Under the pieces are notes generated by a model. It had not been told where the DNA came from, did no database searches, and worked only from the letters and a program-made list of their open reading frames with translations. From assembly GCA_964187785.1 (NCBI GenBank), contig OZ076409.1:11968001-12032000 (forward strand): a stretch of DNA of 64,000 bases. Reading direction: 5' to 3'. Source of the DNA: Amphiscolops sp. MND2022 (taxonomy: Eukaryota). Positions 1 through 64,000 of the stretch are shown in pieces (position 1 is the stretch's first letter; the number at the start of each line of letters is the position of its first letter). A program made the translations under genes and the position numbers.

Positions 1-2
1 AG

Positions 3-3000
3 ATCTACAACCAACCTCATCTCTATTTCTACAACAATTCCAACCCAAATGATTCAAGCAAAGAACCCGATTCATATAACGATGGTCGAAATCTCAACCT
101 AGCTCTGACCAAGGCTCTGATAGACCCTTGGCAAACTAAAAGGACTACCAAGTTGGCGGTTCAGGAAGACCCCGCGCAAGACTCTTCTCAAGACGGACCT
201 GTGGTCACCCTCACTGCAACCGTCGAAGAACGCTTTGTGAACACGCTCATCTCACGAGACGGTGAACCCGACTATGTTCCGTTGACAACAAACCTCGGAC
301 TAAAATATAAAAGACGCATGCTCTATTTTCCAATGGATTTTGGCGAACTCACATTAGATGGCCTTATAGACACGGGAGCCCTATCTAGCGCGATCCCAGA
401 TGCTGATCTACGGAAAATCCGATTACTTGCCCCTCAATCAATAGTTAAAGAGGGCCCAGCTCCCAATTTCCAAATCATGGTTGCAAATGGACAACTGGAG
501 ACTCCCAAGAGCACTGTCGAACTCAAATTTGAAGTCGGGGACATCGAATTCCACGAGATATTCATAGTCATGGAAAAGCTCACAAGTCCATTAATTGGTC
601 TCTCATTCCTTCAACGGAATAATACCATCCTGGATATGCGACAGGGAGTCCTAAACTTCCCATTCTTTTCCATGCAATTGAAAACAGCGGATCACAAGTA
701 CACCAATGTCATGGAAACCCGTCAGTATACGCGAGGACATAACTATCCCGCCCAATGACAGACACATGGTTTCCATGTACTCCAATATATATGCAGACAC
801 TAATGTCACAGAAATCCTTCAACCGAGCAACGCCCTCACTGAGGACGGAGACATAGCCTTCTGCGCTGCTCTAGTCACACTGACTCAAGGTCAGGTTTCG
901 ATTCATGTGAATAATTTCACTGATCAACCCTATACCCTTAAACGGGGGTTGGACATTGCCAATTTCTCTGTCATGACGCCAGAGCAAATGAAATACGTCA
1001 AACCTATTGACGCTGTGACCACATGGCACCTTTTACAAGATAATCCAGAAAATGCTGCCTATTACGCCAGTAGTTTAATCAAATCTACAAAAACTGAGGA
1101 AGACCAAGGAAACTATTGGTTTCCTACTCCAGAGGAGCCTGGTGATCCCCAGCTCCATACTCCAATTCAGCAAAGAATCTTGAAGGAGTTAAAAAACCTT
1201 CAAGAGCTGGAAAAACTCAACCCTCAGGACGACCCTGAGTCCAGAACACAATTCATTGCTAATTTTGACTGGACAGACTCCACGTTACAACCAGACGAAA
1301 TTGCCCAAATTGAGGAGCTACTTGTCGAATTCCATGACATATTTGCAAGACATCGATTTGATATAGGCATGAACGAGGATTTCAAGGTCAAGCTCACACC
1401 CAAAGATGAATCCCCAGCCTATAGCCAAAGTCTTCCAACACCGATTAATCTCAAAGAAGACATTCTAGTCGAATTGGCACTATTGCATCGATATGGAATC
1501 ATAACAACGCTTCCATTCTCTAAATATGCAAGTCCAATCTTTGCCCAGAAAAAACCAAACGGCAAATTACGACTTTTGGTCGATCTTCGCAAAATTAATA
1601 ACCTCATCTCTGATGATTATATTAACAACAATCATCCTGTGAGTACCTTAACAGACGCCGCACATCATATGGCAGGTAAACGATTGTTCTGCAAATTAGA
1701 CTGTTCACAAGCGTATCACTGCCTACAAATGGCGGACCAGAGGTCCATTGAGATGCTTGCATTCAACTTTGCTAGCAGGACCTTCGCATACCGCCGACTG
1801 GCGCAAGGCCTCAGCAGAGCCCTTTCTGCCTTTTCAAGCTTTATGCGTGAATACTTGGACAAAGTGATCAAAGCTGACCAATGCGCAGAGTACGTCGATG
1901 ATATCGGAATTGCAGCAAACACGACTGAACAACTGATTAGAAACCTCCGAGCGACGTTTCAGTGCATCCGAAATGCAGGGCTCAAACTCACGATGCACAA
2001 ATGCCACTTTGGAGCCAAGGAAATTGACTTTCTAGGACGTACCATCACTCCTGAAGGAGCGCGGCCACAAAGACCTAGAGTCCAAAACTTCCTGGAAAAA
2101 ACCAAATTTCCCAAATCCAAAAAGGCTCTTCAGAGATACTTGGGATTTCTAAACTACTACCGCAATTACATCCCAAGGCTTTCAGAAAAACTCACACCAT
2201 TCTTCAAACTGCTCAAAAACGATGCCAAAATTTTGGTGACACCCAATCTGTTAGAACAATTCACCGAGATCAACAAAGCTCTTGACCGATGTTGTGAACT
2301 TGCACTCAAACAACCTCTGCCTAACAAGCAAATAGCGTTAATGACTGACGCTAGCTTCTCGGCAGCAGGTTACGCAGTTCTCATCGAGGACGATCCAAGT
2401 GAAAAGTATACTTCAACGCGAAAGTCTTTCGCACCTGTAGCCTATGGATCCAAGACCTTTAGTCCCGCCCAACTGAAAATGTCCATATACGCCAAAGAAT
2501 TCTTAGCAATTTTTTTCGCCTTCAAGGAATTTGGACACATCTTTTGGGGGACTCCGAAACCGGTGATAATCTTAACAGATAACAAGTCGGTCACTCGCTT
2601 TTTCCAAACCAAAATTATTCCACCAACACTGTGGAACGCGTGTGACTACGTTATGCAGTTCAATTTCACCATTGCCCATATACCAGGCAAAAACAACATC
2701 GCAGCTGACTATCTGTCTCGACTGGAGATCTGTCCTAAAGAAAAACTTATACTCCGCATACGAGAAGATATATCAATCACGCCCATTGAACTTAACGTCC
2801 AGTCATCCGGCGTTACTGAAGAAGACCAAATTTTTTACACTGATGAGGATGAAGAAACTGAAGAAGGAATCTGGCAACGTAAAAAGGAGGCTAGGTCTCA
2901 TCCGACAAACCAATTACCTGACATTTTCCGAGAGAAACTCACTGCACACAGTGGTGCTTCTTCCCAGATGACAACGCTGCAACTCCTGTCAAATAATACC

Positions 3001-4800
3001 ACCATGGCTATCGAGCAACGAAATGACGTGGTCTTACATCAATTACGGCTCAAACTGCAGAAGGAAGAATATTCTGAAACGATTCTACAACAGGATTCGC
3101 GCTACCGACATTACTGCAGTCAAATTGACCGTCTGTCCGTCCAGGATGACGTTGTCATCAGAGACTATTATGACGAAACGGGAACCGTTCAATACCACCA
3201 GGCGCTTTTACCCAAACACCTTGTGTCAGAACTACTCCACTCACTCCACGGAATGGCAAATAAACATCCAGGAATTTCCAAGATGCTTTATGAAATCCGT
3301 CAAAAATATTACTACCCTGGAATTGCAAAGATTGTCAAAAACTGGGTTCAAGGATGTGAGACCTGCATAAAAGACAAAAGAATCCAAAACCCATCAATAA
3401 CGCCTGAATTACTTAATTTGCCTGAATGGGATCTTGGCCCGGAAGACGCCCTACAAATTGACCTTTTACCTAACCTCCCACCGAGTGGGGGATTTGAAAA
3501 TGTCATTACAGCCCTGGACGTCTTCTCTAGATACCTGTTCGCCTATCCTGTAGTTGACGCTTCGGCCTCCAGTACAGCAAAAGTAATCATTGATATCATG
3601 ACGAGGCATTCATATTTACCAACAACTCTGATTACCGACAAAGGGTCAGCATTCACGTCCCGTCTAGTAAACGAGGTCGCAAAAATTCTAGGTATCCAAA
3701 TCAAATGTGCCACAACGAAGCACCCTCAGACGATAAGCAAATCAGAGAGAACTCATGCCAGTCTTAAGGGCAATCTTAAAATGGCTTCTGGTGAATACCG
3801 CCGCCAATGGCACAAATACCTACCATTGGCTGTTCTCAACTACAACACGACCTATCATTCAAGTCTGGGATGCGAGCCTTCCAGAATTTTCCATGGAAGA
3901 GTACCATATAATATTCTAGACCATCGGTTGGGCTTAAATCCCAACCCAAAGATCCTGCCAACAACCGATTTTGCTGAAGAATTACAAAGGCGCACTCAGA
4001 TTTTGATTGATAAGACCAAGAAAAACATCATGCAGTCGTACTTAAAGTACAAGGAATATTATGATCGTGAAGCAAAAGCAGCCCCACTACAGCAGGGAGA
4101 TTATTGTTTTTTACTTCAACCGCTAGCGGACAACCAGGGATCCAAACTTCCGTTTCGCGAATTCCGGTGGATTGGACCGTAAGTCATTGAAAAATATTTA
4201 CCGAACGAAAACTACATTGTCCGTAAACTTAGTTCCAATAAAACGCAAATTTTACACAGGATACGTCTACGAAAATACACTCCGAATAAAGAGTTACGTG
4301 ACGTCCGACCGGAAGGAAATTTGCAAGCCGATGATGAAATCGTCATGCCACAAGATGATCATTACATTATTTCTTGGGAAACAGAATTTGACGACTTTCC
4401 CCCAGCTCCGAACGTGAACAACCCTCCTGATGATTCTACGCCTAATTCAGATCGACCGGACGCTATAATCACAGATTTGGACCTTCGGTCCACGCGGTGG
4501 CAAGCAGATACTGACGCCGCCAATACTGAACCGCTAAGACGCGACGTGAATGACGCGGACCTTAAGTCCACTCGACGGCAGCAAAAAACTGATTCAGAAA
4601 TGGACGAAACTACTTCTAAAAGTCCCTCAGAAGCAAGAAATTTTGATTTTTTGAATTCTAGAGGGGAAGATACAATCGTGCCCGATTTTCTAGACTCTGA
4701 AAACGATGAAATGGTTGTAGGAAATGAAAGTCCCAGGGGAGGAAAATATAATCTGCGCCCCAACCCAACTCCAAACTTCACTGATGAATACAGATACTAG
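3..4800 (+). pseudogene. pol: Gypsy pol polyprotein (aspartic protease, dUTPase-like segment, RT, RNase H, integrase) with one frameshift (~718) and one premature stop (4180-4182)
   Basis: LIDTGA protease; LLVDLRKIN, LDCSQAYH, YVDD in RT; TDAS and TDNKS in RNase H; H-H-C-C zinc finger; QIDL/TDKG/ERTH integrase triad; GP(Y>stop) motif, after which the same frame continues to TAG at 4800. Confidence 0.95.
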
Positions 4801-5004
4801 TCAGAATAAGTAAATTAAAAGGGCCCGTTATTTACCTTCATAATCTCAATTATTTTCTAGGGCCTGATCTCACTATAAATGTTCACTGCTAAAAAAAGAC
4901 TAATGTCAACAAATATACATATACAACTACTAGAAAATAAATAAATGGATAAATGAAACGGTACTATAACACAAACAACTATAAGTGTACTAATGGTACA
5001 ATTA

Positions 5005-8000
5005 TCAATCCTTAGCAAAATGACGAATGCTTGAACTGGAGGGCAACTCGCTGTCTGATTGACGCCTCACAGGCGATCCTTTGGCACTGGCTGGCGGAAG
5101 ACTCTTGGAACTGCTGTTGCTTTTCAGATCTTTAAACCTCAACTTTCGACTTTCAGTCTTCCTCTTCATTGAGCCCGGACGTAAAGCAGCAAGAATTTCA
5201 GAGCGATCGAAGCGATTGAGGCTGTCCCAGGGGCTATACATGTCAGAGAAGGCAGTATTCCCGAACGTAGGTTCGAAGGAAAGGAACTTAGCTATTGAAG
5301 AAGCTGAAGTGAAGGCATCTATGCTCCGCCCCACATTAATAAAGAAGGATTGAACGGGCAGAATGGTGTCAATAAGTTTACTTTTGGGGTCATCTGTCCG
5401 CACTGGACCAAACTTCACGGTAGGCATACTAACATAACTCTCATCCAAACATAAACAGCTCAGCTTAAAGATCCGAGCAAGATGGGGTCTTGACTCTAAG
5501 GCAACATGATTGGAAATGTGAGTCACTGCATCCTGGATTATGACCCTTGGTTGGCCCAGATCAGGCATCTCTTTGCGGATCTCGTCAAGGAATGATAAAT
5601 ATTCCTCTGTATAGATGGACTCCGCGTCGGCTTGAAAGTAACCGCGAAGATGAAAGCTGCGGAAAAGATGCTTGAAACAATTCAGCGCCTGGCTAAGGGG
5701 GGAACGATACATAATGTCCAGATCAAAGGAGCCCAATCCTTTCACAATGGTGGAGGTCAGTTGTAAGTTGTTTTGGGCAGCATGGAAAAGGTAGGCAACG
5801 TAGCTCCTCCCAAGTCGCCCAAACTCTTCTTTGTTCTCTTTCACGAGTTTCGGAAGATTAGCCCGATTGCCCTTCTTGTCGCTTAATTCCTTTTCTGCCT
5901 TGACTTTGCAAGCCACTTTCAGTCGTTGGTCGAGCTTCGATCGGGCGATGAAATCGGGAATGGCTAAGGCTTTGGCATCCGACATAGCAATACCCAAAAT
6001 CCCTGACAGATCTGTTTCCTGTGGCAGACTTTTCGGCTTGATACAGCGCCTTCCTAGCTTGAAGAGGTACTGGCATAACTGCCTGTAGATATGGAATCCA
6101 TGATCCCGTCGTTCAGTCAGATGTGGCACAAAGCTCGTGGTATCTAAACATTTGCGTTCACTATGATTATCGAAAGCTCAAGAAATGATACGTACTACGG
6201 GTGGACTATACTTACAATCCCTGACCAAGCGATAGAAGAGTTCAAGCCGGCACAGAAACAACTCATCATGGATCATGGCTCGCTCTAGGTTCTGAGGCTA
6301 GAACAACAAAAGGAAAATTGAAACAACCGAAATTAGACTGAAGGTCAACGGGACGGCAGCGACTTACTTGTTTTCTCACTCCCATCATTTCATGCGGAGG
6401 TGCATGTTCATTCAGGAATTTGGTCACATCTGTCCAGTTAGCAAGCAGCTCCTGACACAGTGTTGGGAGAGTGGCGAGTTCAATTTGGCAAGTACGAACA
6501 GCCTGAACACAACAAGTTTATTAGTACCTTTGAAAGAGCCGTGGACTACAAGCCTAAAATGAGAGAGTCTAACCTTTGCCAACACTGGCGTCATCAAGGT
6601 CCAATCACAGTCGAGACTTCCCCCCAAGAAGATGATTAGATACTTGAGAACGGAGTGGAAGTCGATGCGTCCAAAGACGCTATAGCTTTCTTTATGCATT
6701 AGCCGCGCGATTGAAAAGTCCTCAAATCTGAGAGGGTGTTGGAGTCCATGCTTACTGTAAGGAGAACTATCTACCTTCTGGATCGTTTCCAGGCTGCAAC
6801 CGGAGCAACTGACAATGTTGGTGCCGCGTGAGAAAACTGCCAAAACGTCACTTATGAGGCTTAATTCGGCTGCCGACTGTCCCAGGACCCGGCCGGTTCG
6901 CTTCAGGAAAACTCGGCAGAGCTCGTCCTTTCTCCAGAAACGGATGAACACTAACAGGAAGACTCCTTGCTTGATAAATTCCAGCGAATACTCGCCCGCT
7001 GCAACTACATGGTCTCCAATGTCATGTATAGTTTGTAGGAACAGGTGGTGGAAGAGAGCCTAGAATGAAAACATCATATTTAATGCAGGTCAAAAGTAAC
7101 GATTACTGGGCTGGGGAAGACCTTAAGTCGATTTAACGGCAGGAAAATACTTACTGATAGCCGTTCTTTACTCCAGTCAAAGTCAGTGAAGAGCGACTGA
7201 TGGTTTACAACGACCCCAACATCCCGCCAGAGGTTCCTCAGGGTGCTGATATCGCCGTAGCTTCGCAAGTAGTTACCCAGAACTGACATCTGGACTCGAA
7301 CACGGTTGTCGGATGAAGAAGCCATGTAGTCAACTCCTTGAGCGTATTCGTCGTAGAACGGAAGCTTCTCTCCGATGTCCACGAGTTCTACCCCAATGAA
7401 CTTGGGTAATTCTAATTGAAGCTCGTAGGGGGTGAGAAGTCGTCCGTCCTTCCCCCTGACATGGTGTTTTATCCTTCCACTCACGGGGTCTTCTATGGCA
7501 AGATGCTCGTATCGCCACCTCTGATCTTTACGAAGATGACGTTCGGTGGAGTGGTGACGAAGGATCTCTCGAGCGCCGCGTCCATAAATTGATATATTGC
7601 CTTTACAGATTTGGCAATAAAATTTATACGGATTCCAGCGAGGATCAACTGGTCCGCTCACAAACGTCTTCGTCCACTCCATTCCTTTAAAGTATGCCTC
7701 TTTCATGATTTTACAGGCACGAGGCACCCGATGTCTGCTCTCTCCTTTGGGGCGAGTAGGCTTCTTGCTTTGTCTTCGGCGTGTTCCAGACTTAGTCATT
7801 TCCGATACTGCCTCCGCTTTGAGCGCGGACAAGGTTTGTCCTCCGGGGCTATCAGTCTGGGTTGAAGCTCCAGGTGACACAAGGTCAATTTGACGGCTTC
7901 CAGTCGGACCGGTTGGGGGAGGAGTAAAATGTTGACTCTCCAGGTCGGAATGTTCGTAAACATATCCAATACTGGCGAAATCATCGTCACTTCTGATTCC

Positions 8001-9265
8001 CCCACTGGTATCGCTTGTATGACCTGATGACAAACCAGATTGTGACCCGGCATAACTGGTATGAGAAATTGCTTTCTTCGACCTCGGAATGACGGCCGTC
8101 GGTGACCGCTGGGCTCCAAGGCTCAATCTGCTTGCTTGTTGTACCAAGCTTTCCATAGCTTTCAGCGACGATTTAACTGCTTCATCTGCTACAACTTTTA
8201 ACAAGTTACTCACTTGGCCCTCATTCAATGCAAGGGTAGGAAGCCCAGGAGACAATCTGATGGGGGTGGCCTCGTCAAAATACTCCTTTATCAAAGCGCG
8301 ACTACTAGCTGACAGTTGAGGGACTCGATGTGCTGATTCAGGGAAATCTACTGAGGTGTTGCTGGCTACATCACTCACTCTAAATACGTTAGCTTGGGCA
8401 GGTGCAAACAGGACATCAGCCACTGTGGACCCGACTAATCCTTCAGACTCTAACCCGGCGTCACTGGTTACCTTATCGGATTCTCTGTTCGCTGTTGGAT
8501 CTGTAAATCTGGGGGCTTCAAATTCCCCAGCGAACTCAGATCCAGCTTCAGAACTTGAGAGACCTTCCGTCCCGGCGGCGGCATCAGACAAATCAGTCCT
8601 TGGAGCACTCAACTTCACGCTCAGTCTTTGAACTTTTGCTTCGGAAGGCCCATATCGGGACTTGAGACTGCTTTTCAATAGTACTTTGGGAGAGTCCAGG
8701 AATGCAACCTCTGGCGCTTCGTCCAACTCCAATTCATCTTGGGTAGGGGAATACTGACCGGGCATCAGCTCCATCATGCTACTCTCGCTAAACTTCTTGT
8801 CGCTCCAGTCGTTCTGACTCGATGTACCAGTTTCTTGCGAACAGCCCAATTGTTCCCACTTTCGAGCGATGTAAGCCCCACAACTCTCATCAGTGCTACT
8901 ACTCTCAACGTTCCAGTTGCTGTAATAGCAGGAGGAGTGGCTTCTGTGTTGGAAATAGCCATGGGGGGATCTTGAGGCGTCACAGTGATGTTCCCCAAAC
9001 TTGTAGTTGCTCCCTCACTCACCAGACTGGGATCGTCTTCCACTACTCTCTCAGGATCATCTGACTTGTCGTCATAATCATTCTGGCCGTGAGTCATGGA
9101 CTTTACGGTGGGGAAATTATTGACAGTGGAAGAGGCAGTTACAAAGGAATCAGTCGTATCCATTTTTTCTTCTTCAGCGACCAATTGGAGAGGTTGGCCA
9201 TTAGATTCATCACCTAAACGGAATGAGATGAATAAACGCGGTTCACTTCCTGAATATGAATCCAT
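5005..9265 (-). CDS. Antisense 5-exon gene (~1317 aa), BED-like zinc finger, hAT-transposase-derived; exons 9265-7155 (one frameshift ~8900-9000), 7059-6574, 6502-6368, 6297-6216, 6143-5005
   Basis: Four GT-AG introns (7154-7060, 6573-6503, 6367-6298, 6215-6144; 70-95 nt; three GTAAGT donors; CTAAT branch-like sites in introns 2 and 3) join the minus-strand ORFs exactly in frame (phases 0,0,0,1). Contains FYCQICKGNISI...ILRHHSTERH zinc finger. Confidence 0.85.
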
Positions 9266-11314
9266 CTAGCCGCATTTAAACAAAATCTCCCGGAAGTTCA
9301 ATTGACACAATGTTCACGCTGATAGCAAACATTTCACGATGGAGGAAGTAACTTAGTTGGGATTATGAGCTCTGATCACGCCAAATTCTAACACTTTAAA
9401 AGAACCAACCTGATGCTGTATCCATAGTCGTTCAGCAAAATTGATGTGATCCAATTGTAGTTCGTGCAAGGAGAGTAGATTCAGTCGATACAACGACTAG
9501 TTTTCAAATTGCCTCGGATTGTTGAGGAACCAAAATTGTAGTGGTCTTTTCAGTGGACGCTGAGGAAGGGGATGTAAACTGGAGCTTCTGCTTCTCGAAG
9601 AGATTGTTAAACGGGCAATTTAGAATGAAATAGTATGGAGAAGTTTTGTTTTGTGATTAAATGTGACAGGAAGTTAACCAACTGTACATGGAAATGATGG
9701 TGAACTAAATGCCACCCCGAGTCAAAGAACTGCACTGGTTACATAGTGGACAATTTAGCCCGAAGGAACAGCATTTGAAAAGCAGATAATCAATGCGAAT
9801 GAGATTAAACTCTGTGGAAAATACCAATGGACCTAACGTCAAACGGACGGCAGTGCTATAATAGTCTCAGGATTTGGGGACAACCCAGCAAACAGAGCTC
9901 AAAATGTGGATTAGTGTTCAGAAGGAGCGTATTGAAAGAATAGATTGAATCTATACAATTAGAAAAGTACCAAATAAAGAACTCAAATATACTCAGCAAC
10001 TTCTAAAAGAAGCATATTACAAATGATGAATGCAGCTGATATCAAAAGGCAAGTTAAATTAGTGTTCAAATGAAGTAATAGCCGTTACTAGCTGCCAATC
10101 ATAACTATTATTTACTCAAGCTGACTGTACATCCATTTGACGGCAACTTATCACTTACTTATTAACTATTGCGTAATAAGACAATAAGTCCGCTCCACTA
10201 CAAAGGTATACATGTACTCATTTACCTGTCAAATTAGACCGGAATTACAGCCATCAACATTTACACTTATTGTGACGTCACACGCGTTGAATGACCACCA
10301 GTCAGCCGGACGGCATTCAATTACTTACATGTACGCGACTACTTTGAGGAAGTTAGAGCACACCTATTTCGTGACGTCACACGCGCTGTATGACCACCGG
10401 TCAATTGGACGGCATTAATTTAACTATTTGTACTCACCCCTTTTGACTGAGACTTCACGTCCCGCGGACTGCATCAAAGGATGAACCTGAAATTCCCTCA
10501 TTTATTGAACGTTCAGTCCAGTTGACAGCACGGATTCCTTGACTCACACACTGAAATACTATGAAGATTTAAACCAAATTACTGGTTTTGTCGCATAAAA
10601 TTCACTTTATACGTGAAATTTCATGTCCGTAAAGAAGTCGTGGCTACATACAAAATGATTAAGGCCCTAATCCTACCAATTTGTTGGAAAATGAGCCTTT
10701 TGGTGTTTTCTTGATCAATTGAGCCTGCCAGTGAGATTTCCAAGGAACATCATTTTATTTCCACTTAGTTGGATCATTAGTCCAGCTTCACTCTTGCTCA
10801 TTATGTTTCTTTTTCCTTCAATTATTATCAGTTACCATTTTAATAGATTGATTCTTTTCTATTTACCTGATTTCATTCTTTCATTTTCGTTCATTCATCA
10901 ACACCTTTGATTGGTTGACACGTCGACTGCCGTCAAGCGGACCGACGGTCTTTGAACAAGTAGTGTTGACAAATAATATTAACGGTAAACCCTTCACTGA
11001 CTTGTTAATACTGCTTAGCATGCCTTTGAAGAGAAAAGCAAGCTACCCTCAAGTGGTACTTGACGAGTGGTATTCTCAACTCATTCATAGATTGTTGATT
11101 ACCAACTTATTTTACTCGACCCTGAAAAGGAAAAATAAGGGAAAGTTTTTGGGGGGTTTCCCTCCACCAGTTCCCGCGAAAATTAGGATTTGACCAAAGG
11201 TCAGTCAGACGGCACAATTTCATTCATCCAACTATTTCCTTGAGGATCAGTTCCAACGTTTCAAACTCAGCCAAGATTGCAAAGAAAATATTACTCTCCC
11301 GGTTCAGTAACGCG

Positions 11315-12138
11315 ATGTCATTGCAATTCTCCTTAGACGAAGTGGCTAGACCTTTAGTGAGCCTTTCGTATCAATCCTCTGACGAGGATATGGGGATTGA
11401 TTCTGTGTCAGTACCAGACCATCTTGAAAGTCAGGATTCCGATGACGACATTCAAGTCCTGGCTTGCTACCACGAGAATGCTCCCTTCCCTCCCCAGTTA
11501 GCAGCAGGGAGAGCAATGACCACCGAATTGACCAATTCTCTGAACGATCTCAATCTACCAAAAGAGGACTTCACAGACACAATTAGCACGTTCACCGAAC
11601 CTTCGCAGGAGTTGCTTGACTGGTGTGTTGGTGCCCCCCCAACGACTTATGTAACCGTTATGGCCGAGATCACCCAATCACTCAATGCAGTCAGCTCAAC
11701 CCAATTCGCGATTCGCCTTGGTCACAACCACTGGAAGATCAGAGACCCATCAATGATTACAGCAGCCAACTGCCACAAACCTACGAATCGGACTCATGGT
11801 ATAGGAGTGCACACATCACTGGATTGGGCATCAGTATTAGTGGCTCCTGTGGGCAGCCCAACGAGATATTCCACAGTGGGTGCGTGGTCTGCGGGAAATC
11901 ATTCGAGGACATTCGGACAGAAATCACTCTTGGATATCTGGAGCAGACACATGTGCCCGGTGAGACCTACGAACAAAGGACTGCACGTAGTAATGCTTTC
12001 CAAGCTGGTATGAACGCTGGGTCGTTCATACTAGTCCCCCGGGGAGTGTCGCAGGCTGCCGCCTGTGACGGCGTGGCTTACCAAATAACCCCGGAAAATG
12101 ATCTCAACAACCCAGGACCAGGTGTCCTGCCAATATAA
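11315..12138 (+). CDS. Accessory ORF inside the LTR (~274 aa if one C is restored in the C7 run at 11634-11640); unknown function
   Basis: Two overlapping ORFs (11240-12013, 11623-12138) joinable at a homopolymer; acidic N-half; C-half with HSGCVVCGKS; GC-richer than flanks. Confidence 0.55.
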
Positions 12139-12917
12139 AATAAACACTTAGAACTCATGTGATATACTACTATATATTGTTGCATTACTCAATACACAAT
12201 AATCATAATCATTGGGTGCTTAAATTACATGTGATTCACAATTATTTCAATATGTTGACCTAAGGTCAGTTTGACGGCAATCACTCACTTTAGTATACTA
12301 AAGTGTCAAAACGTTAGCGAAACACCCTACTCATTTGCAAATTATTGTATCAGTGCTAATACAAAACCTGTTGCAGTTAAAATACCAATGTGAAGTTGAC
12401 GTAGTTAATATCAACTAGTAAAGAGTAAAGACAATGCATTCACCTGCCACTATGTTGCTGCCGGGTCGACGCGCAGTACGCTGTACCCTTGTCCAAATAA
12501 ATATAGCAAAATGTATGTTTTTGCCGCCACGTGGACGCAAGGTCCACTCAGCCGATAAAAGTTAGATGTTGTTCCCCAGTGCATGAAATGTTGCTTACTA
12601 GTATTAGCATACTTTAACATAACTGCCGCTTCTATTTATAGAATTTTGGATTAGTGACGTAATATCTCTAGTGACGCCATGTTCTATTTATAATATCTGT
12701 GATGTCATAGTTAGATTGATCGCTATTTTTATAATGATGTCATTCCTATTTTTACTTAATGACACTCAGAATATTGAGTGTCACGGATGTAAAATTATAA
12801 ATAGGAGGATATTGTTACTAGAAATTCATTCAATACCTGCTTTGTGATACAATTGACACTGTTGATACAATTCTGATCATTCGAAATTTACTGTTGAAAC
12901 GTTATTTTCTTATTGAC

Positions 12918-13560
12918 ATGCCTTCTACCAGGAAGCAGAAAGCTAAAGAAAAGCGACCAAGACAATCTGACGTAATGTCAGACGTAGAAAACCTTGATAT
13001 AATGCTTGGAAGTTATTCCAGAGATGCACAAGTAGAGCAAGGTAACATTAGTGACGTTGAAGGGGACTTTGAGTCTGATAGACGCCAACAGAGCACCGAC
13101 TTAGTCGAAGGAAACTTCAGGTCACTCTTGAATACCAATGTAAGTGAAAATAGTGAAATTACGGCTGAAACTATGAGAGCAATTAACTCAGAAATTTCAT
13201 CGCAAATGTCCAGAAAATTAGATGAAATGAAATCAGATTTGAATTTGCAAATAATGGATGCTATAAACTCAGCAATTCAGGAAAAGGTACTTCCCTCCTG
13301 TGAAAATACGTTAAATTCGGTTAAAACCACTCAAAACACAAAATGGGACCTTCGGTCAGATGGACGGCATTCCGGTTTAGTAGGACAGTCTGCCTCCAAT
13401 AGTGACCCTCGGTCAAGTGGACGGCACCAAAGCGCACAAGCACCGTTAGACTTGAAATCAAGTGGAAATCGGCCAAAATCTAACCTTAAAGAGAGTAACC
13501 TTTACAATCGCTCCAGAGATAGTTCCGTAGATTCTATTGAGAGCGATGTCGGTTACGACA
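12918..13560 (+). CDS. Gag-like N-terminal ORF starting inside the LTR, cut at the LTR end
   Basis: MPSTRKQKAKEKR basic start, coiled-coil-like ISSQMSRKLDEMKSDL, open up to the terminal CA; TATA about 120 bp upstream. Confidence 0.6.
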
Positions 13561-13915
13561 CTAATCTTTTCATATCGTCGATGTCCTTCTTCATTTCTAG
13601 ATTGTTAGACACACACTTGAGACGATCATCAACATTTTCCAGACACCAACCACAGAACCACTTGCAGGCATCGATTGCTCCGATGACATTTAATTGCTTC
13701 TTGGACAAACCCGAACACTCTTCATGAAACCATATAGAGCACATGTCACACATTATTGCTAATTGACCATTTAGCACCTCCACATCACACTTCTTGCTAA
13801 TGCTTTGCGATGCCTCGTCATTTGTTGTACAATCTGCATTGTGATCCCCCCGATCTTCGGCCGATCTTTGAAATCCACTAGGGCTGCTTCTTATCGGCAC
13901 ACCACCATATCTCAT
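13561..13915 (-). pseudogene. PHD-finger ORF fragment (LINE ORF1-like or host), truncated by the LTR element
   Basis: C...IMCDMCSIWFHEECSGL...WFCGWC followed by a coiled-coil-like segment; cut at 13560. Confidence 0.7.
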
Positions 13916-14911
13916 CTATTTAATACGTTTATCACAACAATAACCACAACGAGGAATCCACAGTTGAATTCATGATTGTGCAATCTTGCAACATCAGTCA
14001 TAATCAGTTTGTGATTGTTCTCACTGACCTTGGTCAAAATTTCTTTTTCGGAATATTCCAAGATTGCCCAATGATGGTAAACTATAAAGTTTGATGTATA
14101 TAGAAAACAAAACTTTCCGAAAATCCATAATTTCGAGTACGCTTGTTGCCGCATCCCAGTAGTCAACACGTCAGACACGGTCCGAAACTGCGCCACGCTC
14201 GAGGCAGAAAAAAAACAAGTCTTCAAATCAGTTCCAAGAAAAATTTCAAAAAACAAAGGGTGGCTTTATGGTCTCATCTTTTTTTTGCAGGCGGCGTAAA
14301 AGTATCAATTATTGAAATGATGGACCTTTTGGTTGTTTTTAGTAAAGGCCCGGAAGTACGACATAGAATCTTTTCACAAAAATGGACCATCCTTAGTTGA
14401 GACTGCTGGAACTTTTTACATGCTGCTGGCCTGCATGCAGGAAAAACAAAAACCTTGAAAATTCAGTAAGTTTCTTGTTGTAAATCTTTCATACATTACG
14501 ATATATATGCCGCAAAAGTGGAATTTATCATCAAGTGTAATTAATAGTAATCATTAGTAATTAGACAGCATTTTCCACTACTGCAAAAAAATTAAAACAA
14601 TTCCACCGACTTTACATGCGATCGCATCGTATTTATACAGAATAGAGTAGATTAGAATAGAAAAGTTAGTTTATTTATTCCGAAATTTTTACATTAAAAA
14701 ACAATGGTTATAGCTACCTTTCAGAAAAGGACAAAAAAAACAAAAAAGCACAGAGGATTTAAATTGGGCAAGTTGAGCCAATTGTGGGATTTTCTTAGTA
14801 GATTTGTTGAACTTCGCTGTCTCAAAACAAGTCTGTCATAGGTAGAAGACCTCATGTTTGCTACTAGTATTGTAGTCGTGACTGGCCAGACTTGTAACAA
14901 GGTATAGCCTG

Positions 14912-15084
14912 CGCATACGGGACAATTTGCCGAAAGACAATTTGCCGAAAATTGACTACGGGACATTTTGCCGAATGATTTTCGGCAAATTGTCCTTCAC
15001 ATTCGGCAAATTAAGTTTCGGCAAATTGGGTTTCAGCAAATTGGGTTTCGGCAAATTGTGGTTCGGCAAATTGTCCCGTATCCG
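14912..15084. mobile_element. MITE with TIR TACGGGACAATTTGCCGAA and TTCGGCAAATT subterminal repeats; related partial copy at 15355-15490
   Basis: Inverted repeats near 14916 and at 15062-15080. Confidence 0.7.
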
Positions 15085-15549
15085 GTTTTTGCTCCTGCGA
15101 AGCGTTTAAAATAGATGAGGTACTTCTCCCCACCTAATATGGGTCATTAACGGTGTATGCACGCTCGCCCTCACCGTCGCAAAGACCAGCTCCCACTACG
15201 ATCGCTTCGCGATCTCCGTTTCCGCTAGGTCTTTGCTCCTGTTCGACCTCGCTTAGCAAGAAGGGGACATAAGCGGCCCAAGGGGCCGCGGGGCACTAGA
15301 AGAAATAGGGGCATATCCGACGGCCAAAAGCATTGTTATTTGAAAACGCTAGGTATTCGGCAGAATGTCCCTACAAAATTCGGTAAATTCAAAGGGAAAA
15401 TTTGCCGAAAAAAATTTCGGCAAAATGTCCTTCACGTTCGGCAAATTGGGTTTCGACAAATTGTCTTCCGGCAAATTGTCCTTAACCCTACCCTGGGTGA
15501 CTTGAATCGTATTTGTTCGAAAACCTCTTTCACCATTTCGACGATAAAC

Positions 15550-18500
15550 ATTCTGTAGATTTTGAAAATTGTTTCTCGTTCAAACGTCTTGTATAGTGTC
15601 CCATTTTCGTCGCTAGGAACATGCCCAGAAACGTCTTCGCTGTGCTTTTTCTATAGAAGGTGGTTTTGTTGGCAAAGGCGCAGTTGATGAGACCATACAA
15701 AAATACTGATTGAGCATTAGAATAATGAAACGACAAAGGACATTTTGTAGGAAACAGTGACTGATCTTTTATACTAGTCCATGGAATTTTTTCCACAGAA
15801 AGCGTCCAATTAAAACACCTGAGTACAGACAATGAGATTGCGAACAAATTTCGGCACCGAGCGTCTCAAATAGAGAAGGTTCACTAGCCTTAAAGCTTAT
15901 TCGCGTTTAACGGTTTAATGGTCAGTTTTTAGACTCTGAACCAGTTGGCTACGTTGCAAACTTTGTCTTCTGCTTCAGCGCGGCTAAAGTTATATAGTCA
16001 GGTATTGTCATCAAACAGCGCAATTCGACTTTCTTGGATACAGTCTGGTAAATCATTGATGTACAGTAAAAAGGCCGCGAAAAGATCCTTGCGGCACTCC
16101 GGTTGTTAGTGTTGTTATCGAAAAGTTTTTACACTGATCTAAACCATACTGACTGACTTCGATTATGTAAATAGTTTTGGATAATATGGAAAATGGAATC
16201 AATGAATACATACAGTTCCAGTTTTGACGATAGTACTTTATGATTTATAGTGCTATTGCGTTTTTTTCTGATCGATGAAGCTAACATAACCTCCATTTCT
16301 TTTATCAATTTCTTGTCTTTTACATTCATTTGCTTCACTGATTGCATTCGAGCGTTTGTAAGTTTCTGTGTCTAAAACTCAGAGTTTTGTGTTTGGGTAC
16401 AAACGTTGTCAATCTTTTTAATAGCAATTTCCCAAAAACTTTGTTCATTGATGTCAAAAAGCTGAGATGACGAGGAATTTCAGGTTGATTTTTATCACCA
16501 TTTTTGAAGAATGGCCTTTCTCCAGCAGTTTTTTTTGTTTCGGGAAATATTCGATCCTCTAAAACTTTGTTGAACATTTTTTTTTCAAAAAATGTCATTG
16601 TTAGGCGAACAGCAGTTAAGGATTTCCTTGCTGACCTTGTCATGACCAATGTTTGTCTTTTGGTTTCAGATTTTTCAGAAACTTCTTTTTTATGCTCATT
16701 TGTGTATGGTAGGACCGACACTGCCTATTGAATTCGCTCAGGTCGTCCAGGCTGCAGTCTGCTGAAGTTTTGTTCCTATCTTCCTCGTCTTTCAAATACT
16801 GGTAATGTTTTTTCATCTACGAGTTTGTTCCTAGTTTCTCATAAACATAATCTCGCCTTGCACATTTCTCAGATAGCGATATTTTTCTCTTTTTTTCAGT
16901 TGGTTGACATATCATTCTTGAAAAAAATATCTCTTCTTTGATTCATTTGTTTCTTCAATGGCACGAATACTTCAATCAAGCAAAAAAAGAAGCTTTAAGG
17001 GCTTTGGTCTTTTAAGATTTCCCAAGCATCTCTTTTTGTTGATTTTGTCGTCCGCACTTTTTATAGCGGAACAAAAACCCAACTCCATTTCCACGGCATA
17101 ATGATCGGAAAAAGTTAGTTGAAGTGTGTTGGAAATACCCGGATAGCTGATGATTACGTGATCTACACATGTCGCTTATGTAGCAGTGACTCTGATTGGT
17201 AGGAAGTTTTTTCATCACTAAGAGAAACTACTTTCATTAACTTCTGCACTTCAATTGGTCGCAAGATTCACAAGCAGGTCTTTTTTGAAATCCTCAAAGA
17301 TAATGACATCATATTTTTGCTCATGTAGAAACATGAGCAGTTTTACAACCTCATCAAGAAAAATTGACTTTGACACTCTCAGGTGTATAGAAGCATAGAA
17401 CATTGATGACATTTTCAGTGAACAAGATCGGCATTCAATGGGTTGATAACCAGCAATATTGAAAGTAGATAAGTCATCACTTTCTGTGAGCCACGGTTCA
17501 GTGAGAGCAATCAGATGAGGCACGATGTTTGTAATCGTTCAATTCAACGAGAATTTCTTCAAAATGTTTCCGAAGTAATCCAATGCTCAAAACTAGACAA
17601 AAACAATGTCTAGATGGATTGTTCACAATAATTGATTGGTTCTCATCATAGTTCTTCCACTAAATGTAGAGTTGGCAGTTTCAGAATGTTGATTGCAGTC
17701 AAACTATATGGCAGTTTAAATGCGCTGTTTCAGAAATGATACGTTGAGAATTTTCATGTACGATAGAAGTTTGATCGCAAATAGTTTTATTGAAGATCCA
17801 TTGGTGCTGTTGGAATAATTGCTTTGTTGTCAGCTTGTACGTGAAGCGGGTTCAAGGTTGTACTTTTCAAAACTGGCATATATTCTTCTGAAGGAGACTT
17901 TCGTCTGAGTTTGAGTGCACAATCTGCTACCGCATAAATGACCTTTAACCCCTGTCGTTTGAACATGGTGTTCGTGTATCAGTTTTTTGACAGCCTTCTC
18001 TTTGATATTGTCTATAGCTTTTTTGAGTTCAGAACTACACTTCGAAAATTTCCTGCCGCATTCGCCAGGAACACTCTCATTTTATAATTTTGGATTGTTG
18101 TTTTCGAACCCTCTTGTTCTGCATACATTTTCAGCTAGTTTTGCAGTTTTGGTAGTCTTTCCTTGAAGAATACTGGGAAGCCACTTTTTGTGTTTTTTCT
18201 AAGCCAGCAAAGACTTACGTCCTAAACTTTTTTGTTTGTCTCCAAATCACACAAACATCACGATAGTCGCTGGGCACTCAGATAACTTTTGGAGCACTCA
18301 GATAATGACAAGTTTTGAAATTGGTTTCAACCCTCTTCCATTTCAAATAACAATTGAAAAAACACATACCTTTGTTGCATGTGGTAGAGTACCGTCTACA
18401 TCGAGCACGTTTTAAATGATCAGGAAATCTTTTGAAAAATACTTCTGTTTCCAGAATTCTGGTCTCCTCTTCGGTAACTCAATTTTATAATTGTGAAATG

Positions 18501-18780
18501 ACTTGGGTCTTCGGCAATTAGTTTGGATAAGATTTGCGCAAATTTCTTTGACTTCACTGTCTTCAGGCTGTTCAATTTCTTGTTTCATTTGAGTAAAGTC
18601 CATATTTGGAAGGCGACTCAGTTTTTTCAAACTCTTGTTTCGTTATATCGACGTTTCAATTCGGTTCATCAACGCGCTGACACAACCGTTCAACAGCTCA
18701 TCTATCAAATGCTTTCTGATGATTTCTCAACTACAGATCTGATTGAGTCACCGCTTCTCAAATAAGGCGCTGAAAATGAC
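15550..18780 (-). mobile_element. Degenerate non-LTR retrotransposon (CR1/L2-like LINE): ORF1 remnants, APE endonuclease and RT fragments; ends approximate
   Basis: LIALTEPWL, NIAGYQ, DVIIFEDF (endonuclease); FKNGDK...SKVFGKLL-like, INHKVL..KLELY, NYLHNRSQSV, PQGS, YINDL (RT); many stops and frameshifts. Confidence 0.8.
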
Positions 18781-21232
18781 GCTAGTTTGTTGTTTATATT
18801 GTGGATGAATTTATTTTCCATTAAATGGCGCTTAAATTGTTGACGCCTCAGCGGCATTTTAAATTGGAGATGATACATATTGAACATTGAAGAACCTCAC
18901 GGCTTGAAATTGCCGCCAAAACTTTGATGATTCTTTGATGAAGCAGCTTGATGAAAGTTGACGACAAACGGGAATTATGAACGCATGAAAGTTTCCGCTA
19001 ATTTCAGAAAATCATTATAAAATTTGCTGACAACTTTGAAGAACATTTTAAAAAGTTCAAGCGAGCATATTCAACATGGGATATGTCTTATTCCATCAAA
19101 GTTTCTGATTCTATCGCGGAGAAAACTTGCGTTAAATGAGGGACCTTTTTGTACGATTTTAGATTGTTCCTGTTTTGGACAATAATATTAAAACTTTGGG
19201 TTATTTTTCGTTTGCTGCTTCAAAACAACTGTAAACACAATCGTCTAAGTTATTATATTCATATATTACTCACTTATTGGTGAAATATTCTCCAAGAATA
19301 GAATGTGCTTTCATGTTGTGAGGGGGGAATTGGAAACAAGGAATATGGTACCTGGGAATATTGTACCTGGAATATTGTACCTGGAATGGGAGATAGTTGT
19401 TGTCGGTTGCGGGGAATTGGGGTGTTGGGGAAATGAGATGCACGGTCCAAAAATTAATACAAATCAGTCAGTCCTAATGGCCTTTAAAACGTCACATGTG
19501 ACTATAACCTGCACATTCTGAAAGAAGCAGTCACCCAAAAGACCAGTCGTGTAATGCTGAATTCATTGCACCAAAAAAACACTGAATTTCCTCACATTAT
19601 GATAAAATACAAAAGATTTCACATATACGAGGGCAGTGTAAAATTCAAATTAATGATAATAATGACAATTCTTGTAAATTACTTATTCAAATTATCATTT
19701 AAACCGATACTCACTCCAACATTTCCCGGTACACCAAACACCAGGTAACACCAAATACAGTACATACTCATACAAAATAATAAAACCATTTATCTTTTGA
19801 TGTAAGTTAGTAATGATTTCAAAATTATTCGAAAAAACAATGACAACCCCATGGCGTATGATCCTGGTCTTCGATAGGTGCCCGTGTTGACCTCCTTACA
19901 AAAAACATTCAAATCATATAAAGTCATTTTCTGATGTTTCGATTTTGTATCAAAATTAAGATGAGGTTCCAACGAAAAAGGCCTTTTCGATTAATCCTAG
20001 TCTGAATTGAATTTTGTGATGATTTTGTGGACTAGCAGAACATGAGTTCCATAAAAGAGCCATACTTCAAAAACATGGGTTCCATGAAAGGATCATACTC
20101 TAAAAACTTGACTCTGAAAGCAGCAGCGTAGAATCATGAAACAAATACATGTATATTGTTCAATTTTGGCAACAGCTTTTGTCGGCTAACTCATTATGAT
20201 TCATGAATGAAATTATTCGAATTTGTACACATCACTGAAAATGCATGAAAATCATTTTCAAAATGCATAACTGAAATCAGCAATTCCCTTGATGAATAGA
20301 ATATTCAATGAGCGTCTGCGACGTGCTCAAAGCATTGTTTTTGATTATTTCAGAGATGAAAAGTTCTTTGCTTTGTGACTGATGAAGCGCCGTGCAGTGT
20401 ATTACATGCCAAAGTCAGATTTGTTCTTACATCTAACTCGCCTATCTAAATCGTGTAACTGTGTTATACAAGGTAACTGTAACTGTGGTAATACAAGGCC
20501 ATTATAATTCCATTTACGGCAGCGACAAATTTCTCCCATCCTGTTCCAAAAAATCGTTAATAAATCTTTCCTCCGGTTTGTTTCATTGAAAATCTACCAA
20601 CCAAGGAGTCAGAAATCCACCACTGCCGATGTTCCGACGTAAAATTTCACACCTTCTATATAAGGAAATGTTTCCTGATTTTTGACCAGACCAATTTTTT
20701 TCGACCCATAACGGAATTATTCATCGATTTGTGAAAAATTCCCTCAATCGCACAAAAAGATCTGCGAAAAAAATCAGTGTAGTACGTGCAGTTACGTTGT
20801 CGCGACCATATCATGTCAACCCAAAAATAATTGAATTGGATTTTTGGCGTTCTTGGATTATTTGGTTGAAATAGTAGCTGTGATAATGAAAAAAGTGTCG
20901 ACCGATGATGCTGGAGATCATCCTAAAGAATTTTCATATGTCCAGGTTAGCTAAATCCAGGTTATCTAGATCATCTTTCTTTCACCAAAATAACCGCGGA
21001 AGTATTGGGTAAGGTAGTCGTGATTTTAACAGAACAGGATTATAGCCGAATCTACATGCATTAACTTTCATTTTTCGGACTACATACATACTTTACATTT
21101 TTCGGACGGTATAATTGTTAAATAATAGTTACGAAGTTGAAGCTTCTTTCTCAAGGGGTTTAGCCTATTAAAATTGAGAATTCAATTATATTCGTCTATA
21201 ATACTATTCGTCTTTAATCTCGTTCGGCTATA

Positions 21233-22041
21233 ACCCATGTTGAGCTTTCCTTGAGAATCTGTACAGATCTGTGAGCCAATTTTCCTTGAGGATCTGTAAA
21301 GATCGTGCCACTGCTACGTAAGGACAACTGCAGATCTGCAAGGATCTTTACAGATGTTCAAAGATTTTCTGTACAGATTTCTCAGGAAATTTTTTTCCGG
21401 ACCTTCTAGTGAAACTATGCATTTCATTTTTTAGCTTCTTCAGTAGATATTTTTGCTGATCAAGGCTCAGTCACTTGAAATTCTCCATCACTCAAAATTC
21501 TTGAGCAGAAAATCCGTCCCCATCACGGTAATTTTGGTGTCTAGGGAATGTTCGGTGTTGGTTATACACTGTAATTTATCCATTTCACTTGAACTTTCCA
21601 GAAGTGGTTTTTCAACTTTGAGAGGCTCGTTTGCCATATTGACTTCGTTTTGACGGATGAAATTTGACATGCGACAACCTTCTGGGTTGGTAGAGGTGTT
21701 GATAAAGTGCTGTGGTTGTAATATTTCGGGAACATGGTTTGCTGGTGTAGTTTTAGTAATTGTTGGAAACTCGGAATACGTTATAGTAATTTATTGGTAT
21801 GGTTAATTTTTAACAAATCCTGGAATATCTGCAAGGATCTGTACAGATCTGTACAGATTCGCACAGAAACTTTTTTAAAAACTTCAAATAAGAAGTGTGT
21901 TTTTTTGTAGAGCACTTTTTAACCAACTAATTTCTTTTCCGAAAAGTGAATTTATGACTATTCAATTTTCGAACAACCCTGGAATATCTGTCAGGATCTG
22001 TGCAGATCTGTACAGATTCGCAGGGAGTGTTCAACATGGGT
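21233..22041. mobile_element. MITE-like element with ACCCATGTTGA...TCAACATGGGT ends and GATCTGTACAGAT repeats
   Basis: Terminal and subterminal inverted repeats. Confidence 0.55.
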
Positions 22042-22050
22042 GTTCAAGTT

Positions 22051-22150
22051 AGCCAAATGGTTAAGCAATGGCTGACTTGAAGCATGCGGTGGTATGGATT
22101 AATCCATACCACCGCATGCTTCAAGTCAGCCATTGCTTAACCATTTGGCT
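22051..22150. repeat. Perfect 100-bp palindrome with no spacer
   Basis: 22051-22100 is the exact reverse complement of 22101-22150. Confidence 0.95.
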
Positions 22151-22399
22151 GCAAATGTGGTACCATAGTATCCGAAAGGGCACCGATTTAGAAATGCAGA
22201 ACAGAACTGCTTATTCAACGTTCACGCCGCGAAATTAAGGAAATAAACATTTTCTTCTTTCTCTATTTTTCCGAAAAATCAGACAGCAGGCAGACAATGG
22301 TCAGTGGTATTTAATTTAGTTCAAGTTTGTTGTTGAAAAAATTTCAGAAATATCTGCACAATCTTCAAATATTGCGTTTGTGACTAAGTTTTCGTTCTA

Positions 22400-22660
22400 G
22401 GTTTTTTTTTCAAAAATTTCCTTGCATGCATCCATGCAAAATGTAAAAAGTTCATGGATGTTCAAGGCTCCAAGGAAGAAGAACGTTTATTTCCCCAATT
22501 GCGTGGCGTGGACGCCGAATAAGCAGGTCTGTTCTCTAAGTTGTCGCCTTTTCAGATACTGTATATTTTCCGAACATGTATTATCCTAGTCGACTCTCCA
22601 TGAACTTTTTACATGTTGCATGGATGCATGCAGTGAAATTTTTGAAAAAAAAACTAGAAA
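22400..22660. repeat. Inverted pair of a dispersed repeat family (relatives near 14395, 23825, 42205)
   Basis: ~55-bp arms at ~22403-22458 and ~22597-22655; shared core GAACTTTTTACATG. Confidence 0.55.
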
Positions 22661-22981
22661 AAAACTATTTGGAGTGCATTATTTGAAGATTGAGAATATA
22701 TTATAACAGATTGTTCAGGCCTATGCAAGTTTACATGGGAGTCCATCGAATGTTCCAGTGGCGGAAAACTGTCAAATGCGCCAAATTTGTGTCGGTGTAG
22801 GAGTGTCTGTACGGATTGTTTGTTTCAAGATAATCCGGATTTGCAGTTACAGTCTAATTATATTAGAGGTACAAAGCCAGATTAATCTGCAACAAAATCC
22901 CTATCTCTGTCTCCCATGCAAACTGAACCCATGCATGATTAGAATTTAAAGATTTGAACAGTCTGTGAATTTGGAGATTTT

Positions 22982-23520
22982 TAGTCGGCGCTTTTCGAAG
23001 AAAAACGCAGACTATAGTAGTGACTTCTTTTTTTTAAGACCAACGAAGTGACAGATTTTATAAAGAGTTATAAATAGCTGCTAACAGTAACTGCAACGCT
23101 AGCTATCACTGCTGGCACTTGGCATAGAGGTTAATTAAGCTTTTTGAGGTCTGCCAAGCAGAAAGACGTGGGTTCGAGTCCCGCCCTTGATCAAAATTTT
23201 TTTGTGCAGGTTTTTTTCGGCTTTGTGAGACTTTTTTCGCAAATTTTTTTAATGTCTCCAAAGGGTCCACCATTCATTTTTTTTCTATTTTGCATAAGAA
23301 TGGATGTTCAAAACCTCCCAAAGGGCCCCCTTTTACAATTTTTCGGCACTATGCGACTTACCGGAGACCAAAAAATTTCGAAAAAAAACTTCAAAAAAAA
23401 TCGGATTTTTTTAAGTTTTCCTCACGCGGGTACTGTAGAAGAGAATACTTCACACTTTGAAGTCCTTTTGTTATTTTTGAGCCTTAGATATGGCGCCGAC
23501 TTGGGCCGTTCCCGGCTTGT
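22982..23520 (+). mobile_element. Helentron/HINE-like non-autonomous element, copy 1
   Basis: 5' TAGTCGGCGC, 3' GCGCCGACT (23493-23501), then hairpin GCCG-TTCC-CGGC; T-rich flanks, no TSD. Confidence 0.7.
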
Positions 23521-23989
23521 TTACCATTGAGCTGGTTTACATGGCAGCATTGTGCGCAGATAACGTTAGGAGCTTGATTTAATTTTGAGGTGGACGGTTC
23601 CTAACTTTAATGCACATTCGATTTGGAAAAGCTTGTGAGCAGCCTTTTCGCATAGTTTCTTTTCGATAAGAATTTTCATTGCATGTACTTATATACAAAT
23701 TAACTTAATATGAGAAAAACTATGCAAAAAAAGCTGCTCACAAGCTTTTAATACATACCCATGGCGCTCTCATTGCCGAAAGCGGTAAATTCTTCAGTTG
23801 AATTATTTAACTTGTTTACTTCCCTAGTCGAGACTGCTGTAACATTTTACATGCTACTTTCATGCATACAAAACTAATTTGATCCAAAACGGAAAATTCA
23901 GGAAGTCAAACTGACAAGATGTAGAGCTCAACTACATTAAAAAACAAAATTATCGCATAATAAAACGGTTATGGGAAAAAACGTCCATG

Positions 23990-26900
23990 GAAAACGTTTC
24001 ATTGAAAAACTATGAGATCCCAACATTGGTAGAATGAATAATTGCAATAACAGTAAAAAAACATAGAAATTAAAAATTTATTCCGGTTGTTCACCGAATA
24101 CTAAACCACCGAAACACTTACCATAACAGGGGAGATTTCTTCCGGGCAAAACAAACCAGGAATTCTGAAGACAGCTAATTGAAATCGAAAAGGAGTGTAA
24201 TTTCAAAACAATCTCGGCTGAAGAATTGCTAATATCAAAATATGTGACTGCAATCACCGTCAAAAACTTGCGGGACAAGATAATGAAAGAGAAAACACTG
24301 GATTTAAAGAAAATTAATGACCTAATCAATCAGACAAACGTAACCAAAAAGGAATGAAAAAAACACAATACCGAAAGCTTTGGTATCACGCGAAACAACG
24401 GAAGAAAAACACGCAATAAAAGAAGAAATGATACAACGATTGGAACAATTCGGAACAAAACCGAAAACCAAGAATTTCGGTAACCGACCTTGCAAATACT
24501 GTGAAGCTCCGAACTGGACACCAAAACAAACCTCCCGCATTAGAGGCAAACCGTAACAGAAGCGGACAGAAAGGTCATTACGCGAAAGCATGCAGTCAGA
24601 AGTTTAACAACAACCGAACGGTGAAAAGACTAACCGAAGAAGGAACGACCGAACCGGATGAGTCATCATGTGAATCAGACAAAGTATACAACACAAAAAA
24701 AATCAACACAATTGAAGAAACAAACAAACACTATACCGCTATACCGCAATAAAGAAAATTAACGAAGTAAAGAAAAAGTTATAATTGATTGACACCGGAT
24801 CCTAATTGCCACTAGACAAAAGGATGAAAAACCAACCGAAAAACAAAACGTAACAAACCGATACCAAGACGTTAACAGAAACGAAGTAAACTTCCGGGAA
24901 AAAAATTCGGTAAACATCGGGTACAAAAACAACTCGATAAAATAAAAAAAATGGAAATACTGATAACCGAAAGCACAGACATCACACTCTTTTTAGAGAT
25001 GGACTGGATGAAAACATTCAAACTCACGATCGGAAGAATTGAATTGGCTGAGAACTGCCAATCAGAAAGGAAAAATATTCAATAAATTTCCAGATCTATT
25101 TGAGAACAACGAAACAACAAAAGACACCGAAATAGACATCCAATTCGAACAAGGACACTAACGAATTAATCAAAAAGCGGGACCGGTACCACTACATCAT
25201 CAAGAAGATGTTGGACGAGAATTAGAAAATGTAATTCGAGCCAGACACATAGAAAACAATGATGTGGATGAAGATTGTTTTGTATCTCAGGCAGTGATTA
25301 CAACGAAAAGTGATGAAGCGGTAAAAAGAGCACTCGACTCACGGAAATTGAATGACAGCTGTATCAAACTGAGACTACACATGCCGAACATGGCAGAGTT
25401 ACCAAATCAACCTTCGTTAGAAATCACACGTCAATGGACAGTACAACTATTCATATCAAAAATCGTCATGAATTATGCATACGGACTGATGAAATGATCA
25501 GAAGAAACGAGCTGACACTGCGTATTGGCAGAAACCGGGGGAATTTTCAGTTGATACTAAAGAATCAAAAAAGGATTCAAGATGAAATAGACGGAAACAG
25601 AATAAAACCGAACGAGAAAAAAGTAGAAGCAATACTAAACTCAAAACCACTGGAAATTACAAAAGATCTGAAATATTTTCCCGGTGCCTTACAAAACATG
25701 GAAAATTCTAACCGAAACGTTCGGAGCAAACAGACCGATTGAGAAAACTATTTTAAAAAATGAATCATGGAAATGGGGACCAGAACAAGAAACGTATTTC
25801 ATCCGAATAAAACAAATGTTAACCGATCGTCCGTGTCTAGCTCATTACGCGAAAGGCAAAGATAATACGGTAACAACCGATGCCAGCAAAAGCGAACTCG
25901 AAATACCTTTATGTTAAAAACAAGATGACGGAAACCTAAAACCGATAGATTACGGGAGCATATATTTGAAGGATGCCGAAAAAACTATTCAATCGGTGAT
26001 TTGGAATTACTAGCAGTGTCGTATGGAAGTGAAAAAAATCCGATTTTATCTTTACGGAAACGAAGCATACCTGTACACAGATCACCAAACCTTGGAACCG
26101 CTGATTAAAAAACCGATGCTACAAACAAGACAGCGCGATGCCAACACGATGGTAAGACCGACTAGCACATTTTGATATCGCGATACAACATTGCAGGACG
26201 CAATTTGAAATTTACAGTTTACCTCAGCTGTAATGCGGTAGGAGGATCCACGCTGGAAGATAAATACGATGAAGAATACGTAATTAATATACTATCCGAA
26301 CAAGCGAAATTAAACTTTAAATACGGACCGTTTTGCCGACCAATCAAATGACAGCAGACACATAACCGAGACAAAGAATGGCCGAAAGCCAAACTGAGAA
26401 GCGAAACAACCAATCACCATCGAAAAGAATATTCGAGAACAATAACGACGTGAACAAAACTAATCAAAGTGAGAAAAGCACATTCGGACAGTCCGAAGTT
26501 AGCAAATCAAATTCACGTTGTCCACCGATTTTGATTTCCCAATTTACTCAAAAAAATTTCAAAATAAATCGGGAAGTTACTGATATGGACCGCGAAACAA
26601 CCTTTTACCACTGGGGTGCGACACGTGAGGCCATGGAGATCATACGGAAACGAATCAAACGCCCAGAGACACGCAGGCTAATGGAGCAAAGAAACACGGT
26701 ATTTCGACCGGGAACCCTGAGAAGGAGATAAAATCCGTATTCCCTAAGAACAATATTTCCAACCTCGGGTCCAAATAAATGAAGCTGAGAGGAGATAGCG
26801 GAGATAGACACTGAACTAATGCAAAGAGTTAACAGACTGGGTGGAGGCTACCAACCATTAGCAGATGAAACAGAAGAAACTGAAAATCCGGAGAAATGTG

Positions 26901-28990
26901 AAGTAGAGCCCGAACAACCGGAAATGGAAGAGGATAGCGTGATATTCCGATGAGACACTTCACCAATAGTGTACTGGAGTAATTTTGACACGGATGTCAA
27001 ATAATCGTACTACATCCACATCAACCATATTTTGGGAAAATTGTCCGGAAACAAAAAAAATCACCGAAGAGACGATCAAGAAGGCCGAGTTTGAATTCAT
27101 GCTAGACATGAAAAGCTCAATTTCAAGAACCGCCATTGATCCCGGCCTCACAAGAATTAGAGCAAGCATGAGACGGGAGGACATAGAGACAACCCCTGAC
27201 GGATACAGACCATTATTCGATAAGCTTCAATAAGACTTGTATTCATGGACGACCGAATCGTAGTTGGGTGGATCGCCGAAGAAGACTTCTCGATATTTTA
27301 CATTTCGATCATGCCGGTAAAACGAAGATGACGGCCTAGGCAAAAATTGGTGGCCGGAAATTAACGGAGACATGGAAAACAAAGTCACAGACCGCATCGC
27401 AAGTCTTGTATCAGGTGAAAATATAAAATTTTAAATACCCAGTAATCACTACGGAAAACTAAAACAATTAACCGAACCGGGACGAAATATACGAATCGAT
27501 TTCACGTGAATTTTTCATGACGAAAAACTAAACGTAGACGTCCAAATTCATATAGCGGTAAATCGCTTTAGTAAATGGCCAATAGGAAAAATAAGCAAAA
27601 CCGCCGAAACAAAAGAGATAAATTTCCTAACAAAAAACTTCAATTTGTACGGAATACCGAAGAAGGAACCCATTTAACGGAATGGGTAACTGCGCACTGC
27701 GGGTAATGATGCGTTTCACAAAACATACCGGACTAAAAAGAACTCCATTTGAACTCCATCACGGTAAAAACCCGAGAACAGAATTAACTACTATAGTTGA
27801 AGAGGGGAAAATGTATTTATCGGGGTGGTCAGAAATATCTATTTCGGCACCAAATGAACCACAAATCCTGATCTATGTGGGCCGCGATGCGGACGAAGAG
27901 ATAACCAACCGCATGGCTATGCCGAAGACTGAGACGGAGGAAAAGCAAATGATCGAGGGCCCGAAATCTCCGGAAAAAAAATTTGGTTTTATATCCCTTT
28001 AATTTTGTAGAAAACGATTGTTACAGAAAATCCTTAGAGAGGAGATTGCAAAAGAAAGTTTTAACTGCAATTGACGGAACCGAAAACACCGTAAAAACCG
28101 ACACGAGAAAAGTAAAACACCGAAATTTTTTTCGGGACCATTGTTTCAGGCCGAGAAAAGAAGCTGAAAAGGTACGGCAAAAACAAGCAGTGAAATCACG
28201 CCAAAAAACTGACATTGCCTCAGAGGACTGGACGGAAATACGGCCGATTGGATGAGATACTGCGTGACATTCTAAACGGAAAAACGAAGATCGTTCAGAA
28301 CCGAACGAAAAGCGAGTGTGACACCGAAGACGAAGATGATGATTATGAAGAAGATATGCCGGAAGAAACCCCAAACCGAACGTACGATACGTCAAAATGG
28401 ATGGCCATTACGAACCGACACGGACAGCTGACCAGCCCGGAAGAAGTGATACAGATTGGCACCGACGGCGAAATCCCACAGGTTGAAAATATTGAAAATG
28501 AAATACGGCGACTTAGTCGAAATACAAATAGACCGAATAGATACGGTATTGTACCCTGTACAGCAACTTTTTAGGGATAAATAATTAAAATGTTATGTCT
28601 TATTACAGGTTCAAACTGGATCACAAGAAAGGAAACACCATTGCCCCAAACCACCCACAAGCCAGCTGACTTCAGGCCCGGAGAGATGACTCCTCCAGGA
28701 ACATCATCCTTTCAATCGAAGAAACTCCGGAAGGTAATGCGGTTGATATCGGATGAACTATACCGAGTTCAGGTTCAGACTTTTAGCAAGTTGACAAACA
28801 AACGTGAATTAGAAATTTTCATTCTCTATACATTGTTACGATAGTTTTGATACAATGCGGACATACAAAATACACTTTTCTTTTAAAACTTTGTCCTATC
28901 TTAACACATGCTTAGAATACAACAAAAACGTCCCATTGAAAATATAGGAGATCCCAATATTGGTAGAATGAATCATTTCAATAACAGTCA
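23990..28990 (+). mobile_element. Heavily degenerate Gypsy LTR retrotransposon
   Basis: gag remnants and knuckle-like KGHYAKAC, IDTGS protease, RT (ALDSRKLND, MPNM), RNase H (TTDASK), integrase remnants; short direct repeats ~23990-24055 and ~28925-28990. Confidence 0.8.
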
Positions 28991-29062
28991 TAACTTCATA
29001 TTGGTTGTATGACTCGGTCTCCGACAAAACCAGCCGGTGGTATAGTACGGGCACGTCGCTCA

Positions 29063-29930
29063 TGTGATAATCGGCTTCCTGTCTGTTTTCGTTCATTATA
29101 TATGTATCGTCTAAGGTCTCATTTACAACTCCAAAAGGAGTTGACGGCTGCCTCAGTTCATACAATTCTGAGGACTGAAAGCAATTATCCTGATTTGTGT
29201 CTTTATCTATTCCATTATTTGATGCTTGTTTTCTGCAGAGACACTTGTTTTCTGAATTTAAGTACTAGGTCTGTTGTTCTCAGCATCCACTTCACCACTT
29301 GCTAAATTGCTGTCTCTGTTTGTTCTGATTTTTTTTGAGTATCTCTTCGATATTACTATTCAGCAGTTTTTCAATTTGTGTCATTTTATGGCTGTTTTGC
29401 TCAGACAATCTTTGGGTTATTGCTTCTATCTCATTACTGGTTTGCGAAAGTTCTGTCAGTTCGCTACCTAAGTTCCTGTCAAAAGTGTTATAATTATTTT
29501 TAGAAACATCAACCAAAGCTGCATTACCTTGAGTGAAGCTTGTTTCTGAAGTGTTTTCGTCTCTGTCTGATGACTGAAATTTTACTCTCCTTGAACGTCT
29601 ATTTCTCTTGTTTCCCATGATGAAAACAGTGCTGAGTGCGAAAATCTTTGAATTACAAAGATATTTAGGTGAAATGAAACTGTAGAAGTTATCTTTACAG
29701 AGAGAGAAAACTGCAGAAATTGGAGATTGTGAGTCGTTTGTGAAATTGAGTGACAGCTGTATGTGAGATTTTTGTTGAAAGATGGTTAGAAAATGATTTT
29801 TTAAGGGACTTTCCTGAAATGATTCTATTGTGTGATATTTTTAGTAGCATGACCGTCAACTTTTTAAAAAAAATCATCCTAACGTCATGTTTCTAGGGTC
29901 AGAAGTTAAAAATAAATCGTTACGTTACTT
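29063..29930 (-). mobile_element. LTR fragment carrying a gag-like N-terminal ORF (29618 to 29063, frameshifted); right boundary uncertain
   Basis: MGNKRNRRSRR...NENRQEADYH ending GATTATCACA, same layout as the LTR ending at 13560. Confidence 0.55.
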
Positions 29931-31990
29931 CCCTAGAAAGTTTAAATATAGCAATGTAGTAACGGCAGATTAACGCGGAATTTTATGCAGAATATGTGAT
30001 TGTTGCCATATTCCGCATATACAATCTTATGAAAACTGCACATTTCAGTATAATATACTAGCGCCGCCGCACATATATTTAATATGCTGTTTTCACTTTT
30101 AATCATCATGCTGTTTTTCTGGAGATTCCGCATAAGCCAGATGATACATCATATTATGTGAGCACCAGTGTGAATGATCATTATGCAGATTTTGATTAAA
30201 ATCATCATGCTGTTTTTGATTAGGATCATCATGCTGTCATTGTAGGATATCCGCATACTATAACGTGGAGTGTATGCATGACCACACGTGTAGATGTTAT
30301 GCTGTTTTTCTATTGAAACCGCATATGCTGTTCTATGCAAACAGCATAATGCAGTATAAATTATAAGCACAATGTGTGTGGATTCGTTATGCTGCATCCT
30401 GAGTGTATCATCATACTTTTTTGAAGTGTTTTCCGCATAATTGCGACATACGTATCCTGGTACCACGAGGAAGCATAAATGCATCAAATATGGCCTCATT
30501 CCGCTAATGCAATAAAACTAGAATTGGATTCATTCCAGGCAACAATCGAGTTGCTCTTTTGGTTGTTTTCATTTGATCAACGCGCTTTTCCTTTTTTAAA
30601 TGAACATCAACAGAAATTGAAAACAAAGAAAAACATCAATATTTACAAAAGTTATCGAAATCTTCGACTTCAAATAAACGCGAAGAATGCAATACTCAAC
30701 TGAACGCTTATTTAAAATGAACATAAAAGTCTATGGGAGAGTTTGATAGATCATCATATTTGAAATGGTCTTTTGGTCTTCGCGTACTTCTGGGTTTCTT
30801 GAGATGTAGTGCAGGAAGTTGATCTGCTCACCTGTGCTGCGCGCCGGACATCTCGCAAGGGTAGCCTGGCGATAGCTCAGTTTAGCTCCGTTTCGCTTCG
30901 CCCCTGCGTTTAGAGTTAATTGAGCATAGCTGATAACGTTGTCCTAATTTTCTATTGAAGTTATTACGCTTTGGGCGTTTTCCTAGGGCGTTATTTCTTT
31001 CGTCGTTTTTTCAAGACATTAGGAAAACTTGCAAAACTTCATGGCGCCGGTTTGACGTCAAATTTAGTGTGCATCTTTCGAAGGAAGCTCTAGAATTCAA
31101 TCAAAACAATGATTCAATATTCAATTTGTTTGCATGAAAGTTTTCGTGGCAACGTGCAAACTTTTTCCTAAACTTGAAGCATCTTCACTCTTGTTGTAAG
31201 TGCTCGGATTTTTGCATGCACATTAATGTTCTCAGCAACTTCTAGTACGATTTTCAAAAACTCTTCCACAAACTTTCATGCGAAAAGATTTCCCTGTTGT
31301 ATTCGTCGTTTATTGAGCTGCTTGAGAAAAAAATGTATAATAAATTTGGCGGCACTTTTAGGCCTTGAAGTTTCATGAAGAAACAAAATCCATTTTAAAA
31401 GCAAACGAGTTGCTATCAGTTGTACCGCCATTTTGATGCAAAACAACTTCATTCACGTAATGAACTCTAAATTAGCATCACATTTTTTATGCTTTTAAGC
31501 GTGCTATTTGAGAGGCGGTGATCACATCAGATAACTAGATCTGGTCGTAAATCCCGTAAGATTACACTGCAGTTTACACAGTTTTAATTAAAACTTCTTC
31601 GCCGACACAATTACGTTGTATTCACATTTTGTTTTCTCAACTAATCATCTGCTTCGAAGCGCACTGAATTTTGTAGGTTTAATAGATAGGGCAGGGCCTT
31701 CAGCATGTAAAACATTCCAGTTGTCTCGACTAGGGCAGGGTTATGAGTTTGACGATTCAAGTTTGTTTCAGCCAGAGGGAATTATGGAGAATATTCCATG
31801 GGACTTGTTCTTGGCCGTTTTATCGTGTCTCCTGTTTCTGCCAACTGGAATACCCGCTCTTTACTACTGCTTTCAGGTCTGATTGTTTTTTTTTACAGTA
31901 TATGTTCGATAACAGGCATAAAATTGCAAAAAAGAACCACATCCAAGTCGAAGGTTTTTACCAAATTTGTCTCATTTGATTGCAAGTTAA

Positions 31991-32319
31991 GGTACTCCCG
32001 ACTAAGTGTGGTCCCTACAAAATTTATGCAGCCGGCCTGAAAACTCCTGACTAAAAGTGGTCCCTAGAAGAGGTTAGCATATTTGTTGTATGGCTCGGTT
32101 GCTTCGCTCCTTTCGCCAAGTAGCAGCATTGAGGCATGGCCACATGGCACGTCGCTCCGCTTCGCTTCGCTCCTGCATTTGGGGCACTAGGGGTATGTTA
32201 ACATAGCCGACGACGTTATAATAATCATTCCGACAAAATATGCAGGGACCACACTTATATAATAGGGACCACACTTAGTAAGGAGAAATCGCTTGGGACC
32301 ACACTTAGTCAGGAGTACC
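31991..32319. mobile_element. MITE with ~25-bp TIRs and 8-bp TSD (Merlin-like)
   Basis: GGTACTCCCGACTAAGTGTGGTCCC ... GGGACCACACTTAGTCAGGAGTACC flanked by CAAGTTAA on both sides. Confidence 0.8.
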
Positions 32320-33789
32320 CAAGTTAAGATCTTCCAAGTTGAAGATCTAAGGTCAAGATCTAAGTTGAAGTATGTTGACTAAATGATGTCGAAACTTTTA
32401 TCAACACTAAGTAGGCCTTCGTCAAAACCAATCATTGGACGAGTCAACTACTACGGACATAATGTAATACACATATAATATCTGGTGACTATTCATATAA
32501 TGGAATTTACAAAATATGTCTCGAACAGCAGAAATCAAATTACTTGCTTTTAGTGCTGCTCCAGCAGCCAGCTCTTTTCTGTCGGCCCCCCAACCGCCAA
32601 TTTTTTTTGGAAAATTAGTGAAAATCGTAAGAACAAACAAGAAAGCTTCAAATTTACATTCATTCTTAATGTGACAGTTTAGGATTCAGATACAAATTTT
32701 GTTCACACTTGTTCAATATGTAGTCACGCATTTTTGCTGAAGAAATCAACAGCTTCCTGCTTTGAGTCATCAATAAACACTTAATACGAACACAATTATA
32801 GTCGAAAAGCGTGAACAATGTTTTGTTAAAGCAAAACACTATTCCAATAAACGTTAACTTCCCATTATGAAAGAAGGTTTTACTTTTAATTAGGCTAGTC
32901 TAAAGTTTTTAAGGAAATTCACTTCCAAAAATTTTGGTGGTGGGGGGGGACAGAAAAGAGCCCTCCAGCCAATATGTATGGAACTTGATTTATTTGGAGA
33001 GGTGAGCATAATTGTTGTATGGCTCGGCAGCTTCGCTTCCTTCGCCAAATAGCAACATTGAGGCATGGTCATATAGCACGTCGCTTCGGTTCGCTTCGCT
33101 CATGTTCTTAGGGCACTAGGGTTATGTGAACATACCTGACTATGTTATTATAATAATTCCCACAAAATCAGACACGCGTTTCCAACTTAGCGAATTCAAT
33201 TCGATTTCAAATTTCAGCCAATCACATTACAGCATAAACAAATGTTCTGCTGTTTGAAAATTAGATGTGTATTACATTATGTCTGTATGACGTTCCCCCA
33301 CTGGACCAGTTGGTGAAAACAGATGAGTACAAACTAATATTTGAAAAAAAAAAACAAATTGCTTGACTCTGAATTTCGGGTGTTATTGGTTAAAGAATGT
33401 GGCCAAACTAAAATTAGACGGCATAAGCCACAGTATGCATTACCTATAATTAAGCTGCCTAATCGTGATTATTTCATTGAAACAGAAAAAGAAAAATCAC
33501 ATCCTTGAAAAAGCGTGAAAAAGATGTGAATTCATACTTAGTTTTCTGAACAAGTGAGACCAAAAAGTTCGAAAAGTGTGAACAAGGTGTGACTTGGTAA
33601 TTTGTTTTTGAAAAAGTGTGACACAAAAGATCGCATTCGAACTTTCTGATTGATAAATCACAGCTCAATAATTCTGTCCTTTAATTCAGCACAATAATTC
33701 AGAATTTTTAATCACTAAGATAATTGTCAAAAAAAATGGTATGAAATTTGAAATGGCAAAAAATCTGAAAGTATGACCTGAGAGAATGG

Positions 33790-35750
33790 CTGGTGACAGT
33801 GATTCGACACAATCTGCGGACGCTGTTTTGGGTGTTTCGAACCTATCCTTTATGAACACTAACTCAAAAAGAAACTGTAACTGGTTATCAATTTGTTGAA
33901 ACGCTGGCCGCTGGGTCTTCAGGAGAGTGGTGACAAAGTTATAACATGTAGCTTAGACATGTTGTTTACAGTTTTCCGGTCAGTTATTGAAGAATGTCTG
34001 CCCCGGTTTTTCAATGCATTACGAAGCTCTGATGGTTCCATGGATGGTTTTCCACCTGGGACACTTCTTCAAATAAGGAGGACAATCGTTTGAAAACATT
34101 AACACCGAATGGATATCAACCAGTTAAGGAACGGGCCGCAATAATTACCGATGAAGTGGAGCAACAACTGTGGAACAGATGCATTTTAGGCTCAAATAAT
34201 CCCAAACAGTTGTTGTGGACAGTTTAATACATTGTTGGAAAGCATTTCGTCCTACGTTCGAGACAAGAACACAGAAACCTTCGGTTTGGTTCCGAATCAC
34301 AATTAGAAGTATTTAGTATACCCCGCTTGAAAAGGTGGTATACAATGAAACAGTGTCGAAGAGAAACCCAGGTGGTATGCGGAACATCAAACAAGAACCA
34401 AAAAGTATGGAAATAATGGCCACCAATACCACTCAACTTTGTCCAGTTGAGATCATCAAGTTTTACAAAAGTAAAATTCCAGCCTGGCCCAAAGACTTCT
34501 ACTTTGTACCCAATCCAAATTTCGAACCAGGTTGTTCTATTTGGTTTTGAGATCAACCAGTTGGAGAAAAACAAGCCGGGACCGGCCCAAGTCGGCGCCA
34601 TATCCAAGGCTCAAAAATAGCAAAAAGACTTCCAAGTGTCAAGTATTCGTTTACAGTAGTCGAAAATCAAAAATTTTTCGATTTTTTTTTTGAAAAAATT
34701 ACTAAAAAAATGGACCGAGTGGCGCGCCGGGGCTGGCGCGCTAACGTCTCACAATGCCGAAAAACTGAAAGGGGGGACCCTTTGAGGTTTTTCAACATTC
34801 ATTCTGTCGCAAAACATGAAAAAACTGAAGAAAACAAAAAAAAATTATTTTCGGAAAAAAATCTCACAATGCCGAAAAAACTGGAAGGGGGGACCCTTTG
34901 GGATTTTTCAACATCCATTCTGTCGCAAAACATGAAAAAATTGAAGAAAAAAATTTTTTTTCATTTTCGGGAGAAAATCTCACAATGCCGAAAAAGACTG
35001 AAAGGAGGAACCCTTTGGGATTTTCCAACATCCATTCTGTCGCAAAACATCAAAAAAATGCAGGGGGGACCCTTTGAGGAAAAAAAATTTCGAAAAAAAA
35101 TCCGAAAAAAAATGTCTCGCAGTGCCGAAAAAAAATTGAAAGGGGGGACTCTTTGGTCTCGCCCGGTATGATATGTTACGCGGAAAAACAGGTAAAACCA
35201 TTTTGGTCCAGTTCGCTAGGTCAAATGGTGCTATTTGACACCATAATATTTTGTAGAACTTTTAAGAACTATTTTGGTCAGTTCGTGTGGATAGAAAAAA
35301 AAAGAGTCACTATAAAAGTCGCGTTTCACTTCATGAAGCGCCGACTAAAAATTTTGTGAAATCGTAGGAGATATATCAATCATTGCTGGTTGGGATCATA
35401 ACCTATTGTGGTCTGGCCATTCGCTGCGAGCGTCAGCAATTACATCGCTGTCAGAAAACAATTTCCCAGATTCCAGGTTTCAAAAACTTAGTGGTCGCCG
35501 AAGTGTTCGAGCATTGAGCATATACAAGCGGTCAAAAGATCTTAATGCGTCAATTTGTAATGCATTGGCGAACCCAGTTGTGACCTTGCTGCATGCATCT
35601 ACTGAAGTAGCAGCATCCATTGATCGAATTGAAGGAACGTCGAAAAGCCGACGAGGAATAAAAAAAACGAAAACAAAAAGATTATTATGATGACTTGAGT
35701 GACGATGATTTCGACCACGAACTAGTAAATGCAGCTGAAAAAGTGGAATA
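33790..35750 (+). pseudogene. Crypton-like (DUF3504-type) tyrosine recombinase remnant split by a Helentron-like insertion
   Basis: EQQLW..LGSNNPKQLLWTV, LRSRQEHRNL, YNETVSK.NPGG, CPVEIIKFYKSK, QPVG, GHSLRAS, SG(R)RS..LSIYKR. Confidence 0.8.
34571..35347 (-). mobile_element. Helentron/HINE-like element, copy 2, with ~115-bp internal tandem repeats
   Basis: Same termini as copy 1, reversed; internal unit TCTCACAATGCCGAAAAA...GGGGGACCCTTTG; inserted in an A-run. Confidence 0.75.
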
Positions 35751-38700
35751 AACTGAAATGGCTAAAACATCTTGAAGAGTCCATTCAATTAAATCCATGT
35801 TCGAAATTCAACGTAAACATCAGTTTTATCTGACGTAATCTGTGGAAGTCAGAAATTTTATTTTCCCCCATTTTACATTGTGGCTAAATGCCGTCTAAAT
35901 ACGTAATACGGCAATGTATATAGGGTCTAGACAATTATAGAGTATCTCGAGCGCAAAGGCCCTCGACGACCCTATAATTGTTTTGACATTATATACATTG
36001 CCGTATAACATATACTTATAAGGACCTGATAGCCAAGAAAAAATTGACCTTGGAGATGTTGATCTTGCACCGTTCAATTGATTTCTGCAGTTTGCTACCA
36101 AAAATTATGGACTAGAACAATTCATGTTGCAAACGTTAATATCAATCAAGGGCAGCATGGTCTATTCGAAGGACTGTACTTTAATGCTATGCTATTTCAA
36201 TCGTGCTTGAACTCCGAATTGAAGTTTTGACTGCAAATTTTTGAATAATCAGATTATTTGATTCCGTCTAATGTCTCGAACAATAAAGCAATTTGGCAGC
36301 TATTCGAGCAATAAAATTTGATGGCTAGCTGGCAGGCCTATATGTACTGAGGGAGCGGATTACTGTGCAGACGGTTCACTACGCCGACGAAATAATTTGA
36401 TTTTCAACGTATGATTAGATTCAGTCTCAATGTGTGATTGAATTCTTTCATTCTCCAATTTGATTGGACAAAGACACATTCCAAATGTGAGCGGATAATA
36501 ATGGAAACCAAAATTGCGTCGATGGAAAAATACAATAACCTAGTCAGCATGGTCACATACCTCTACTGCCCTAAATGCCTAAATGCAGGAGCGAAGCGAA
36601 GCTGAGCGACGTGGCACTACTGATCCAGCGTGTGGTTTTGACGAAGTTCGACCTGGAGTGGCGTTAAGCGCCGCGGCAGGAAGAAGGTCGAGTTATGCAA
36701 TCAAAAAAAATGATTATACCAATGATTATAAAAAATAATATGTCATAAAAAATAATTGGTCATGCAACCAATGATTATGAAAAATAATCTGTGAACCGTC
36801 GACGCACTGAACCGTCGGCATTGTGTACCGTTCAGAAGACCATTTACGGACGATGTGCTCAATTTTAACCCTTCACCTCCCCCAAACACGAAAGCATATT
36901 TTGTTCCTAAATAAAACTATTTCACTATTAATAGAATCTTGTTTGAATGTGAAAACTTAGAGGATTGCTTCTACAACTGGTTTGACACTTCAGGCCAAAA
37001 AATTACCCTAATTTTTGATATTATTGCCCAAAATAGCAGAAATTCACGCTTGGAACAAACTAAAATCGTATAAATTGTCCCCTACTTCAACGCAAATTTT
37101 CTCCGTGATAATATCTAATGAGCAAATTTCAACTGAGAGTCAATGTAATGGATAGGAATATGTCGGCATCAATTATTTTATTGACCAACATTTCGACGCA
37201 AACGATGTCGACGTAATGGTTTTTGAATCATGTGTCTTATTCCCCCCTGCGTCCGCTTGGAGGGGGGATACGACACATGGTCGCCATTTTCATTTGTTTT
37301 GAACATATAATGAGCTCGAGAAGTATGACGTAAGCTGCAAAAACGCGTCGAAATTTTAAAATTAAAAAGGTGAAGCTTTCTAACAAGATAGGGCCTTTGT
37401 GTCTCTATTCCAGACATTGTAATAGCATTTTTCATCAACAAGTAGGGCTGATTATAATCAATGTATACGATTCTTGAATGTAATCAGCGTGATCAAAGCT
37501 ATCCAAGTCACGGTTGATCAAATGTGACCAAAATTTGGACACGGGTCACTATTAAGCTACGATTCAGCAAATTGTATCTGTTTCGAGCACCTGGCAATAG
37601 TTACTCCAAATTTCCAGATATTTGTCCACAGATTAAAATATTGGACCATGTTCCTTTCCTTGTCATCCCTAGTACACCTTGTTTCGGAGCGCGTTTTATT
37701 CTTGAACAAGACGCCCGCTAAGCACCGGGATATTTTCCGCGACACGCCTTTTGCAAAAAAAGTATGGCGAAGGAGAGGATCGAACCCATGACCTACTGGC
37801 TGGGAGACACTAAAAATTTCAAGCACCAGCCCGGGTTCGAACCCACGGCCTACTGGCTGGGAAAGCAATAAGTGAAGTGCACTTCACTCCATGGAGTGAG
37901 AGAAAGTGGAGTTTTGGCAGAATTTGTAAAAAAAAACAGATTATGATTTTCCTCCCTCATTTATGTGGGCGGAAAATAAAAAATATATATTAAAGATTAA
38001 AAAAAATTTTATAAGGTCACAATTACTTTACGGCAAAATTGAAGCCAGGACCAAGCCAAAGTCGTATATAAAGGCCTCTATTTTAATGCAATTTATCTCC
38101 GCCGAAAAATAAAATTAGAAACTGTTTGACTAGTTTGAGTGTGACCTAATGTAAAAAAAAGAGGATTATGTCGACATCATCATGTTATAAGTGAACCGAA
38201 ATTTCATTGCGACGTTGACATAGTGGCATTTGAACCTTGTTTCTGATTTACCCCGCGGCCGCTTCTAAGAAATATGGTCCGAACAATAATTGAACGTATA
38301 ATTGAACCAGGTTCAGTTTGTAGCAGGTTCTCATTTAAAAATCAACTCTTGAGGTATTGAGTATTGAGGATTGTTTCAGGCCCGCAAAGTTGGAGAACAT
38401 TCTTTAGAGGGTATGGACCTGAACAGAGTGTCGGCCTTCTTCGGAACCGTGTCTATCATTTGTGCTATGATGTTCTGGGGCAGCGTGGGTTACGTAATCA
38501 AACAACAAGTTACGTAATGCAACGTGGTTGCAACTGAGTCTTGCAGCAATTTGGGATCAACTACAAACTCTCTTGAGCAACTCTTTTTTATTACTCTGCT
38601 TCCTTGTTTCGATGCTTTTTGGGGCTGTATTTATTTATAAAACTGTCTGACAGTTTTGTCTTACCCATTTTTTATGAAATGTGCTTTAAAGATTGACTTC

Positions 38701-39396
38701 AAATATCAAGTTTCACACCAGAAAGTTTTTTCTAGAAACCGGTCTCCGAAATATTCGACATTTTTCTGATTTTTCTTACCGACGTCCCATTCAAATTTTA
38801 GCAAGCATAAATCCTTTTTGCGAGCAGAGGGTTTTTTGAGGTTTTTCGGCAATATGCGAATTTCCGAAAAAAAAGATTCCGAGATTTCCGAATTTATGAA
38901 ATTTTTTGAAACATGCTTTTACGAGTTTTGGTTTTTCGTGGTTTTCAGTTGAGGAAAACCGTTCTCCAACTCTTACTGACCTTTTTGGTTATTTTTTGGT
39001 CCTTTGGGACTGGTGAGAGTCTTCTCAGAAATAATTCCTGACAAAATTGAGCGGCAACTTTCATCTTTGCTGGAGTATGATTATATACCGCATCATTGCA
39101 AGTCCTGTTCCCATTCCTCTGGTTTGTTGTTGAAAAGAAATACATTTTTCAGTTCAAAAATAGACCAAAAATGAATTTGTTAACCAGGATATTTTGCAAT
39201 ACAAACTACAATTTAAGACCACACTTTTGCATGATAAACTCATATTAGGCTTGGTAGTGAAGGTTTTTTCATCCCTCAAGCTAATCGAATAGTTTGTTAC
39301 GGCTATTTCAATACAGTTTTCAGCCCATTTTGACTCAATGTCAGCACTTTTCATTGCAATTATAATTAAGTATTCATAGAAAAATGGGCTTTCAAG

Positions 39397-39862
39397 CAGG
39401 GGTGTTCAATTAATTATGGCAAAGAACAATTATTGCAATTAAACAATTACAATTATTGATTTGACGACTCTGTTTTCCAACAATTATTGATTGCGCGTAA
39501 TCCTGTGAGGAAATTATTTATTGCAGTGTACCATTTTCCCTGAATTCCACCTACGCTCAAACGTGGCAGAGCGACTTTTTAGTCGAGCGAAATTTATGAT
39601 GACTGATTATAGAAAGAAACTTTCGCCAAGCAATTTTGAGTCTCAAATGTTTTTGATGATAAAAAAAGCTTTTTGGGCTCATTTTGATGTACAAGAAATT
39701 TTGTAAATTCAAGCTTCTTTATCAGTTTGTTTTTGACCACAATATCTTGAATTATTGATTTTTTAGAAGTGAAAAATCAAATTATTGATTTTTGAAGGCT
39801 TAAATATAAATATATTGATTATTTCGAGTCAATATATTACAATACAATAATGAACACCCCTG
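39397..39862 (+). mobile_element. Internally deleted hAT transposon with C-terminal dimerisation-domain remnant (39521-39706)
   Basis: 12-bp TIR CAGGGGTGTTCA/TGAACACCCCTG; 8-bp TSD CTTTCAAG/TTTTCAAG; peptide SNVAERLFSRAKFMMTDYRKKLSPSNFESQMFL. Confidence 0.9.
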
Positions 39863-40419
39863 TTTTCAAGAGTTTTTAGAAAGTGTTTAAAAATGTTGTT
39901 TTTACAAAATTATTTCATGTTCCCAAACCAAAGAATTGGATTTGAAAAATTCCAAAAAATTGAAGAGTCGATTTTTGAAACGCGGCATCTAGAAGTGCGG
40001 AATAGCTTTTAAAACGTTTCAAAACGTGTTTTAAACCGTTCTTCAAGCGCTTGTTTAAAAAATTATTTCCTTTCTTGAAAATTTTCGATCAGCCAGTTAC
40101 GGGTGCGAAAGCATCTTTACTAGTTTTTCTATACAAGGTAGTTTTTCTGTTGTAAGATACTTTCCATACAAATCAAAATGTCTCTGATCACCTCACCAAA
40201 GCAAAGAAAAGAATGACAAATTTATGTTATAATCAGATCCCGTCTGAGTCGCGTAACCAACCAACCAACTGAGCTAATCTGAAGTCATATTTGAAAGTCA
40301 GCTCTATGACTCACCCACTGTTTAATATAATACCTTTGTAGTTTACTAGTTTTGTTTATACTCAATACTTGTTCATATTAAATGCTCCAGTGGGAGTTGA
40401 ATGGTACTGGGAATATCCC

Positions 40420-40915
40420 ATATTTCCTTTTATGGTGCGACCAACTCCGAGAAGTGTGGAATTGAACAAATTCCGGAAACAAGTTACTGCTTAACTGATA
40501 AAACACGAAATTCGTTGAAACCGTTCCTAGCTAAGCTCGTTTCCATGGATATTCGCTGCTTGTTCGCAGAATTGAACAAAACGAGAGTCATTGCGACTTT
40601 ATTTCCCGGAAACAAGCAGCCCTAATTCCCGGAATTGGAATGACCTATTCTCAAATTTCTCAGCTTGAGGATGACGGAATTGAATTTTATAAACTTTGTT
40701 GGTTTTAAATGACACTTTAAAAGGTTGATGTAATGTTTCGTGCATCATAATGACGTAGTTTGGGAGAAATTATAAATCATTGGAATGCCAAACCAGGAAA
40801 GGCCGAAGTGAATTCTGGGAATGGGCTGAAAGGGACTGATAAGAGCCGGTTTCTCGCACGCCTTCCAACTCGTGTATTTATCCCCACTGCCCGTTTGGAT
40901 CTATTCCATTCCATT
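40420..40915 (+). promoter_or_regulatory. Putative actin promoter: CArG box, GGAATG/CATTCC sites, TTC-N3-GAA sites, TATA-like TATTTAT
   Basis: CCTTTTATGG at 40426-40435; GGAATG at 40637, 40782, 40818; TTCCCGGAA at 40603 and 40626; TATTTAT near 40875. Confidence 0.45.
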
Positions 40916-41017
40916 CTAACCAGCCAACTAGTTCAGAAGCACTTGGTGTCTGTTTCTCTACACCAATCATCCTAGTTTCACTCAGACTTCACTGTCAAAA
41001 ACCACCAGCCTGTCAAA

Positions 41018-43270
<2,253 letters not shown>

Positions 43271-44437
43271 ACCCGCGCTGCCGAGGCTGAACAAGGCCGC
43301 CGCATACGGGGATGGGAAAGTTGCATCATATGAATGCTGTGAATGTTTCTGCTTTTTCCACAACCTAGTTTGTGCCTTGTTCAAACTATATTGGCAATGA
43401 TTAATCCTGCAACGAACTCAATATATTAATACAAATCCATTAACATATTCTTTTCTCCGTCTTCCTTAGCCATTGTTAAAAATCGGTTGCAATTTAATAG
43501 ATAGCCGAGAGTATTTCTTTTTCCTCTTGCAAATTTAGAATTCTTCGATCAATGATTTCTCATTTTGCAAACTGAGAAAGTTTCCGAAGGTTAAAGAGCA
43601 ATGTTCATTAGAATTTTAATTACAATTTCAAATTGGATTCACATAGGGCTTGAAATTTGGCAGTATTTGAAAAAATCAAGGGAAATAAAAGCTTATAAAA
43701 CCCTTACTCGAATCTTGAGGAGCTCATCCATTGAGAAGAAAAAAATCTGAAAAAAAATTGCTCAACTTTCAAGGAAACAACATTTTGACAAGTCATTAGT
43801 AGCAAGTCATTGGTTAGGACATTCATTTACCGCCAATATCTTTCACACGGGAATCAAGAATTTCCAGCCGGCCTTTTTCGTACCTTTGCAATGTTCCTTT
43901 TTTGCGTTGAACAGAGTTTCTCACAGAATTGGATGACAGAAAAGAAACGCCCGCAATACATGCAGTCATGGAGATATTTGAACTTTTACCATAAAAAGTG
44001 ATCAAAAATTGGAAATGGCTAAAAACATTTTTAAATTGCAAACATCCCGGTGCTTGGCTGGCGACTTGTTTTAAAAATATGATTGTTGATTGCACAAGTG
44101 ACCAATATCAGCCAAAATGATCGGATATATATTCAGTCGAAAATTTAAAAAAAAACCCCGAAAACTAGGAGTGAAGGAAAATTGTATCCATTTACCACGA
44201 GCTGATGCACACTTTCCTCGGAGTAGAAGTATCCTACAACAACTTGGCATGGTGCATATGAGTTGCTGAAAGGCGTCACAACGTCAAACGTTACGTAATT
44301 GTCAGACTGTCATGTAAAGTACCTACCTAGGCAGTAGAAATGTACATCTATACTATTACTCTTTTTTTCAAAAATCAACAACAACTCTTACTAATTCAGA
44401 AAAAGAGCAAATTAAATGTTGTTGCAGTACTATACAA

Positions 44438-44928
44438 GCAAACCGGGACCGCCCAAGTTGGCGCCATATCTAAGGCTCAAAAATAGCAAAAGGACTTCAA
44501 AATGTCAAAGTATTGGTGAATTGGGGACCCTTTTATGAGAAAGAAAATTTGAAAAAAAGTCTCACAATGCCAAAAAAAGCTGAAAGGGGGACCTTTTGGG
44601 ATTTTTCAACATACATTATGTCCCAAAACTCCGAAAAAATTGAAGGGGGCCCTCTGGGGAAAAGAATTCCCGAAAAAAGTCTCGCAATCCCGAAAAAAAC
44701 TGAAAGGGGGACCCTTTGGTCTCGTCCGGTATTGTATGTTACGCGGGAAACCTTTTTGGTTCAGTTCCTTGAGCCAACGGGTACAATTTGGTGTCTTCTT
44801 GAAATTTTGTAGAACTTTTGGGGTAGAACCATTTTGGTCACTTCAGGTGTATCGAAAAAACTTTTTAAAAAACACTTACGAAAAGCCATGACTTTAGTCG
44901 ACTCTTTTCTCTAGAAAAGCGCCGACTA
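44438..44928 (-). mobile_element. Helentron/HINE-like element, copy 3
   Basis: Shares both termini and the internal repeat with 34571-35347. Confidence 0.7.
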
Positions 44929-45883
44929 AAACCATCAGTTAAAACACAATGCAATACAAAATTATATTCTAAGTTCACAGATTCATGACCTAGATAACAT
45001 AAGATCAGCTGAATTTTTCCAATCCAATGCATTCACCAAAAATGCCCCTTGAAATTTTTAACTCAGAACTTTACTACAGAAAAATTTTCAGAAGTACTAG
45101 AATTACTGAAAAACCGTTTTTTTCATAACCGAATGGACCAGCCTATAATATAGTATACGCTGATTGTAAACTACATAACGATTCCCAGCATGAAGCTTGA
45201 AAACTTGCAATTATTGTTATCAAACCTTATTAGTGATATGTTATAAAAATGAACTCTATTGAATCCTTGCATTCAATAGTCTAGACTGAAGACCCGTCAT
45301 CTGTTTTCAAATCACTGTCTATAATAATTGAGTTGATGTAGAAGTAATGAACTGTTGTAATTGTACACTACATATTAAGTTCGTCAGAACACAGTTGCTA
45401 TTAGAAACTCTTTTTAGACAAATCGAATTTTGAAATTCAATGCGATTTTACAGCAGTTAGGATTATTAGATCATCAGATACAACAAAAAAGTCAACCCAG
45501 TTGAAAACTCTATTAGTGCAGTCATTGAAAACGGAAGGTACTAATATGCACGTAATCCATTTTTAACATGTGTTTAACTTTTTATACAATGCAGTAAGTA
45601 ATTTGCCGACCCACGGGTTTTTTTGATGATCAGGGGACCGTTCATTGACACTGCACAAGAGGGGTGCAGCTTGCAGCGCATCCTAGACTGAAACCCCTCA
45701 TAAGATATTTTAGTGAAGTTAGTTAGTTCCCTAGTTGAAACTGCGTGAAGCTTTTGCATGATTTTATAGGCTGCCAAACACTTTTAGCATGATTTTGGGA
45801 GTTTCATGAAAAATCATTAATGCTAAATTATTTCCCTGATGCAATGCTATTTCTTCAGGTATTTATTAGTATTTCTATACAAT

Positions 45884-46267
45884 TTGGCGGGTGTTCAGAG
45901 CAACATCAAGGAACTTCAAGAAAAATTCCCCGGGAAAATTTCCATGTTAAATAAAATATTCATTTCTTGGCCCTATGACACTTTCTTCTTGACGACGAAT
46001 ATTGAGTACACCGATGTGTACGGTCCCCTTCTGATCAGATACAATATGGCGCAGTTGGCAATCTCAACCAATTGACATATTCTTGATAAACCAACGATAA
46101 AACAATATGCACGACACGGTTAAACAGAAAAGACCCCAGACAAAAAAAAACAACTTTTGACTCAGTATTCGTCGTCAAGAAAGTGTCATAGGGCCAAGAA
46201 ATAAAATTTTTTATTTAACAGGGAATTTTTCTTGAATTTCCTTGATGTTGCTCTGAACACCCGCCAA
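45884..46267. mobile_element. MITE with ~105-125-bp terminal inverted repeats
   Basis: TTGGCGGGTGTTCAGAGCAACATCAAGG...GACGACGAATATTGAGT mirrored at 46160-46267. Confidence 0.8.
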
Positions 46268-46335
46268 TATGGACCATCATTGCTCAGGAAACGTTAACTG
46301 CAGTTAACGTTTCCTGAGCAATGATGGCCCATATT
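46266..46335. repeat. 70-bp spacer-less palindrome with one mismatch
   Basis: Centre ...GTTAACTG|CAGTTAAC... at 46300/46301. Confidence 0.9.
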
Positions 46336-48232
46336 CGCCTCACACATTGATCTGTAACGAGACCTTGAATTGAACAAATTTTCAAAAAAAAACGAAGTGT
46401 GACAATGAGTAAATTTGTACACTTGCTGTCAGAAGGACCAATTGAGGAAAAATAAAACCAGAATAGACGTTCAAAGGCGGATCAACTAAAAGAATAACGT
46501 TTTTTCTTCCAAAGAAAAGACTTGTCGTCCAAATAATCTCAGATTAATCGAATAAAGCCATCTTGTTCTATAAAAATACCTTCATAAATGTCGCACCATG
46601 CCAAAACTACACAAAAAGACTTTTTAGTTACAAAAGGATAAATTTTCGTGTTTCAAAAATATAAAAAATTGAAACGAGAGACAAACTAGTGTTCTCGAGA
46701 GAACCCAAAATTCGGAGACTTTGATTTCAATAAATTATTTATTCAGTTTAAAAAGGAGGAAAAGCTCAAAGAATACATTCTGCGACTCTGGATGTAGTTT
46801 CTAACTCTCAGAATTATTACTTTTATATAATTTTTTACATTGAAAACCAGAAAAATTAATAAAAGATGATGGGCGTCAAAAAGTAGCACATTGCCAAAAA
46901 CATGAACTACCACATAGACCAAGAACCACTACCACACAAGAACAAACTTCGAGATACTGAAAACAGGTGGGAAACAATTGAAGTGGGCTCCCCGTCAAGG
47001 CTAAAATAGATCAGAATCTTTTACATTAGTTCAAGATCCATTGTTGAAAAGATTTCATGAATCTCACACTACGGCATAATGACTTGAAAAATCACTCTTG
47101 AGACTCGAAGAACGATTGTCCCTCACTCAAAACATCAATGATGAAACGTTTTTGAGAAACATTTTCTGGAAAAAATTGTCGAAAAACCCAAAGGACCTTC
47201 TGTAAATACGCGGAACGTCTTCAAATTATCAAAAATCTTAAAACCTAGCGCTTCGGAAAACCAAACATTGGAGGAAAACGTCACAGCACATAATCCAATG
47301 ACCGCCGTTTGAAAAATGCCAATTGCAAGTTTTGGAGCAAGAAGTTCGAGTTAAATTGAATGCGAACTTTTCGTTTTGGTTCATTTTGACAATTTTCATT
47401 TCATTTCAGAACCTAACACTTTTTCGTTGAAGGTATTTGGAAACGTATTCTAACAGTGGCCTGATGCTTTTATCAGTACATCAATACCCTCAAAAAACTG
47501 AGTCAGCGATCGGGTCATCTGGTTTTATTCTTGCTTGAAAGAGTAGTCAAAATGTTTTCAAAACTCCCATAAACAGCTGAATGTTTTTTTGAACACTGGA
47601 TCTTCATACCACCGGAAACGTCCAAAACTTGTAAGAACAATGCAAACAGAAAATTTCACAAAAAAGATCTGCCCTTTTAATTTTTTGATTTTGTCAAGTC
47701 TTTCAAGTAGTCAAAGTTTTCAGTTTCAAAATCCAAAATTCAGACGAAAACTGAAAAAAACAACCGCAAAAAAATTTTGAAACTTTTGAGTCATTCGTCG
47801 AAACTATGTTGTTGACAAATGATAAAACAGTTTGCTTATTTTTAGTGTGTGTGTCTGTGGATAATCAAATACCAGGAAAATGCAAATATACACAAAGATA
47901 TCGTGGAACTTTGTGAAATTTATAACTGTTGCCACTTTTTGCTGCTTTTTGGACAATTCTAGGCAATTTCATTCAATAAACATCGATTCCCTTCATTTCA
48001 AAAGTGTGCTAAGTGGAGAAACTTCTGTCTTCGAACTCTGGGTTATAACAGTACAAACAACAACGTTTCGAAATTAGGCAAAAACTGCATAATTGTTTCA
48101 TGAAAAGAAAAGAAACGGCAATGTTCGCTTTTGTTCTTTTTGGGCAATACGAAGCTTTTTTATATTTAAACATTGGATTTCTCTCTCTCGAAAGTAGTGT
48201 TAATGAAGTGCTCATTTTTTGTTTGAACTCTG

Positions 48233-51200
48233 TGTGGTAGCGATCATAAAAGAGCAACCATTGTGTTGACAAAATACCTGCTCCGTTGAACAATTTGTTC
48301 AACCAAAAGATTCAACACCACCAAATGGTCTGAAACAATACACAAGAAAGTTACCACCGAATACTCTTTTTAAACAAGCTTAGACCACGCGATCACATGG
48401 CGCTGTGAGCTGAAAATCAGCCCGTTGCGGGCATTCCCGTATTTTGGCAAGATGCATCAGCAGAGAGAGTTTATGAGTGGAGCCGGTGGATCGAGCTTTT
48501 CGAGGCCACATTAATGGCAAAATCTTCAATCTCCCTAGACGAATTAACCAGAGAAGCTTCAACAAATGCCAGAAGAAAAGAGCTGATGGGCGGGTCAGAA
48601 GAACAGATAGCCCAGAAAAAGGCAGTTAGTTTCCTTTACAATGCGCTCGGAGAGGCGGCAAGGAAAACGCTTTTGGACAGAAAGCCCAACTTGGACATAA
48701 AAACCATGAACTTAGACGAACTGCTAAAAGAATGCCAAGATGCTTTCCACAAGAAGTGAAACAGACTCATGGACAGACACAAATTCTTCAACCGCAAACA
48801 ATTAGAAGGAGAGACCCTAGAGCAATTTCGGCATGCACTAAACGGGCTGGCATCAAATTGTGATTTTGGAACCCAGCAAACCAGCCTAGTTTACGACATT
48901 TTTTCTCCAACATGAAGAATGTGGTGGTCCAAGAGAGGCTATTTACTGAGCCTACGGATAACCCCGAGGAGGCATTAAATTTTGCCTTTGCTTTCGAACA
49001 GGGCGCGCAGCAGAAAAAAACAATTTGTGTGAAAGCTGCAAATATCAAAGAAGTTATTTGTTCGTGTTCGCAGTGGAGAAGTACAATGAATGTTATAAAT
49101 GCGGTGAAAAACCCTTTTTAATGGGACATCAAAAAGTTTGCAAAGCAAAAGGCGTAGAATGCAGAAATTGCGGAAAAACCGGCCACTACGCCAGAATGTG
49201 TAGACTAAAGATCTCAGAGACAAAGAAGAATAACTCTGCGAACCGGAAGGTAAATGCGATTCGCACAGAAAGCCCGTGGAGCAGTTCAGAAGAAGAATCT
49301 GCCGAGGAAGTAGAAAATCTACACATAGATGGAAAGACGCCAAAGAACAAGCCGTTCGTGTTGAAAGGCAAATTCAACAGAAAACCGTTCCACGCGCTTA
49401 TTGACACCGGGTCGCCAATCACGATCTTCACCAAGGCCCATGCAGAAAAGATATTCGGAAAGCACTTTAAGATGAAACCGCTCGACAAGGAAGAGAAGCA
49501 TGTCGACTATAGCAGCAACAAGATTGAATTCTTGGGTGCAATTATCGGCCAAGTCGAATCCGGGGCGAAGAAAATGGATAAAGTGCGCGGATTAGTTGCG
49601 GAGAATGGGACGAGGACGGAGATAGGGAGAGATTGGCTGAGAGGCCTCGGAATCAAATTAAAGACGGAAGGTGGTAAGTGTCACAGTCCGCTCCCGGACT
49701 GGAATGCGGTTGTAGACGAGTCGGCTACGGAAGAGGCCATGGTTGTACCGCAAAACTCACAAAAGGTATTTTGGATTGTAAATTCTCGTAAGATTGAAAA
49801 AACTTTGACTGGAAGTACAAAATATTCGTCTGCCTTGCGCAAATCCTGAATAAGAAATGAAAATAAGAAATAAAATGATCTAAAATATTTTCACTCATTT
49901 CCGGCAAGACGTCTTTGCCACGTCAAAATAGTAACATTCGCCACCTGAAAACTAAATTAAGACACGTTTCAAAACAATGAGAGCATAAGCCAATCTAAAT
50001 GAAAACATATCCAAAATCATCTCCAAGAGGGACATCAATCAGATCCAAAAAAGAAAATACACTGAGATGGCACGCCGGAGAAACTAAGCCTTTTCTAAGA
50101 AAGGCAGCTTAATTACTCTTTGAACAGCAATTAGTATGGTTTAGGACGTCAATATTAGGACGAGCAAACGAAGCGGCGGAAGAAATAAGTATACATGTAT
50201 CTTTGTCGACGCAGACAAGTTTGAAGGTATACCAATTGACGTCACTGCCTCGCCTCGCCTATACGTACCAAAAACTCATTCCAATTATCCGCCTATACTA
50301 ATTGAATTACTAGAAATCATTTCAATTTACCGCCATTGTGACGTCACTACGCCGGCAGCTAGTTAGAAAATCGTTCCTAAAATACTTGTCAGCATTACGT
50401 CACACTAGTCAAAATCTCATTTCGGCCAAGAAAACTCGTCAACATGACGTTGACAAGTTTTTGAAATTAGACGAATTAAGTTTTTTCACCAAATTGATTG
50501 AGGAATTCACCGTTTTAGGCCGTACTTTCAGAGGAAATAACATTTACGATTCAGCCTAGGATATAAAATAAATATTCCACTAACGTTCCTAGCTAAAGAA
50601 ATAAAATGTAGGCTTTGCGATAGTTCCTCATAAATTAAATTTTCGTTATTCTAAACGCGTTAAATGGTCTAAAAACAATGAGTTTCTTTTCTGATCCTAG
50701 TAGGTAGAGTCACAGTTTATGTTTTTCTTTAATGGATAAATAACCATATTTTCGTGACAAAAAGGTATTTTCTTTACCCCCAACAATGATGTAAACTGTA
50801 AACCTAATATTTGCAAACATTTGTTCCAGTCTATTTTATATGACGTTTGCTAACATGTTGGTTTTGTATTCAATGTACTCTTTAAACCACCTAGATTTGT
50901 AAAACCCTATTTTTACTGAGTCCTGTGAATTGTGTGCTATCTCATAAGTGAGTCTGCGGATAGAAGGCGCTCTCATTTCTTTTACTACTGTTCAAGTTTG
51001 AAGTTTTCATGTTTCGTTGAATTTAATACAGTAACTTGTCGCATTTGTCGCGTCAGGACCAAATTGTTGATGATGAATGTATTTAATAGTACAATTCTAA
51101 TATTATTTCCAACGTAAAAGAGTGAGTCCAAATCCATAAAAAAATTGTCCTAGCATCGCTTAAGCAATCACAGTTTGGAAATTAGTCATATTTTTCCTCA

Positions 51201-54200
51201 AGTTGAAATTCAAAATCAGGTATTAGTTGTTCACGTCGGCGTCATCTCAGCGTCAATTTCCCGCGAACCAAACAGTAAAACAGGGAATCATTTCCGGTTT
51301 GATAGACTGAAGTAATATCTACCTCCTGTTTGAGAGGAGGCAAAAGGACGCCGGGATGAAATGATATGTTCGTGATAAGTGACTACTATCGAAAAATTGT
51401 AGTCGTGTCTTAAAAGTTGACGAAATGTCGATGCAATTTTGGGATCTTCATGATTTTTTCATCGACAAAACAGGAAATGACTAATTGTTCGAGGAAATTA
51501 GGGATTATGGTCGTGATCAAATGTTGCTGGGAGGGTATAAATACGGTAGAATTTAATGATTAAGGGACTCAGTCTTTTTCAATTGTGAAAATCAGTTATC
51601 TCATAACTTGCTCAATTTTCCAATTCTCAATCTAAAACTTTGTTGAAAACACTTTGAAAGTAAATTGAATTCTTCAAGATCAATTTCTCTCTACTTCGAA
51701 GTGTCTACCACTAGAAGCCAGAAAAGAAGAAACAATCAACAAGAAGTTGTTGAAAACGTAAGGGAAGGTTTTGTTTCGCCAGTTATAGCGGAAAACTTTT
51801 GTCCCTTGGACCAAGAAGTAGACGTTGTAGGCCCGTCAAAACCAAAATCTCCAAGAGTAGAAGGTAGCTTCTTAGAAAACTCAAGAGCCTCTCTAAAAGA
51901 AGAGATCACGTCTCAGATCAAGAATCTCCTTGTAGAGTCCCAGAAGGAAACGTTAAGACTTCTCAAGACGGAAACAAGGGAAAACATTTAAAAAAACGTT
52001 GAAGAAGAGACAGAGAACGAAACTAGGAGTTTCTACAACCATACAAAATCAGTTAGAATTAACTCTACCCAAAACAACGACCAGTGTAATAGTCGTAACA
52101 GTAAATGTGAAATTAATTGCATAAGCGAACCGACGAACTTGTTTAAAGAATTTGAAGAACTATTTCCAGGAAAAGGACGATTAGAAGGTCACGAAATAAA
52201 CGCGCAATTTAAAGAGAACTGCGTACCGAAACAACAAAAGGGACGAAGGATACCGCTCCAACTACAAAATTCGGTTGAAAATGAAATCAAAAAATTGATC
52301 AAAAAGGGACATATTGAGAAAGTCAACGAGATAAAAGATGACGTTTTCATACAACCTACAGTTATTACAGTCAAAAAAGACAAAAGCATAAAGATCGCAT
52401 TGGACGTAAGAATTATTAATGAAATCATAAAGAGGGACAAATATCAAATGCCAAACTTAGACGATTTAATGTGTTCATTAGCTGAAGCGATCACAGGTGA
52501 CGGATCTGGAGAAGTATGGTTCCCATCAGTAGATTTGAAATACGCGTTTGGACAAGTTCTTTTAAACCCTAGTTTAGCAAAACATTGTAATTTCGCAATT
52601 GTAGGCGGTAAGGCCAGCGGTATTTACCGATTTTTAACAGAATTTTACGGGCTAACAGTAATGCCCACCGAATTTCAAAAAATAATGGAAGAAATTTTAT
52701 TTAATATTGCAAATGTTTACGTTTTTATAGATGACATTTTAATAGTAACAAAGGGAACAAAAGAAGAACATGAAGAAAAAGTTAGAGAAGTTTTTTAAAA
52801 AATAGATAGTAGAAAATTGCAACTAAAGGAAGATAAATGCAAAATTGCAAAGAACGAGATCGAATGGCTCGGATTTGACATATCAGAAAAAGGGGTGAAG
52901 ACACACAATGAGAAAATACAGGGTATATACGGAAAAATGAAACCGAAAAACTTGACAGATCTCAGATCGTACCTCGGGGCAGTGAATCAGTTGATAAAAT
53001 TTATACCCGGACTAGCCCAGCTAACCGTTTAGAGATTTGTTAAAAACGGACGGAAATTGGGAGTGGAAAGAGAAACATGATATCGTTTATGATCAAGTAC
53101 AAAAAAGCCTCCAAAACATAGAAAAACTGTCACATTTTAACAGAGAAAGCAAATTGCGAATAATTTGCGACGCCAGCCACCAGGGATTGGGCGCACTACT
53201 GCTACAGGAAAAGGGCGAAATGGAGTGGGAACTCATATCTTGCGCTTCAAGATATTTGAGTAACTACGAAATGAAATCTTCTACGAATGAATTAGAACTT
53301 CTCGTCTTTGTCTGGGCAGTAGAACATTTCCGTAACTACATATACGGTGCAAAATTTGAAGTGCGAAAAGAACGCTGTACGCAATTTAATTAAAACTTCA
53401 AAGAACGTTCCGGATAAACAAATTGTTCAGTCGCAAAATTTGAAAACTTCACCCATTCAATCGATAATATCATCAATTGAGGAAAACATCTCTTCTACAT
53501 CTACTGAGCATTTACCCGAAGTTAAATTTCTAAAAGTAAAGTCATTTAAGGAAATAAACGACATTATGTTAATGGCAAATTACCAATCTGATTCTGGATT
53601 ACAAAATGTCAGAGAGGCAGTATTACGCCGAGATGTAAATTTCCTCAGAAAGAAGAACAAATTGTTCAAGCCAGTATTCAAAGATCTAAGAGTGGATCGA
53701 GAACTAGTATTCTTTGAGAACAGGCTAGTTATTCCCCGTGACATGAGGCAGGCAGTTCTAAATAGTATCCACAGTGGACACCCGGGACGTGATGCTGTGT
53801 TAGGATCCGTAGATGAAATTTGGTGGCCTCAAATCCACAGACAAATTGTGGCGATTGCAAAAGCCTGCAAAACTTGCCAAAATGCAGGTAAGAACATTAA
53901 AGTTATTGAAAGACAAAGTAAATTTGGAACTATTCAATTGAAAACAAAACAAGTAAACGAAGAAGTAGCACTCGATTTTATGGGACCATTCGCTGGCGCA
54001 CCCGAATATAAAAAATATTTACTTGTAGCCATAGATCAATTTTCCGCATATCCGACCTTAAAACTTGTCAAAAACATCGCAATGAAAGAAGTAGCAGATT
54101 TCCTACGGAAATATATTAGTGACAATGGAACTCCGCAAAAATTAAGAACGGATCAGTCTACGGTATTCATGGGAAATGAGTTTAGACAGTTCCGAAAAGA

Positions 54201-55229
54201 ACTAGGAATGCGGCACGTAGTCTGCCCCATATATGATCACCGGGGAAACGGAAAAGTTGAAAGATTGGTGAGGACAATAAATGAGAGGCTAAGAGCGAAT
54301 TCCGAAGTACTAACCGAGAAACAAAACAAATTGTTTTACGAACTAATAAGTGCGCTAAAAACTAATAAGGGAAAAGAAGGAAAATCTTCCTTTGAGCGAC
54401 ATACAGATAGAAAACCAAACACTGTAACATCGATAATTAAAAAACTGTACAAAGAATTAATTGATTTAGAATTCGACAGAACTGTGGATCTGGAAAAACT
54501 GGAGGAATTTCCCGGAGATGATGACAGCACCACATTTGTACGAAACCGCCAAAGAAAGGGAAAACTGGCAGGACTATTCAGGAAGCGAAAGGGGGAAAAT
54601 CACTGGCGAAGCCAGCCACACCATCAAATTTGTGCCAGCCGAAAGGACCAATGAGATTGTCCTATCCAAAAGAGAAGTGGCCACAGGCGAATAGAAGGCG
54701 AGAAAACAACAGAAGCCCAAGAAAGCCAAAAACTACGTGATGGAAGAGATCGATAAGGAGAAGAAACAGCAAACAGCCCAGGTCTTCGCAGACCTAGAAG
54801 AAGACGAAAGAAACCGCAACCAAGACACTGCCAACGATACTTCAACTGTAGAGGAACGGGCCAGAAGGGCCAGGAAGGCACCAGATCGATACGGTCTTCC
54901 TGTGTACATATGCGGAGTGTCAAAACCAAAATAAACTCTCTCTAGTTGAAACTCTTTAGTAGTGACATTTTATTAACTTGCTTACTTCATTAACCTTGTA
55001 CATTATGTTCTTGTTACTTGTAGTGTAAACGAAAATTCCCAACCGTCAATTGGCGGCGGGGGAATGTGGTAGCGATCATAAAAGAGCAACCATTGTGTTG
55101 ACAAAATACCTGCTCCGTTGAACAATTTGTTCAACCAAAAGATTCAACATCACCATATGGTCTGAAACAATACACAAGATAGTTACCACCGAATATTCTT
55201 TTTAAACAAGCTTAGACCACGCGATCACA
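48233..55229 (+). mobile_element. Full-length but disrupted Gypsy LTR retrotransposon; 165-bp LTRs at 48233-48397 and 55065-55229
   Basis: TG...CA LTRs differing at 4 of 165 positions; TSD CTCTG; PBS TGGCGCTGTGAGC (tRNA-Ser-like); PPT GGCGGCGGGGGAA; gag CRNCGKTGHYARMC, LIDTGS, FIDD, CDASH, integrase HSGHPG...CKTC, DFMGP, TDQ, VERL. Confidence 0.97.
49679..52100 (+). mobile_element. 2422-bp solo LTR nested in pol between protease and RT; carries gag-like ORF start (~51701-52100)
   Basis: TGTCAC...GTAACA ends; TSD GTAAG/GTAAA; removal restores the host frame EGGK-CEINCISEPTNLFKEF; TGACGTCA sites and TATAAATA near 51536. Confidence 0.9.
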
Positions 55230-57039
55230 CTCTGTGTGTAGTTTTACCCAAAGTATTCAGTGAATGAACGAATTTTTCGACATGTCTTGCTGTTTTTGCG
55301 CTTTTTAAACTTTAAACATCCAAAAAATATTTTTTGAGTTGAAAAGTTGTGCTTTGTAGCTGTTCATTTCTTCGTAAACTTTCAAAAAATGCACGAAAAT
55401 GGTCGAAACAGTCGAAATTTAAAATGTTTTATTTCTGGAAACATGGCTGCGTTTTTTTTATCGAAAAACATCGAAAAGCATGGAAACACTGGAACTTCGC
55501 AAAATTTTGCTGTTAAATGACCAATTATCGGACATTTCAAGATTTTTTGACTATTCAGCGTCATTTCGAGACATTTCCAATGACACCTGTCCGATTTTTT
55601 TTTCAAATATGTTTCCTTGATAGCTGGTTTTTCGACTAGAGAAGTTTTGGATTCTGTAAGCAGCAAAAAAGTTCGAAATTGTTTTAAAAAGTTAAAAATT
55701 AGACAAATTCTGCAATGGTGACTATTTTGGTCATTTTGGTGGTTAATTTGGTTTTAAGGTTAAAGTTCAAAAACTCTACAAATACCTGTTCCACGAAACC
55801 CCTATCAATTGGGCATGGATTTGTGACAAATTTTAAAAGCGCTTCTCATTCAGAATTTTTTTGCCTTATGTAAACATGGACGGAAAATCATAAACTGTTC
55901 AATATCGTTAAATTACTAGTGAGTGAAACCTATACAGCGACGGTTGACAATACTGGGCCCATTTACAAGTTACAAACCAATAGAGTTATGAAAAATAATT
56001 TCTACTACATTTAAGGTCTCTGCTTTACATACATGTGAAGATTAGTGATAAAAAAGATTAGTGATAAAAAAGAACTTCAAGATGGCAAATTTCTTTTCAT
56101 AGCGAATAAATCTGATAACCCAGAAACAATTTTTATGCAGCAAAGGCTAAAGTAAATTAAACTATGGCGAAGAAATTTAAAGAAAGCTGCAACTAAAGTT
56201 TTCCATTTTTTGAAGAACTATCTAGTAATGATCTTTGGGGTCGCAATTTTCAACACCTCGATTGAATACTAGCTCAACGTTTGGCCCCGTCATTACCAAT
56301 TGGTATGATGTTTTGTCTTTATTTTCTCCCGTTTTCATGCGAGTAATCCGTGAGAAAACTTGGCCGACTTTTTTCCACTTCCGTTCTGACTGGATCGTTC
56401 GTGGTGGGATAAACTCTTGACGAGGGACGGTTTTAATACGAATGCTGTCATATTCAGATTTGTTCACGCCGCTCTCCAAGATCAGTATTCGAGCATCGAT
56501 CGTGTTGAAAGTGTTGTAAGAAAGATATAGCACTCTTGTGTTCGTCTGACTTCTTCGCACACGAATTTTAAGGAAAATTGACGTGTCATCTTGGCTTCCA
56601 CTTTCCGGGCTTTCAGTTTCAATCAAGCGAATTAATTCCCAGTTACCTGCAGTTGTGAACACACAATGTCAATTTATTCCATTGATGAAGCAAAAGTTTG
56701 GTAAGCAACAGAATATGTTGAAGTTATTGAAAAATATACATATTTTATAAGGAGTATTTAATTGCGACGCCAATCGGGCAATTTTGTTTTTTTTTCAAGA
56801 ATTGAGGAAAATTGGCTTTTGCGACTACCAAAATGCGTTTTCAAGAATGAGGAAAAGTGCACTACAAAGTGCTGCCGATTTGGCCGAAGAATTCACACAA
56901 TAATATTGGTAGTTCAAAAAGGAAATTTTCAAGTAGTTAAAAATTGTGATCAGGGACAATTTATATCGCATCATTTTGTTTTTGAAATTTTTCTTGGGGG
57001 CTCAATTTCCATTTTTGAAGGAGGCAAATGTATGGTGGT

Positions 57040-57378
57040 GGGGAGCATGGTGTAGTGGTTAGAGCATTCGGCCAGTACTGGGGCGGTTTCAGGTTCGAAA
57101 TTCTCTCAACTCACTATTGTTGGGCCTTAAGGAAGTCCTTCATCCCTAGCTTAGTGTTATGGTGATGACAAAAAATAACGCCTTTGGCAGATAAAAGCAA
57201 AACAAAAAGAGCAACGGTGAGCAGTCAGACCTTTGTGACCTTGAGCGAGTCACTTTGAAACCACAGCTTCAAGTCCACCATTACTTGATCACTTCGCTAC
57301 AAATATGGTACCATAGCTTGATCCGTGGAGATAGTATCCGAAAGGGCACAGACTTAGAAAAGCAGGACTGCTTATTCG
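57040..57378 (+). mobile_element. tRNA-derived SINE; truncated relatives at 22101-22260 (+) and ~22475-22560 (-)
   Basis: A box TGGTGTAGTGG, B box GGTTCGAAA, CORE-like TGTGACCTTGAGCGAGTCACTT, tail shared with 22110-22216. Confidence 0.65.
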
Positions 57379-57997
57379 GGTAAATTAACTTTTATGTTCT
57401 TGAATTTTTAAAACTCTTCGTGCGAAATTTCGAGATTATCGAACGAAAACAGTTCAAAATTTCCAGAAGAGCATGCAATTATTCACAACTCCTTACCCTC
57501 ATAAGGATCTCCCGGGAATATAGGTTGTTCTCTCATTCTTGCTGTAGGAATAACTTCTGCAAAACTGAAGTGCACTTGTTGACTTTCTTCTGATATTATG
57601 CAAGGGTACCAATACTTCTTTAAAAACTTTGGCTCTGTCAGCTTGAAACCACAGCCAAGGCAGTGGCCATTGACATAAAAGTAAACACAAATTGAGTCGC
57701 TTTTGCGTTCGAGAAGAGTCCCCACAGTTGTATCAAGTCCAGTGTTTTCCCAGAGATTAGCCAGGGGCAATCCGGCGCTTTTCAAATTGACCCCATCGAA
57801 GAACATTCCTTCGTTCATGTTTCTTTATGGTATTCCTTTGAAAGGATTTGAGTTTGAAAATAGAATTGACTCTCAACAAAACCTGTGAGAATTTCACGGC
57901 CTAAGACTGCCGCCATATATTGAATGAATCTTCAAGCAGCTTGATAAAAGCCGATAACTAGAGGGAAATGTTAACGCATTAAAGTTCGATACGAATT

Positions 57998-60900
57998 TTG
58001 GACAGCTGTCTCTTTCTCAGATGAAGCAATTTTAAATGGAGTGACTCTATTTTGAATTTAAACCTTGTGGCAATAATACTTTTGATTTCTCTTTTGAGTA
58101 AGGTTGTGATAGTAAACAACCTGTTAGTGGGAATGTATCTTTAAAGGGGTTATGTAATAATGACAGCATTTGCTCTGCCACATCCCCCACAATTAATGGA
58201 AAAGAAATCTGGTCTTTATCTTTACAGCAACCCAGTATCTAATTTGCTTCAACATTAATGTAAGTATTGCTACTACAAACGTAGCAACTCAAATGTTACT
58301 AAGTGCTCAAGTGCACTAAAATTTACTGCAAGTAAAGTTTTCAAAATTTGGGATCAGTTTTGTCTGCTCAGTTTTCTGTAGAGCTTTCTCTTGTATGGTG
58401 ACACCTGCGTCACCATCACAGTATTCTCGGAATAGTCTTATTTATTTCGACTCCTTTGACCTCGGCGTTTCTGGGTTTGGGTTTCTTGTACAGGAATGTT
58501 TTCTTCTGGGGTTTTTGTTCTTGTTCCGCCTGCTGGCTTGTTTCAGTTTGTCGTTCTTCATATTGCCGTCTTTCCCCCTCTGACTGTTGTTCGACTTCTC
58601 CGTTCTACGATTCGGATTGGATTGTAATTTGTTAGATCCATTGTTTTTGCACTTGTTTTGTTTGACGTTCGGCTATTTGTCTTTTCCGCATGTTTTGCTT
58701 CAAGCTAGCCCGCGCTGTTGCTGTTTCTTCTTGACTTGTTCTTGTGTTCCCGCGATTTCCGTTTGATTGGTCGTTTTGTTCGTTCTGTGTACTTTCTGAC
58801 TCACTATCGCTTGTTGCCGTTTCGGCGTGTTCTGCCATTTTGTTGTATTCAACCTGGTTTATTGAATAGCAGACGGGTTTCTTTAACGGCGGTTTATTGG
58901 CGAATTCAATCGTGCTGTTTTAGCTTTCCAAATCGGTCGAGCTCATCTTGTCAGTTTTGAAATGGAAGTCGTTCGCGTTAATTGTGGCATTATATACTCT
59001 TTAATATTTGTTCATTCTGTTTGCTCTCTCTTTCACACTTTCCGCTTTCTTCATTTTCGCACGCACATTCTTTTTGGGCCAGCTCGCCTGTGATTGGTTG
59101 ATTCGCTTCTAAAACCTGTTTCTGCTCATCTAAAACATCTAAAACTCAAAAGGTAACCCGCCATTACCAGTGTTCGTCCTGGTTCATGTGTTACGGTGAA
59201 TTCAAATGGTAAAAGCATATCTACCCACCTTACTACTTGAAGATGTTGCGTTTGCTCGATTTCTTTTCAACAACGATGTTAATGCTTTGTGATATGTTAC
59301 TACTACTAATTCAAATTTTGTTTCGTATACGTAATTTCGAAAGTTTTCTTCTGCCCAGACTACGGTTAATAGCTCTAGTTCATTTTTTAGTGTTTTTTAT
59401 TCGAAAGTGGTCATGAATCGTGATGCAAATTGGACTGGCCTCCAACTTGATTCGGTTTTCTGCTGGAGTACGTCAACGGACTTTATCCGCAGACAATTTT
59501 CATCGGTTGGTTCCTTTTGAAGTGTTGTATTTTTGTTACTGCTGGTATGGCTTTCTTTATTTCTTCAAATGCTCGGTCATGATTCTCTGTCCAGTTCCAT
59601 TCATTTTCTTTGCGCAGGAGGTCTCAGTAGTTCACATAACTGTGCCAGGTTTGGAATAAACCTGTTCATTTGGTTGATTGCCCCAAGAATGAGGAGAACA
59701 CTTTCAAGTTTTTCGGTTTTATTCTTTCTGTTATTGCTTGAATCTTTTCGTCAATTGGTTTGATTCCCTTTCGTGATAATATAAAATCCACCCACTCTGT
59801 TTGTTCTTGCGGAGTTTGACACTTTTCTAATTTCAGCCGAATTCCTGTTTCATCGCGTGTTCTCATCTTTTCCTCCACCTTTTCCATGTGCTGTTCTTTA
59901 CTCCCCTTCGTTTCAATCAGAATGTCGTCTATGAACTCGAAAGTTTTCCGAATGTTGTGCAGCAGTTAATTCATGAACCTTTGGAACTCGGGCGGCATTA
60001 TTGTCAGATAGTAGTACCCAGTGTTGAACGCATATGTTCCTGTCGCCCTTCCACCAAGTATTTGGGAAAGACAGTCCTCTGCTGTCGGTGGGTGCAGTTC
60101 TGTTAGTCCATATGCGTACAACATATCCAGCGATGTGAACACTACTGTTCCTGCTTCGTTTGCGTTGATAATCTCTGCCACTTGTTCCATTAAATTGTCC
60201 AAAATGGGCATTTGATACTTTTCCTTCTGGATGGCATTGTTCAGGCATCTGGAATCTAGTGCTAATTTGACATTTTTCTCCTTCTTGACAGTAACTACCA
60301 CAGGTTGTATGAAAACTTCGCCAATCATCTTCTCTACTCGTCGACTGTACCCTTCTGTTAGCAGTTTGTCAATTTCTTCCTCTACTGCTTCTCGTAGTTG
60401 TAGTGGCACACTCTCCTCCCCTTCTGTTGATTGGTTTTTGCGTCTTTCTTGAATTCAATTTTTATTTGATGCTCTTTTATTTTTCCTTGTTTTGTAAATA
60501 GTTTTGGAAATGTTTGTTTTGATTTTTCAATGTTAATGTTTTGGTTAAATATCTTATTAATGGCGTTAATATACTCACTGTTATTGTTTGCTTCCCCTTC
60601 TCTGAAGTTCAGTTGAGCTCGCCAGTTTCTTCCGATTAGCGATTTTTTCCATCCCGTGTTATGAATATTCGTGCATTTTTATTCTTCTTTCGCCCCACCT
60701 GTACATCTGATGTAATAAATGCCACTAAATTAGGCGGTTGGTTTTTGTATTCGACATATCTTCCACTTCTCGGCTATGGTCGTGCGAAACTCACGTCGAC
60801 CTCAAGAATTTTCCGGAAATCTGCAGCAGTGAAAATTGTGCTCGGGGAGCCTGACTCAATCATAGCTGTGAATGACTCTTTGTGTATCTTTCCCTTCCTG

Positions 60901-62048
60901 ACAAATGGTTGATTACCACTTTCGTTGACGTGTAGCATCATTTTGTCTTCATCACTCTCGCTGCCAGTTTCTGATTGGCCGTCGTCTCGTCCAATCAAGT
61001 TCACTCGTCTCATTCTGGCACGATTGGTGTTTCTTCCTCTTCCTCTCGAGTTGCCAGATTTTACTATTTCTACACTGTTCGTTGCTAGCTTAACAGCGGG
61101 ATGACAGGTCCGTTGTAAATTCAAATCAACATCTGGTGCATGGGTTTTTTTGTCGTTTACCAGGAAAACTGTTTCTTCTTTAATTTCGTACTTTCCTGTA
61201 CTTTTCTCTTCATACGTTTTGTGTTGTTGAATTCCCTCCTCGTACTCTACTGCAAACCTGAAAGCTTCCTGCGGATCTCCTTTTGGTTCAGTGCAGAGTC
61301 TTTCTTGTATTTATTTGTTGTTCATATTTTGTATGAACGCGTCCAATATGAGCCTCTCCGTCTGGTCTCACTCGGCTGCCATGCCCGTTAATGCGTGCCA
61401 AAATTGTCGCAAGGTTTCCTTTTCTTTCAATTTTCTTGCGAAAAAATTATGCGTTCCAATGTTCTTTTGCGAGGTTTCATGCAGGCTTGTTCGCAGTTTT
61501 CTTTTATCTCTGTCTCATCAATACTGTTGCTACAATAAACAAGCGGGAATTTGTCTGTCAGACTTTTTCTTGCCACCGTTCGCAATGATAAGAATAGTAG
61601 GCTGACTAACTTTCATTCTGGTGACTCTCATCCAGGTTATCAATCAATGCCGCATTTCGTGGTCTCTGCTCTGTCACATTTCGAAGTAACTTGTCGACAG
61701 ATATTGAAAATTTAGCATTTACAGCCGGCAACCATAAACAGGTTCCACTGCTCCTTCCATTCTTTTTAGCAGCAGTTTCTGGCGAATCCCAATATGCTGG
61801 CAATCCCGCAACTGCCGATGCTCCAGCCTTTTTGGCCATCTCACGCTGTCCGACAAATCTTGCAGCTCCATGTTCCAGCTGTCCCTTTCTTAGAAAAAAA
61901 ACAATTCGAATTTGGGCTAACTGTATTTTGAATTTAGACCTTGTGGCAATGACACGTTTGATTTCTTTTTTGAGTAAGGTTGTGTTAGTAAACCACCTGT
62001 TAGTGCCAATGTTTTTTTAAAGTGGTTATGTAAACTAGCTCTGCCACA
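57998..62048 (-). mobile_element. Degenerate Gypsy LTR retrotransposon with diverged ~180-bp LTRs (61871-62048, 57998-58182); integrase apparently deleted
   Basis: LTR starts TGTGGCAGAG; PPT GTGGGGGA; PBS-like TGGAGCTGC; gag LPAYWDSP, protease IESGSP, RT MPLQLRE...FIDD; the flanks rejoin into the repeat also seen at 18890-19060. Confidence 0.9.
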
Positions 62049-64000
62049 GAAAATCATGGCAAAAATTGCTGTCAACCTTCGATGCATGTGAAAAGTTTTA
62101 GCAGTTTGAACTAGGGTATATTACTGATGCCATCCAAATTTAATATTTCAATGTCTATCAAAAAGTCAGCAGACATGAATATTTTCAATATTAAAACTAG
62201 GCTTTGTAATAACGTTTATCTAAATCGTTCACATGGCCAAACACTGGCAGCAAAAGAACTAACTGATTTTGTTTTAATCGTATATCAAAACAATCGACGC
62301 CTGTTTAAAAAAATACTTCAATCGCAATCTTGTGAAAAAGACAATAAGAAACACGGCCGTAACATTCCTCTCCACTCCTTGTCTTTGACAAACTTTTTCT
62401 GGGTCATCCAACCTACGGTGCTTGCTGGTCCAAAATGTCTCACTTCAAAGTAAGAAAGGTCGCCTTCTGATAAACTGGGTTTCTGTCCCTGCCTAGAAAA
62501 ATTAACATCAAAGAGAACTCTGCAAGCTTCATTGTTCTGATGATCAAATGTAATGATTGAATTTCTTGGACATAACTTGACTCGGGTCCCGAATGTCATT
62601 ACACGAAGTGGCCCGGCTTCAAAAAGTGAGTTTCCAAGAAGACCATAAAAGTCGGATAAGGAATATTTTTCAGCATCAATTTTTGAAGAACTAGGTTTAG
62701 AGCCCATAACTGCTACTGCTGATTGGGGGAAACTGCTAATTTAACAAGGAACAACTAAGATATGGTGGTATTAGAACAACTGAGAAACAGCAGTAATAAG
62801 TTGAACTTTTTCAAAATAAAATGAACTTGTATTTATAAAATAAATTATCCTTGTGTAGTTTTTGAAAGCATTCAAAAGATAGAAAAACGTCTTGAAGAAT
62901 CTTCAGAGATAAGTTTATTTTAGGAGTTTTGCCAGACAGCTGGAAGGTTAGAGCAGTATTTAACCAGAATTTTTTGGAACTTTTGCCATTTCATAAAATT
63001 TACTCACTTTTTTTGACCCTTTAAAATGATTCATTGTGAGCAAAAAAATATTTCATTGCTGCTGTGAAAAAGCTGCTTGTTTTAAATTTAAGTCCTCCTT
63101 GTCCGATGAGTTATTTCAACGTTTCTATTTCGTAGGTTTGGCTTTGAAATGCTATTCGTTATACAACAAAAAATGCAAACGAGTATATTCTACTTAAAAC
63201 CAGTTGCCTTTCGTTTACTATTAGATAAAAAGAAAGTTGTCATCATTTAACATCCTATTTGAACGACGTTTAAGAGTATATAGTTTGAGCTATACATGTA
63301 TTAGGTCTTACCAAAAAACCAAATAGTTCAGAGATTCTTCTAATTACAACATTATAAAGAGCGTTTATTGTCACAGAACTTGAAATCTTGAGAAAATGCG
63401 CTGGGGTATTTTGTATTTTACGTAAAGTACTTGTTACAAGTGACCTGAGATCGAAGAAAACTTTTGAAATTTCGATGAAAGTTTGCCCATTTCTATTTAT
63501 ACATTCATTGTGTGTGATAAAACATATATAAACATGTTCTATAACAACGAGAAATGGCTACATCCCCGACGATAATATGAATTGTCTACAATATTCTCTG
63601 CTAATTTCGTTTGAGTAATTATTGAGTTCATCCATGCCAGAAAAAAAATGCGAAAACGACAAAAATACTTTCACGGAATGAATTTGTTTTCTTGAGATTA
63701 ACTATCGATGGAGTAAAATTTTGAAAAAAAAGTCCGGAAAAAAGTTACTGTGCCCATTTTGAAACGATTGAATACAATCAGTTGAGTTTTTTTGTGGATA
63801 ATTGTTGTGAAGCGGATTAAAAATCCAGACAAATTTCGCGACCGGTGATGAAAGCTACTATACCTTGTCAGTCAGTGAATATGCCTCAAAAGCACTTAAC
63901 AGTCCAACATTTAACACTGAGAATTTTTGCATTTAATAAAAAACTATTCTTAGCAAAAACATCCGAAAACCAAAGGAGGACTTTTTGGTAGAATAAAAAA

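Follow-up and report, generated by a model that had tools for sequence, protein, structure and literature searches.

In LTR retroelements, the search for cis-acting signals usually concentrates on the LTR, the leader and the polypurine tract. Where an accessory protein acts on its own nucleic acid, the target can be a single structured region, as the RRE is in the Rev/RRE system, or a set of simple palindromes, as with the ACC-N6-GGT sites of papillomavirus E2 in the control region of a DNA virus. Some plant and fungal Ty3/gypsy elements reportedly carry an antisense, intron-bearing extra gene between pol and the 3' LTR. We know of no cis site for CERV, the accessory protein of Cer1.

CERV has a Cys loop and is needed for genomic RNA export (PMC10309623), and gypsy packs 12 Su(Hw) sites into 340 bp of its 5' UTR (PMC2374998). 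For Hermes, the study describes one BED domain reading 4 bp, with pairs binding palindromic repeats cooperatively and in rigid phasing (PMC10368747). Here, we analysed a stretch of 64,000 nucleotides (the window) in which one long motif is selected at about 20 slots over a whole retroelement.

A repeated motif within one retroelement family

The preliminary description of this DNA reported a 23-bp motif at 13 positions, and a copy is indeed present at every one of them. The sequence GACCNNNGGTCMNNNNGACGGCA is matched exactly at 10392, 10928 (minus strand), 11192, 12257, 13347 and 13404, with one mismatch at 4558, 6336, 9830 and 10293, with two at 4480 and 7876, and with three at 10123. Further copies in the element, absent from that list, lie at 196, 3115 (minus strand), 7119, 8561, 10451, 12522 (minus strand) and 13065. 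The window holds 6 exact and 16 near copies (≤2 mismatches) of the 23-mer, against an expectation from dinucleotide shuffles of 0.00 exact copies and 0.01 at ≤2 mismatches.

All of these copies lie in one 16.5-kb element of the Ty3/gypsy type (Table 1), recognised as such by TG...CA direct LTRs, a target-site duplication, a primer-binding site and the order PR-RT-RNaseH-IN; Pfam places protease, RVT_1, RT_RNaseH, Integrase_H2C2 and rve in pol in this sequence. The 5' LTR lies upstream of the window, is 98.9% identical to the 3' LTR (1514 bp) and is directly followed by TGG... at the position of the primer-binding site. Gag carries two CCHC knuckles. The identity of LTR pairs among family copies reaches 100%, and the family is large and recently active. 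Of the quoted sites, only those at 12257, 13347 and 13404 are within the LTR; the region 9830-11192, also called LTR before, proved to be internal, with the antisense gene on one side and a third sense ORF (ORF3) on the other.

Table 1. Features of the element and its motif slots, in window coordinates
Feature	Position	Strand	Remarks
S8	196..218	+	degenerate; protease/pol coding; 1 mismatch to refined core; codon phase 1
S9	3115..3137	-	opposite strand within integrase coding sequence; T at position 20
S10/11	4480..4502	+	pol C-terminal tail; 2 mismatches
S11/12	4558..4580	+	pol C-terminal tail
Antisense multi-exon gene	5005..9265	-	exon 1 with one CxxC...HHxxxxH finger
S13	6336..6358	+	short intron of antisense gene; 8 nt from 5' splice site (ACTTAC on + strand)
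S14	7119..7141	+	degenerate; first intron of antisense gene; ≤2 mismatches in 3/10 copies
S15	7876..7898	+	antisense exon 1 (opposite strand); ≤2 mismatches in 7/10 copies
S16	8561..8583	+	weak slot; antisense exon 1; 3/10 copies
S18	9830..9852	+	non-coding, upstream of antisense gene; 9/10 copies in alignment
Private stretch, ~430 bp	10030..10460	+	no similarity to 9 other copies
S20	10928..10950	-	non-coding; 10/10 copies at ≤1 mismatch
S21	11192..11214	+	at start of sense ORF3 or just upstream; 10/10 copies
3' LTR (TG...CA)	12047..13560	+	1514 bp
S1	12257..12279	+	LTR U3; 10/10 copies
S2	~12456		LTR U3; degenerate in window copy; 7/10 copies
S3	12522..12544	-	LTR U3; 10/10 copies
S4	13065..13087	+	degenerate here; LTR-encoded gag start; 9/10 copies
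S5	13347..13369	+	LTR-encoded gag (peptide DLRSDGRH); 10/10 copies
S6	13404..13426	+	LTR-encoded gag; 10/10 copies
Target-site duplication CTAAT	13561-13565		directly after 3' LTR

The motif can be refined to the core GAC-N5-GTC-N5-GAC-N-GCA. At ≤1 mismatch, all 20 window sites of this core fall in 1-13560 and none in the remaining 50.4 kb outside the element, in agreement with the earlier remark that the motif was not seen elsewhere in the window. In the same genome, 1525 exact copies were counted compared with 1 for a reversed control. The refined core gave 7594 sites compared with 35 for its control, which makes the motif a sharp diagnostic for annotating this family. Among the first 100 exact matches listed, all places examined on one contig belong to the same element family (10 full copies and 13 solitary sites or small clusters, a cluster at 58.46-58.48 Mb being left out). 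The confinement to one element family, for which a genome-wide check had been proposed, is thus borne out by the genome counts, the contig places and the empty flanking 50.4 kb. An exact-motif scan of metagenome contigs yielded at least 119 single matches and no relatives; a second near match occurred at 5 of 80 loci, all on high-GC contigs, and was taken as chance.

Conservation of the slots

Nine further full copies contain 23-27 sites each in the same slots, although identity over the last 5.8 kb of these copies is only 48-94%. The mean column identity of four non-coding slots is 0.91 in the core, compared with 0.55 at the N positions, 0.54 in the flanks and 0.60 in the background; the core is far better conserved than its surroundings, a comparison on which the preliminary description had let its proposal depend. 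In a conservation-mask scan blind to the sequence, four slots took the top ranks among 6134 scanned segments (S1 first, S2 and S3 second and third, S21 fourth).

The slots are kept in very different contexts. Non-coding positions are occupied by S1-S3 and S18-S20, introns by S13 and S14, and the other strand of a gene by S9, S15 and S17; the motif reaches its highest density in U3 and in the intergenic DNA that lies upstream of the antisense gene. The opposite-strand non-coding slots S3 and S20 persist in all ten copies. So does the core of intron slot S13, where the 22 nt upstream are unrelated and unalignable. Seven coding slots share phase 0, unlike S8, whose orthologue is the exact site GACCTTTGGTCACATTGACGGCA in 8 of the 9 other copies and a one-mismatch version in the copy E9. 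S9, which lies outside the antisense gene, has an orthologue in 9/9 other copies, and the pol-tail slots form a three-site cluster in other copies. In E9, S18 is present but displaced by an insertion. The weak slot S16 may be a chance match or a decaying site. The private stretch holds extra motif copies at 10123 (degenerate), 10293, 10392 and 10451; it also contains two CRE-like TGACGTCA words in a 74-bp internal duplication.

The core is under purifying selection at about 20 slots, even in genes and introns. That the constraint is on the nucleic acid, as first supposed, follows from the range of conserved slots: non-coding and intronic ones, slots on either strand, and coding slots in two codon phases. 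Within coding sequence the motif forces amino-acid choices, and the same motif sits in an intron of the antisense gene. Over 10 copies, sense sites outnumber opposite ones by 140:45 (45/185 opposite). At the level of slots the bias amounts to about 16 of 22 in sense (one-sided p=0.026), or 12 of 17 with tandem pairs merged (p=0.07).

Architecture of the site

The half-sites GAC, GTC and GAC follow one another at an invariant 8-bp step, that is, in fixed phase and as palindromic pairs, and about 16 of the 23 bp are informative. The N positions had been described as freely variable, which does not hold for positions 4, 8, 12 and 20: these are semi-conserved. G is found at position 12 in 1% of sites, and position 0, directly before G1, is never C. 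Base preferences are mirrored about the dyad (r=0.93 for positions 4/8; r=0.87 for -1/13), without covariation indicative of pairing.

A triloop hairpin, one of the two functions initially suggested, is not supported. Pair 4-8 could form in a fraction of 0.52 of 115 distinct sites, identical to the 0.52 in shuffled data, and 17 of 72 variant pairs can pair; pairs 1-11, 2-10 and 3-9 are invariant and thus uninformative on covariation. Weak covariation signals at 5-7 and -2/14 do not form a single helix. The stability is marginal, with a mean of -1.05 kcal/mol for the forced 4-bp hairpin, which appears in the MFE fold of 44/115 sites, and a median P(G1:C11) of 0.15. In addition, Rfam at its gathering score finds no family in 1-16000.

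Several non-coding copies contain AAGGTCA or TCAAGGTCA, which we take to resemble nuclear-receptor extended half-sites. Resemblances to nuclear-receptor, AP-1/CRE, THAP and MARE sites presumably concern subsets of the sites, not the shared core.

A lineage-specific letter at position 20

Within one host genome, some lineages carry G at position 20 where others carry T, in the same slots. Counted over the 5' LTR and the internal region, one copy has 15 G, 2 A and 1 T in 18 sites, while another has 0 G, 9 T and 3 A in 12 sites at the same slots (Fisher 1e-5). The G/T difference entails non-synonymous differences in gag and pol. This lineage letter suggests a reader that would co-evolve with the element. 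Since G- and T-lineages live within one host genome, a reader encoded by the element appears likelier than a host reader. Mixed lineages also exist: one copy has 5 T, 3 C and 1 G at position 20, and in the copies E1, E5 and E13 the U3 slots are of the A/T type and slots in other regions of the G type; position 20 may thus be read only loosely.

The antisense gene as a candidate reader

The antisense gene, for which splice sites, transcript starts and antisense transcripts were derived from sequence alone, carries a frameshift in the window copy. It is native to the element, as the preliminary description had argued, being present in 10/10 copies and stop-free inside the match at 47 of 69 scored places. 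Its finger has the conserved form CxxC-x16-HH-x4-H, and an AlphaFold prediction of residues 409-620 of the protein (pLDDT 59) gives a beta-beta-alpha fold at low confidence.

The finger had been named BED. Pfam zf-BED does not match the window protein or 30 relatives, and against Pfam as a whole nothing in the antisense protein scores above the cut-off, zf-C2H2_ZN292 falling below its own. The Atlas language model gives zf-BED as a lead at 0.87, under the guide value of 0.9, and for the last antisense exon only scattered helical-repeat leads at ≤0.84. A profile of the protein found nothing among PDB sequences. Searched against 1.84 billion representatives, the profile delineated a family of 1246 representative clusters, of which the best 150 matches are close family members only, with no link to a named family. 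Of the earlier idea that the element's own BED-finger protein reads the motif, an element-encoded reader gains indirect support from position 20, and the name BED is at most tentative.

A distant clade has a near-identical finger helix and no motif copies, which speaks against that finger as the reader. In 2.5 kb of one distant-clade copy, the presumed intergenic counterpart, neither the motif nor any other obvious repeated word was found.

Interpretation and alternative explanations

As far as can be judged from sequence comparison, the 23-mer most probably serves as a docking site for a protein that may be encoded by the element. Spelled out as phased half-sites for an oligomeric protein on double-stranded DNA, kept in about 20 slots as a cis site and read by a protein more likely encoded by the element, this explanation is tentatively preferred, at somewhat less than an even chance. 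The 23-mer would be a cis-acting recognition site held in about 20 fixed slots because a sequence-specific protein must load onto the element at many places. The site would consist of three half-sites, GAC(C), (G)GTC and GAC(G or T), which alternate in orientation and keep a rigid 8-bp step, and of a GCA; on the most economical view, double-stranded DNA would be bound by an oligomer each of whose subunits reads 3-4 bp. Candidate readers are the antisense zinc-finger protein, the ORF3 product and Gag; binding may control two divergent promoters, protect from silencing or mark the element's own copies. Counted against this explanation are the 8-bp step, which puts the half-sites on different faces of B-DNA, the sense-strand excess, which reading of RNA would predict, the mixed position-20 lineages, the motif-free distant clade with its near-identical finger, and the antisense protein's lack of a recognised DNA-binding family above threshold.

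That excess (140:45), together with sites in gag, the pol tail, U3 and throughout the rest of the transcribed body, would fit a signal acting on RNA: the sense sites would have the full-length sense transcript as their target, and the opposite-strand sites an antisense transcript. The two CCHC knuckles of Gag might then serve dispersed Gag/nucleocapsid loading for packaging, for which the lineage-specific letter would give lineage-specific packaging, or an accessory protein might export or stabilise the unspliced genomic RNA. Precedents are provided by the dispersed packaging signals reported for RNA viruses (PMC6281560, PMC5431903) and by Cer1 CERV (PMC10309623). We nevertheless consider an RNA-level signal rather unlikely. 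The sole possible local structure is a marginally stable stem of 3-4 bp without covariation at pair 4-8, no Rfam family matches, and the opposite-strand non-coding slots S2, S3 and S20 are as well kept as the sense slots, S9 on the opposite strand even lying outside the antisense gene. Moreover, a protein reading single-stranded RNA would have to accommodate GAC and GUC in two distinct pockets, while on duplex DNA they are one half-site.

A binding protein could also come from the host, as a transcription, architectural or zinc-finger factor exploited by the element or targeting it. The motif length, with about 16 informative positions in 23 bp, is as for multi-finger proteins, the sites lie most densely in U3 and upstream of the antisense gene, AAGGTCA or TCAAGGTCA occurs in several non-coding copies, and gypsy with its 12 Su(Hw) sites in 340 bp offers a precedent (PMC2374998). 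However, the places examined on the contig among the first 100 listed exact matches are all in the element family, 50 kb of flanking host DNA has none, one host protein leaves G-type and T-type lineages in one genome unexplained, and the target of a repressor would be lost, not kept, in recent insertions with LTR pairs up to 100% identical. A host factor is quite improbable in our view. Finally, the copies might have no function and be relics left by internal duplication, by a peptide motif in coding sequence, or by gene conversion or a mutational process. Some adjacent copies arose as tandem duplicates of each other (10293/10392; the pol-tail trio), and phase 0 is common to seven coding slots. 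A peptide motif (D-L-R-S-x-x-R-Q/H) fails as the origin because one coding slot, S8, is in another frame, and other slots are intronic, non-coding or on the opposite strand; a longer duplicated segment fails as the source since the flanks of different slots are unrelated (mean identity 0.28-0.29, with a single tandem pair per copy above 0.5). Between subfamilies, the N positions and flanks have diverged but the core has been retained. Conservation, phase, flanks, the scan and the intron slot have already largely refuted this explanation, and it is only barely credible.

In a more specific form of the docking-site explanation, the element would have its own addressing code: an antisense-encoded oligomeric zinc-finger (BED-like) protein would read about 20 phased boxes of three half-sites each along the entire provirus, box and protein would co-evolve, and G- and T-lineages would recognise only their own copies. 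This version is unlikely; if true, it would give retroelements a counterpart to transposase/subterminal-repeat or E2/E2-site specificity, one that the literature searched does not describe for LTR retrotransposons. Any element-encoded reader would make this a simple natural system in which to study the recognition of its own copies by a mobile element and the divergence of recognition codes among sister lineages of one genome, and would offer a way into the role of a widespread, unnamed antisense protein family of 1246 representative clusters. Combined, the initial interpretation stands in part: the constraint on the nucleic acid, the confinement and the native antisense gene are retained, the hairpin and the LTR label are not, and the BED name is at most tentative.

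Comparison with known systems

The hAT repeats of Hermes are likewise many copies of a short word, with 3-4 bp per finger domain, an oligomer and the element's own reader, features that are proposed here; they are 4-bp words in the terminal ~200 bp of a DNA transposon (PMC10368747). In contrast, the present unit is a composite of 23 bp whose copies extend along the full 16 kb of an LTR retroelement and also occur in its coding sequence and introns, and Pfam detects no BED domain. The gypsy insulator shares with this locus a Ty3/gypsy-type element carrying a dozen or more copies of one motif, there bound by the host 12-finger protein Su(Hw) at the word YRYTGCATAYYY (PMC2374998). A Su(Hw) insulator array of the gypsy type does not fit here, given the 16-kb spread and a word other than YRYTGCATAYYY, and the lineage letter argues against a host reader. 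Packaging signals of ssRNA viruses are also many degenerate copies along a genome that overlap coding sequence, and they are reportedly presented in stem-loops on one strand (PMC6281560, PMC5431903). Here, the stem is unsupported, and about a quarter of the slots (~6/22; 45/185 sites) are reversed with respect to the strand that would be packaged, and conserved.

Like the antisense accessory genes of plant and fungal elements, the antisense gene has retained its introns and occupies the opposite strand in the interval from pol to the 3' LTR, but it encodes a different, large and unnamed protein family. The open-access literature on antisense and additional ORFs in LTR retrotransposons yielded no description of such a dispersed motif, which is not proof of absence. 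With Rev/RRE, CERV and E2, the locus would share an accessory protein that acts on its own nucleic acid and whose specificity co-evolves with the lineage, as is proposed here.

Motif Occurrence in the Window and the Genome

The motif GACC-N3-GGTC-M-N4-GACGGCA occurs exactly six times in the window against 0.00 expected and 16 times at ≤2 mismatches against 0.01 expected, and the window scan placed a copy at every position quoted in the preliminary description. The word GACGGCA alone is found 14 times, 11 of them within 4574-13426. In the whole genome (1.07 Gb), 1525 exact matches were obtained, compared with one for the pattern read backwards. The refined motif, (T)(G/T)-GAC-(C)-N3-(G)-GTC-(A/C)-N4-GAC-(G|T)-GCA, is made up of three GAC-type half-sites, which alternate in orientation at an invariant 8-bp step, plus GCA. 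Its core, GAC-N5-GTC-N5-GAC-N-GCA, gives 7594 matches genome-wide versus 35 for the control; at ≤1 mismatch it gives 20 sites in the window, all in 1-13560 and none in the other 50.4 kb. The analysis confirms the observation, which proved far stronger than the window alone could show.

Exact matches on contig C1, used here for genome coordinates, comprise full element copies and small clusters among the first 100 listed. All thirteen solitary or small-cluster loci that were fetched match family LTR or internal DNA (65-93% identity) and belong to the element family, and a cluster at 58.46-58.48 Mb shows the family layout by its motif positions. Two runs on this contig (Table) repeat LTR-type motif pairs every 1.1-5 kb, which suggests LTRs arrayed in tandem or related elements present as nested fragments.

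A distant clade, with 66 copies scored in this genome, encodes an antisense protein 47% identical to that of the window family in the C-terminal part of exon 1, which bears the finger. No refined core was found near those of its copies that fall within the ranges of the three match listings (2, 4 and 5 copies, respectively), and the 2.5 kb upstream of one of its antisense genes contains no motif at ≤3 mismatches, where the window family has four. The motif is not common to every element bearing the antisense gene.

Anatomy of the Element

The window begins inside a Ty3/gypsy-type element with protease, RT, RNase H and integrase in this order on the plus strand. Comparison of the window with 10 kb upstream revealed a direct repeat of 1514 bp (98.9% identical) starting with TG and ending with CA, a 5-bp target-site duplication (CTAAT) on both sides of the element, and the primer-binding-site-like word TGGTGACAGGAGCCAAAC directly after the 5' LTR. 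The element is therefore 16.5 kb long, and the earlier labelling of sequence from 9830 as LTR is wrong; the only LTR motif sites of the window copy are 12257, 12522(-), 13065, 13347 and 13404.

The layout was taken from E2 and E7, each of which has an identical LTR pair and intact frames; the window copy is damaged, with broken gag and pol frames and frameshifts in antisense exon 1 and ORF3. In E2 and E7, gag (604 aa) starts ~830 bp into the ~1.5-kb 5' LTR and runs through the LTR end and primer-binding site, Gag residues ~1-220 being LTR-encoded in copies with uninterrupted frames. The pol product has ~1730 aa, and the antisense gene three large exon blocks of about 700, 170-190 and 400-420 aa. 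The third sense ORF (ORF3) encodes 287 aa in E2 and E7 and 284-337 aa across the seven other copies tabulated, and matches no Pfam family. The antisense exon-1 protein family comprises 1246 representative clusters in public data at E ≤ 0.001, with no name and no Pfam domain, and 8854 first-look candidates in this genome.

Table. Element features, motif slots (occupancy among ten copies) and position-20 letters by element
Feature	Location	Observation
5' LTR	window -2935..-1422	direct-repeat comparison
3' LTR	window 12047..13560	direct-repeat comparison
LTR-internal gag start	L031 (fetched locus) 7840-8649 and 8633-9715; window 12918-13560; loci L034/L038 (E2, E7)	
Weak dUTPase match	window 682-980	E 0.005, below Pfam cut-off; start of long pol frame, before reverse transcriptase
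Antisense gene	window 5005-9265 (-)	canonical GT splice donors, at least three large exons
ORF3	window 11306-12138	between antisense gene and 3' LTR; ends ~90 bp inside LTR
ORF with sub-threshold PHD-finger match	window 13553-13915 (-)	adjoins element 3' end; may be host or other sequence receiving the insertion
Slot	10928(-)	10/10
Slot	11192	10/10
Slot	12257	10/10
Slot	12522(-)	10/10
Slot	13347	10/10
Slot	13404	10/10
Slot	9830	9/10
Slot	13065	9/10
Slot S19	~10022	8/10; lost from window copy
Slot	7876	7/10
Slot	12456(-)	7/10
Slot	8561	3/10
Slot	8804(-)	3/10
Sites	10293, 10392	1/10 each, window copy only
Motif-pair run	G000:C1:9808906-9817616	C at position 20
Motif-pair run	C1:33764057-33770303	
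Position 20, LTR counted once	4.76 Mb element	0 G, 9 T, 3 A of 12
Position 20, LTR counted once	E2	15 G, 2 A, 1 T of 18
Position 20, G and T sites among matches listed	11.29 Mb element	1 G, 6 T
Position 20, G and T sites among matches listed	27.70 Mb element	0 G, 4 T
Position 20, G and T sites among matches listed	27.89 Mb element	0 G, 3 T
Position 20, G and T sites among matches listed	35.47 Mb element	0 G, 4 T
Position 20, among matches listed	6.53 Mb element, mixed	5 T, 3 C, 1 G
U3 comparison	C1:7441454-7441772, 24912751-24913046, 79806123-79806419 vs C1:4764610-4764931	

Conservation of the Motif Slots

Recurrent motif places (slots S1-S21) were analysed in the window copy and nine further full copies, all from contig C1. 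The LTR pairs of these nine are 98.3-100% identical, indicating recent insertions, while the last 5.8 kb is only 48-94% identical pairwise, so the copies span several subfamilies. In each of the nine, 23-27 sites (≤2 mismatches, with both LTRs included) recur at matching relative places and orientations; with the LTR counted once, the ten copies hold 16-21 sites each, 185 in total, representing 115 distinct 23-mers. Occupancy at ≤2 mismatches was read from an alignment of the last 5.8 kb. Copy E9 (L042-L044), ~4.5 kb longer than the others owing to an insertion between S19 and S20, is misaligned upstream of this insertion, yet has the 9830-type and 10022-type slots. Private to the window copy is a 74-bp internal duplication (10263-10433, 80% identical), both units of which contain a CRE-like GTGACGTCAC word together with a motif copy, suggesting that new motif copies are gained through local duplication.

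The comparison with flanking sequence proposed in the preliminary description was carried out on four cleanly aligned non-coding slots, where mean pairwise column identity is 0.91 at the fixed letters, 0.55 at the N positions and 0.54 in the 15-nt flanks; the non-coding stretch averages 0.60. The best-kept positions in these slots are A2, C3, G9, T10, C11, G17, C19, G21 and C22 (all 1.00), A23 (0.95) and G1 (0.91), and the weaker ones A18 (0.82), M12 (0.77), G8 (0.75), C4 (0.71) and G20 (0.57). When only the on/off conservation pattern was scanned, ignoring sequence, 12257(+), 12522(-), 12456(-) and 11192(+) ranked first to fourth of 6134 windows, with slot 9830 fourteenth among the distinct windows listed. 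The sequence between antisense exon blocks that holds slot S13 (6336) is closed by stops, and the slot is 8 nt away from a canonical 5' splice site; all ten copies keep its core, and the 22 nt on its other side are unalignable.

Nature of the Signal

A longer dispersed repeat was rejected, as flanks of different slots within one copy are 0.28-0.29 identical and exceed 0.5 in only one tandem pair per copy. Seven sense coding slots read in phase 0 as D-x-x-S-x-x-R-Q/H; a peptide motif was nevertheless rejected, since S8 is in phase 1 and further slots fall in an intron, in non-coding DNA or on the opposite strand of a gene. The earlier view that the constraint acts on the nucleic acid is borne out by this distribution over non-coding DNA, intron, both strands and a second codon phase, and a motif without function appears highly improbable. 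The triloop hairpin offered alongside it found no support: the 4-8 pair can form in 0.52 of distinct sites, the same as after shuffling (0.52), and in 17 of 72 variant 4-8 pairs; forcing the 4-bp stem gives a mean of -1.05 kcal/mol, and 44 of 115 sites include the stem in their minimum-energy fold. The three other stem pairs are invariant and therefore carry no covariation information. No Rfam family reaches its gathering score in 1-16000.

The motif is probably a binding site, and we tentatively propose a duplex-DNA site with an element-encoded reader. In favour of duplex DNA, GAC and GTC count there as one half-site. Base preferences are mirrored about the first dyad (r = 0.93 for positions 4/8, 0.87 for -1/13), with C never preceding G1 and G following C11 in only 1% of sites. 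These preferences come with no pairing covariation, as expected from a symmetric protein on duplex DNA, and the opposite-strand non-coding slots kept in 10/10 copies also speak for duplex reading. An RNA signal seems somewhat unlikely. It would account for the preference for the sense strand (140:45 sites; 16 of 22 slots, one-sided p = 0.026, or 12 of 17 with tandem pairs merged, p = 0.07) and for sites all along the transcribed body, with dispersed packaging signals and Cer1 CERV, an accessory protein escorting genomic RNA, as precedents, but its hairpin form suffers from the weak stem and the 4-8 pair.

The letter at position 20 bears on the reader. Genome-wide it is G in 3919 sites, T in 2153 and A or C in 1522 (by subtraction), and G in 87% of the 115 distinct sites of the ten copies. 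Among the matches listed on contig C1, the letters sort by element; the sites of the 4.76 Mb copy lie at slots matching S1, S2, S3, S5, S6, S7, S9, the pol tail and S20, and differ from those of E2 in G versus not-G (Fisher p = 1e-5). With G to T being a transversion, CpG decay does not account for the difference, which changes Arg to Leu in gag at S5 and Arg to Ser in pol at S9. That two lineages share one nucleus and yet each keep a letter of their own across many independent slots is as predicted by co-evolution with a lineage-specific reader, and does not sit easily with one host factor serving both. A host-factor site appears improbable. Caveats to the lineage-letter reading are the mixed 6.53 Mb copy and copies E1, E5 and E13, in which the U3 slots are A/T-type but those outside U3 G-type. 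In E5 and E13 the U3 slots S1-S3 have the full sequence of those in the T-type 4.76 Mb copy but for one base in S1, and in E1 they agree with it but for a variant S2; these copies may have recombinant LTRs.

An element-encoded reader is thus plausible on the indirect evidence of the lineage-specific letter; the BED protein named in the preliminary description is unproven in this role. The antisense protein contains one invariant CxxC-x16-HH-x4-H unit, predicted with low confidence as beta-beta-alpha; a language model gives a lead to zf-BED and zf-C2H2_12 (0.87), and searches gave no Pfam match, PDB-sequence match or named relative. Its finger helix is almost identical in the motif-less distant clade, an argument against the antisense protein being the reader. 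The other candidates are Gag and the ORF3 product.

Comparison with Known Systems

No LTR retroelement is known to us in which a single long motif has been retained at ~20 slots, some coding, some intronic and some non-coding, and searches of open-access text found no such description. A precedent for duplex-DNA reading of the motif is offered by Hermes, in which a BED domain reads 4 bp, a quasi-palindrome is bound cooperatively by two, and three protomers occupy three phased repeats (PMC10368747).

Follow-up and report, generated by a model that had tools for sequence, protein, structure and literature searches.

Antisense accessory genes of LTR retroelements

Accessory genes distinguish the 'complex' retroviruses from simple retrotransposons. 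The HBZ gene of HTLV-1, in the 3′ part of the retroelement, is antisense, spliced and protein-coding; its product is a small bZIP protein with a nuclear regulatory role, and its transcript starts in the 3′ LTR. Introns in the sense RNA of a retroelement are lost during retrotransposition, whereas antisense introns survive.

Among LTR retrotransposons, Gypsy elements of plants and of one fungus have been described as carriers of antisense accessory genes (PMC7264820, PMC11963269). The plant aORF-3R genes (Retand, Grande gene23, RIRE2 and PvRetro13) run antisense to gag-pol in the interval from pol to the 3′ LTR and are kept in most copies of their families; Grande gene23, which encodes a nuclear protein, is transcribed from an upstream promoter of its own. 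Neither paper contains the word 'intron'. PMC7264820 also cites brtn, an antisense gene that Boty-like Gypsy elements in Botrytis and Sclerotinia carry downstream of pol and ahead of the 3′ LTR. Among animal LTR elements, Juno, Vesta and TelKA of bdelloid rotifers carry accessory genes that are specific to families and have passed between lineages through recombination (PMC5408684); that paper does not contain 'intron' and uses 'antisense' for small RNAs only. A text search of the literature found no antisense accessory gene in an animal Gypsy element, which is not proof of absence.

The window analyzed here, 64,000 nt of contig OZ076409.1 from Amphiscolops sp. MND2022, contains a five-exon gene antisense to the pol of a Ty3/Gypsy element. 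This segment is probably a damaged copy of an accessory gene that forms an integral part of the elements in a large, ~16-kb Ty3/Gypsy clade, and we regard the gene as a counterpart, of animal type, to the antisense accessory genes of plants and fungi. Like the aORF-3R genes, it lies antisense in the pol-to-LTR region, is present in most copies and is conserved; the region itself is long, at 7.2 kb in the window element compared with 2.9-6.6 kb in Retand (PMC11963269, PMC7264820). Unlike them, it resides in an apparently animal host, as judged from the actin gene in the window, has four spliceosomal introns and ~1,314 codons, and is followed by a sense gene before the LTR. It also differs from Retand-type TRP28 in having no match to Transposase_28 (PF04195), either in its exons (E ≤ 0.1) or in 25 + 37 homologues (E ≤ 1), and a search of the element for tandem arrays such as those of Retand turned up no more than a 28-nt array. 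In contrast to HBZ, it has no bZIP Pfam match, lies 2.8 kb from the LTR and does not overlap a sense gene. The bdelloid ORF3s (PMC5408684) are unlike it in being sense genes, expressed from spliced sense messages, with env-like, GDSL or DEDDy enzyme products.

Anatomy and boundaries of the element

The features of the element that fall in the window are as follows.

1..13560, plus strand: Ty3/Gypsy element, right-hand 13.6 kb of ~16.5 kb, delimited by LTR repeat, target site duplication (TSD), primer-binding site (PBS) and purine run
3..4800, plus strand: pol (protease-RT-RNase H-integrase), from Pfam matches and the ORF table
11315..12138, plus strand: ORF3, a second accessory gene, from the ORF table and conservation; frameshifted in the window copy
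12047..13560, plus strand: 3′ LTR of 1514 bp, from the direct repeat, with TSD CTAAT at 13561-13565

The LTR pair was recognized as a 1514-bp direct repeat with 98.9% identity between the window and its left flank, where the 5′ LTR occupies the bases 2935-1422 to the left of the window start and, together with gag, spans those from 2935 to 1. The LTRs have the termini TG..CA (TGTCG..CGACA), the element is flanked by the 5-bp target duplication CTAAT, its PBS is led by TGG, and the purine run GGGGAG precedes the 3′ LTR. The Pfam matches in pol, all above cut-off, follow the order gag-asp_proteas, RVT_1, RT_RNaseH, Integrase_H2C2 and rve; an in-frame stop at 4180-4182 splits off the end of the integrase, which continues as an ORF at 4183-4800. 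Two CCHC motifs are visible in the translated gag ORFs of locus L011. With its LTRs and TSD, pol domain order, PBS, polypurine tract and CCHC gag, the window element is a Ty3/Gypsy element.

The first-pass annotation had placed the 3′ LTR near ~9570, with the antisense gene starting ~300 bp away; the LTR in fact starts at 12047, so that the ATG of the gene is 2.8 kb off and the polypurine tract assigned earlier was also misplaced. The interval from the antisense gene to the LTR holds a variable spacer of ~2 kb and the conserved sense gene ORF3, which crosses the polypurine tract and extends ~29 codons into the 3′ LTR to end in U3. Neither ORF3 nor an ORF within the LTR has a Pfam family above cut-off. 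The layout of the complete element is LTR, gag and pol (sense), the five-exon gene (antisense), spacer, ORF3 (sense) and LTR.

Exon-intron structure of the antisense gene

The gene is read from the minus strand, on which the ORF table lists frames at 8774-9265, 7080-9014, 6424-7059, 6266-6517 and 5005-6177. Its parts, from 5′ to 3′, are as follows.

7155..9265, minus strand: exon 1, with ATG at 9265-9263; frameshifted in the window copy by a 1-nt deletion
7060..7154, minus strand: intron 1, 95 nt, GT..AG; conserved sites and the junction of P0017
6574..7059, minus strand: exon 2, 162 codons; joined frame, with a predicted RNase H-like segment
6503..6573, minus strand: intron 2, 71 nt, GT..AG; conserved splice sites
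6368..6502, minus strand: exon 3, 45 codons; joined frame and family alignment
6298..6367, minus strand: intron 3, 70 nt, GT..AG; conserved splice sites
6216..6297, minus strand: exon 4, 82 nt; joined frame and family alignment
6144..6215, minus strand: intron 4, 72 nt, GT..AG; conserved splice sites
5005..6143, minus strand: exon 5, ending with the stop at 5005-5007; predicted all-helical domain, then a tail of low confidence

When the four introns are removed, the joined frame that begins at 9014 stays open for 1233 codons until the stop at 5005, and the junctions quoted in the first-pass annotation, which had proposed four GT-AG introns joining the minus-strand ORFs in frame, proved exact. 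Each of the 12 aligned copies, some of them from families with only ~70% DNA identity, retains every one of the eight splice dinucleotides, and identity to two diverged families is 67-84% in exons and 42-73% in introns. Among unspliced public ORF homologues (alignment A2), a GTN codon directly follows the end of exon 1 in 15 of 15, and one public homologue, P0017, fuses exon 1 to exon 2 precisely at the intron-1 junction. P0017 comes from a 2588-nt contig and runs on into intron 2; it may be a genomic copy that lacks intron 1 rather than a transcript. The N-terminus of exon 1 is conserved in distant homologues. Judged from these alignments, the four introns are real. By established retroelement biology, they persist because they are read as introns on the antisense transcript only, the sense genomic RNA being no substrate for splicing.

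In the window copy, the frame opened by the ATG at 9265 runs for 163 codons before it meets a stop, and it is not the frame of 9014-7155. Other copies have one extra G in the G-run at 8913-8914, with which exon 1 reads straight through; the window copy, with this 1-nt deletion, encodes no full protein. The proposed product of ~1317 aa accordingly applies to the window only if the frameshift is ignored. A complete spliced ORF of 1301-1314 codons is present in 7 of the 12 aligned copies; the remaining 5 of 12, the window copy among them, are broken. These counts exclude C3b, in which a ~6-kb insertion with 854-bp repeats interrupts exon 5, L034, which is too decayed for a codon alignment, and C6, whose LTR ends were not refined. 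We also considered an additional intron joining the two exon-1 frames (GT at ~9019, AG at ~8920) and rejected it: the phases do not fit, and the other copies show a plain 1-nt difference.

Copies of the element and collinearity

Pol lies upstream and the antisense gene downstream in 10 of 10 close copies (a sample that excludes C1:24.9 Mb, C3:64.9 Mb and C4:83.8 Mb), eight of which have LTR pairs of 1.5 kb with 98.7-99.9% identity. The same gene order and the same exon blocks are found in both diverged families (L032 and L033) and in the closest pol relative (L034), whose antisense gene is only ~45% identical at the protein level. The gene is thereby carried by 13 of 13 elements, namely the window element, the 10 close copies, L032 and L033, and also by L034. 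Perfect 5-bp TSDs flank the window copy and six of the seven other copies with refined ends, all TSDs being different, and the PBS is identical in all seven of those other copies. The antisense gene has therefore inserted time and again within complete ~16-kb elements, its introns in place, and the earlier argument that antisense introns survive retrotransposition fits such repeated integration with intact GT..AG sites.

Genome-wide, a first look gave 7699 exon-5 candidates, and identity was at least 72% in every one of the 109 scored. With 39, 109 and 141 scored among thousands of candidates, the co-occurrence counts, at least 43 of 109 and at least 22 of 39, are lower bounds; an adjoining exon-5 match accompanies 1 of 39 pol matches among the matches listed. 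Public databases hold 635 homologues of the antisense protein at E ≤ 0.001. No longer, full-length relatives were found with exon 5 or with residues 230-620 of exon 1, which is weak evidence.

An origin of the segment by a single nested insertion, into the window copy, of some unrelated transposon or host gene is scarcely credible. It would account for the GC content of the segment, 0.47-0.50 against 0.43-0.44 in pol with opposite GC skew, and for the near-identity of the segment in elements with different gag-pol (see below). However, the segment occupies the same place in the same orientation in every lineage examined, down to ~45% protein identity, and among the matches listed the spacing from pol to ORF3 is nearly constant, at 6.4-7.9 kb in 21 of 22 pol matches with ORF3. 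The segment also has neither terminal inverted repeats (TIRs) nor a TSD of its own: the best inverted pair near its borders, 15 nt at 87%, is at chance level and lies inside a conserved block. The collinearity in close copies, in diverged families and in the closest pol relative, together with the lack of flanking TIRs, upholds the first-pass proposal of an integral accessory gene and not a nested element; TIRs or an 8-bp TSD of the segment's own had been named there as contrary evidence.

Selection on the reading frame and exchange of the cassette

The dN/dS check suggested at first pass indicates purifying selection: for deeper pairs (dS 0.04-0.09), dN/dS of the antisense gene is 0.13-0.19, and in the comparison with family C, synonymous sites have reached saturation at a dN of 0.18. 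In one copy pair, dS is nearly the same for pol (0.088) and the antisense gene (0.089), and dN/dS is 0.131 for the antisense gene versus 0.042 for pol. The close pair C2b-C3a has a dN/dS of 2.7, based on 20 changes, which we read as decay after insertion. The antisense gene is under purifying selection along the element lineages.

Non-coding antisense transcripts are known from the retroelements micropia and TART (cited in PMC7264820), and the antisense unit could in principle matter only as RNA, as a dsRNA source or self-limiting regulator, its reading frame being incidental. The codon-phase constraint expressed in these dN/dS values and in the synonymous saturation at dN 0.18 makes this very improbable, as do the frame of 1,300 codons that is intact in 7 of 12 copies and the lack of a stop in 92 of 109 scored last exons (exon 5). 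We accordingly retain the reading of a protein-coding accessory gene.

The gene has also moved between element lineages. The window element and C6 are ~80% identical in gag-pol (pol dS 1.69) and 98-99% identical in the antisense gene, and the antisense gene of the closest pol relative is only ~45% identical; the cassette at 5032-9458 has been swapped between lineages that differ by ~20% in gag-pol.

A conserved block upstream of the ATG

One further feature lies beside the gene.

9301..9470, no strand assigned: conserved non-coding block, a candidate promoter or 5′ UTR, from between-family identity

Over its 170 nt, the block is 83-92% identical between families whose exon 1 is only 65-67% identical. 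No Rfam match was obtained at E ≤ 1 in the region searched (4500-13700), and no stable RNA fold was predicted for the block on either strand (z-scores of +1.0 and +1.5). Because the block is just upstream of the ATG and more conserved than the exons, it suggests an internal promoter, and we infer that transcription of the antisense gene is driven by a dedicated promoter at or close to 9301-9470 and not by the LTR. The block may serve ORF3 as well.

The first-pass annotation had instead proposed transcription from the 3′ LTR, an idea that lost its basis with the corrected LTR position. In such an arrangement, comparable to that of HBZ, an antisense promoter in the 3′ LTR would give rise to a long leader, or to an upstream non-coding exon spliced over ORF3. 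There is a retroviral precedent in the antisense promoter of the HTLV 3′ LTR (cited in PMC7264820), and an AG immediately before the ATG in 4 of 4 aligned families would make an acceptor possible. Nevertheless, 2.8 kb rather than 300 bp and a conserved sense gene, ORF3, separate the LTR from the antisense gene, and the spacer at 9471-11300 is unconserved between lineages, whereas the 170 nt directly upstream of the ATG are conserved. We consider LTR-driven transcription improbable and favor a promoter within or close to the conserved block.

Predicted domains and possible origin of the protein

The product of ~1,314 residues would have an N-terminal half that is acidic and disordered, besides a basic patch, a single zinc finger of C2H2/BED-like type, a domain whose beta-alpha core is RNase H-like, and a helical domain. 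The acidic half and the basic patch are based on the composition and basic clusters of the protein, and the finger on a single C-x2-C...H-x4/5-H motif. Matches of zf-C2H2_ZN292 to 14 of 37 members are below threshold (18.8 versus a cut-off of 27 bits), and the nearest ESM Atlas clusters carry zf-BED with a score of only 0.84; the first Atlas matches, with scores of 0.84 and 0.89, serve as leads only. Exon 2 is predicted as strand-strand-strand-helix-strand-helix, resembling half of an RNase H-like fold, and the model of exon 5 is an all-helical domain; mean pLDDT is ~60 for both structure models, and the RNase H-like fold is weakly supported. No acidic triad is conserved in the RNase H-like segment, where one position is E or Q and strand 4 ends in SGC, and for this reason we do not take the product to be an active nuclease.

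No Pfam family scored above cut-off for any exon, and neither a Zn2Cys6-like nor a DUF3716-like domain is present. In the sequence profile search of the PDB, A1 had no match and A3 only a low-complexity match to SV2A (E 0.028); Foldseek gave no match in the PDB at E ≤ 0.001 for either model, and BFVD none for the exon-5 model. With no Pfam family above cut-off and no meaningful PDB profile match, a function can only be inferred: the product may bind nucleic acids in the nucleus and work in trans on behalf of the element, either in the regulation of transcription or in the choice of integration sites.

The order of zinc finger, RNase H-like core and helical domain is possibly shared with hAT transposases (Hermes; PDB 8edg and 2bw3), although the matches are weak, and it is conceivable, if doubtful, that the antisense gene descends from a hAT-type DNA transposase that was captured by an ancestral Gypsy element and kept as a DNA-binding protein. 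All scores fall within the chance range, no hAT Pfam family appears in any of the 25 + 37 members, and Dimer_Tnp_hAT has no match in 25 exon-5 homologues at E ≤ 1. In the Atlas, the neighbors of exon 5 are generic helical-repeat proteins, and the gene is unlike hAT transposases in its lack of a visible DDE acidic triad, of TIRs and of an 8-bp TSD. Descent from a hAT transposase concerns the origin of the gene and is compatible with its present status as an integral accessory gene.

A broader reading, which we consider rather unlikely as a whole, is that the Gypsy clade behaves as a 'complex' retroelement with two accessory genes, and that the antisense one is ancient, encodes a sequence-specific DNA-binding factor derived from a DDE (hAT-like) DNA transposase, has its own conserved internal promoter and is traded between lineages as a cassette. 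If this were true, the factor could steer integration or drive the transcription of the element itself, and a retrotransposon would have domesticated a DNA-transposon gene and long carried spliceosomal introns through reverse transcription.

To the accessory genes described so far, the Amphiscolops case adds a large, intron-rich and apparently animal example under clear selection, with thousands of candidate copies, together with a second accessory gene and a conserved candidate promoter. The same cassette in different gag-pol backgrounds provides natural 'swap experiments', and the use of the gene to the retroelement, the passage of introns through reverse transcription and the movement of modules between lineages are testable now. 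The antisense exons resemble those of a host gene, and an annotation could take them for one.

A five-exon antisense gene with a broken frame in the window

Five stop-free stretches were listed on the minus strand of 5005-9265, and they are joined across four short introns:

7060-7154 (-): intron 1, 95 nt, GT..AG
6503-6573 (-): intron 2, 71 nt, GT..AG
6298-6367 (-): intron 3, 70 nt, GT..AG
6144-6215 (-): intron 4, 72 nt, GT..AG

The first-pass annotation had described a spliced antisense gene with GT-AG introns at these junctions, and that part stands: removal of the four introns leaves 1233 open codons between 9014 and the stop codon at 5005. What it overlooked is a frameshift. The frame of the ATG at 9265 differs from that of 9014 and ends after 163 codons in the window copy, and positions 8913-8914 read GG where the aligned other copies read GGG; the break in exon 1 is thus due to a 1-nt deletion. 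A fifth intron in exon 1 was considered and rejected on the same alignment. The window copy of the gene is dead. Across 12 aligned copies, splice dinucleotides are intact at all eight sites in every copy, and seven copies, read from the conserved start, have an unbroken spliced frame of 1301-1314 codons; the frame is broken in the other five, window copy included.

The Gypsy element and its boundaries

The gene lies in an element of ~16.5 kb, for which the following features were identified:

682-4182, continuing to 4800 past an in-frame stop (+): pol, with Pfam domains in the Ty3/Gypsy order PR-RT-RH-INT
2935-1422 bases before the window start and 12047-13560 (+): LTR copies, direct repeat of 1514 bp

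Self-comparison of the window together with 10 kb fetched to its left returned one direct repeat, 1514 bp long and 98.9% identical between copies. Its ends (TGTCG..CGACA), the 5-bp target duplication CTAAT around the element, a TGG-led primer-binding site and a GGGGAG run preceding the 3' copy all fit LTRs, and we assign the repeats accordingly. The 3' LTR is therefore at 12047-13560; none is present at ~9570, where it had been placed, and the antisense transcription from a 3' LTR that had been deduced from that position is not borne out. The gag ORFs contain two CCHC motifs and one in-frame stop. Between protease and RT (724-975; pol ORF residues 15-98) is a sub-threshold dUTPase match (17 bits where the cut-off is 22; E 0.005), at the place where a dUTPase is found in rotifer and basidiomycete elements. 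Each LTR also has an open frame of 269-301 codons extending past the LTR end (12822-13727 (+), for which Pfam returned no family; 5' LTR counterpart at L011:7840-8649, a fetched locus). A 120-codon ORF rich in cysteine (13553-13915 (-)) lies immediately beyond the 3' LTR and may belong to the gene or element that received the Gypsy insertion.

The antisense gene is an integral, mobile part of the element

When the assembly (1.07 Gb, 1929 contigs) was searched with the DNA of 5005-9265, near-full-query matches at 96-100% identity were found at 13 places, the window's own included, along with one copy split into two pieces and many places at ~70%. Ten close copies were retrieved in full. In every one of them pol sequence lies upstream and the antisense gene downstream; eight have LTR pairs of ~1.5 kb (98.7-99.9% identical), and six of the seven copies with refinable ends are flanked by perfect 5-bp target duplications, all distinct; the complete unit, introns included, has therefore integrated repeatedly. 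The blocks of the window element recur in two diverged families (L032, L033), where exons 5 to 1 lie on the opposite strand after the integrase end, so the collinearity of pol, gene and LTR that had been predicted extends to them. In the element with the closest pol among the matches listed (88% DNA identity), the antisense gene is decayed and has ~45% protein identity, and despite this the exon boundaries have kept their positions. A search for inverted repeats flanking the antisense-gene segment found none. The antisense gene is an integral accessory gene of the element, as had been proposed, and is both selected and mobile. In one copy (C3b, locus pair L028/L029), exon 5 is interrupted by a nested LTR element of ~6 kb that has direct repeats of 854 bp.

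The expected purifying selection on the exons was found by the Nei-Gojobori method, with dN/dS of 0.13-0.19 for copy pairs at dS 0.04-0.09. Comparison with family C gave a dN of 0.18, with saturation at synonymous sites; identity to families C and D is 67-84% in exons and 42-73% in introns. One very close pair gave a dN/dS of 2.7, based on 20 changes, which we read as post-insertion decay. In a pair for which both genes were compared, dS is 0.088 for pol and 0.089 for the antisense gene, indicating a shared history, and dN/dS is 0.042 and 0.131, respectively, a constraint ~3x weaker on the antisense gene.

The antisense protein and its homologues

An intact copy encodes an acidic N-terminal stretch of ~480 residues with abundant Ser, Thr, Pro and Gly, followed by a basic cluster and one C-x2-C...H-x4/5-H zinc finger. 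Pfam returned only zf-C2H2_ZN292, sub-threshold, in 14 of 37 members. A hAT-like reading of the sequence is a lead rather than a membership, because the scores fall in the range that the tools warn about and no conserved acidic triad was found in the protein.

A full HMMER scan matched 635 proteins to exon 1 at E<=0.001; those looked up originate from ENA. The N-terminus is conserved among the aligned exon-1 homologues. Directly after the exon-1 end, all 15 unspliced ORF-type homologues in this alignment have a GTN codon and 13 have Val-Ser, as a conserved GTRAGT donor would read. In one public homologue, P0017, exon 1 runs on into exon 2 precisely at the junction, after which the next intron is read through; a partly spliced transcript would look like this, as would a copy from which intron 1 has been lost.

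Cassette exchange and a candidate control region

Between the window copy and copy C6, identity is ~80% in gag-pol (dS of pol, 1.69) and ~55% in 4520-4965, then 98-99% in 5032-9458, beyond which the next 1.8 kb cannot be aligned. Comparison of C6, C8 and C12 showed this 98-99% identical cassette in elements with gag-pol at ~80%, and C8 is a three-way mosaic with parts of the window copy and of C6. The cassette, comprising the gene and its proximal upstream region, has thus been exchanged between lineages, which points to frequent recombination between them; such exchange would arise between co-packaged RNAs, as would fit the mosaics.

Upstream of the antisense ATG, a non-coding block of 170 nt (9301-9470) is 83-92% identical between families, with exon 1 there at 65-67%, and sequence beyond the block is not conserved between them. 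Rfam gave no match for it, and folding of both strands gave no unusual stability and no stable fold. We read the block as a candidate DNA-level control region of the antisense gene, comparable to the promoter that gene23 of the plant element Grande has of its own according to one report (PMC7264820).

A second accessory gene, ORF3

11315-12138 (+): ORF3, 267-274 codons; frameshifted in the window, intact in L017:5483-6304 (a fetched locus)

ORF3 starts before the 3' LTR, spans the polypurine tract and ends ~29 codons inside U3. It is complete in 5 of 10 copies, and pN is 0.28 versus pS 0.81 between two ORF3 types. Pfam returned no family for ORF3, which is a second accessory gene of the element. 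The spacer between the two accessory genes is lineage-specific, common only to the window copy and its sister C12, and contains two 76-nt direct repeats (10272-10347 and 10371-10446; 76% identical), each containing GTGACGTCAC.

Genome-wide matches to parts of the element
Exon 5 (protein query): 7699 first-look candidates, 109 scored
ORF3 (protein query): 6954 first-look candidates, 141 scored
pol (DNA query): 9353 first-look candidates, 39 scored

All 109 scored exon-5 matches have at least 72% identity and 92 are stop-free; ORF3 is matched at least 141 times genome-wide. Among the matches listed, at least 43 of the 109 for exon 5 have an ORF3 match at a median distance of 4.6 kb downstream on the element strand, and at least 22 of the 39 for pol have one downstream, at 6.4-7.9 kb and in a single case 11 kb.

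Known systems and the remainder of the window

Antisense ORFs of unknown function between pol and the 3' LTR are described in two reports for the plant elements Retand, Grande and RIRE2 and for the fungal element Boty (PMC11963269, PMC7264820); the ORF3s of rotifer LTR elements are sense-oriented according to another (PMC5408684). No spliced antisense gene in an animal Gypsy element was found in the literature searched, which lay outside subscription journals, Repbase and Dfam.

A single clear host gene was seen, an actin gene with two exons (41728-42255 and 42659-43270 (+)); on it rests the reading of the host as probably an animal. Other retroelement remnants, unrelated to the studied copy, have protease-, RT- and integrase-like ORFs (48962-54654 (+) and 59913-61310 (-)), and a 91-nt repeat family forms two short tandem groups ~9.6 kb apart (34734-35057 and 44548-44758).

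Follow-up and report, generated by a model that had tools for sequence, protein, structure and literature searches.

HTLV is an exogenous retrovirus whose HBZ, a small bZIP protein, is a minus-strand regulator with its own promoter near the 3′ end. Retroviral antisense genes such as HBZ are taken up in the accessible text of PMC7264820, as is brtn, the antisense gene of Boty-like gypsy elements in Botrytis and Sclerotinia (Zhao et al. 2011, cited in PMC7264820). In plants, antisense additional ORFs are carried by Ty3/gypsy elements, with Grande gene23, RIRE2, Retand TRP28 and PvRetro13 as examples; where the accessible parts of PMC7264820 and PMC11963269 describe them, they are conserved and occur in most copies, and a regulatory function, in the nucleus or by DNA binding, is suspected. 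Additional genes in antisense orientation within LTR retrotransposons are on record from plants and fungi, and the same parts of these papers leave their origin and function open.

We analyzed a 64,000-nucleotide stretch of DNA from Amphiscolops sp. MND2022 (the window; contig OZ076409.1, positions 11,968,001 to 12,032,000), which holds most of a 16.5-kb Ty3/gypsy-type LTR retrotransposon in this animal genome. Between its pol and 3′ LTR, on the strand opposite to gag-pol, lies an antisense gene. In location and orientation this gene resembles the plant antisense ORFs (PMC7264820, PMC11963269, accessible parts), and its position, antisense orientation and conservation in most copies agree with the aORF-3R class as the accessible text of PMC7264820 defines it. 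Unlike the plant ORFs, it resides in an animal genome, recognized as such by an actin sequence in the window, and is far larger; the accessible parts of PMC7264820 and PMC11963269 describe neither introns nor a transposase fold for plant ORFs, and a Pfam search for the plant domains TRP28/PF04195 and Smc-like found no match in the antisense protein or its family members. Like brtn, it is an antisense extra gene of a Ty3/gypsy element outside plants, whereas brtn comes from fungi and encodes a protein of another family (PMC7264820, accessible part). As with HBZ, the product would be a regulatory protein that a retroelement encodes on its minus strand, but the two proteins have no relation in fold or sequence. 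The animal element family offers a large, well-conserved example of an antisense gene with a readable fold.

A first-pass annotation of the window had read the antisense protein as a captured, catalytically dead hAT transposase, and these transposases form the second set of close systems. Like Hermes and other hAT (hobo/Ac/Tam3) transposases, the antisense protein is predicted to present, in the same order, an N-terminal Cys/His finger, a helical region, an RNase H-like core and a long helical region. Unlike them, it is without sequence or profile similarity to the group, without the second catalytic Asp or CxxH, and has ERxFS only as D-E-P-R-x-S-F; it is about twice as long, with a 490-residue acidic/Ser-rich head, and its four-intron gene is housed in an LTR retrotransposon instead of being bounded by terminal inverted repeats. 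Domesticated host genes derived from hAT transposases include those for the ZBED proteins, DAYSLEEPER and GON-14/LIN-15B. They offer a parallel in that selection preserves a hAT-shaped protein that is no longer catalytic, presumably because it binds DNA; here, unlike there, the keeper is a mobile element with thousands of copies, whereas the host genes are single-copy. Sequence searches linked the antisense protein to none of the ZBED families, zf-BED matching weakly in 3 of 150 members. A literature search, with subscription journals and Repbase reports outside its scope, turned up no LTR retrotransposon described as carrying a hAT-like gene. If the hAT ancestry is true, transposase domestication would not be limited to host genomes, and mobile elements would be able to recruit each other's proteins.

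Two features of the window define the host element:

682..4182, + strand: pol ORF of the Ty3/gypsy-type element, with RT, RNase H and integrase (Pfam and ORF table)
12047..13560, + strand: 3′ LTR, 1,514 bp, TG..CA (partner LTR upstream of the window, L013:7065-8578)

The element is young. Both LTRs end in TG..CA and are 98.9% identical over their full 1,514 bp, a 5-bp target duplication (CTAAT) flanks the element, a PBS-like TGG lies 3′ of the 5′ LTR, and a purine run precedes the 3′ LTR. Pfam recognized RVT_1 (1.9e-23), RT_RNaseH (5.5e-16), Integrase_H2C2 (2.5e-14) and rve (2.3e-12) in pol; the window copy has an in-frame stop within the WIGP-x module, and the frame continues to 4800. Gag, with CCHC knuckles, and protease lie upstream of pol in the same element, and the LTRs, the CCHC gag and the pol order PR-RT-RNase H-IN are those of Ty3/gypsy (Metaviridae-type) elements. 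hAT DNA transposons make 8-bp target duplications; the antisense gene is surrounded by LTRs and a 5-bp duplication rather than by terminal inverted repeats and an 8-bp duplication.

The antisense gene is laid out as follows, with GT..AG ends at each intron:

5005..9265, − strand: antisense accessory gene of five exons, ATG at 9265-9263 and stop at 5007-5005 (ORF pieces and splice model)
7155..9265, − strand: exon 1, with Ser/acidic region, basic patch, CCHH finger and helical linker (ORF table; copies in the genome)
7536..7622, − strand: zinc finger C-x2-C-x16-H-x5-H, from FYCQIC (7622-7605) to ILRHHSTERH (7565-7536)
7060..7154, − strand: intron 1, 95 nt (87-97 nt in 17 of 17 copies)
6574..7059, − strand: exon 2, 162 aa, RNase H-like core (structure model of relative P0142 and alignment)
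6503..6573, − strand: intron 2, 71 nt (66-76 nt in 17 of 17 copies)
6368..6502, − strand: exon 3, 45 aa, motif LPxLCxELxxxW (Trp kept in copies)
6298..6367, − strand: intron 3, 70 nt (68-72 nt in 17 of 17 copies)
6216..6297, − strand: exon 4, 27 codons plus 1 nt (relatives in which exons 4 and 5 are contiguous)
6144..6215, − strand: intron 4, 72 nt (63-76 nt in 17 of 17 copies)
5005..6143, − strand: exon 5, 378 aa plus stop, an all-helical domain followed by a low-confidence tail (structure model; copies)

In copies without a frameshift the product measures about 1,317 residues and comprises, in order, a low-complexity Ser/acidic head of about 490 residues, a basic patch, the CCHH finger, a helical linker, the RNase H-like core and about 450 helical residues; its start, MDSYSGS, agrees with the starts of relatives P0030 and P0051. 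Sequence comparison indicates a genuine gene, with splicing predicted at four GT-AG introns. GT..AG is found at all four introns in each of the 17 compared copies, whose introns are 43.5-61.4% identical to the window copy versus 68.6-76.1% for the exons; intron 1 stands at 51.6% nucleotide identity versus 72% in its flanking exons, intron 2 at 46.5% and intron 4 at 43.5%. Exons 1-4 show almost no indels among the compared copies. Relatives P0011 and P0142, which lack intron 1, run uninterrupted across the junction with an equal residue count; P0190 and P0195 pass through intron 2 in frame; and P0240, P0244, P0320 and others without intron 4 have exactly one residue between exons 4 and 5, as expected from the split codon of the splice model. 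Compared with three copies whose 728-aa frame is intact, the window copy lacks one base near 8915, and this splits its N-terminal region into two frames. The strings on which the first-pass annotation drew turned out to belong to exons 1, 2 and 5 of this five-exon gene, conserved in thousands of candidate copies. Chance frames opposite pol were rejected as an account of the minus-strand ORFs, which lie downstream of pol and show codon-level selection.

The 494 residues ahead of the finger contain 15.6% Ser, 23.3% Ser+Thr, 14.8% Asp+Glu and 7.7% Lys+Arg, in keeping with the Ser/acidic N-terminus of about 500 residues noticed earlier, and exon 1 encodes the basic patch RRRQSKKPTRPKG at 7781-7743 (− strand). 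The finger ligands C,C,H,.,H are present in at least 48 of 79 covering rows of the family alignment, and an upstream W..F pair in 58. For relative P0142, AlphaFold2 predicts a finger of two strands and a helix (β-β-α; pLDDT ~90, region 82-97). The finger had been described as BED-like; a CCHH β-β-α finger it appears to be, but its Pfam matches were all weak (zf-C2H2_ZN292 in 33, KIN17 in 22 and zf-BED in 3 of 150 members, best zf-BED E 0.0099). A phmmer search of the finger against the PDB returned no zinc-finger (BED) chain and six weak matches, at the level of chance, to unrelated proteins (E 0.26-0.44).

Structure was modeled on P0142, a relative 29-31% identical to the window protein, from the finger to exon 2. 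The AlphaFold2 model (mean pLDDT 74.4; core 76-91) contains the CCHH finger, a helical linker and an RNase H-like β-β-β-α-β-α core (E205-213, E216-225, E228-238, H244-257, E263-268, H272-281); P0142 184-342 aligns to exon-2 residues 2-160 (E 1.5e-14), and β1 to α2 map to about 6993-6763 (− strand). The predicted succession β1-β2-β3-α1-β4-α2 is that of the hAT RNase H-like core. Five strings singled out by the first-pass annotation, namely YSLEF (6990-6976), LLVFIRFW (6957-6934), CRVFL (6918-6904), SAAELSLISDVL (6876-6841) and NIVSCSG (6819-6799), all located on the minus strand as quoted, fall exactly on β1, β2, β3, α1 and β4 of the model. The hAT reading finds partial support, in predicted fold but not in sequence or profile comparisons.

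In a Foldseek search of the PDB with the relative's model, ranks 1-12 were all Hermes hAT transposase chains (E 2.4e-4 to 6.9e-3, probability 0.85-0.99; alignments 182-317 columns), including all five matches at E ≤ 1e-3. In the viral library BFVD, rank 1 was a Pandoravirus ‘HAT family C-terminal dimerization region’ protein (E 7.3e-3, 360 columns, highest TMq, 0.27). The structural signal is moderate (TMq 0.18-0.27, rmsd 11-22 Å). A language-model atlas gave clusters of DUF659, a hAT domain, as top matches, with a score of 0.76 that lies below the 0.9 line. The exon-5 model (m6b72b0583923) has 16 helices in all (H26-332), with ORF residues 25-245 at pLDDT ~90, and its helix H231-242 contains RPHLARIFKLSCLCL (5490-5446, − strand), a further string found where quoted. 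The comparison with Hermes proposed earlier gave these matches for the finger-to-core model, but the C-terminal half was not recognized by Foldseek; queries of exon 5 against longer proteins found no full-length annotated protein. With hAT transposases heading the structural matches in two libraries and the domains arranged in hAT order, we infer from these models that the gene architecture probably descends from a hAT (Ac/Hermes-type) DNA transposase.

An RNase H-like fold without hAT descent is the most serious alternative, although we consider it unlikely: the middle domain could stem from another transposase or integrase lineage, such as a diverged retroelement integrase, or its age could preclude any placement, in which case Hermes would rank first only through a comparable series of helices around a widespread core. 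Every profile test against hAT was negative, as this alternative would have it. In Pfam, none of DUF4371, Dimer_Tnp_hAT, DUF659 and DUF4413 was found in either of two sets of members (0 of 150 and 0 of 71) at E ≤ 10. A profile search of PDB sequences gave no Hermes at E ≤ 10, and hhalign comparisons with 24 canonical hAT transposases from the animal's own genome returned probabilities of 0.1-0.8%, where a control of one hAT half against the other reached 100%; the trimmed core scored 10.5, no better than column shuffles (11.1 ± 2.3). The hAT signatures CxxH and ERxFS are likewise absent as such from the family alignment. (Pfam DUF4371 found no match in the animal's own genome, where the controls were likewise silent, hence this search is uninformative; a crude alignment-averaged Chou-Fasman profile was so noisy, the hAT control included, that it was left out of the evidence.) Against an origin outside hAT stand five observations: i) in each of two separate libraries Foldseek ranked hAT proteins at the top, above integrases; ii) the alignments to Hermes exceed all others in length (134 and 160 residues) and are co-linear, the N-terminal model pairing with chain 143-569 and the C-terminal model with 367-604; iii) in the finger C..C precedes H..H, unlike the HHCC pattern of the integrase zinc domain; iv) Pfam rve was matched by none of 150 members at E ≤ 10; and v) a hAT domain is also what the language-model atlas suggests.

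Whether the presumed hAT-type core retains chemistry was judged from its catalytic positions. In 24 hAT controls, D171 and D234 are invariant and E531 is near-invariant. The antisense protein had been said to lack both Asp residues, which is true, but the β1 position is occupied by Glu in 43 of 51 family rows, and only the position at the end of β4 is never, or hardly ever, acidic (S84 in 2 of 61 rows, C85 and S86 in 0 of 62, G87 in 0 of 61); there the family has Ser, Cys, Thr or Gly. Its supposed lack of ERxFS holds for the window copy, which reads DESYVSMP; across the family, with consensus D-E-P-R-x-S-F-P, the Glu position is acidic, an Asp-Glu pair after the exon-5 helix being conserved in 63 of 69 and 60 of 68 rows. 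The alignment across copies that had been called for indicates that the second catalytic Asp is missing from the whole family, and the DDE triad of the hAT superfamily is not seen in these sequences. Because the carboxylate at the β4 end is missing in the entire family, the core appears incapable of DDE chemistry. We consider it quite improbable that the protein is still an enzyme which, with the β1 Glu, the exon-5 Asp-Glu pair and another residue replacing the missing Asp, cuts or joins nucleic acid for the element. Conserved acidic residues at two of the three expected places and strong purifying selection over the whole core speak for such activity; the replacement, family-wide, of a carboxylate kept in 24 of 24 aligned hAT transposases (D234) speaks against it, as does exon 2, where no other invariant acidic residue was seen. 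A zinc finger joined to a disabled transposase-like core suggests DNA-binding functions that can be tested.

Searches of the genome with exon 1 and exon 5 gave 8,161 candidate copies (150 scored) and 7,777 (106 scored), and public data contained 444 representative relatives at E ≤ 1e-3. Codon comparisons indicate that the antisense gene is under strong purifying selection: median pN is 0.143 versus a pS of 0.861 over 136 pairs, and in the 14 unsaturated pairs dN/dS does not rise above 0.263 (median 0.062). No in-frame stop is present in 12 of the 17 copies. A distant lineage, only 30-49% identical, retains all five exons, and the exon-3 Trp is conserved in 17 of 17 copies and in five loci of that lineage. 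When two match lists were compared by eye, a listed integrase place lay 0.8-2.7 kb past the 3′ end, on the opposite strand, for at least 40 of the 106 exon-5 places listed. It is well supported that the gene is a fixed part of the retrotransposon, and for this reason so is the earlier claim of capture by a class I element. Nested insertions are common in LTR elements and the window copy is frameshifted, but the notion of a useless passenger, left by a DNA transposon or host gene inserted into an ancestor of the element and decaying since, is close to refuted by synonymous sites saturated while pN is 0.14, by splice sites intact in 17 of 17 copies with indels confined to introns, by open exons in 12 of 17 and by persistence of the gene in lineages only 30-49% identical.

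Taken together, a class II transposase taken over by a class I LTR retrotransposon emerges as the overall best explanation, one that we hold to be reasonably probable. During retrotransposition, introns antisense to the genomic RNA escape splicing. Those of the present gene would persist through each copying cycle because, lying antisense in the genomic RNA, they would never be spliced from the template, and the four retained introns are a natural marker separating antisense mRNA from genomic RNA. The mRNA would start from an internal promoter in the spacer 9266-11125, and the protein would enter the nucleus and bind DNA via its finger and dead transposase scaffold; an internal promoter and a nuclear DNA-binding regulator made by the element are, as a joint claim, tentative. 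The protein would regulate the element that encodes it, most likely by transactivating its transcription, with the acidic N-terminus serving as effector; next in likelihood come a role in tethering integration and one in shielding the element from silencing. That the captured transposase, its chemistry lost, is now an indispensable, intron-bearing trans-acting factor of an element family hugely successful in animals, serving as a sequence-specific DNA-binding activator or integration guide, may be the case, and we place it just short of even; here one selfish element, and not the host, would have domesticated another.

A second ORF of the element diverges from the antisense gene:

11126..12013, + strand: sense ORF, 295 aa (133 matches)

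Pfam assigned this ORF to no family. It is a further conserved accessory ORF of the element: its first 175 residues are 50-70% identical among the 133 matches, which lie in 300-357-aa frames and adjoin copies of the antisense gene.

The antisense gene lies in a young, complete, 16.5-kb Ty3/gypsy-type LTR retrotransposon, an assignment that follows from the LTR pair (98.9% identical over 1,514 bp, both LTRs with TG start and CA end), the CTAAT duplication flanking the pair, a TGG-starting primer-binding-like site after the left LTR, a purine run just ahead of the right LTR, and the coding regions. Protease and gag, the latter with two CCHC knuckles, lie upstream of pol, and Pfam detected RVT_1, RT RNase H, Integrase_H2C2 and rve in the plus-strand pol ORF.

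Features of the host element in the window
682-4182, plus strand: pol ORF (stop-to-stop ORF scan, standard code)
9265-8774, 9014-7080, 7059-6424 and 6177-5005, minus strand: ORF pieces downstream of pol (ORF scan)
9265-7155, minus strand: exon 1 (splice model)
7059-6574, minus strand: exon 2 (splice model)
6502-6368, minus strand: exon 3 (splice model)
6297-6216, minus strand: exon 4 (splice model)
6143-5005, minus strand: exon 5 (splice model)
11126-12013, plus strand: 295-aa sense ORF, the third conserved ORF of the element, between the antisense gene 5' end and the 3' LTR
12047-13560: 3' LTR, a 1,514-bp repeat whose partner is in the 10 kb fetched upstream of the window

The four minus-strand ORF pieces gave no Pfam match above thresholds; consensus splice donors and acceptors were seen on this strand. 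Comparative evidence argues for a genuine, spliced antisense gene, with three independent lines backing the splice model: the fit of relatives that lack one of the introns, the retention of GT/AG introns in 17 copies, and codon-level selection. Public relatives lacking a single intron read exactly as the model predicts; in P0011 and P0142, exon 1 runs on into exon 2 with the residue count unchanged, and in P0240, P0244, P0320 and others, exons 4 and 5 join with exactly one residue, as the split codon predicts. In an alignment of the window copy with 16 diverged copies of this genome, each of the four introns starts with GT and ends with AG (17/17), and intron lengths differ by non-multiples of three. 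Identity to the window copy is 43.5–61.4% in introns versus 68.6–76.1% in exons, and indels are nearly absent from exons 1–4. Across 136 pairs, median pN was 0.143 versus a pS of 0.861; synonymous sites were saturated in 122 pairs, and in the 14 unsaturated pairs the median dN/dS was 0.062 and the highest value 0.263. In-frame stops are absent in 12 of the 17 copies. The window copy has two overlapping N-terminal frames because of a one-base gap near 8915, as seen against three close copies with an unbroken 728-aa first frame.

The gene is a constant part of this family of elements, as borne out by its many copies, the retention of all five exons in a distant lineage, and its pairing with integrase; the first-pass annotation was thus right to place it in a class I element. 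Searched with each exon, the 1.07-Gb genome gave 6,418–8,161 first-look candidates and, among these, 106–150 scored matches. In the distant lineage, identity is 46–49% in the finger part, about 40% in exon 2 and about 30% in exon 5. At least 40 of the 106 exon-5 places listed have a listed integrase 0.8–2.7 kb past the 3' end on the opposite strand, a pairing compared by eye between two lists that are each the best of thousands. At E≤1e-3, 444 representative relatives, all unnamed, are present in public collections.

The first-pass annotation had read the protein as a captured, catalytically dead hAT transposase, and all the motif strings that it quoted are present where it read them. At the level of sequence, the parallel with the hAT RNase-H core is nevertheless no better than chance, since Pfam, PDB profile, hhalign and shuffle tests were all negative. 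No hAT family was found at E≤1 by Pfam in the ORF pieces and three relatives, nor DUF659, DUF4371 or Dimer_Tnp_hAT at E≤10 in any member of two family alignments; the only matches there were weak ones to the finger (ZN292-like C2H2 33/150, KIN17 22/150, zf-BED 3/150). Searches of PDB sequences with profiles of both alignments recovered neither Hermes nor ZBED chains at E≤10. As a control set, we collected 24 canonical hAT transposase ORFs from the same genome via Pfam DUF659, with D171, D234, C258, H261 and W321 invariant and E531 near-invariant. The two halves of this set match at 100% by hhalign; the antisense family scored a probability of 0.1–0.8% against it in every setting, without change when more diverse rows were added. 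The trimmed exon-2 core scored 10.5 against the trimmed hAT core, and 40 column shuffles gave 11.1 ± 2.3. Many apparently intact DUF659-type hAT transposase ORFs reside in this genome (e.g. loci L014-L043), with at least 150 matches listed, in frames up to 621 aa that carry the complete D, D, CxxH, W, E signature.

Predicted structure, in contrast, moderately supports hAT. We folded P0142, a 353-aa public relative comprising finger, linker and exon 2 without intron (31% and 29% identity to the window pieces, E 7e-27 and 1.5e-14), using a family alignment that included the window exon-1 and exon-2 translations as rows. The model (mean pLDDT 74.4) has a finger of two strands and a helix (pLDDT about 90), followed by helices and a core (E205-213, E216-225, E228-238, H244-257, E263-268, H272-281; pLDDT 76–91) in which YSLEF, LLVFIRFW, CRVFL, SAAELSLISDVL and NIVSCSG map to β1, β2, β3, α1 and β4. 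In a Foldseek search of PDB, ranks 1–12 were Hermes hAT transposase chains (8edg, 4d1q, 8sjd, 2bw3, 6dwz, 6dww; E 2.4e-4 to 6.9e-3, probability 0.85–0.99, 182–317 columns), with HIV-1 integrase cores from rank 13. The top match in a viral library was a protein of Pandoravirus that bears a hAT-family annotation (E 7.3e-3, 360 columns, TMq 0.27), and the nearest neighbours of P0142 in a language-model atlas were DUF659 clusters (score 0.76, rated by the tool as a lead only). The window exon-5 ORF was modeled as an all-helical domain (residues 25–245 at pLDDT about 90) that gave no Foldseek match. Weak to moderate signals from several methods point to one superfamily in co-linear order, and we consider hAT ancestry of the antisense protein probable.

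The catalytic residues follow the annotated loss in part. Neither expected Asp is present in the window copy; in the family, the four β4-end columns are acidic in 2/61, 0/62, 0/62 and 0/61 rows, and the β1 position carries Glu in 43/51. Inferring from the family's known chemistry, we would not expect a DDE mechanism, as the middle carboxylate is missing. ERxFS is likewise absent from the window copy, which reads DESYVSMP; at this site, C-terminal to the helix of exon 5, L-D-E-P-R-x-S-F-P is conserved in the family (Asp in 63/69 rows, the next position acidic in 60/68), which may be a remnant of that signature.

For a gene with introns to be carried by a retroelement, it must run antisense to the genomic RNA. 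Transcription would start in the 1.9-kb spacer (9266-11125) that separates the antisense gene from the divergent sense ORF 11126-12013. The basic patch, together with the finger and the putatively dead transposase scaffold that follows it, points to DNA binding in the nucleus, and the long head, Ser-rich and acidic as annotated (494 residues; Ser 15.6%, Asp+Glu 14.8%, Lys+Arg 7.7%), could be an effector or activation region. Tentatively, the protein might serve the element as its own DNA-binding regulator, with transactivation of element transcription as the likeliest role; the next candidates are tethering of integration and protection against silencing.

The location between pol and the 3' LTR is shared with antisense ORFs of plant Grande, RIRE2, Retand and PvRetro13 and fungal Boty, for which the sections consulted of two sources give function as unknown and suspect a regulatory role (PMC7264820, PMC11963269). 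The sections consulted of a review of giant gypsy elements that carry additional domains in animals do not mention an antisense gene (PMC6431247), and no report of an LTR retrotransposon with a hAT-like gene turned up in the literature searched. The case combines two known kinds, the antisense accessory gene and, probably, the domesticated transposase. What is unusual is that the transposase would here have been domesticated by another mobile element.

The sense ORF 11126-12013 matched no Pfam family and has 133 genome matches, which adjoin antisense-gene copies; over its first 175 aa it is 50–70% identical to the matches, which lie in frames of 300–357 aa. In the window copy, the pol frame is interrupted within the WIGP-x module of the integrase tail by a stop (4180-4182), beyond which it is open for a further 205 codons, to 4800. 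Each LTR holds a sense ORF of 269–301 aa (window 12822-13727; 7840-8649 of L013, the stretch fetched upstream) that starts MPSTRKQKAKEK... and reaches or passes the end of the LTR; gag may have the start of its frame within the LTR. For the element's integrase (3130-4179), identity reaches 98% with one copy and 93% with a group, and is just 87–88% with the copies whose antisense exon 5 (in ORF piece 5005-6177) matches that of the window at 98–99%. These different closest copies for integrase and exon 5 suggest a mosaic element, formed by recombination between element lineages.

Other features of the window
42659-43270, plus strand: actin gene exon, animal-type (Pfam Actin 2.2e-68)
48233-55229: second LTR retroelement, with 165-nt direct repeats (48233-48397 and 55065-55229, 98% identical)
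48962-49849: its ORF with zinc knuckle and protease
51992-52798: its RT ORF
53323-54654: its integrase ORF

The host can be taken as an animal, because the actin best matches animal actins. A 91-nt repeat is present in five copies, 60–100% identical, at 34734-35057 and 44548-44758, where they form two short tandem arrays separated by about 9.6 kb.
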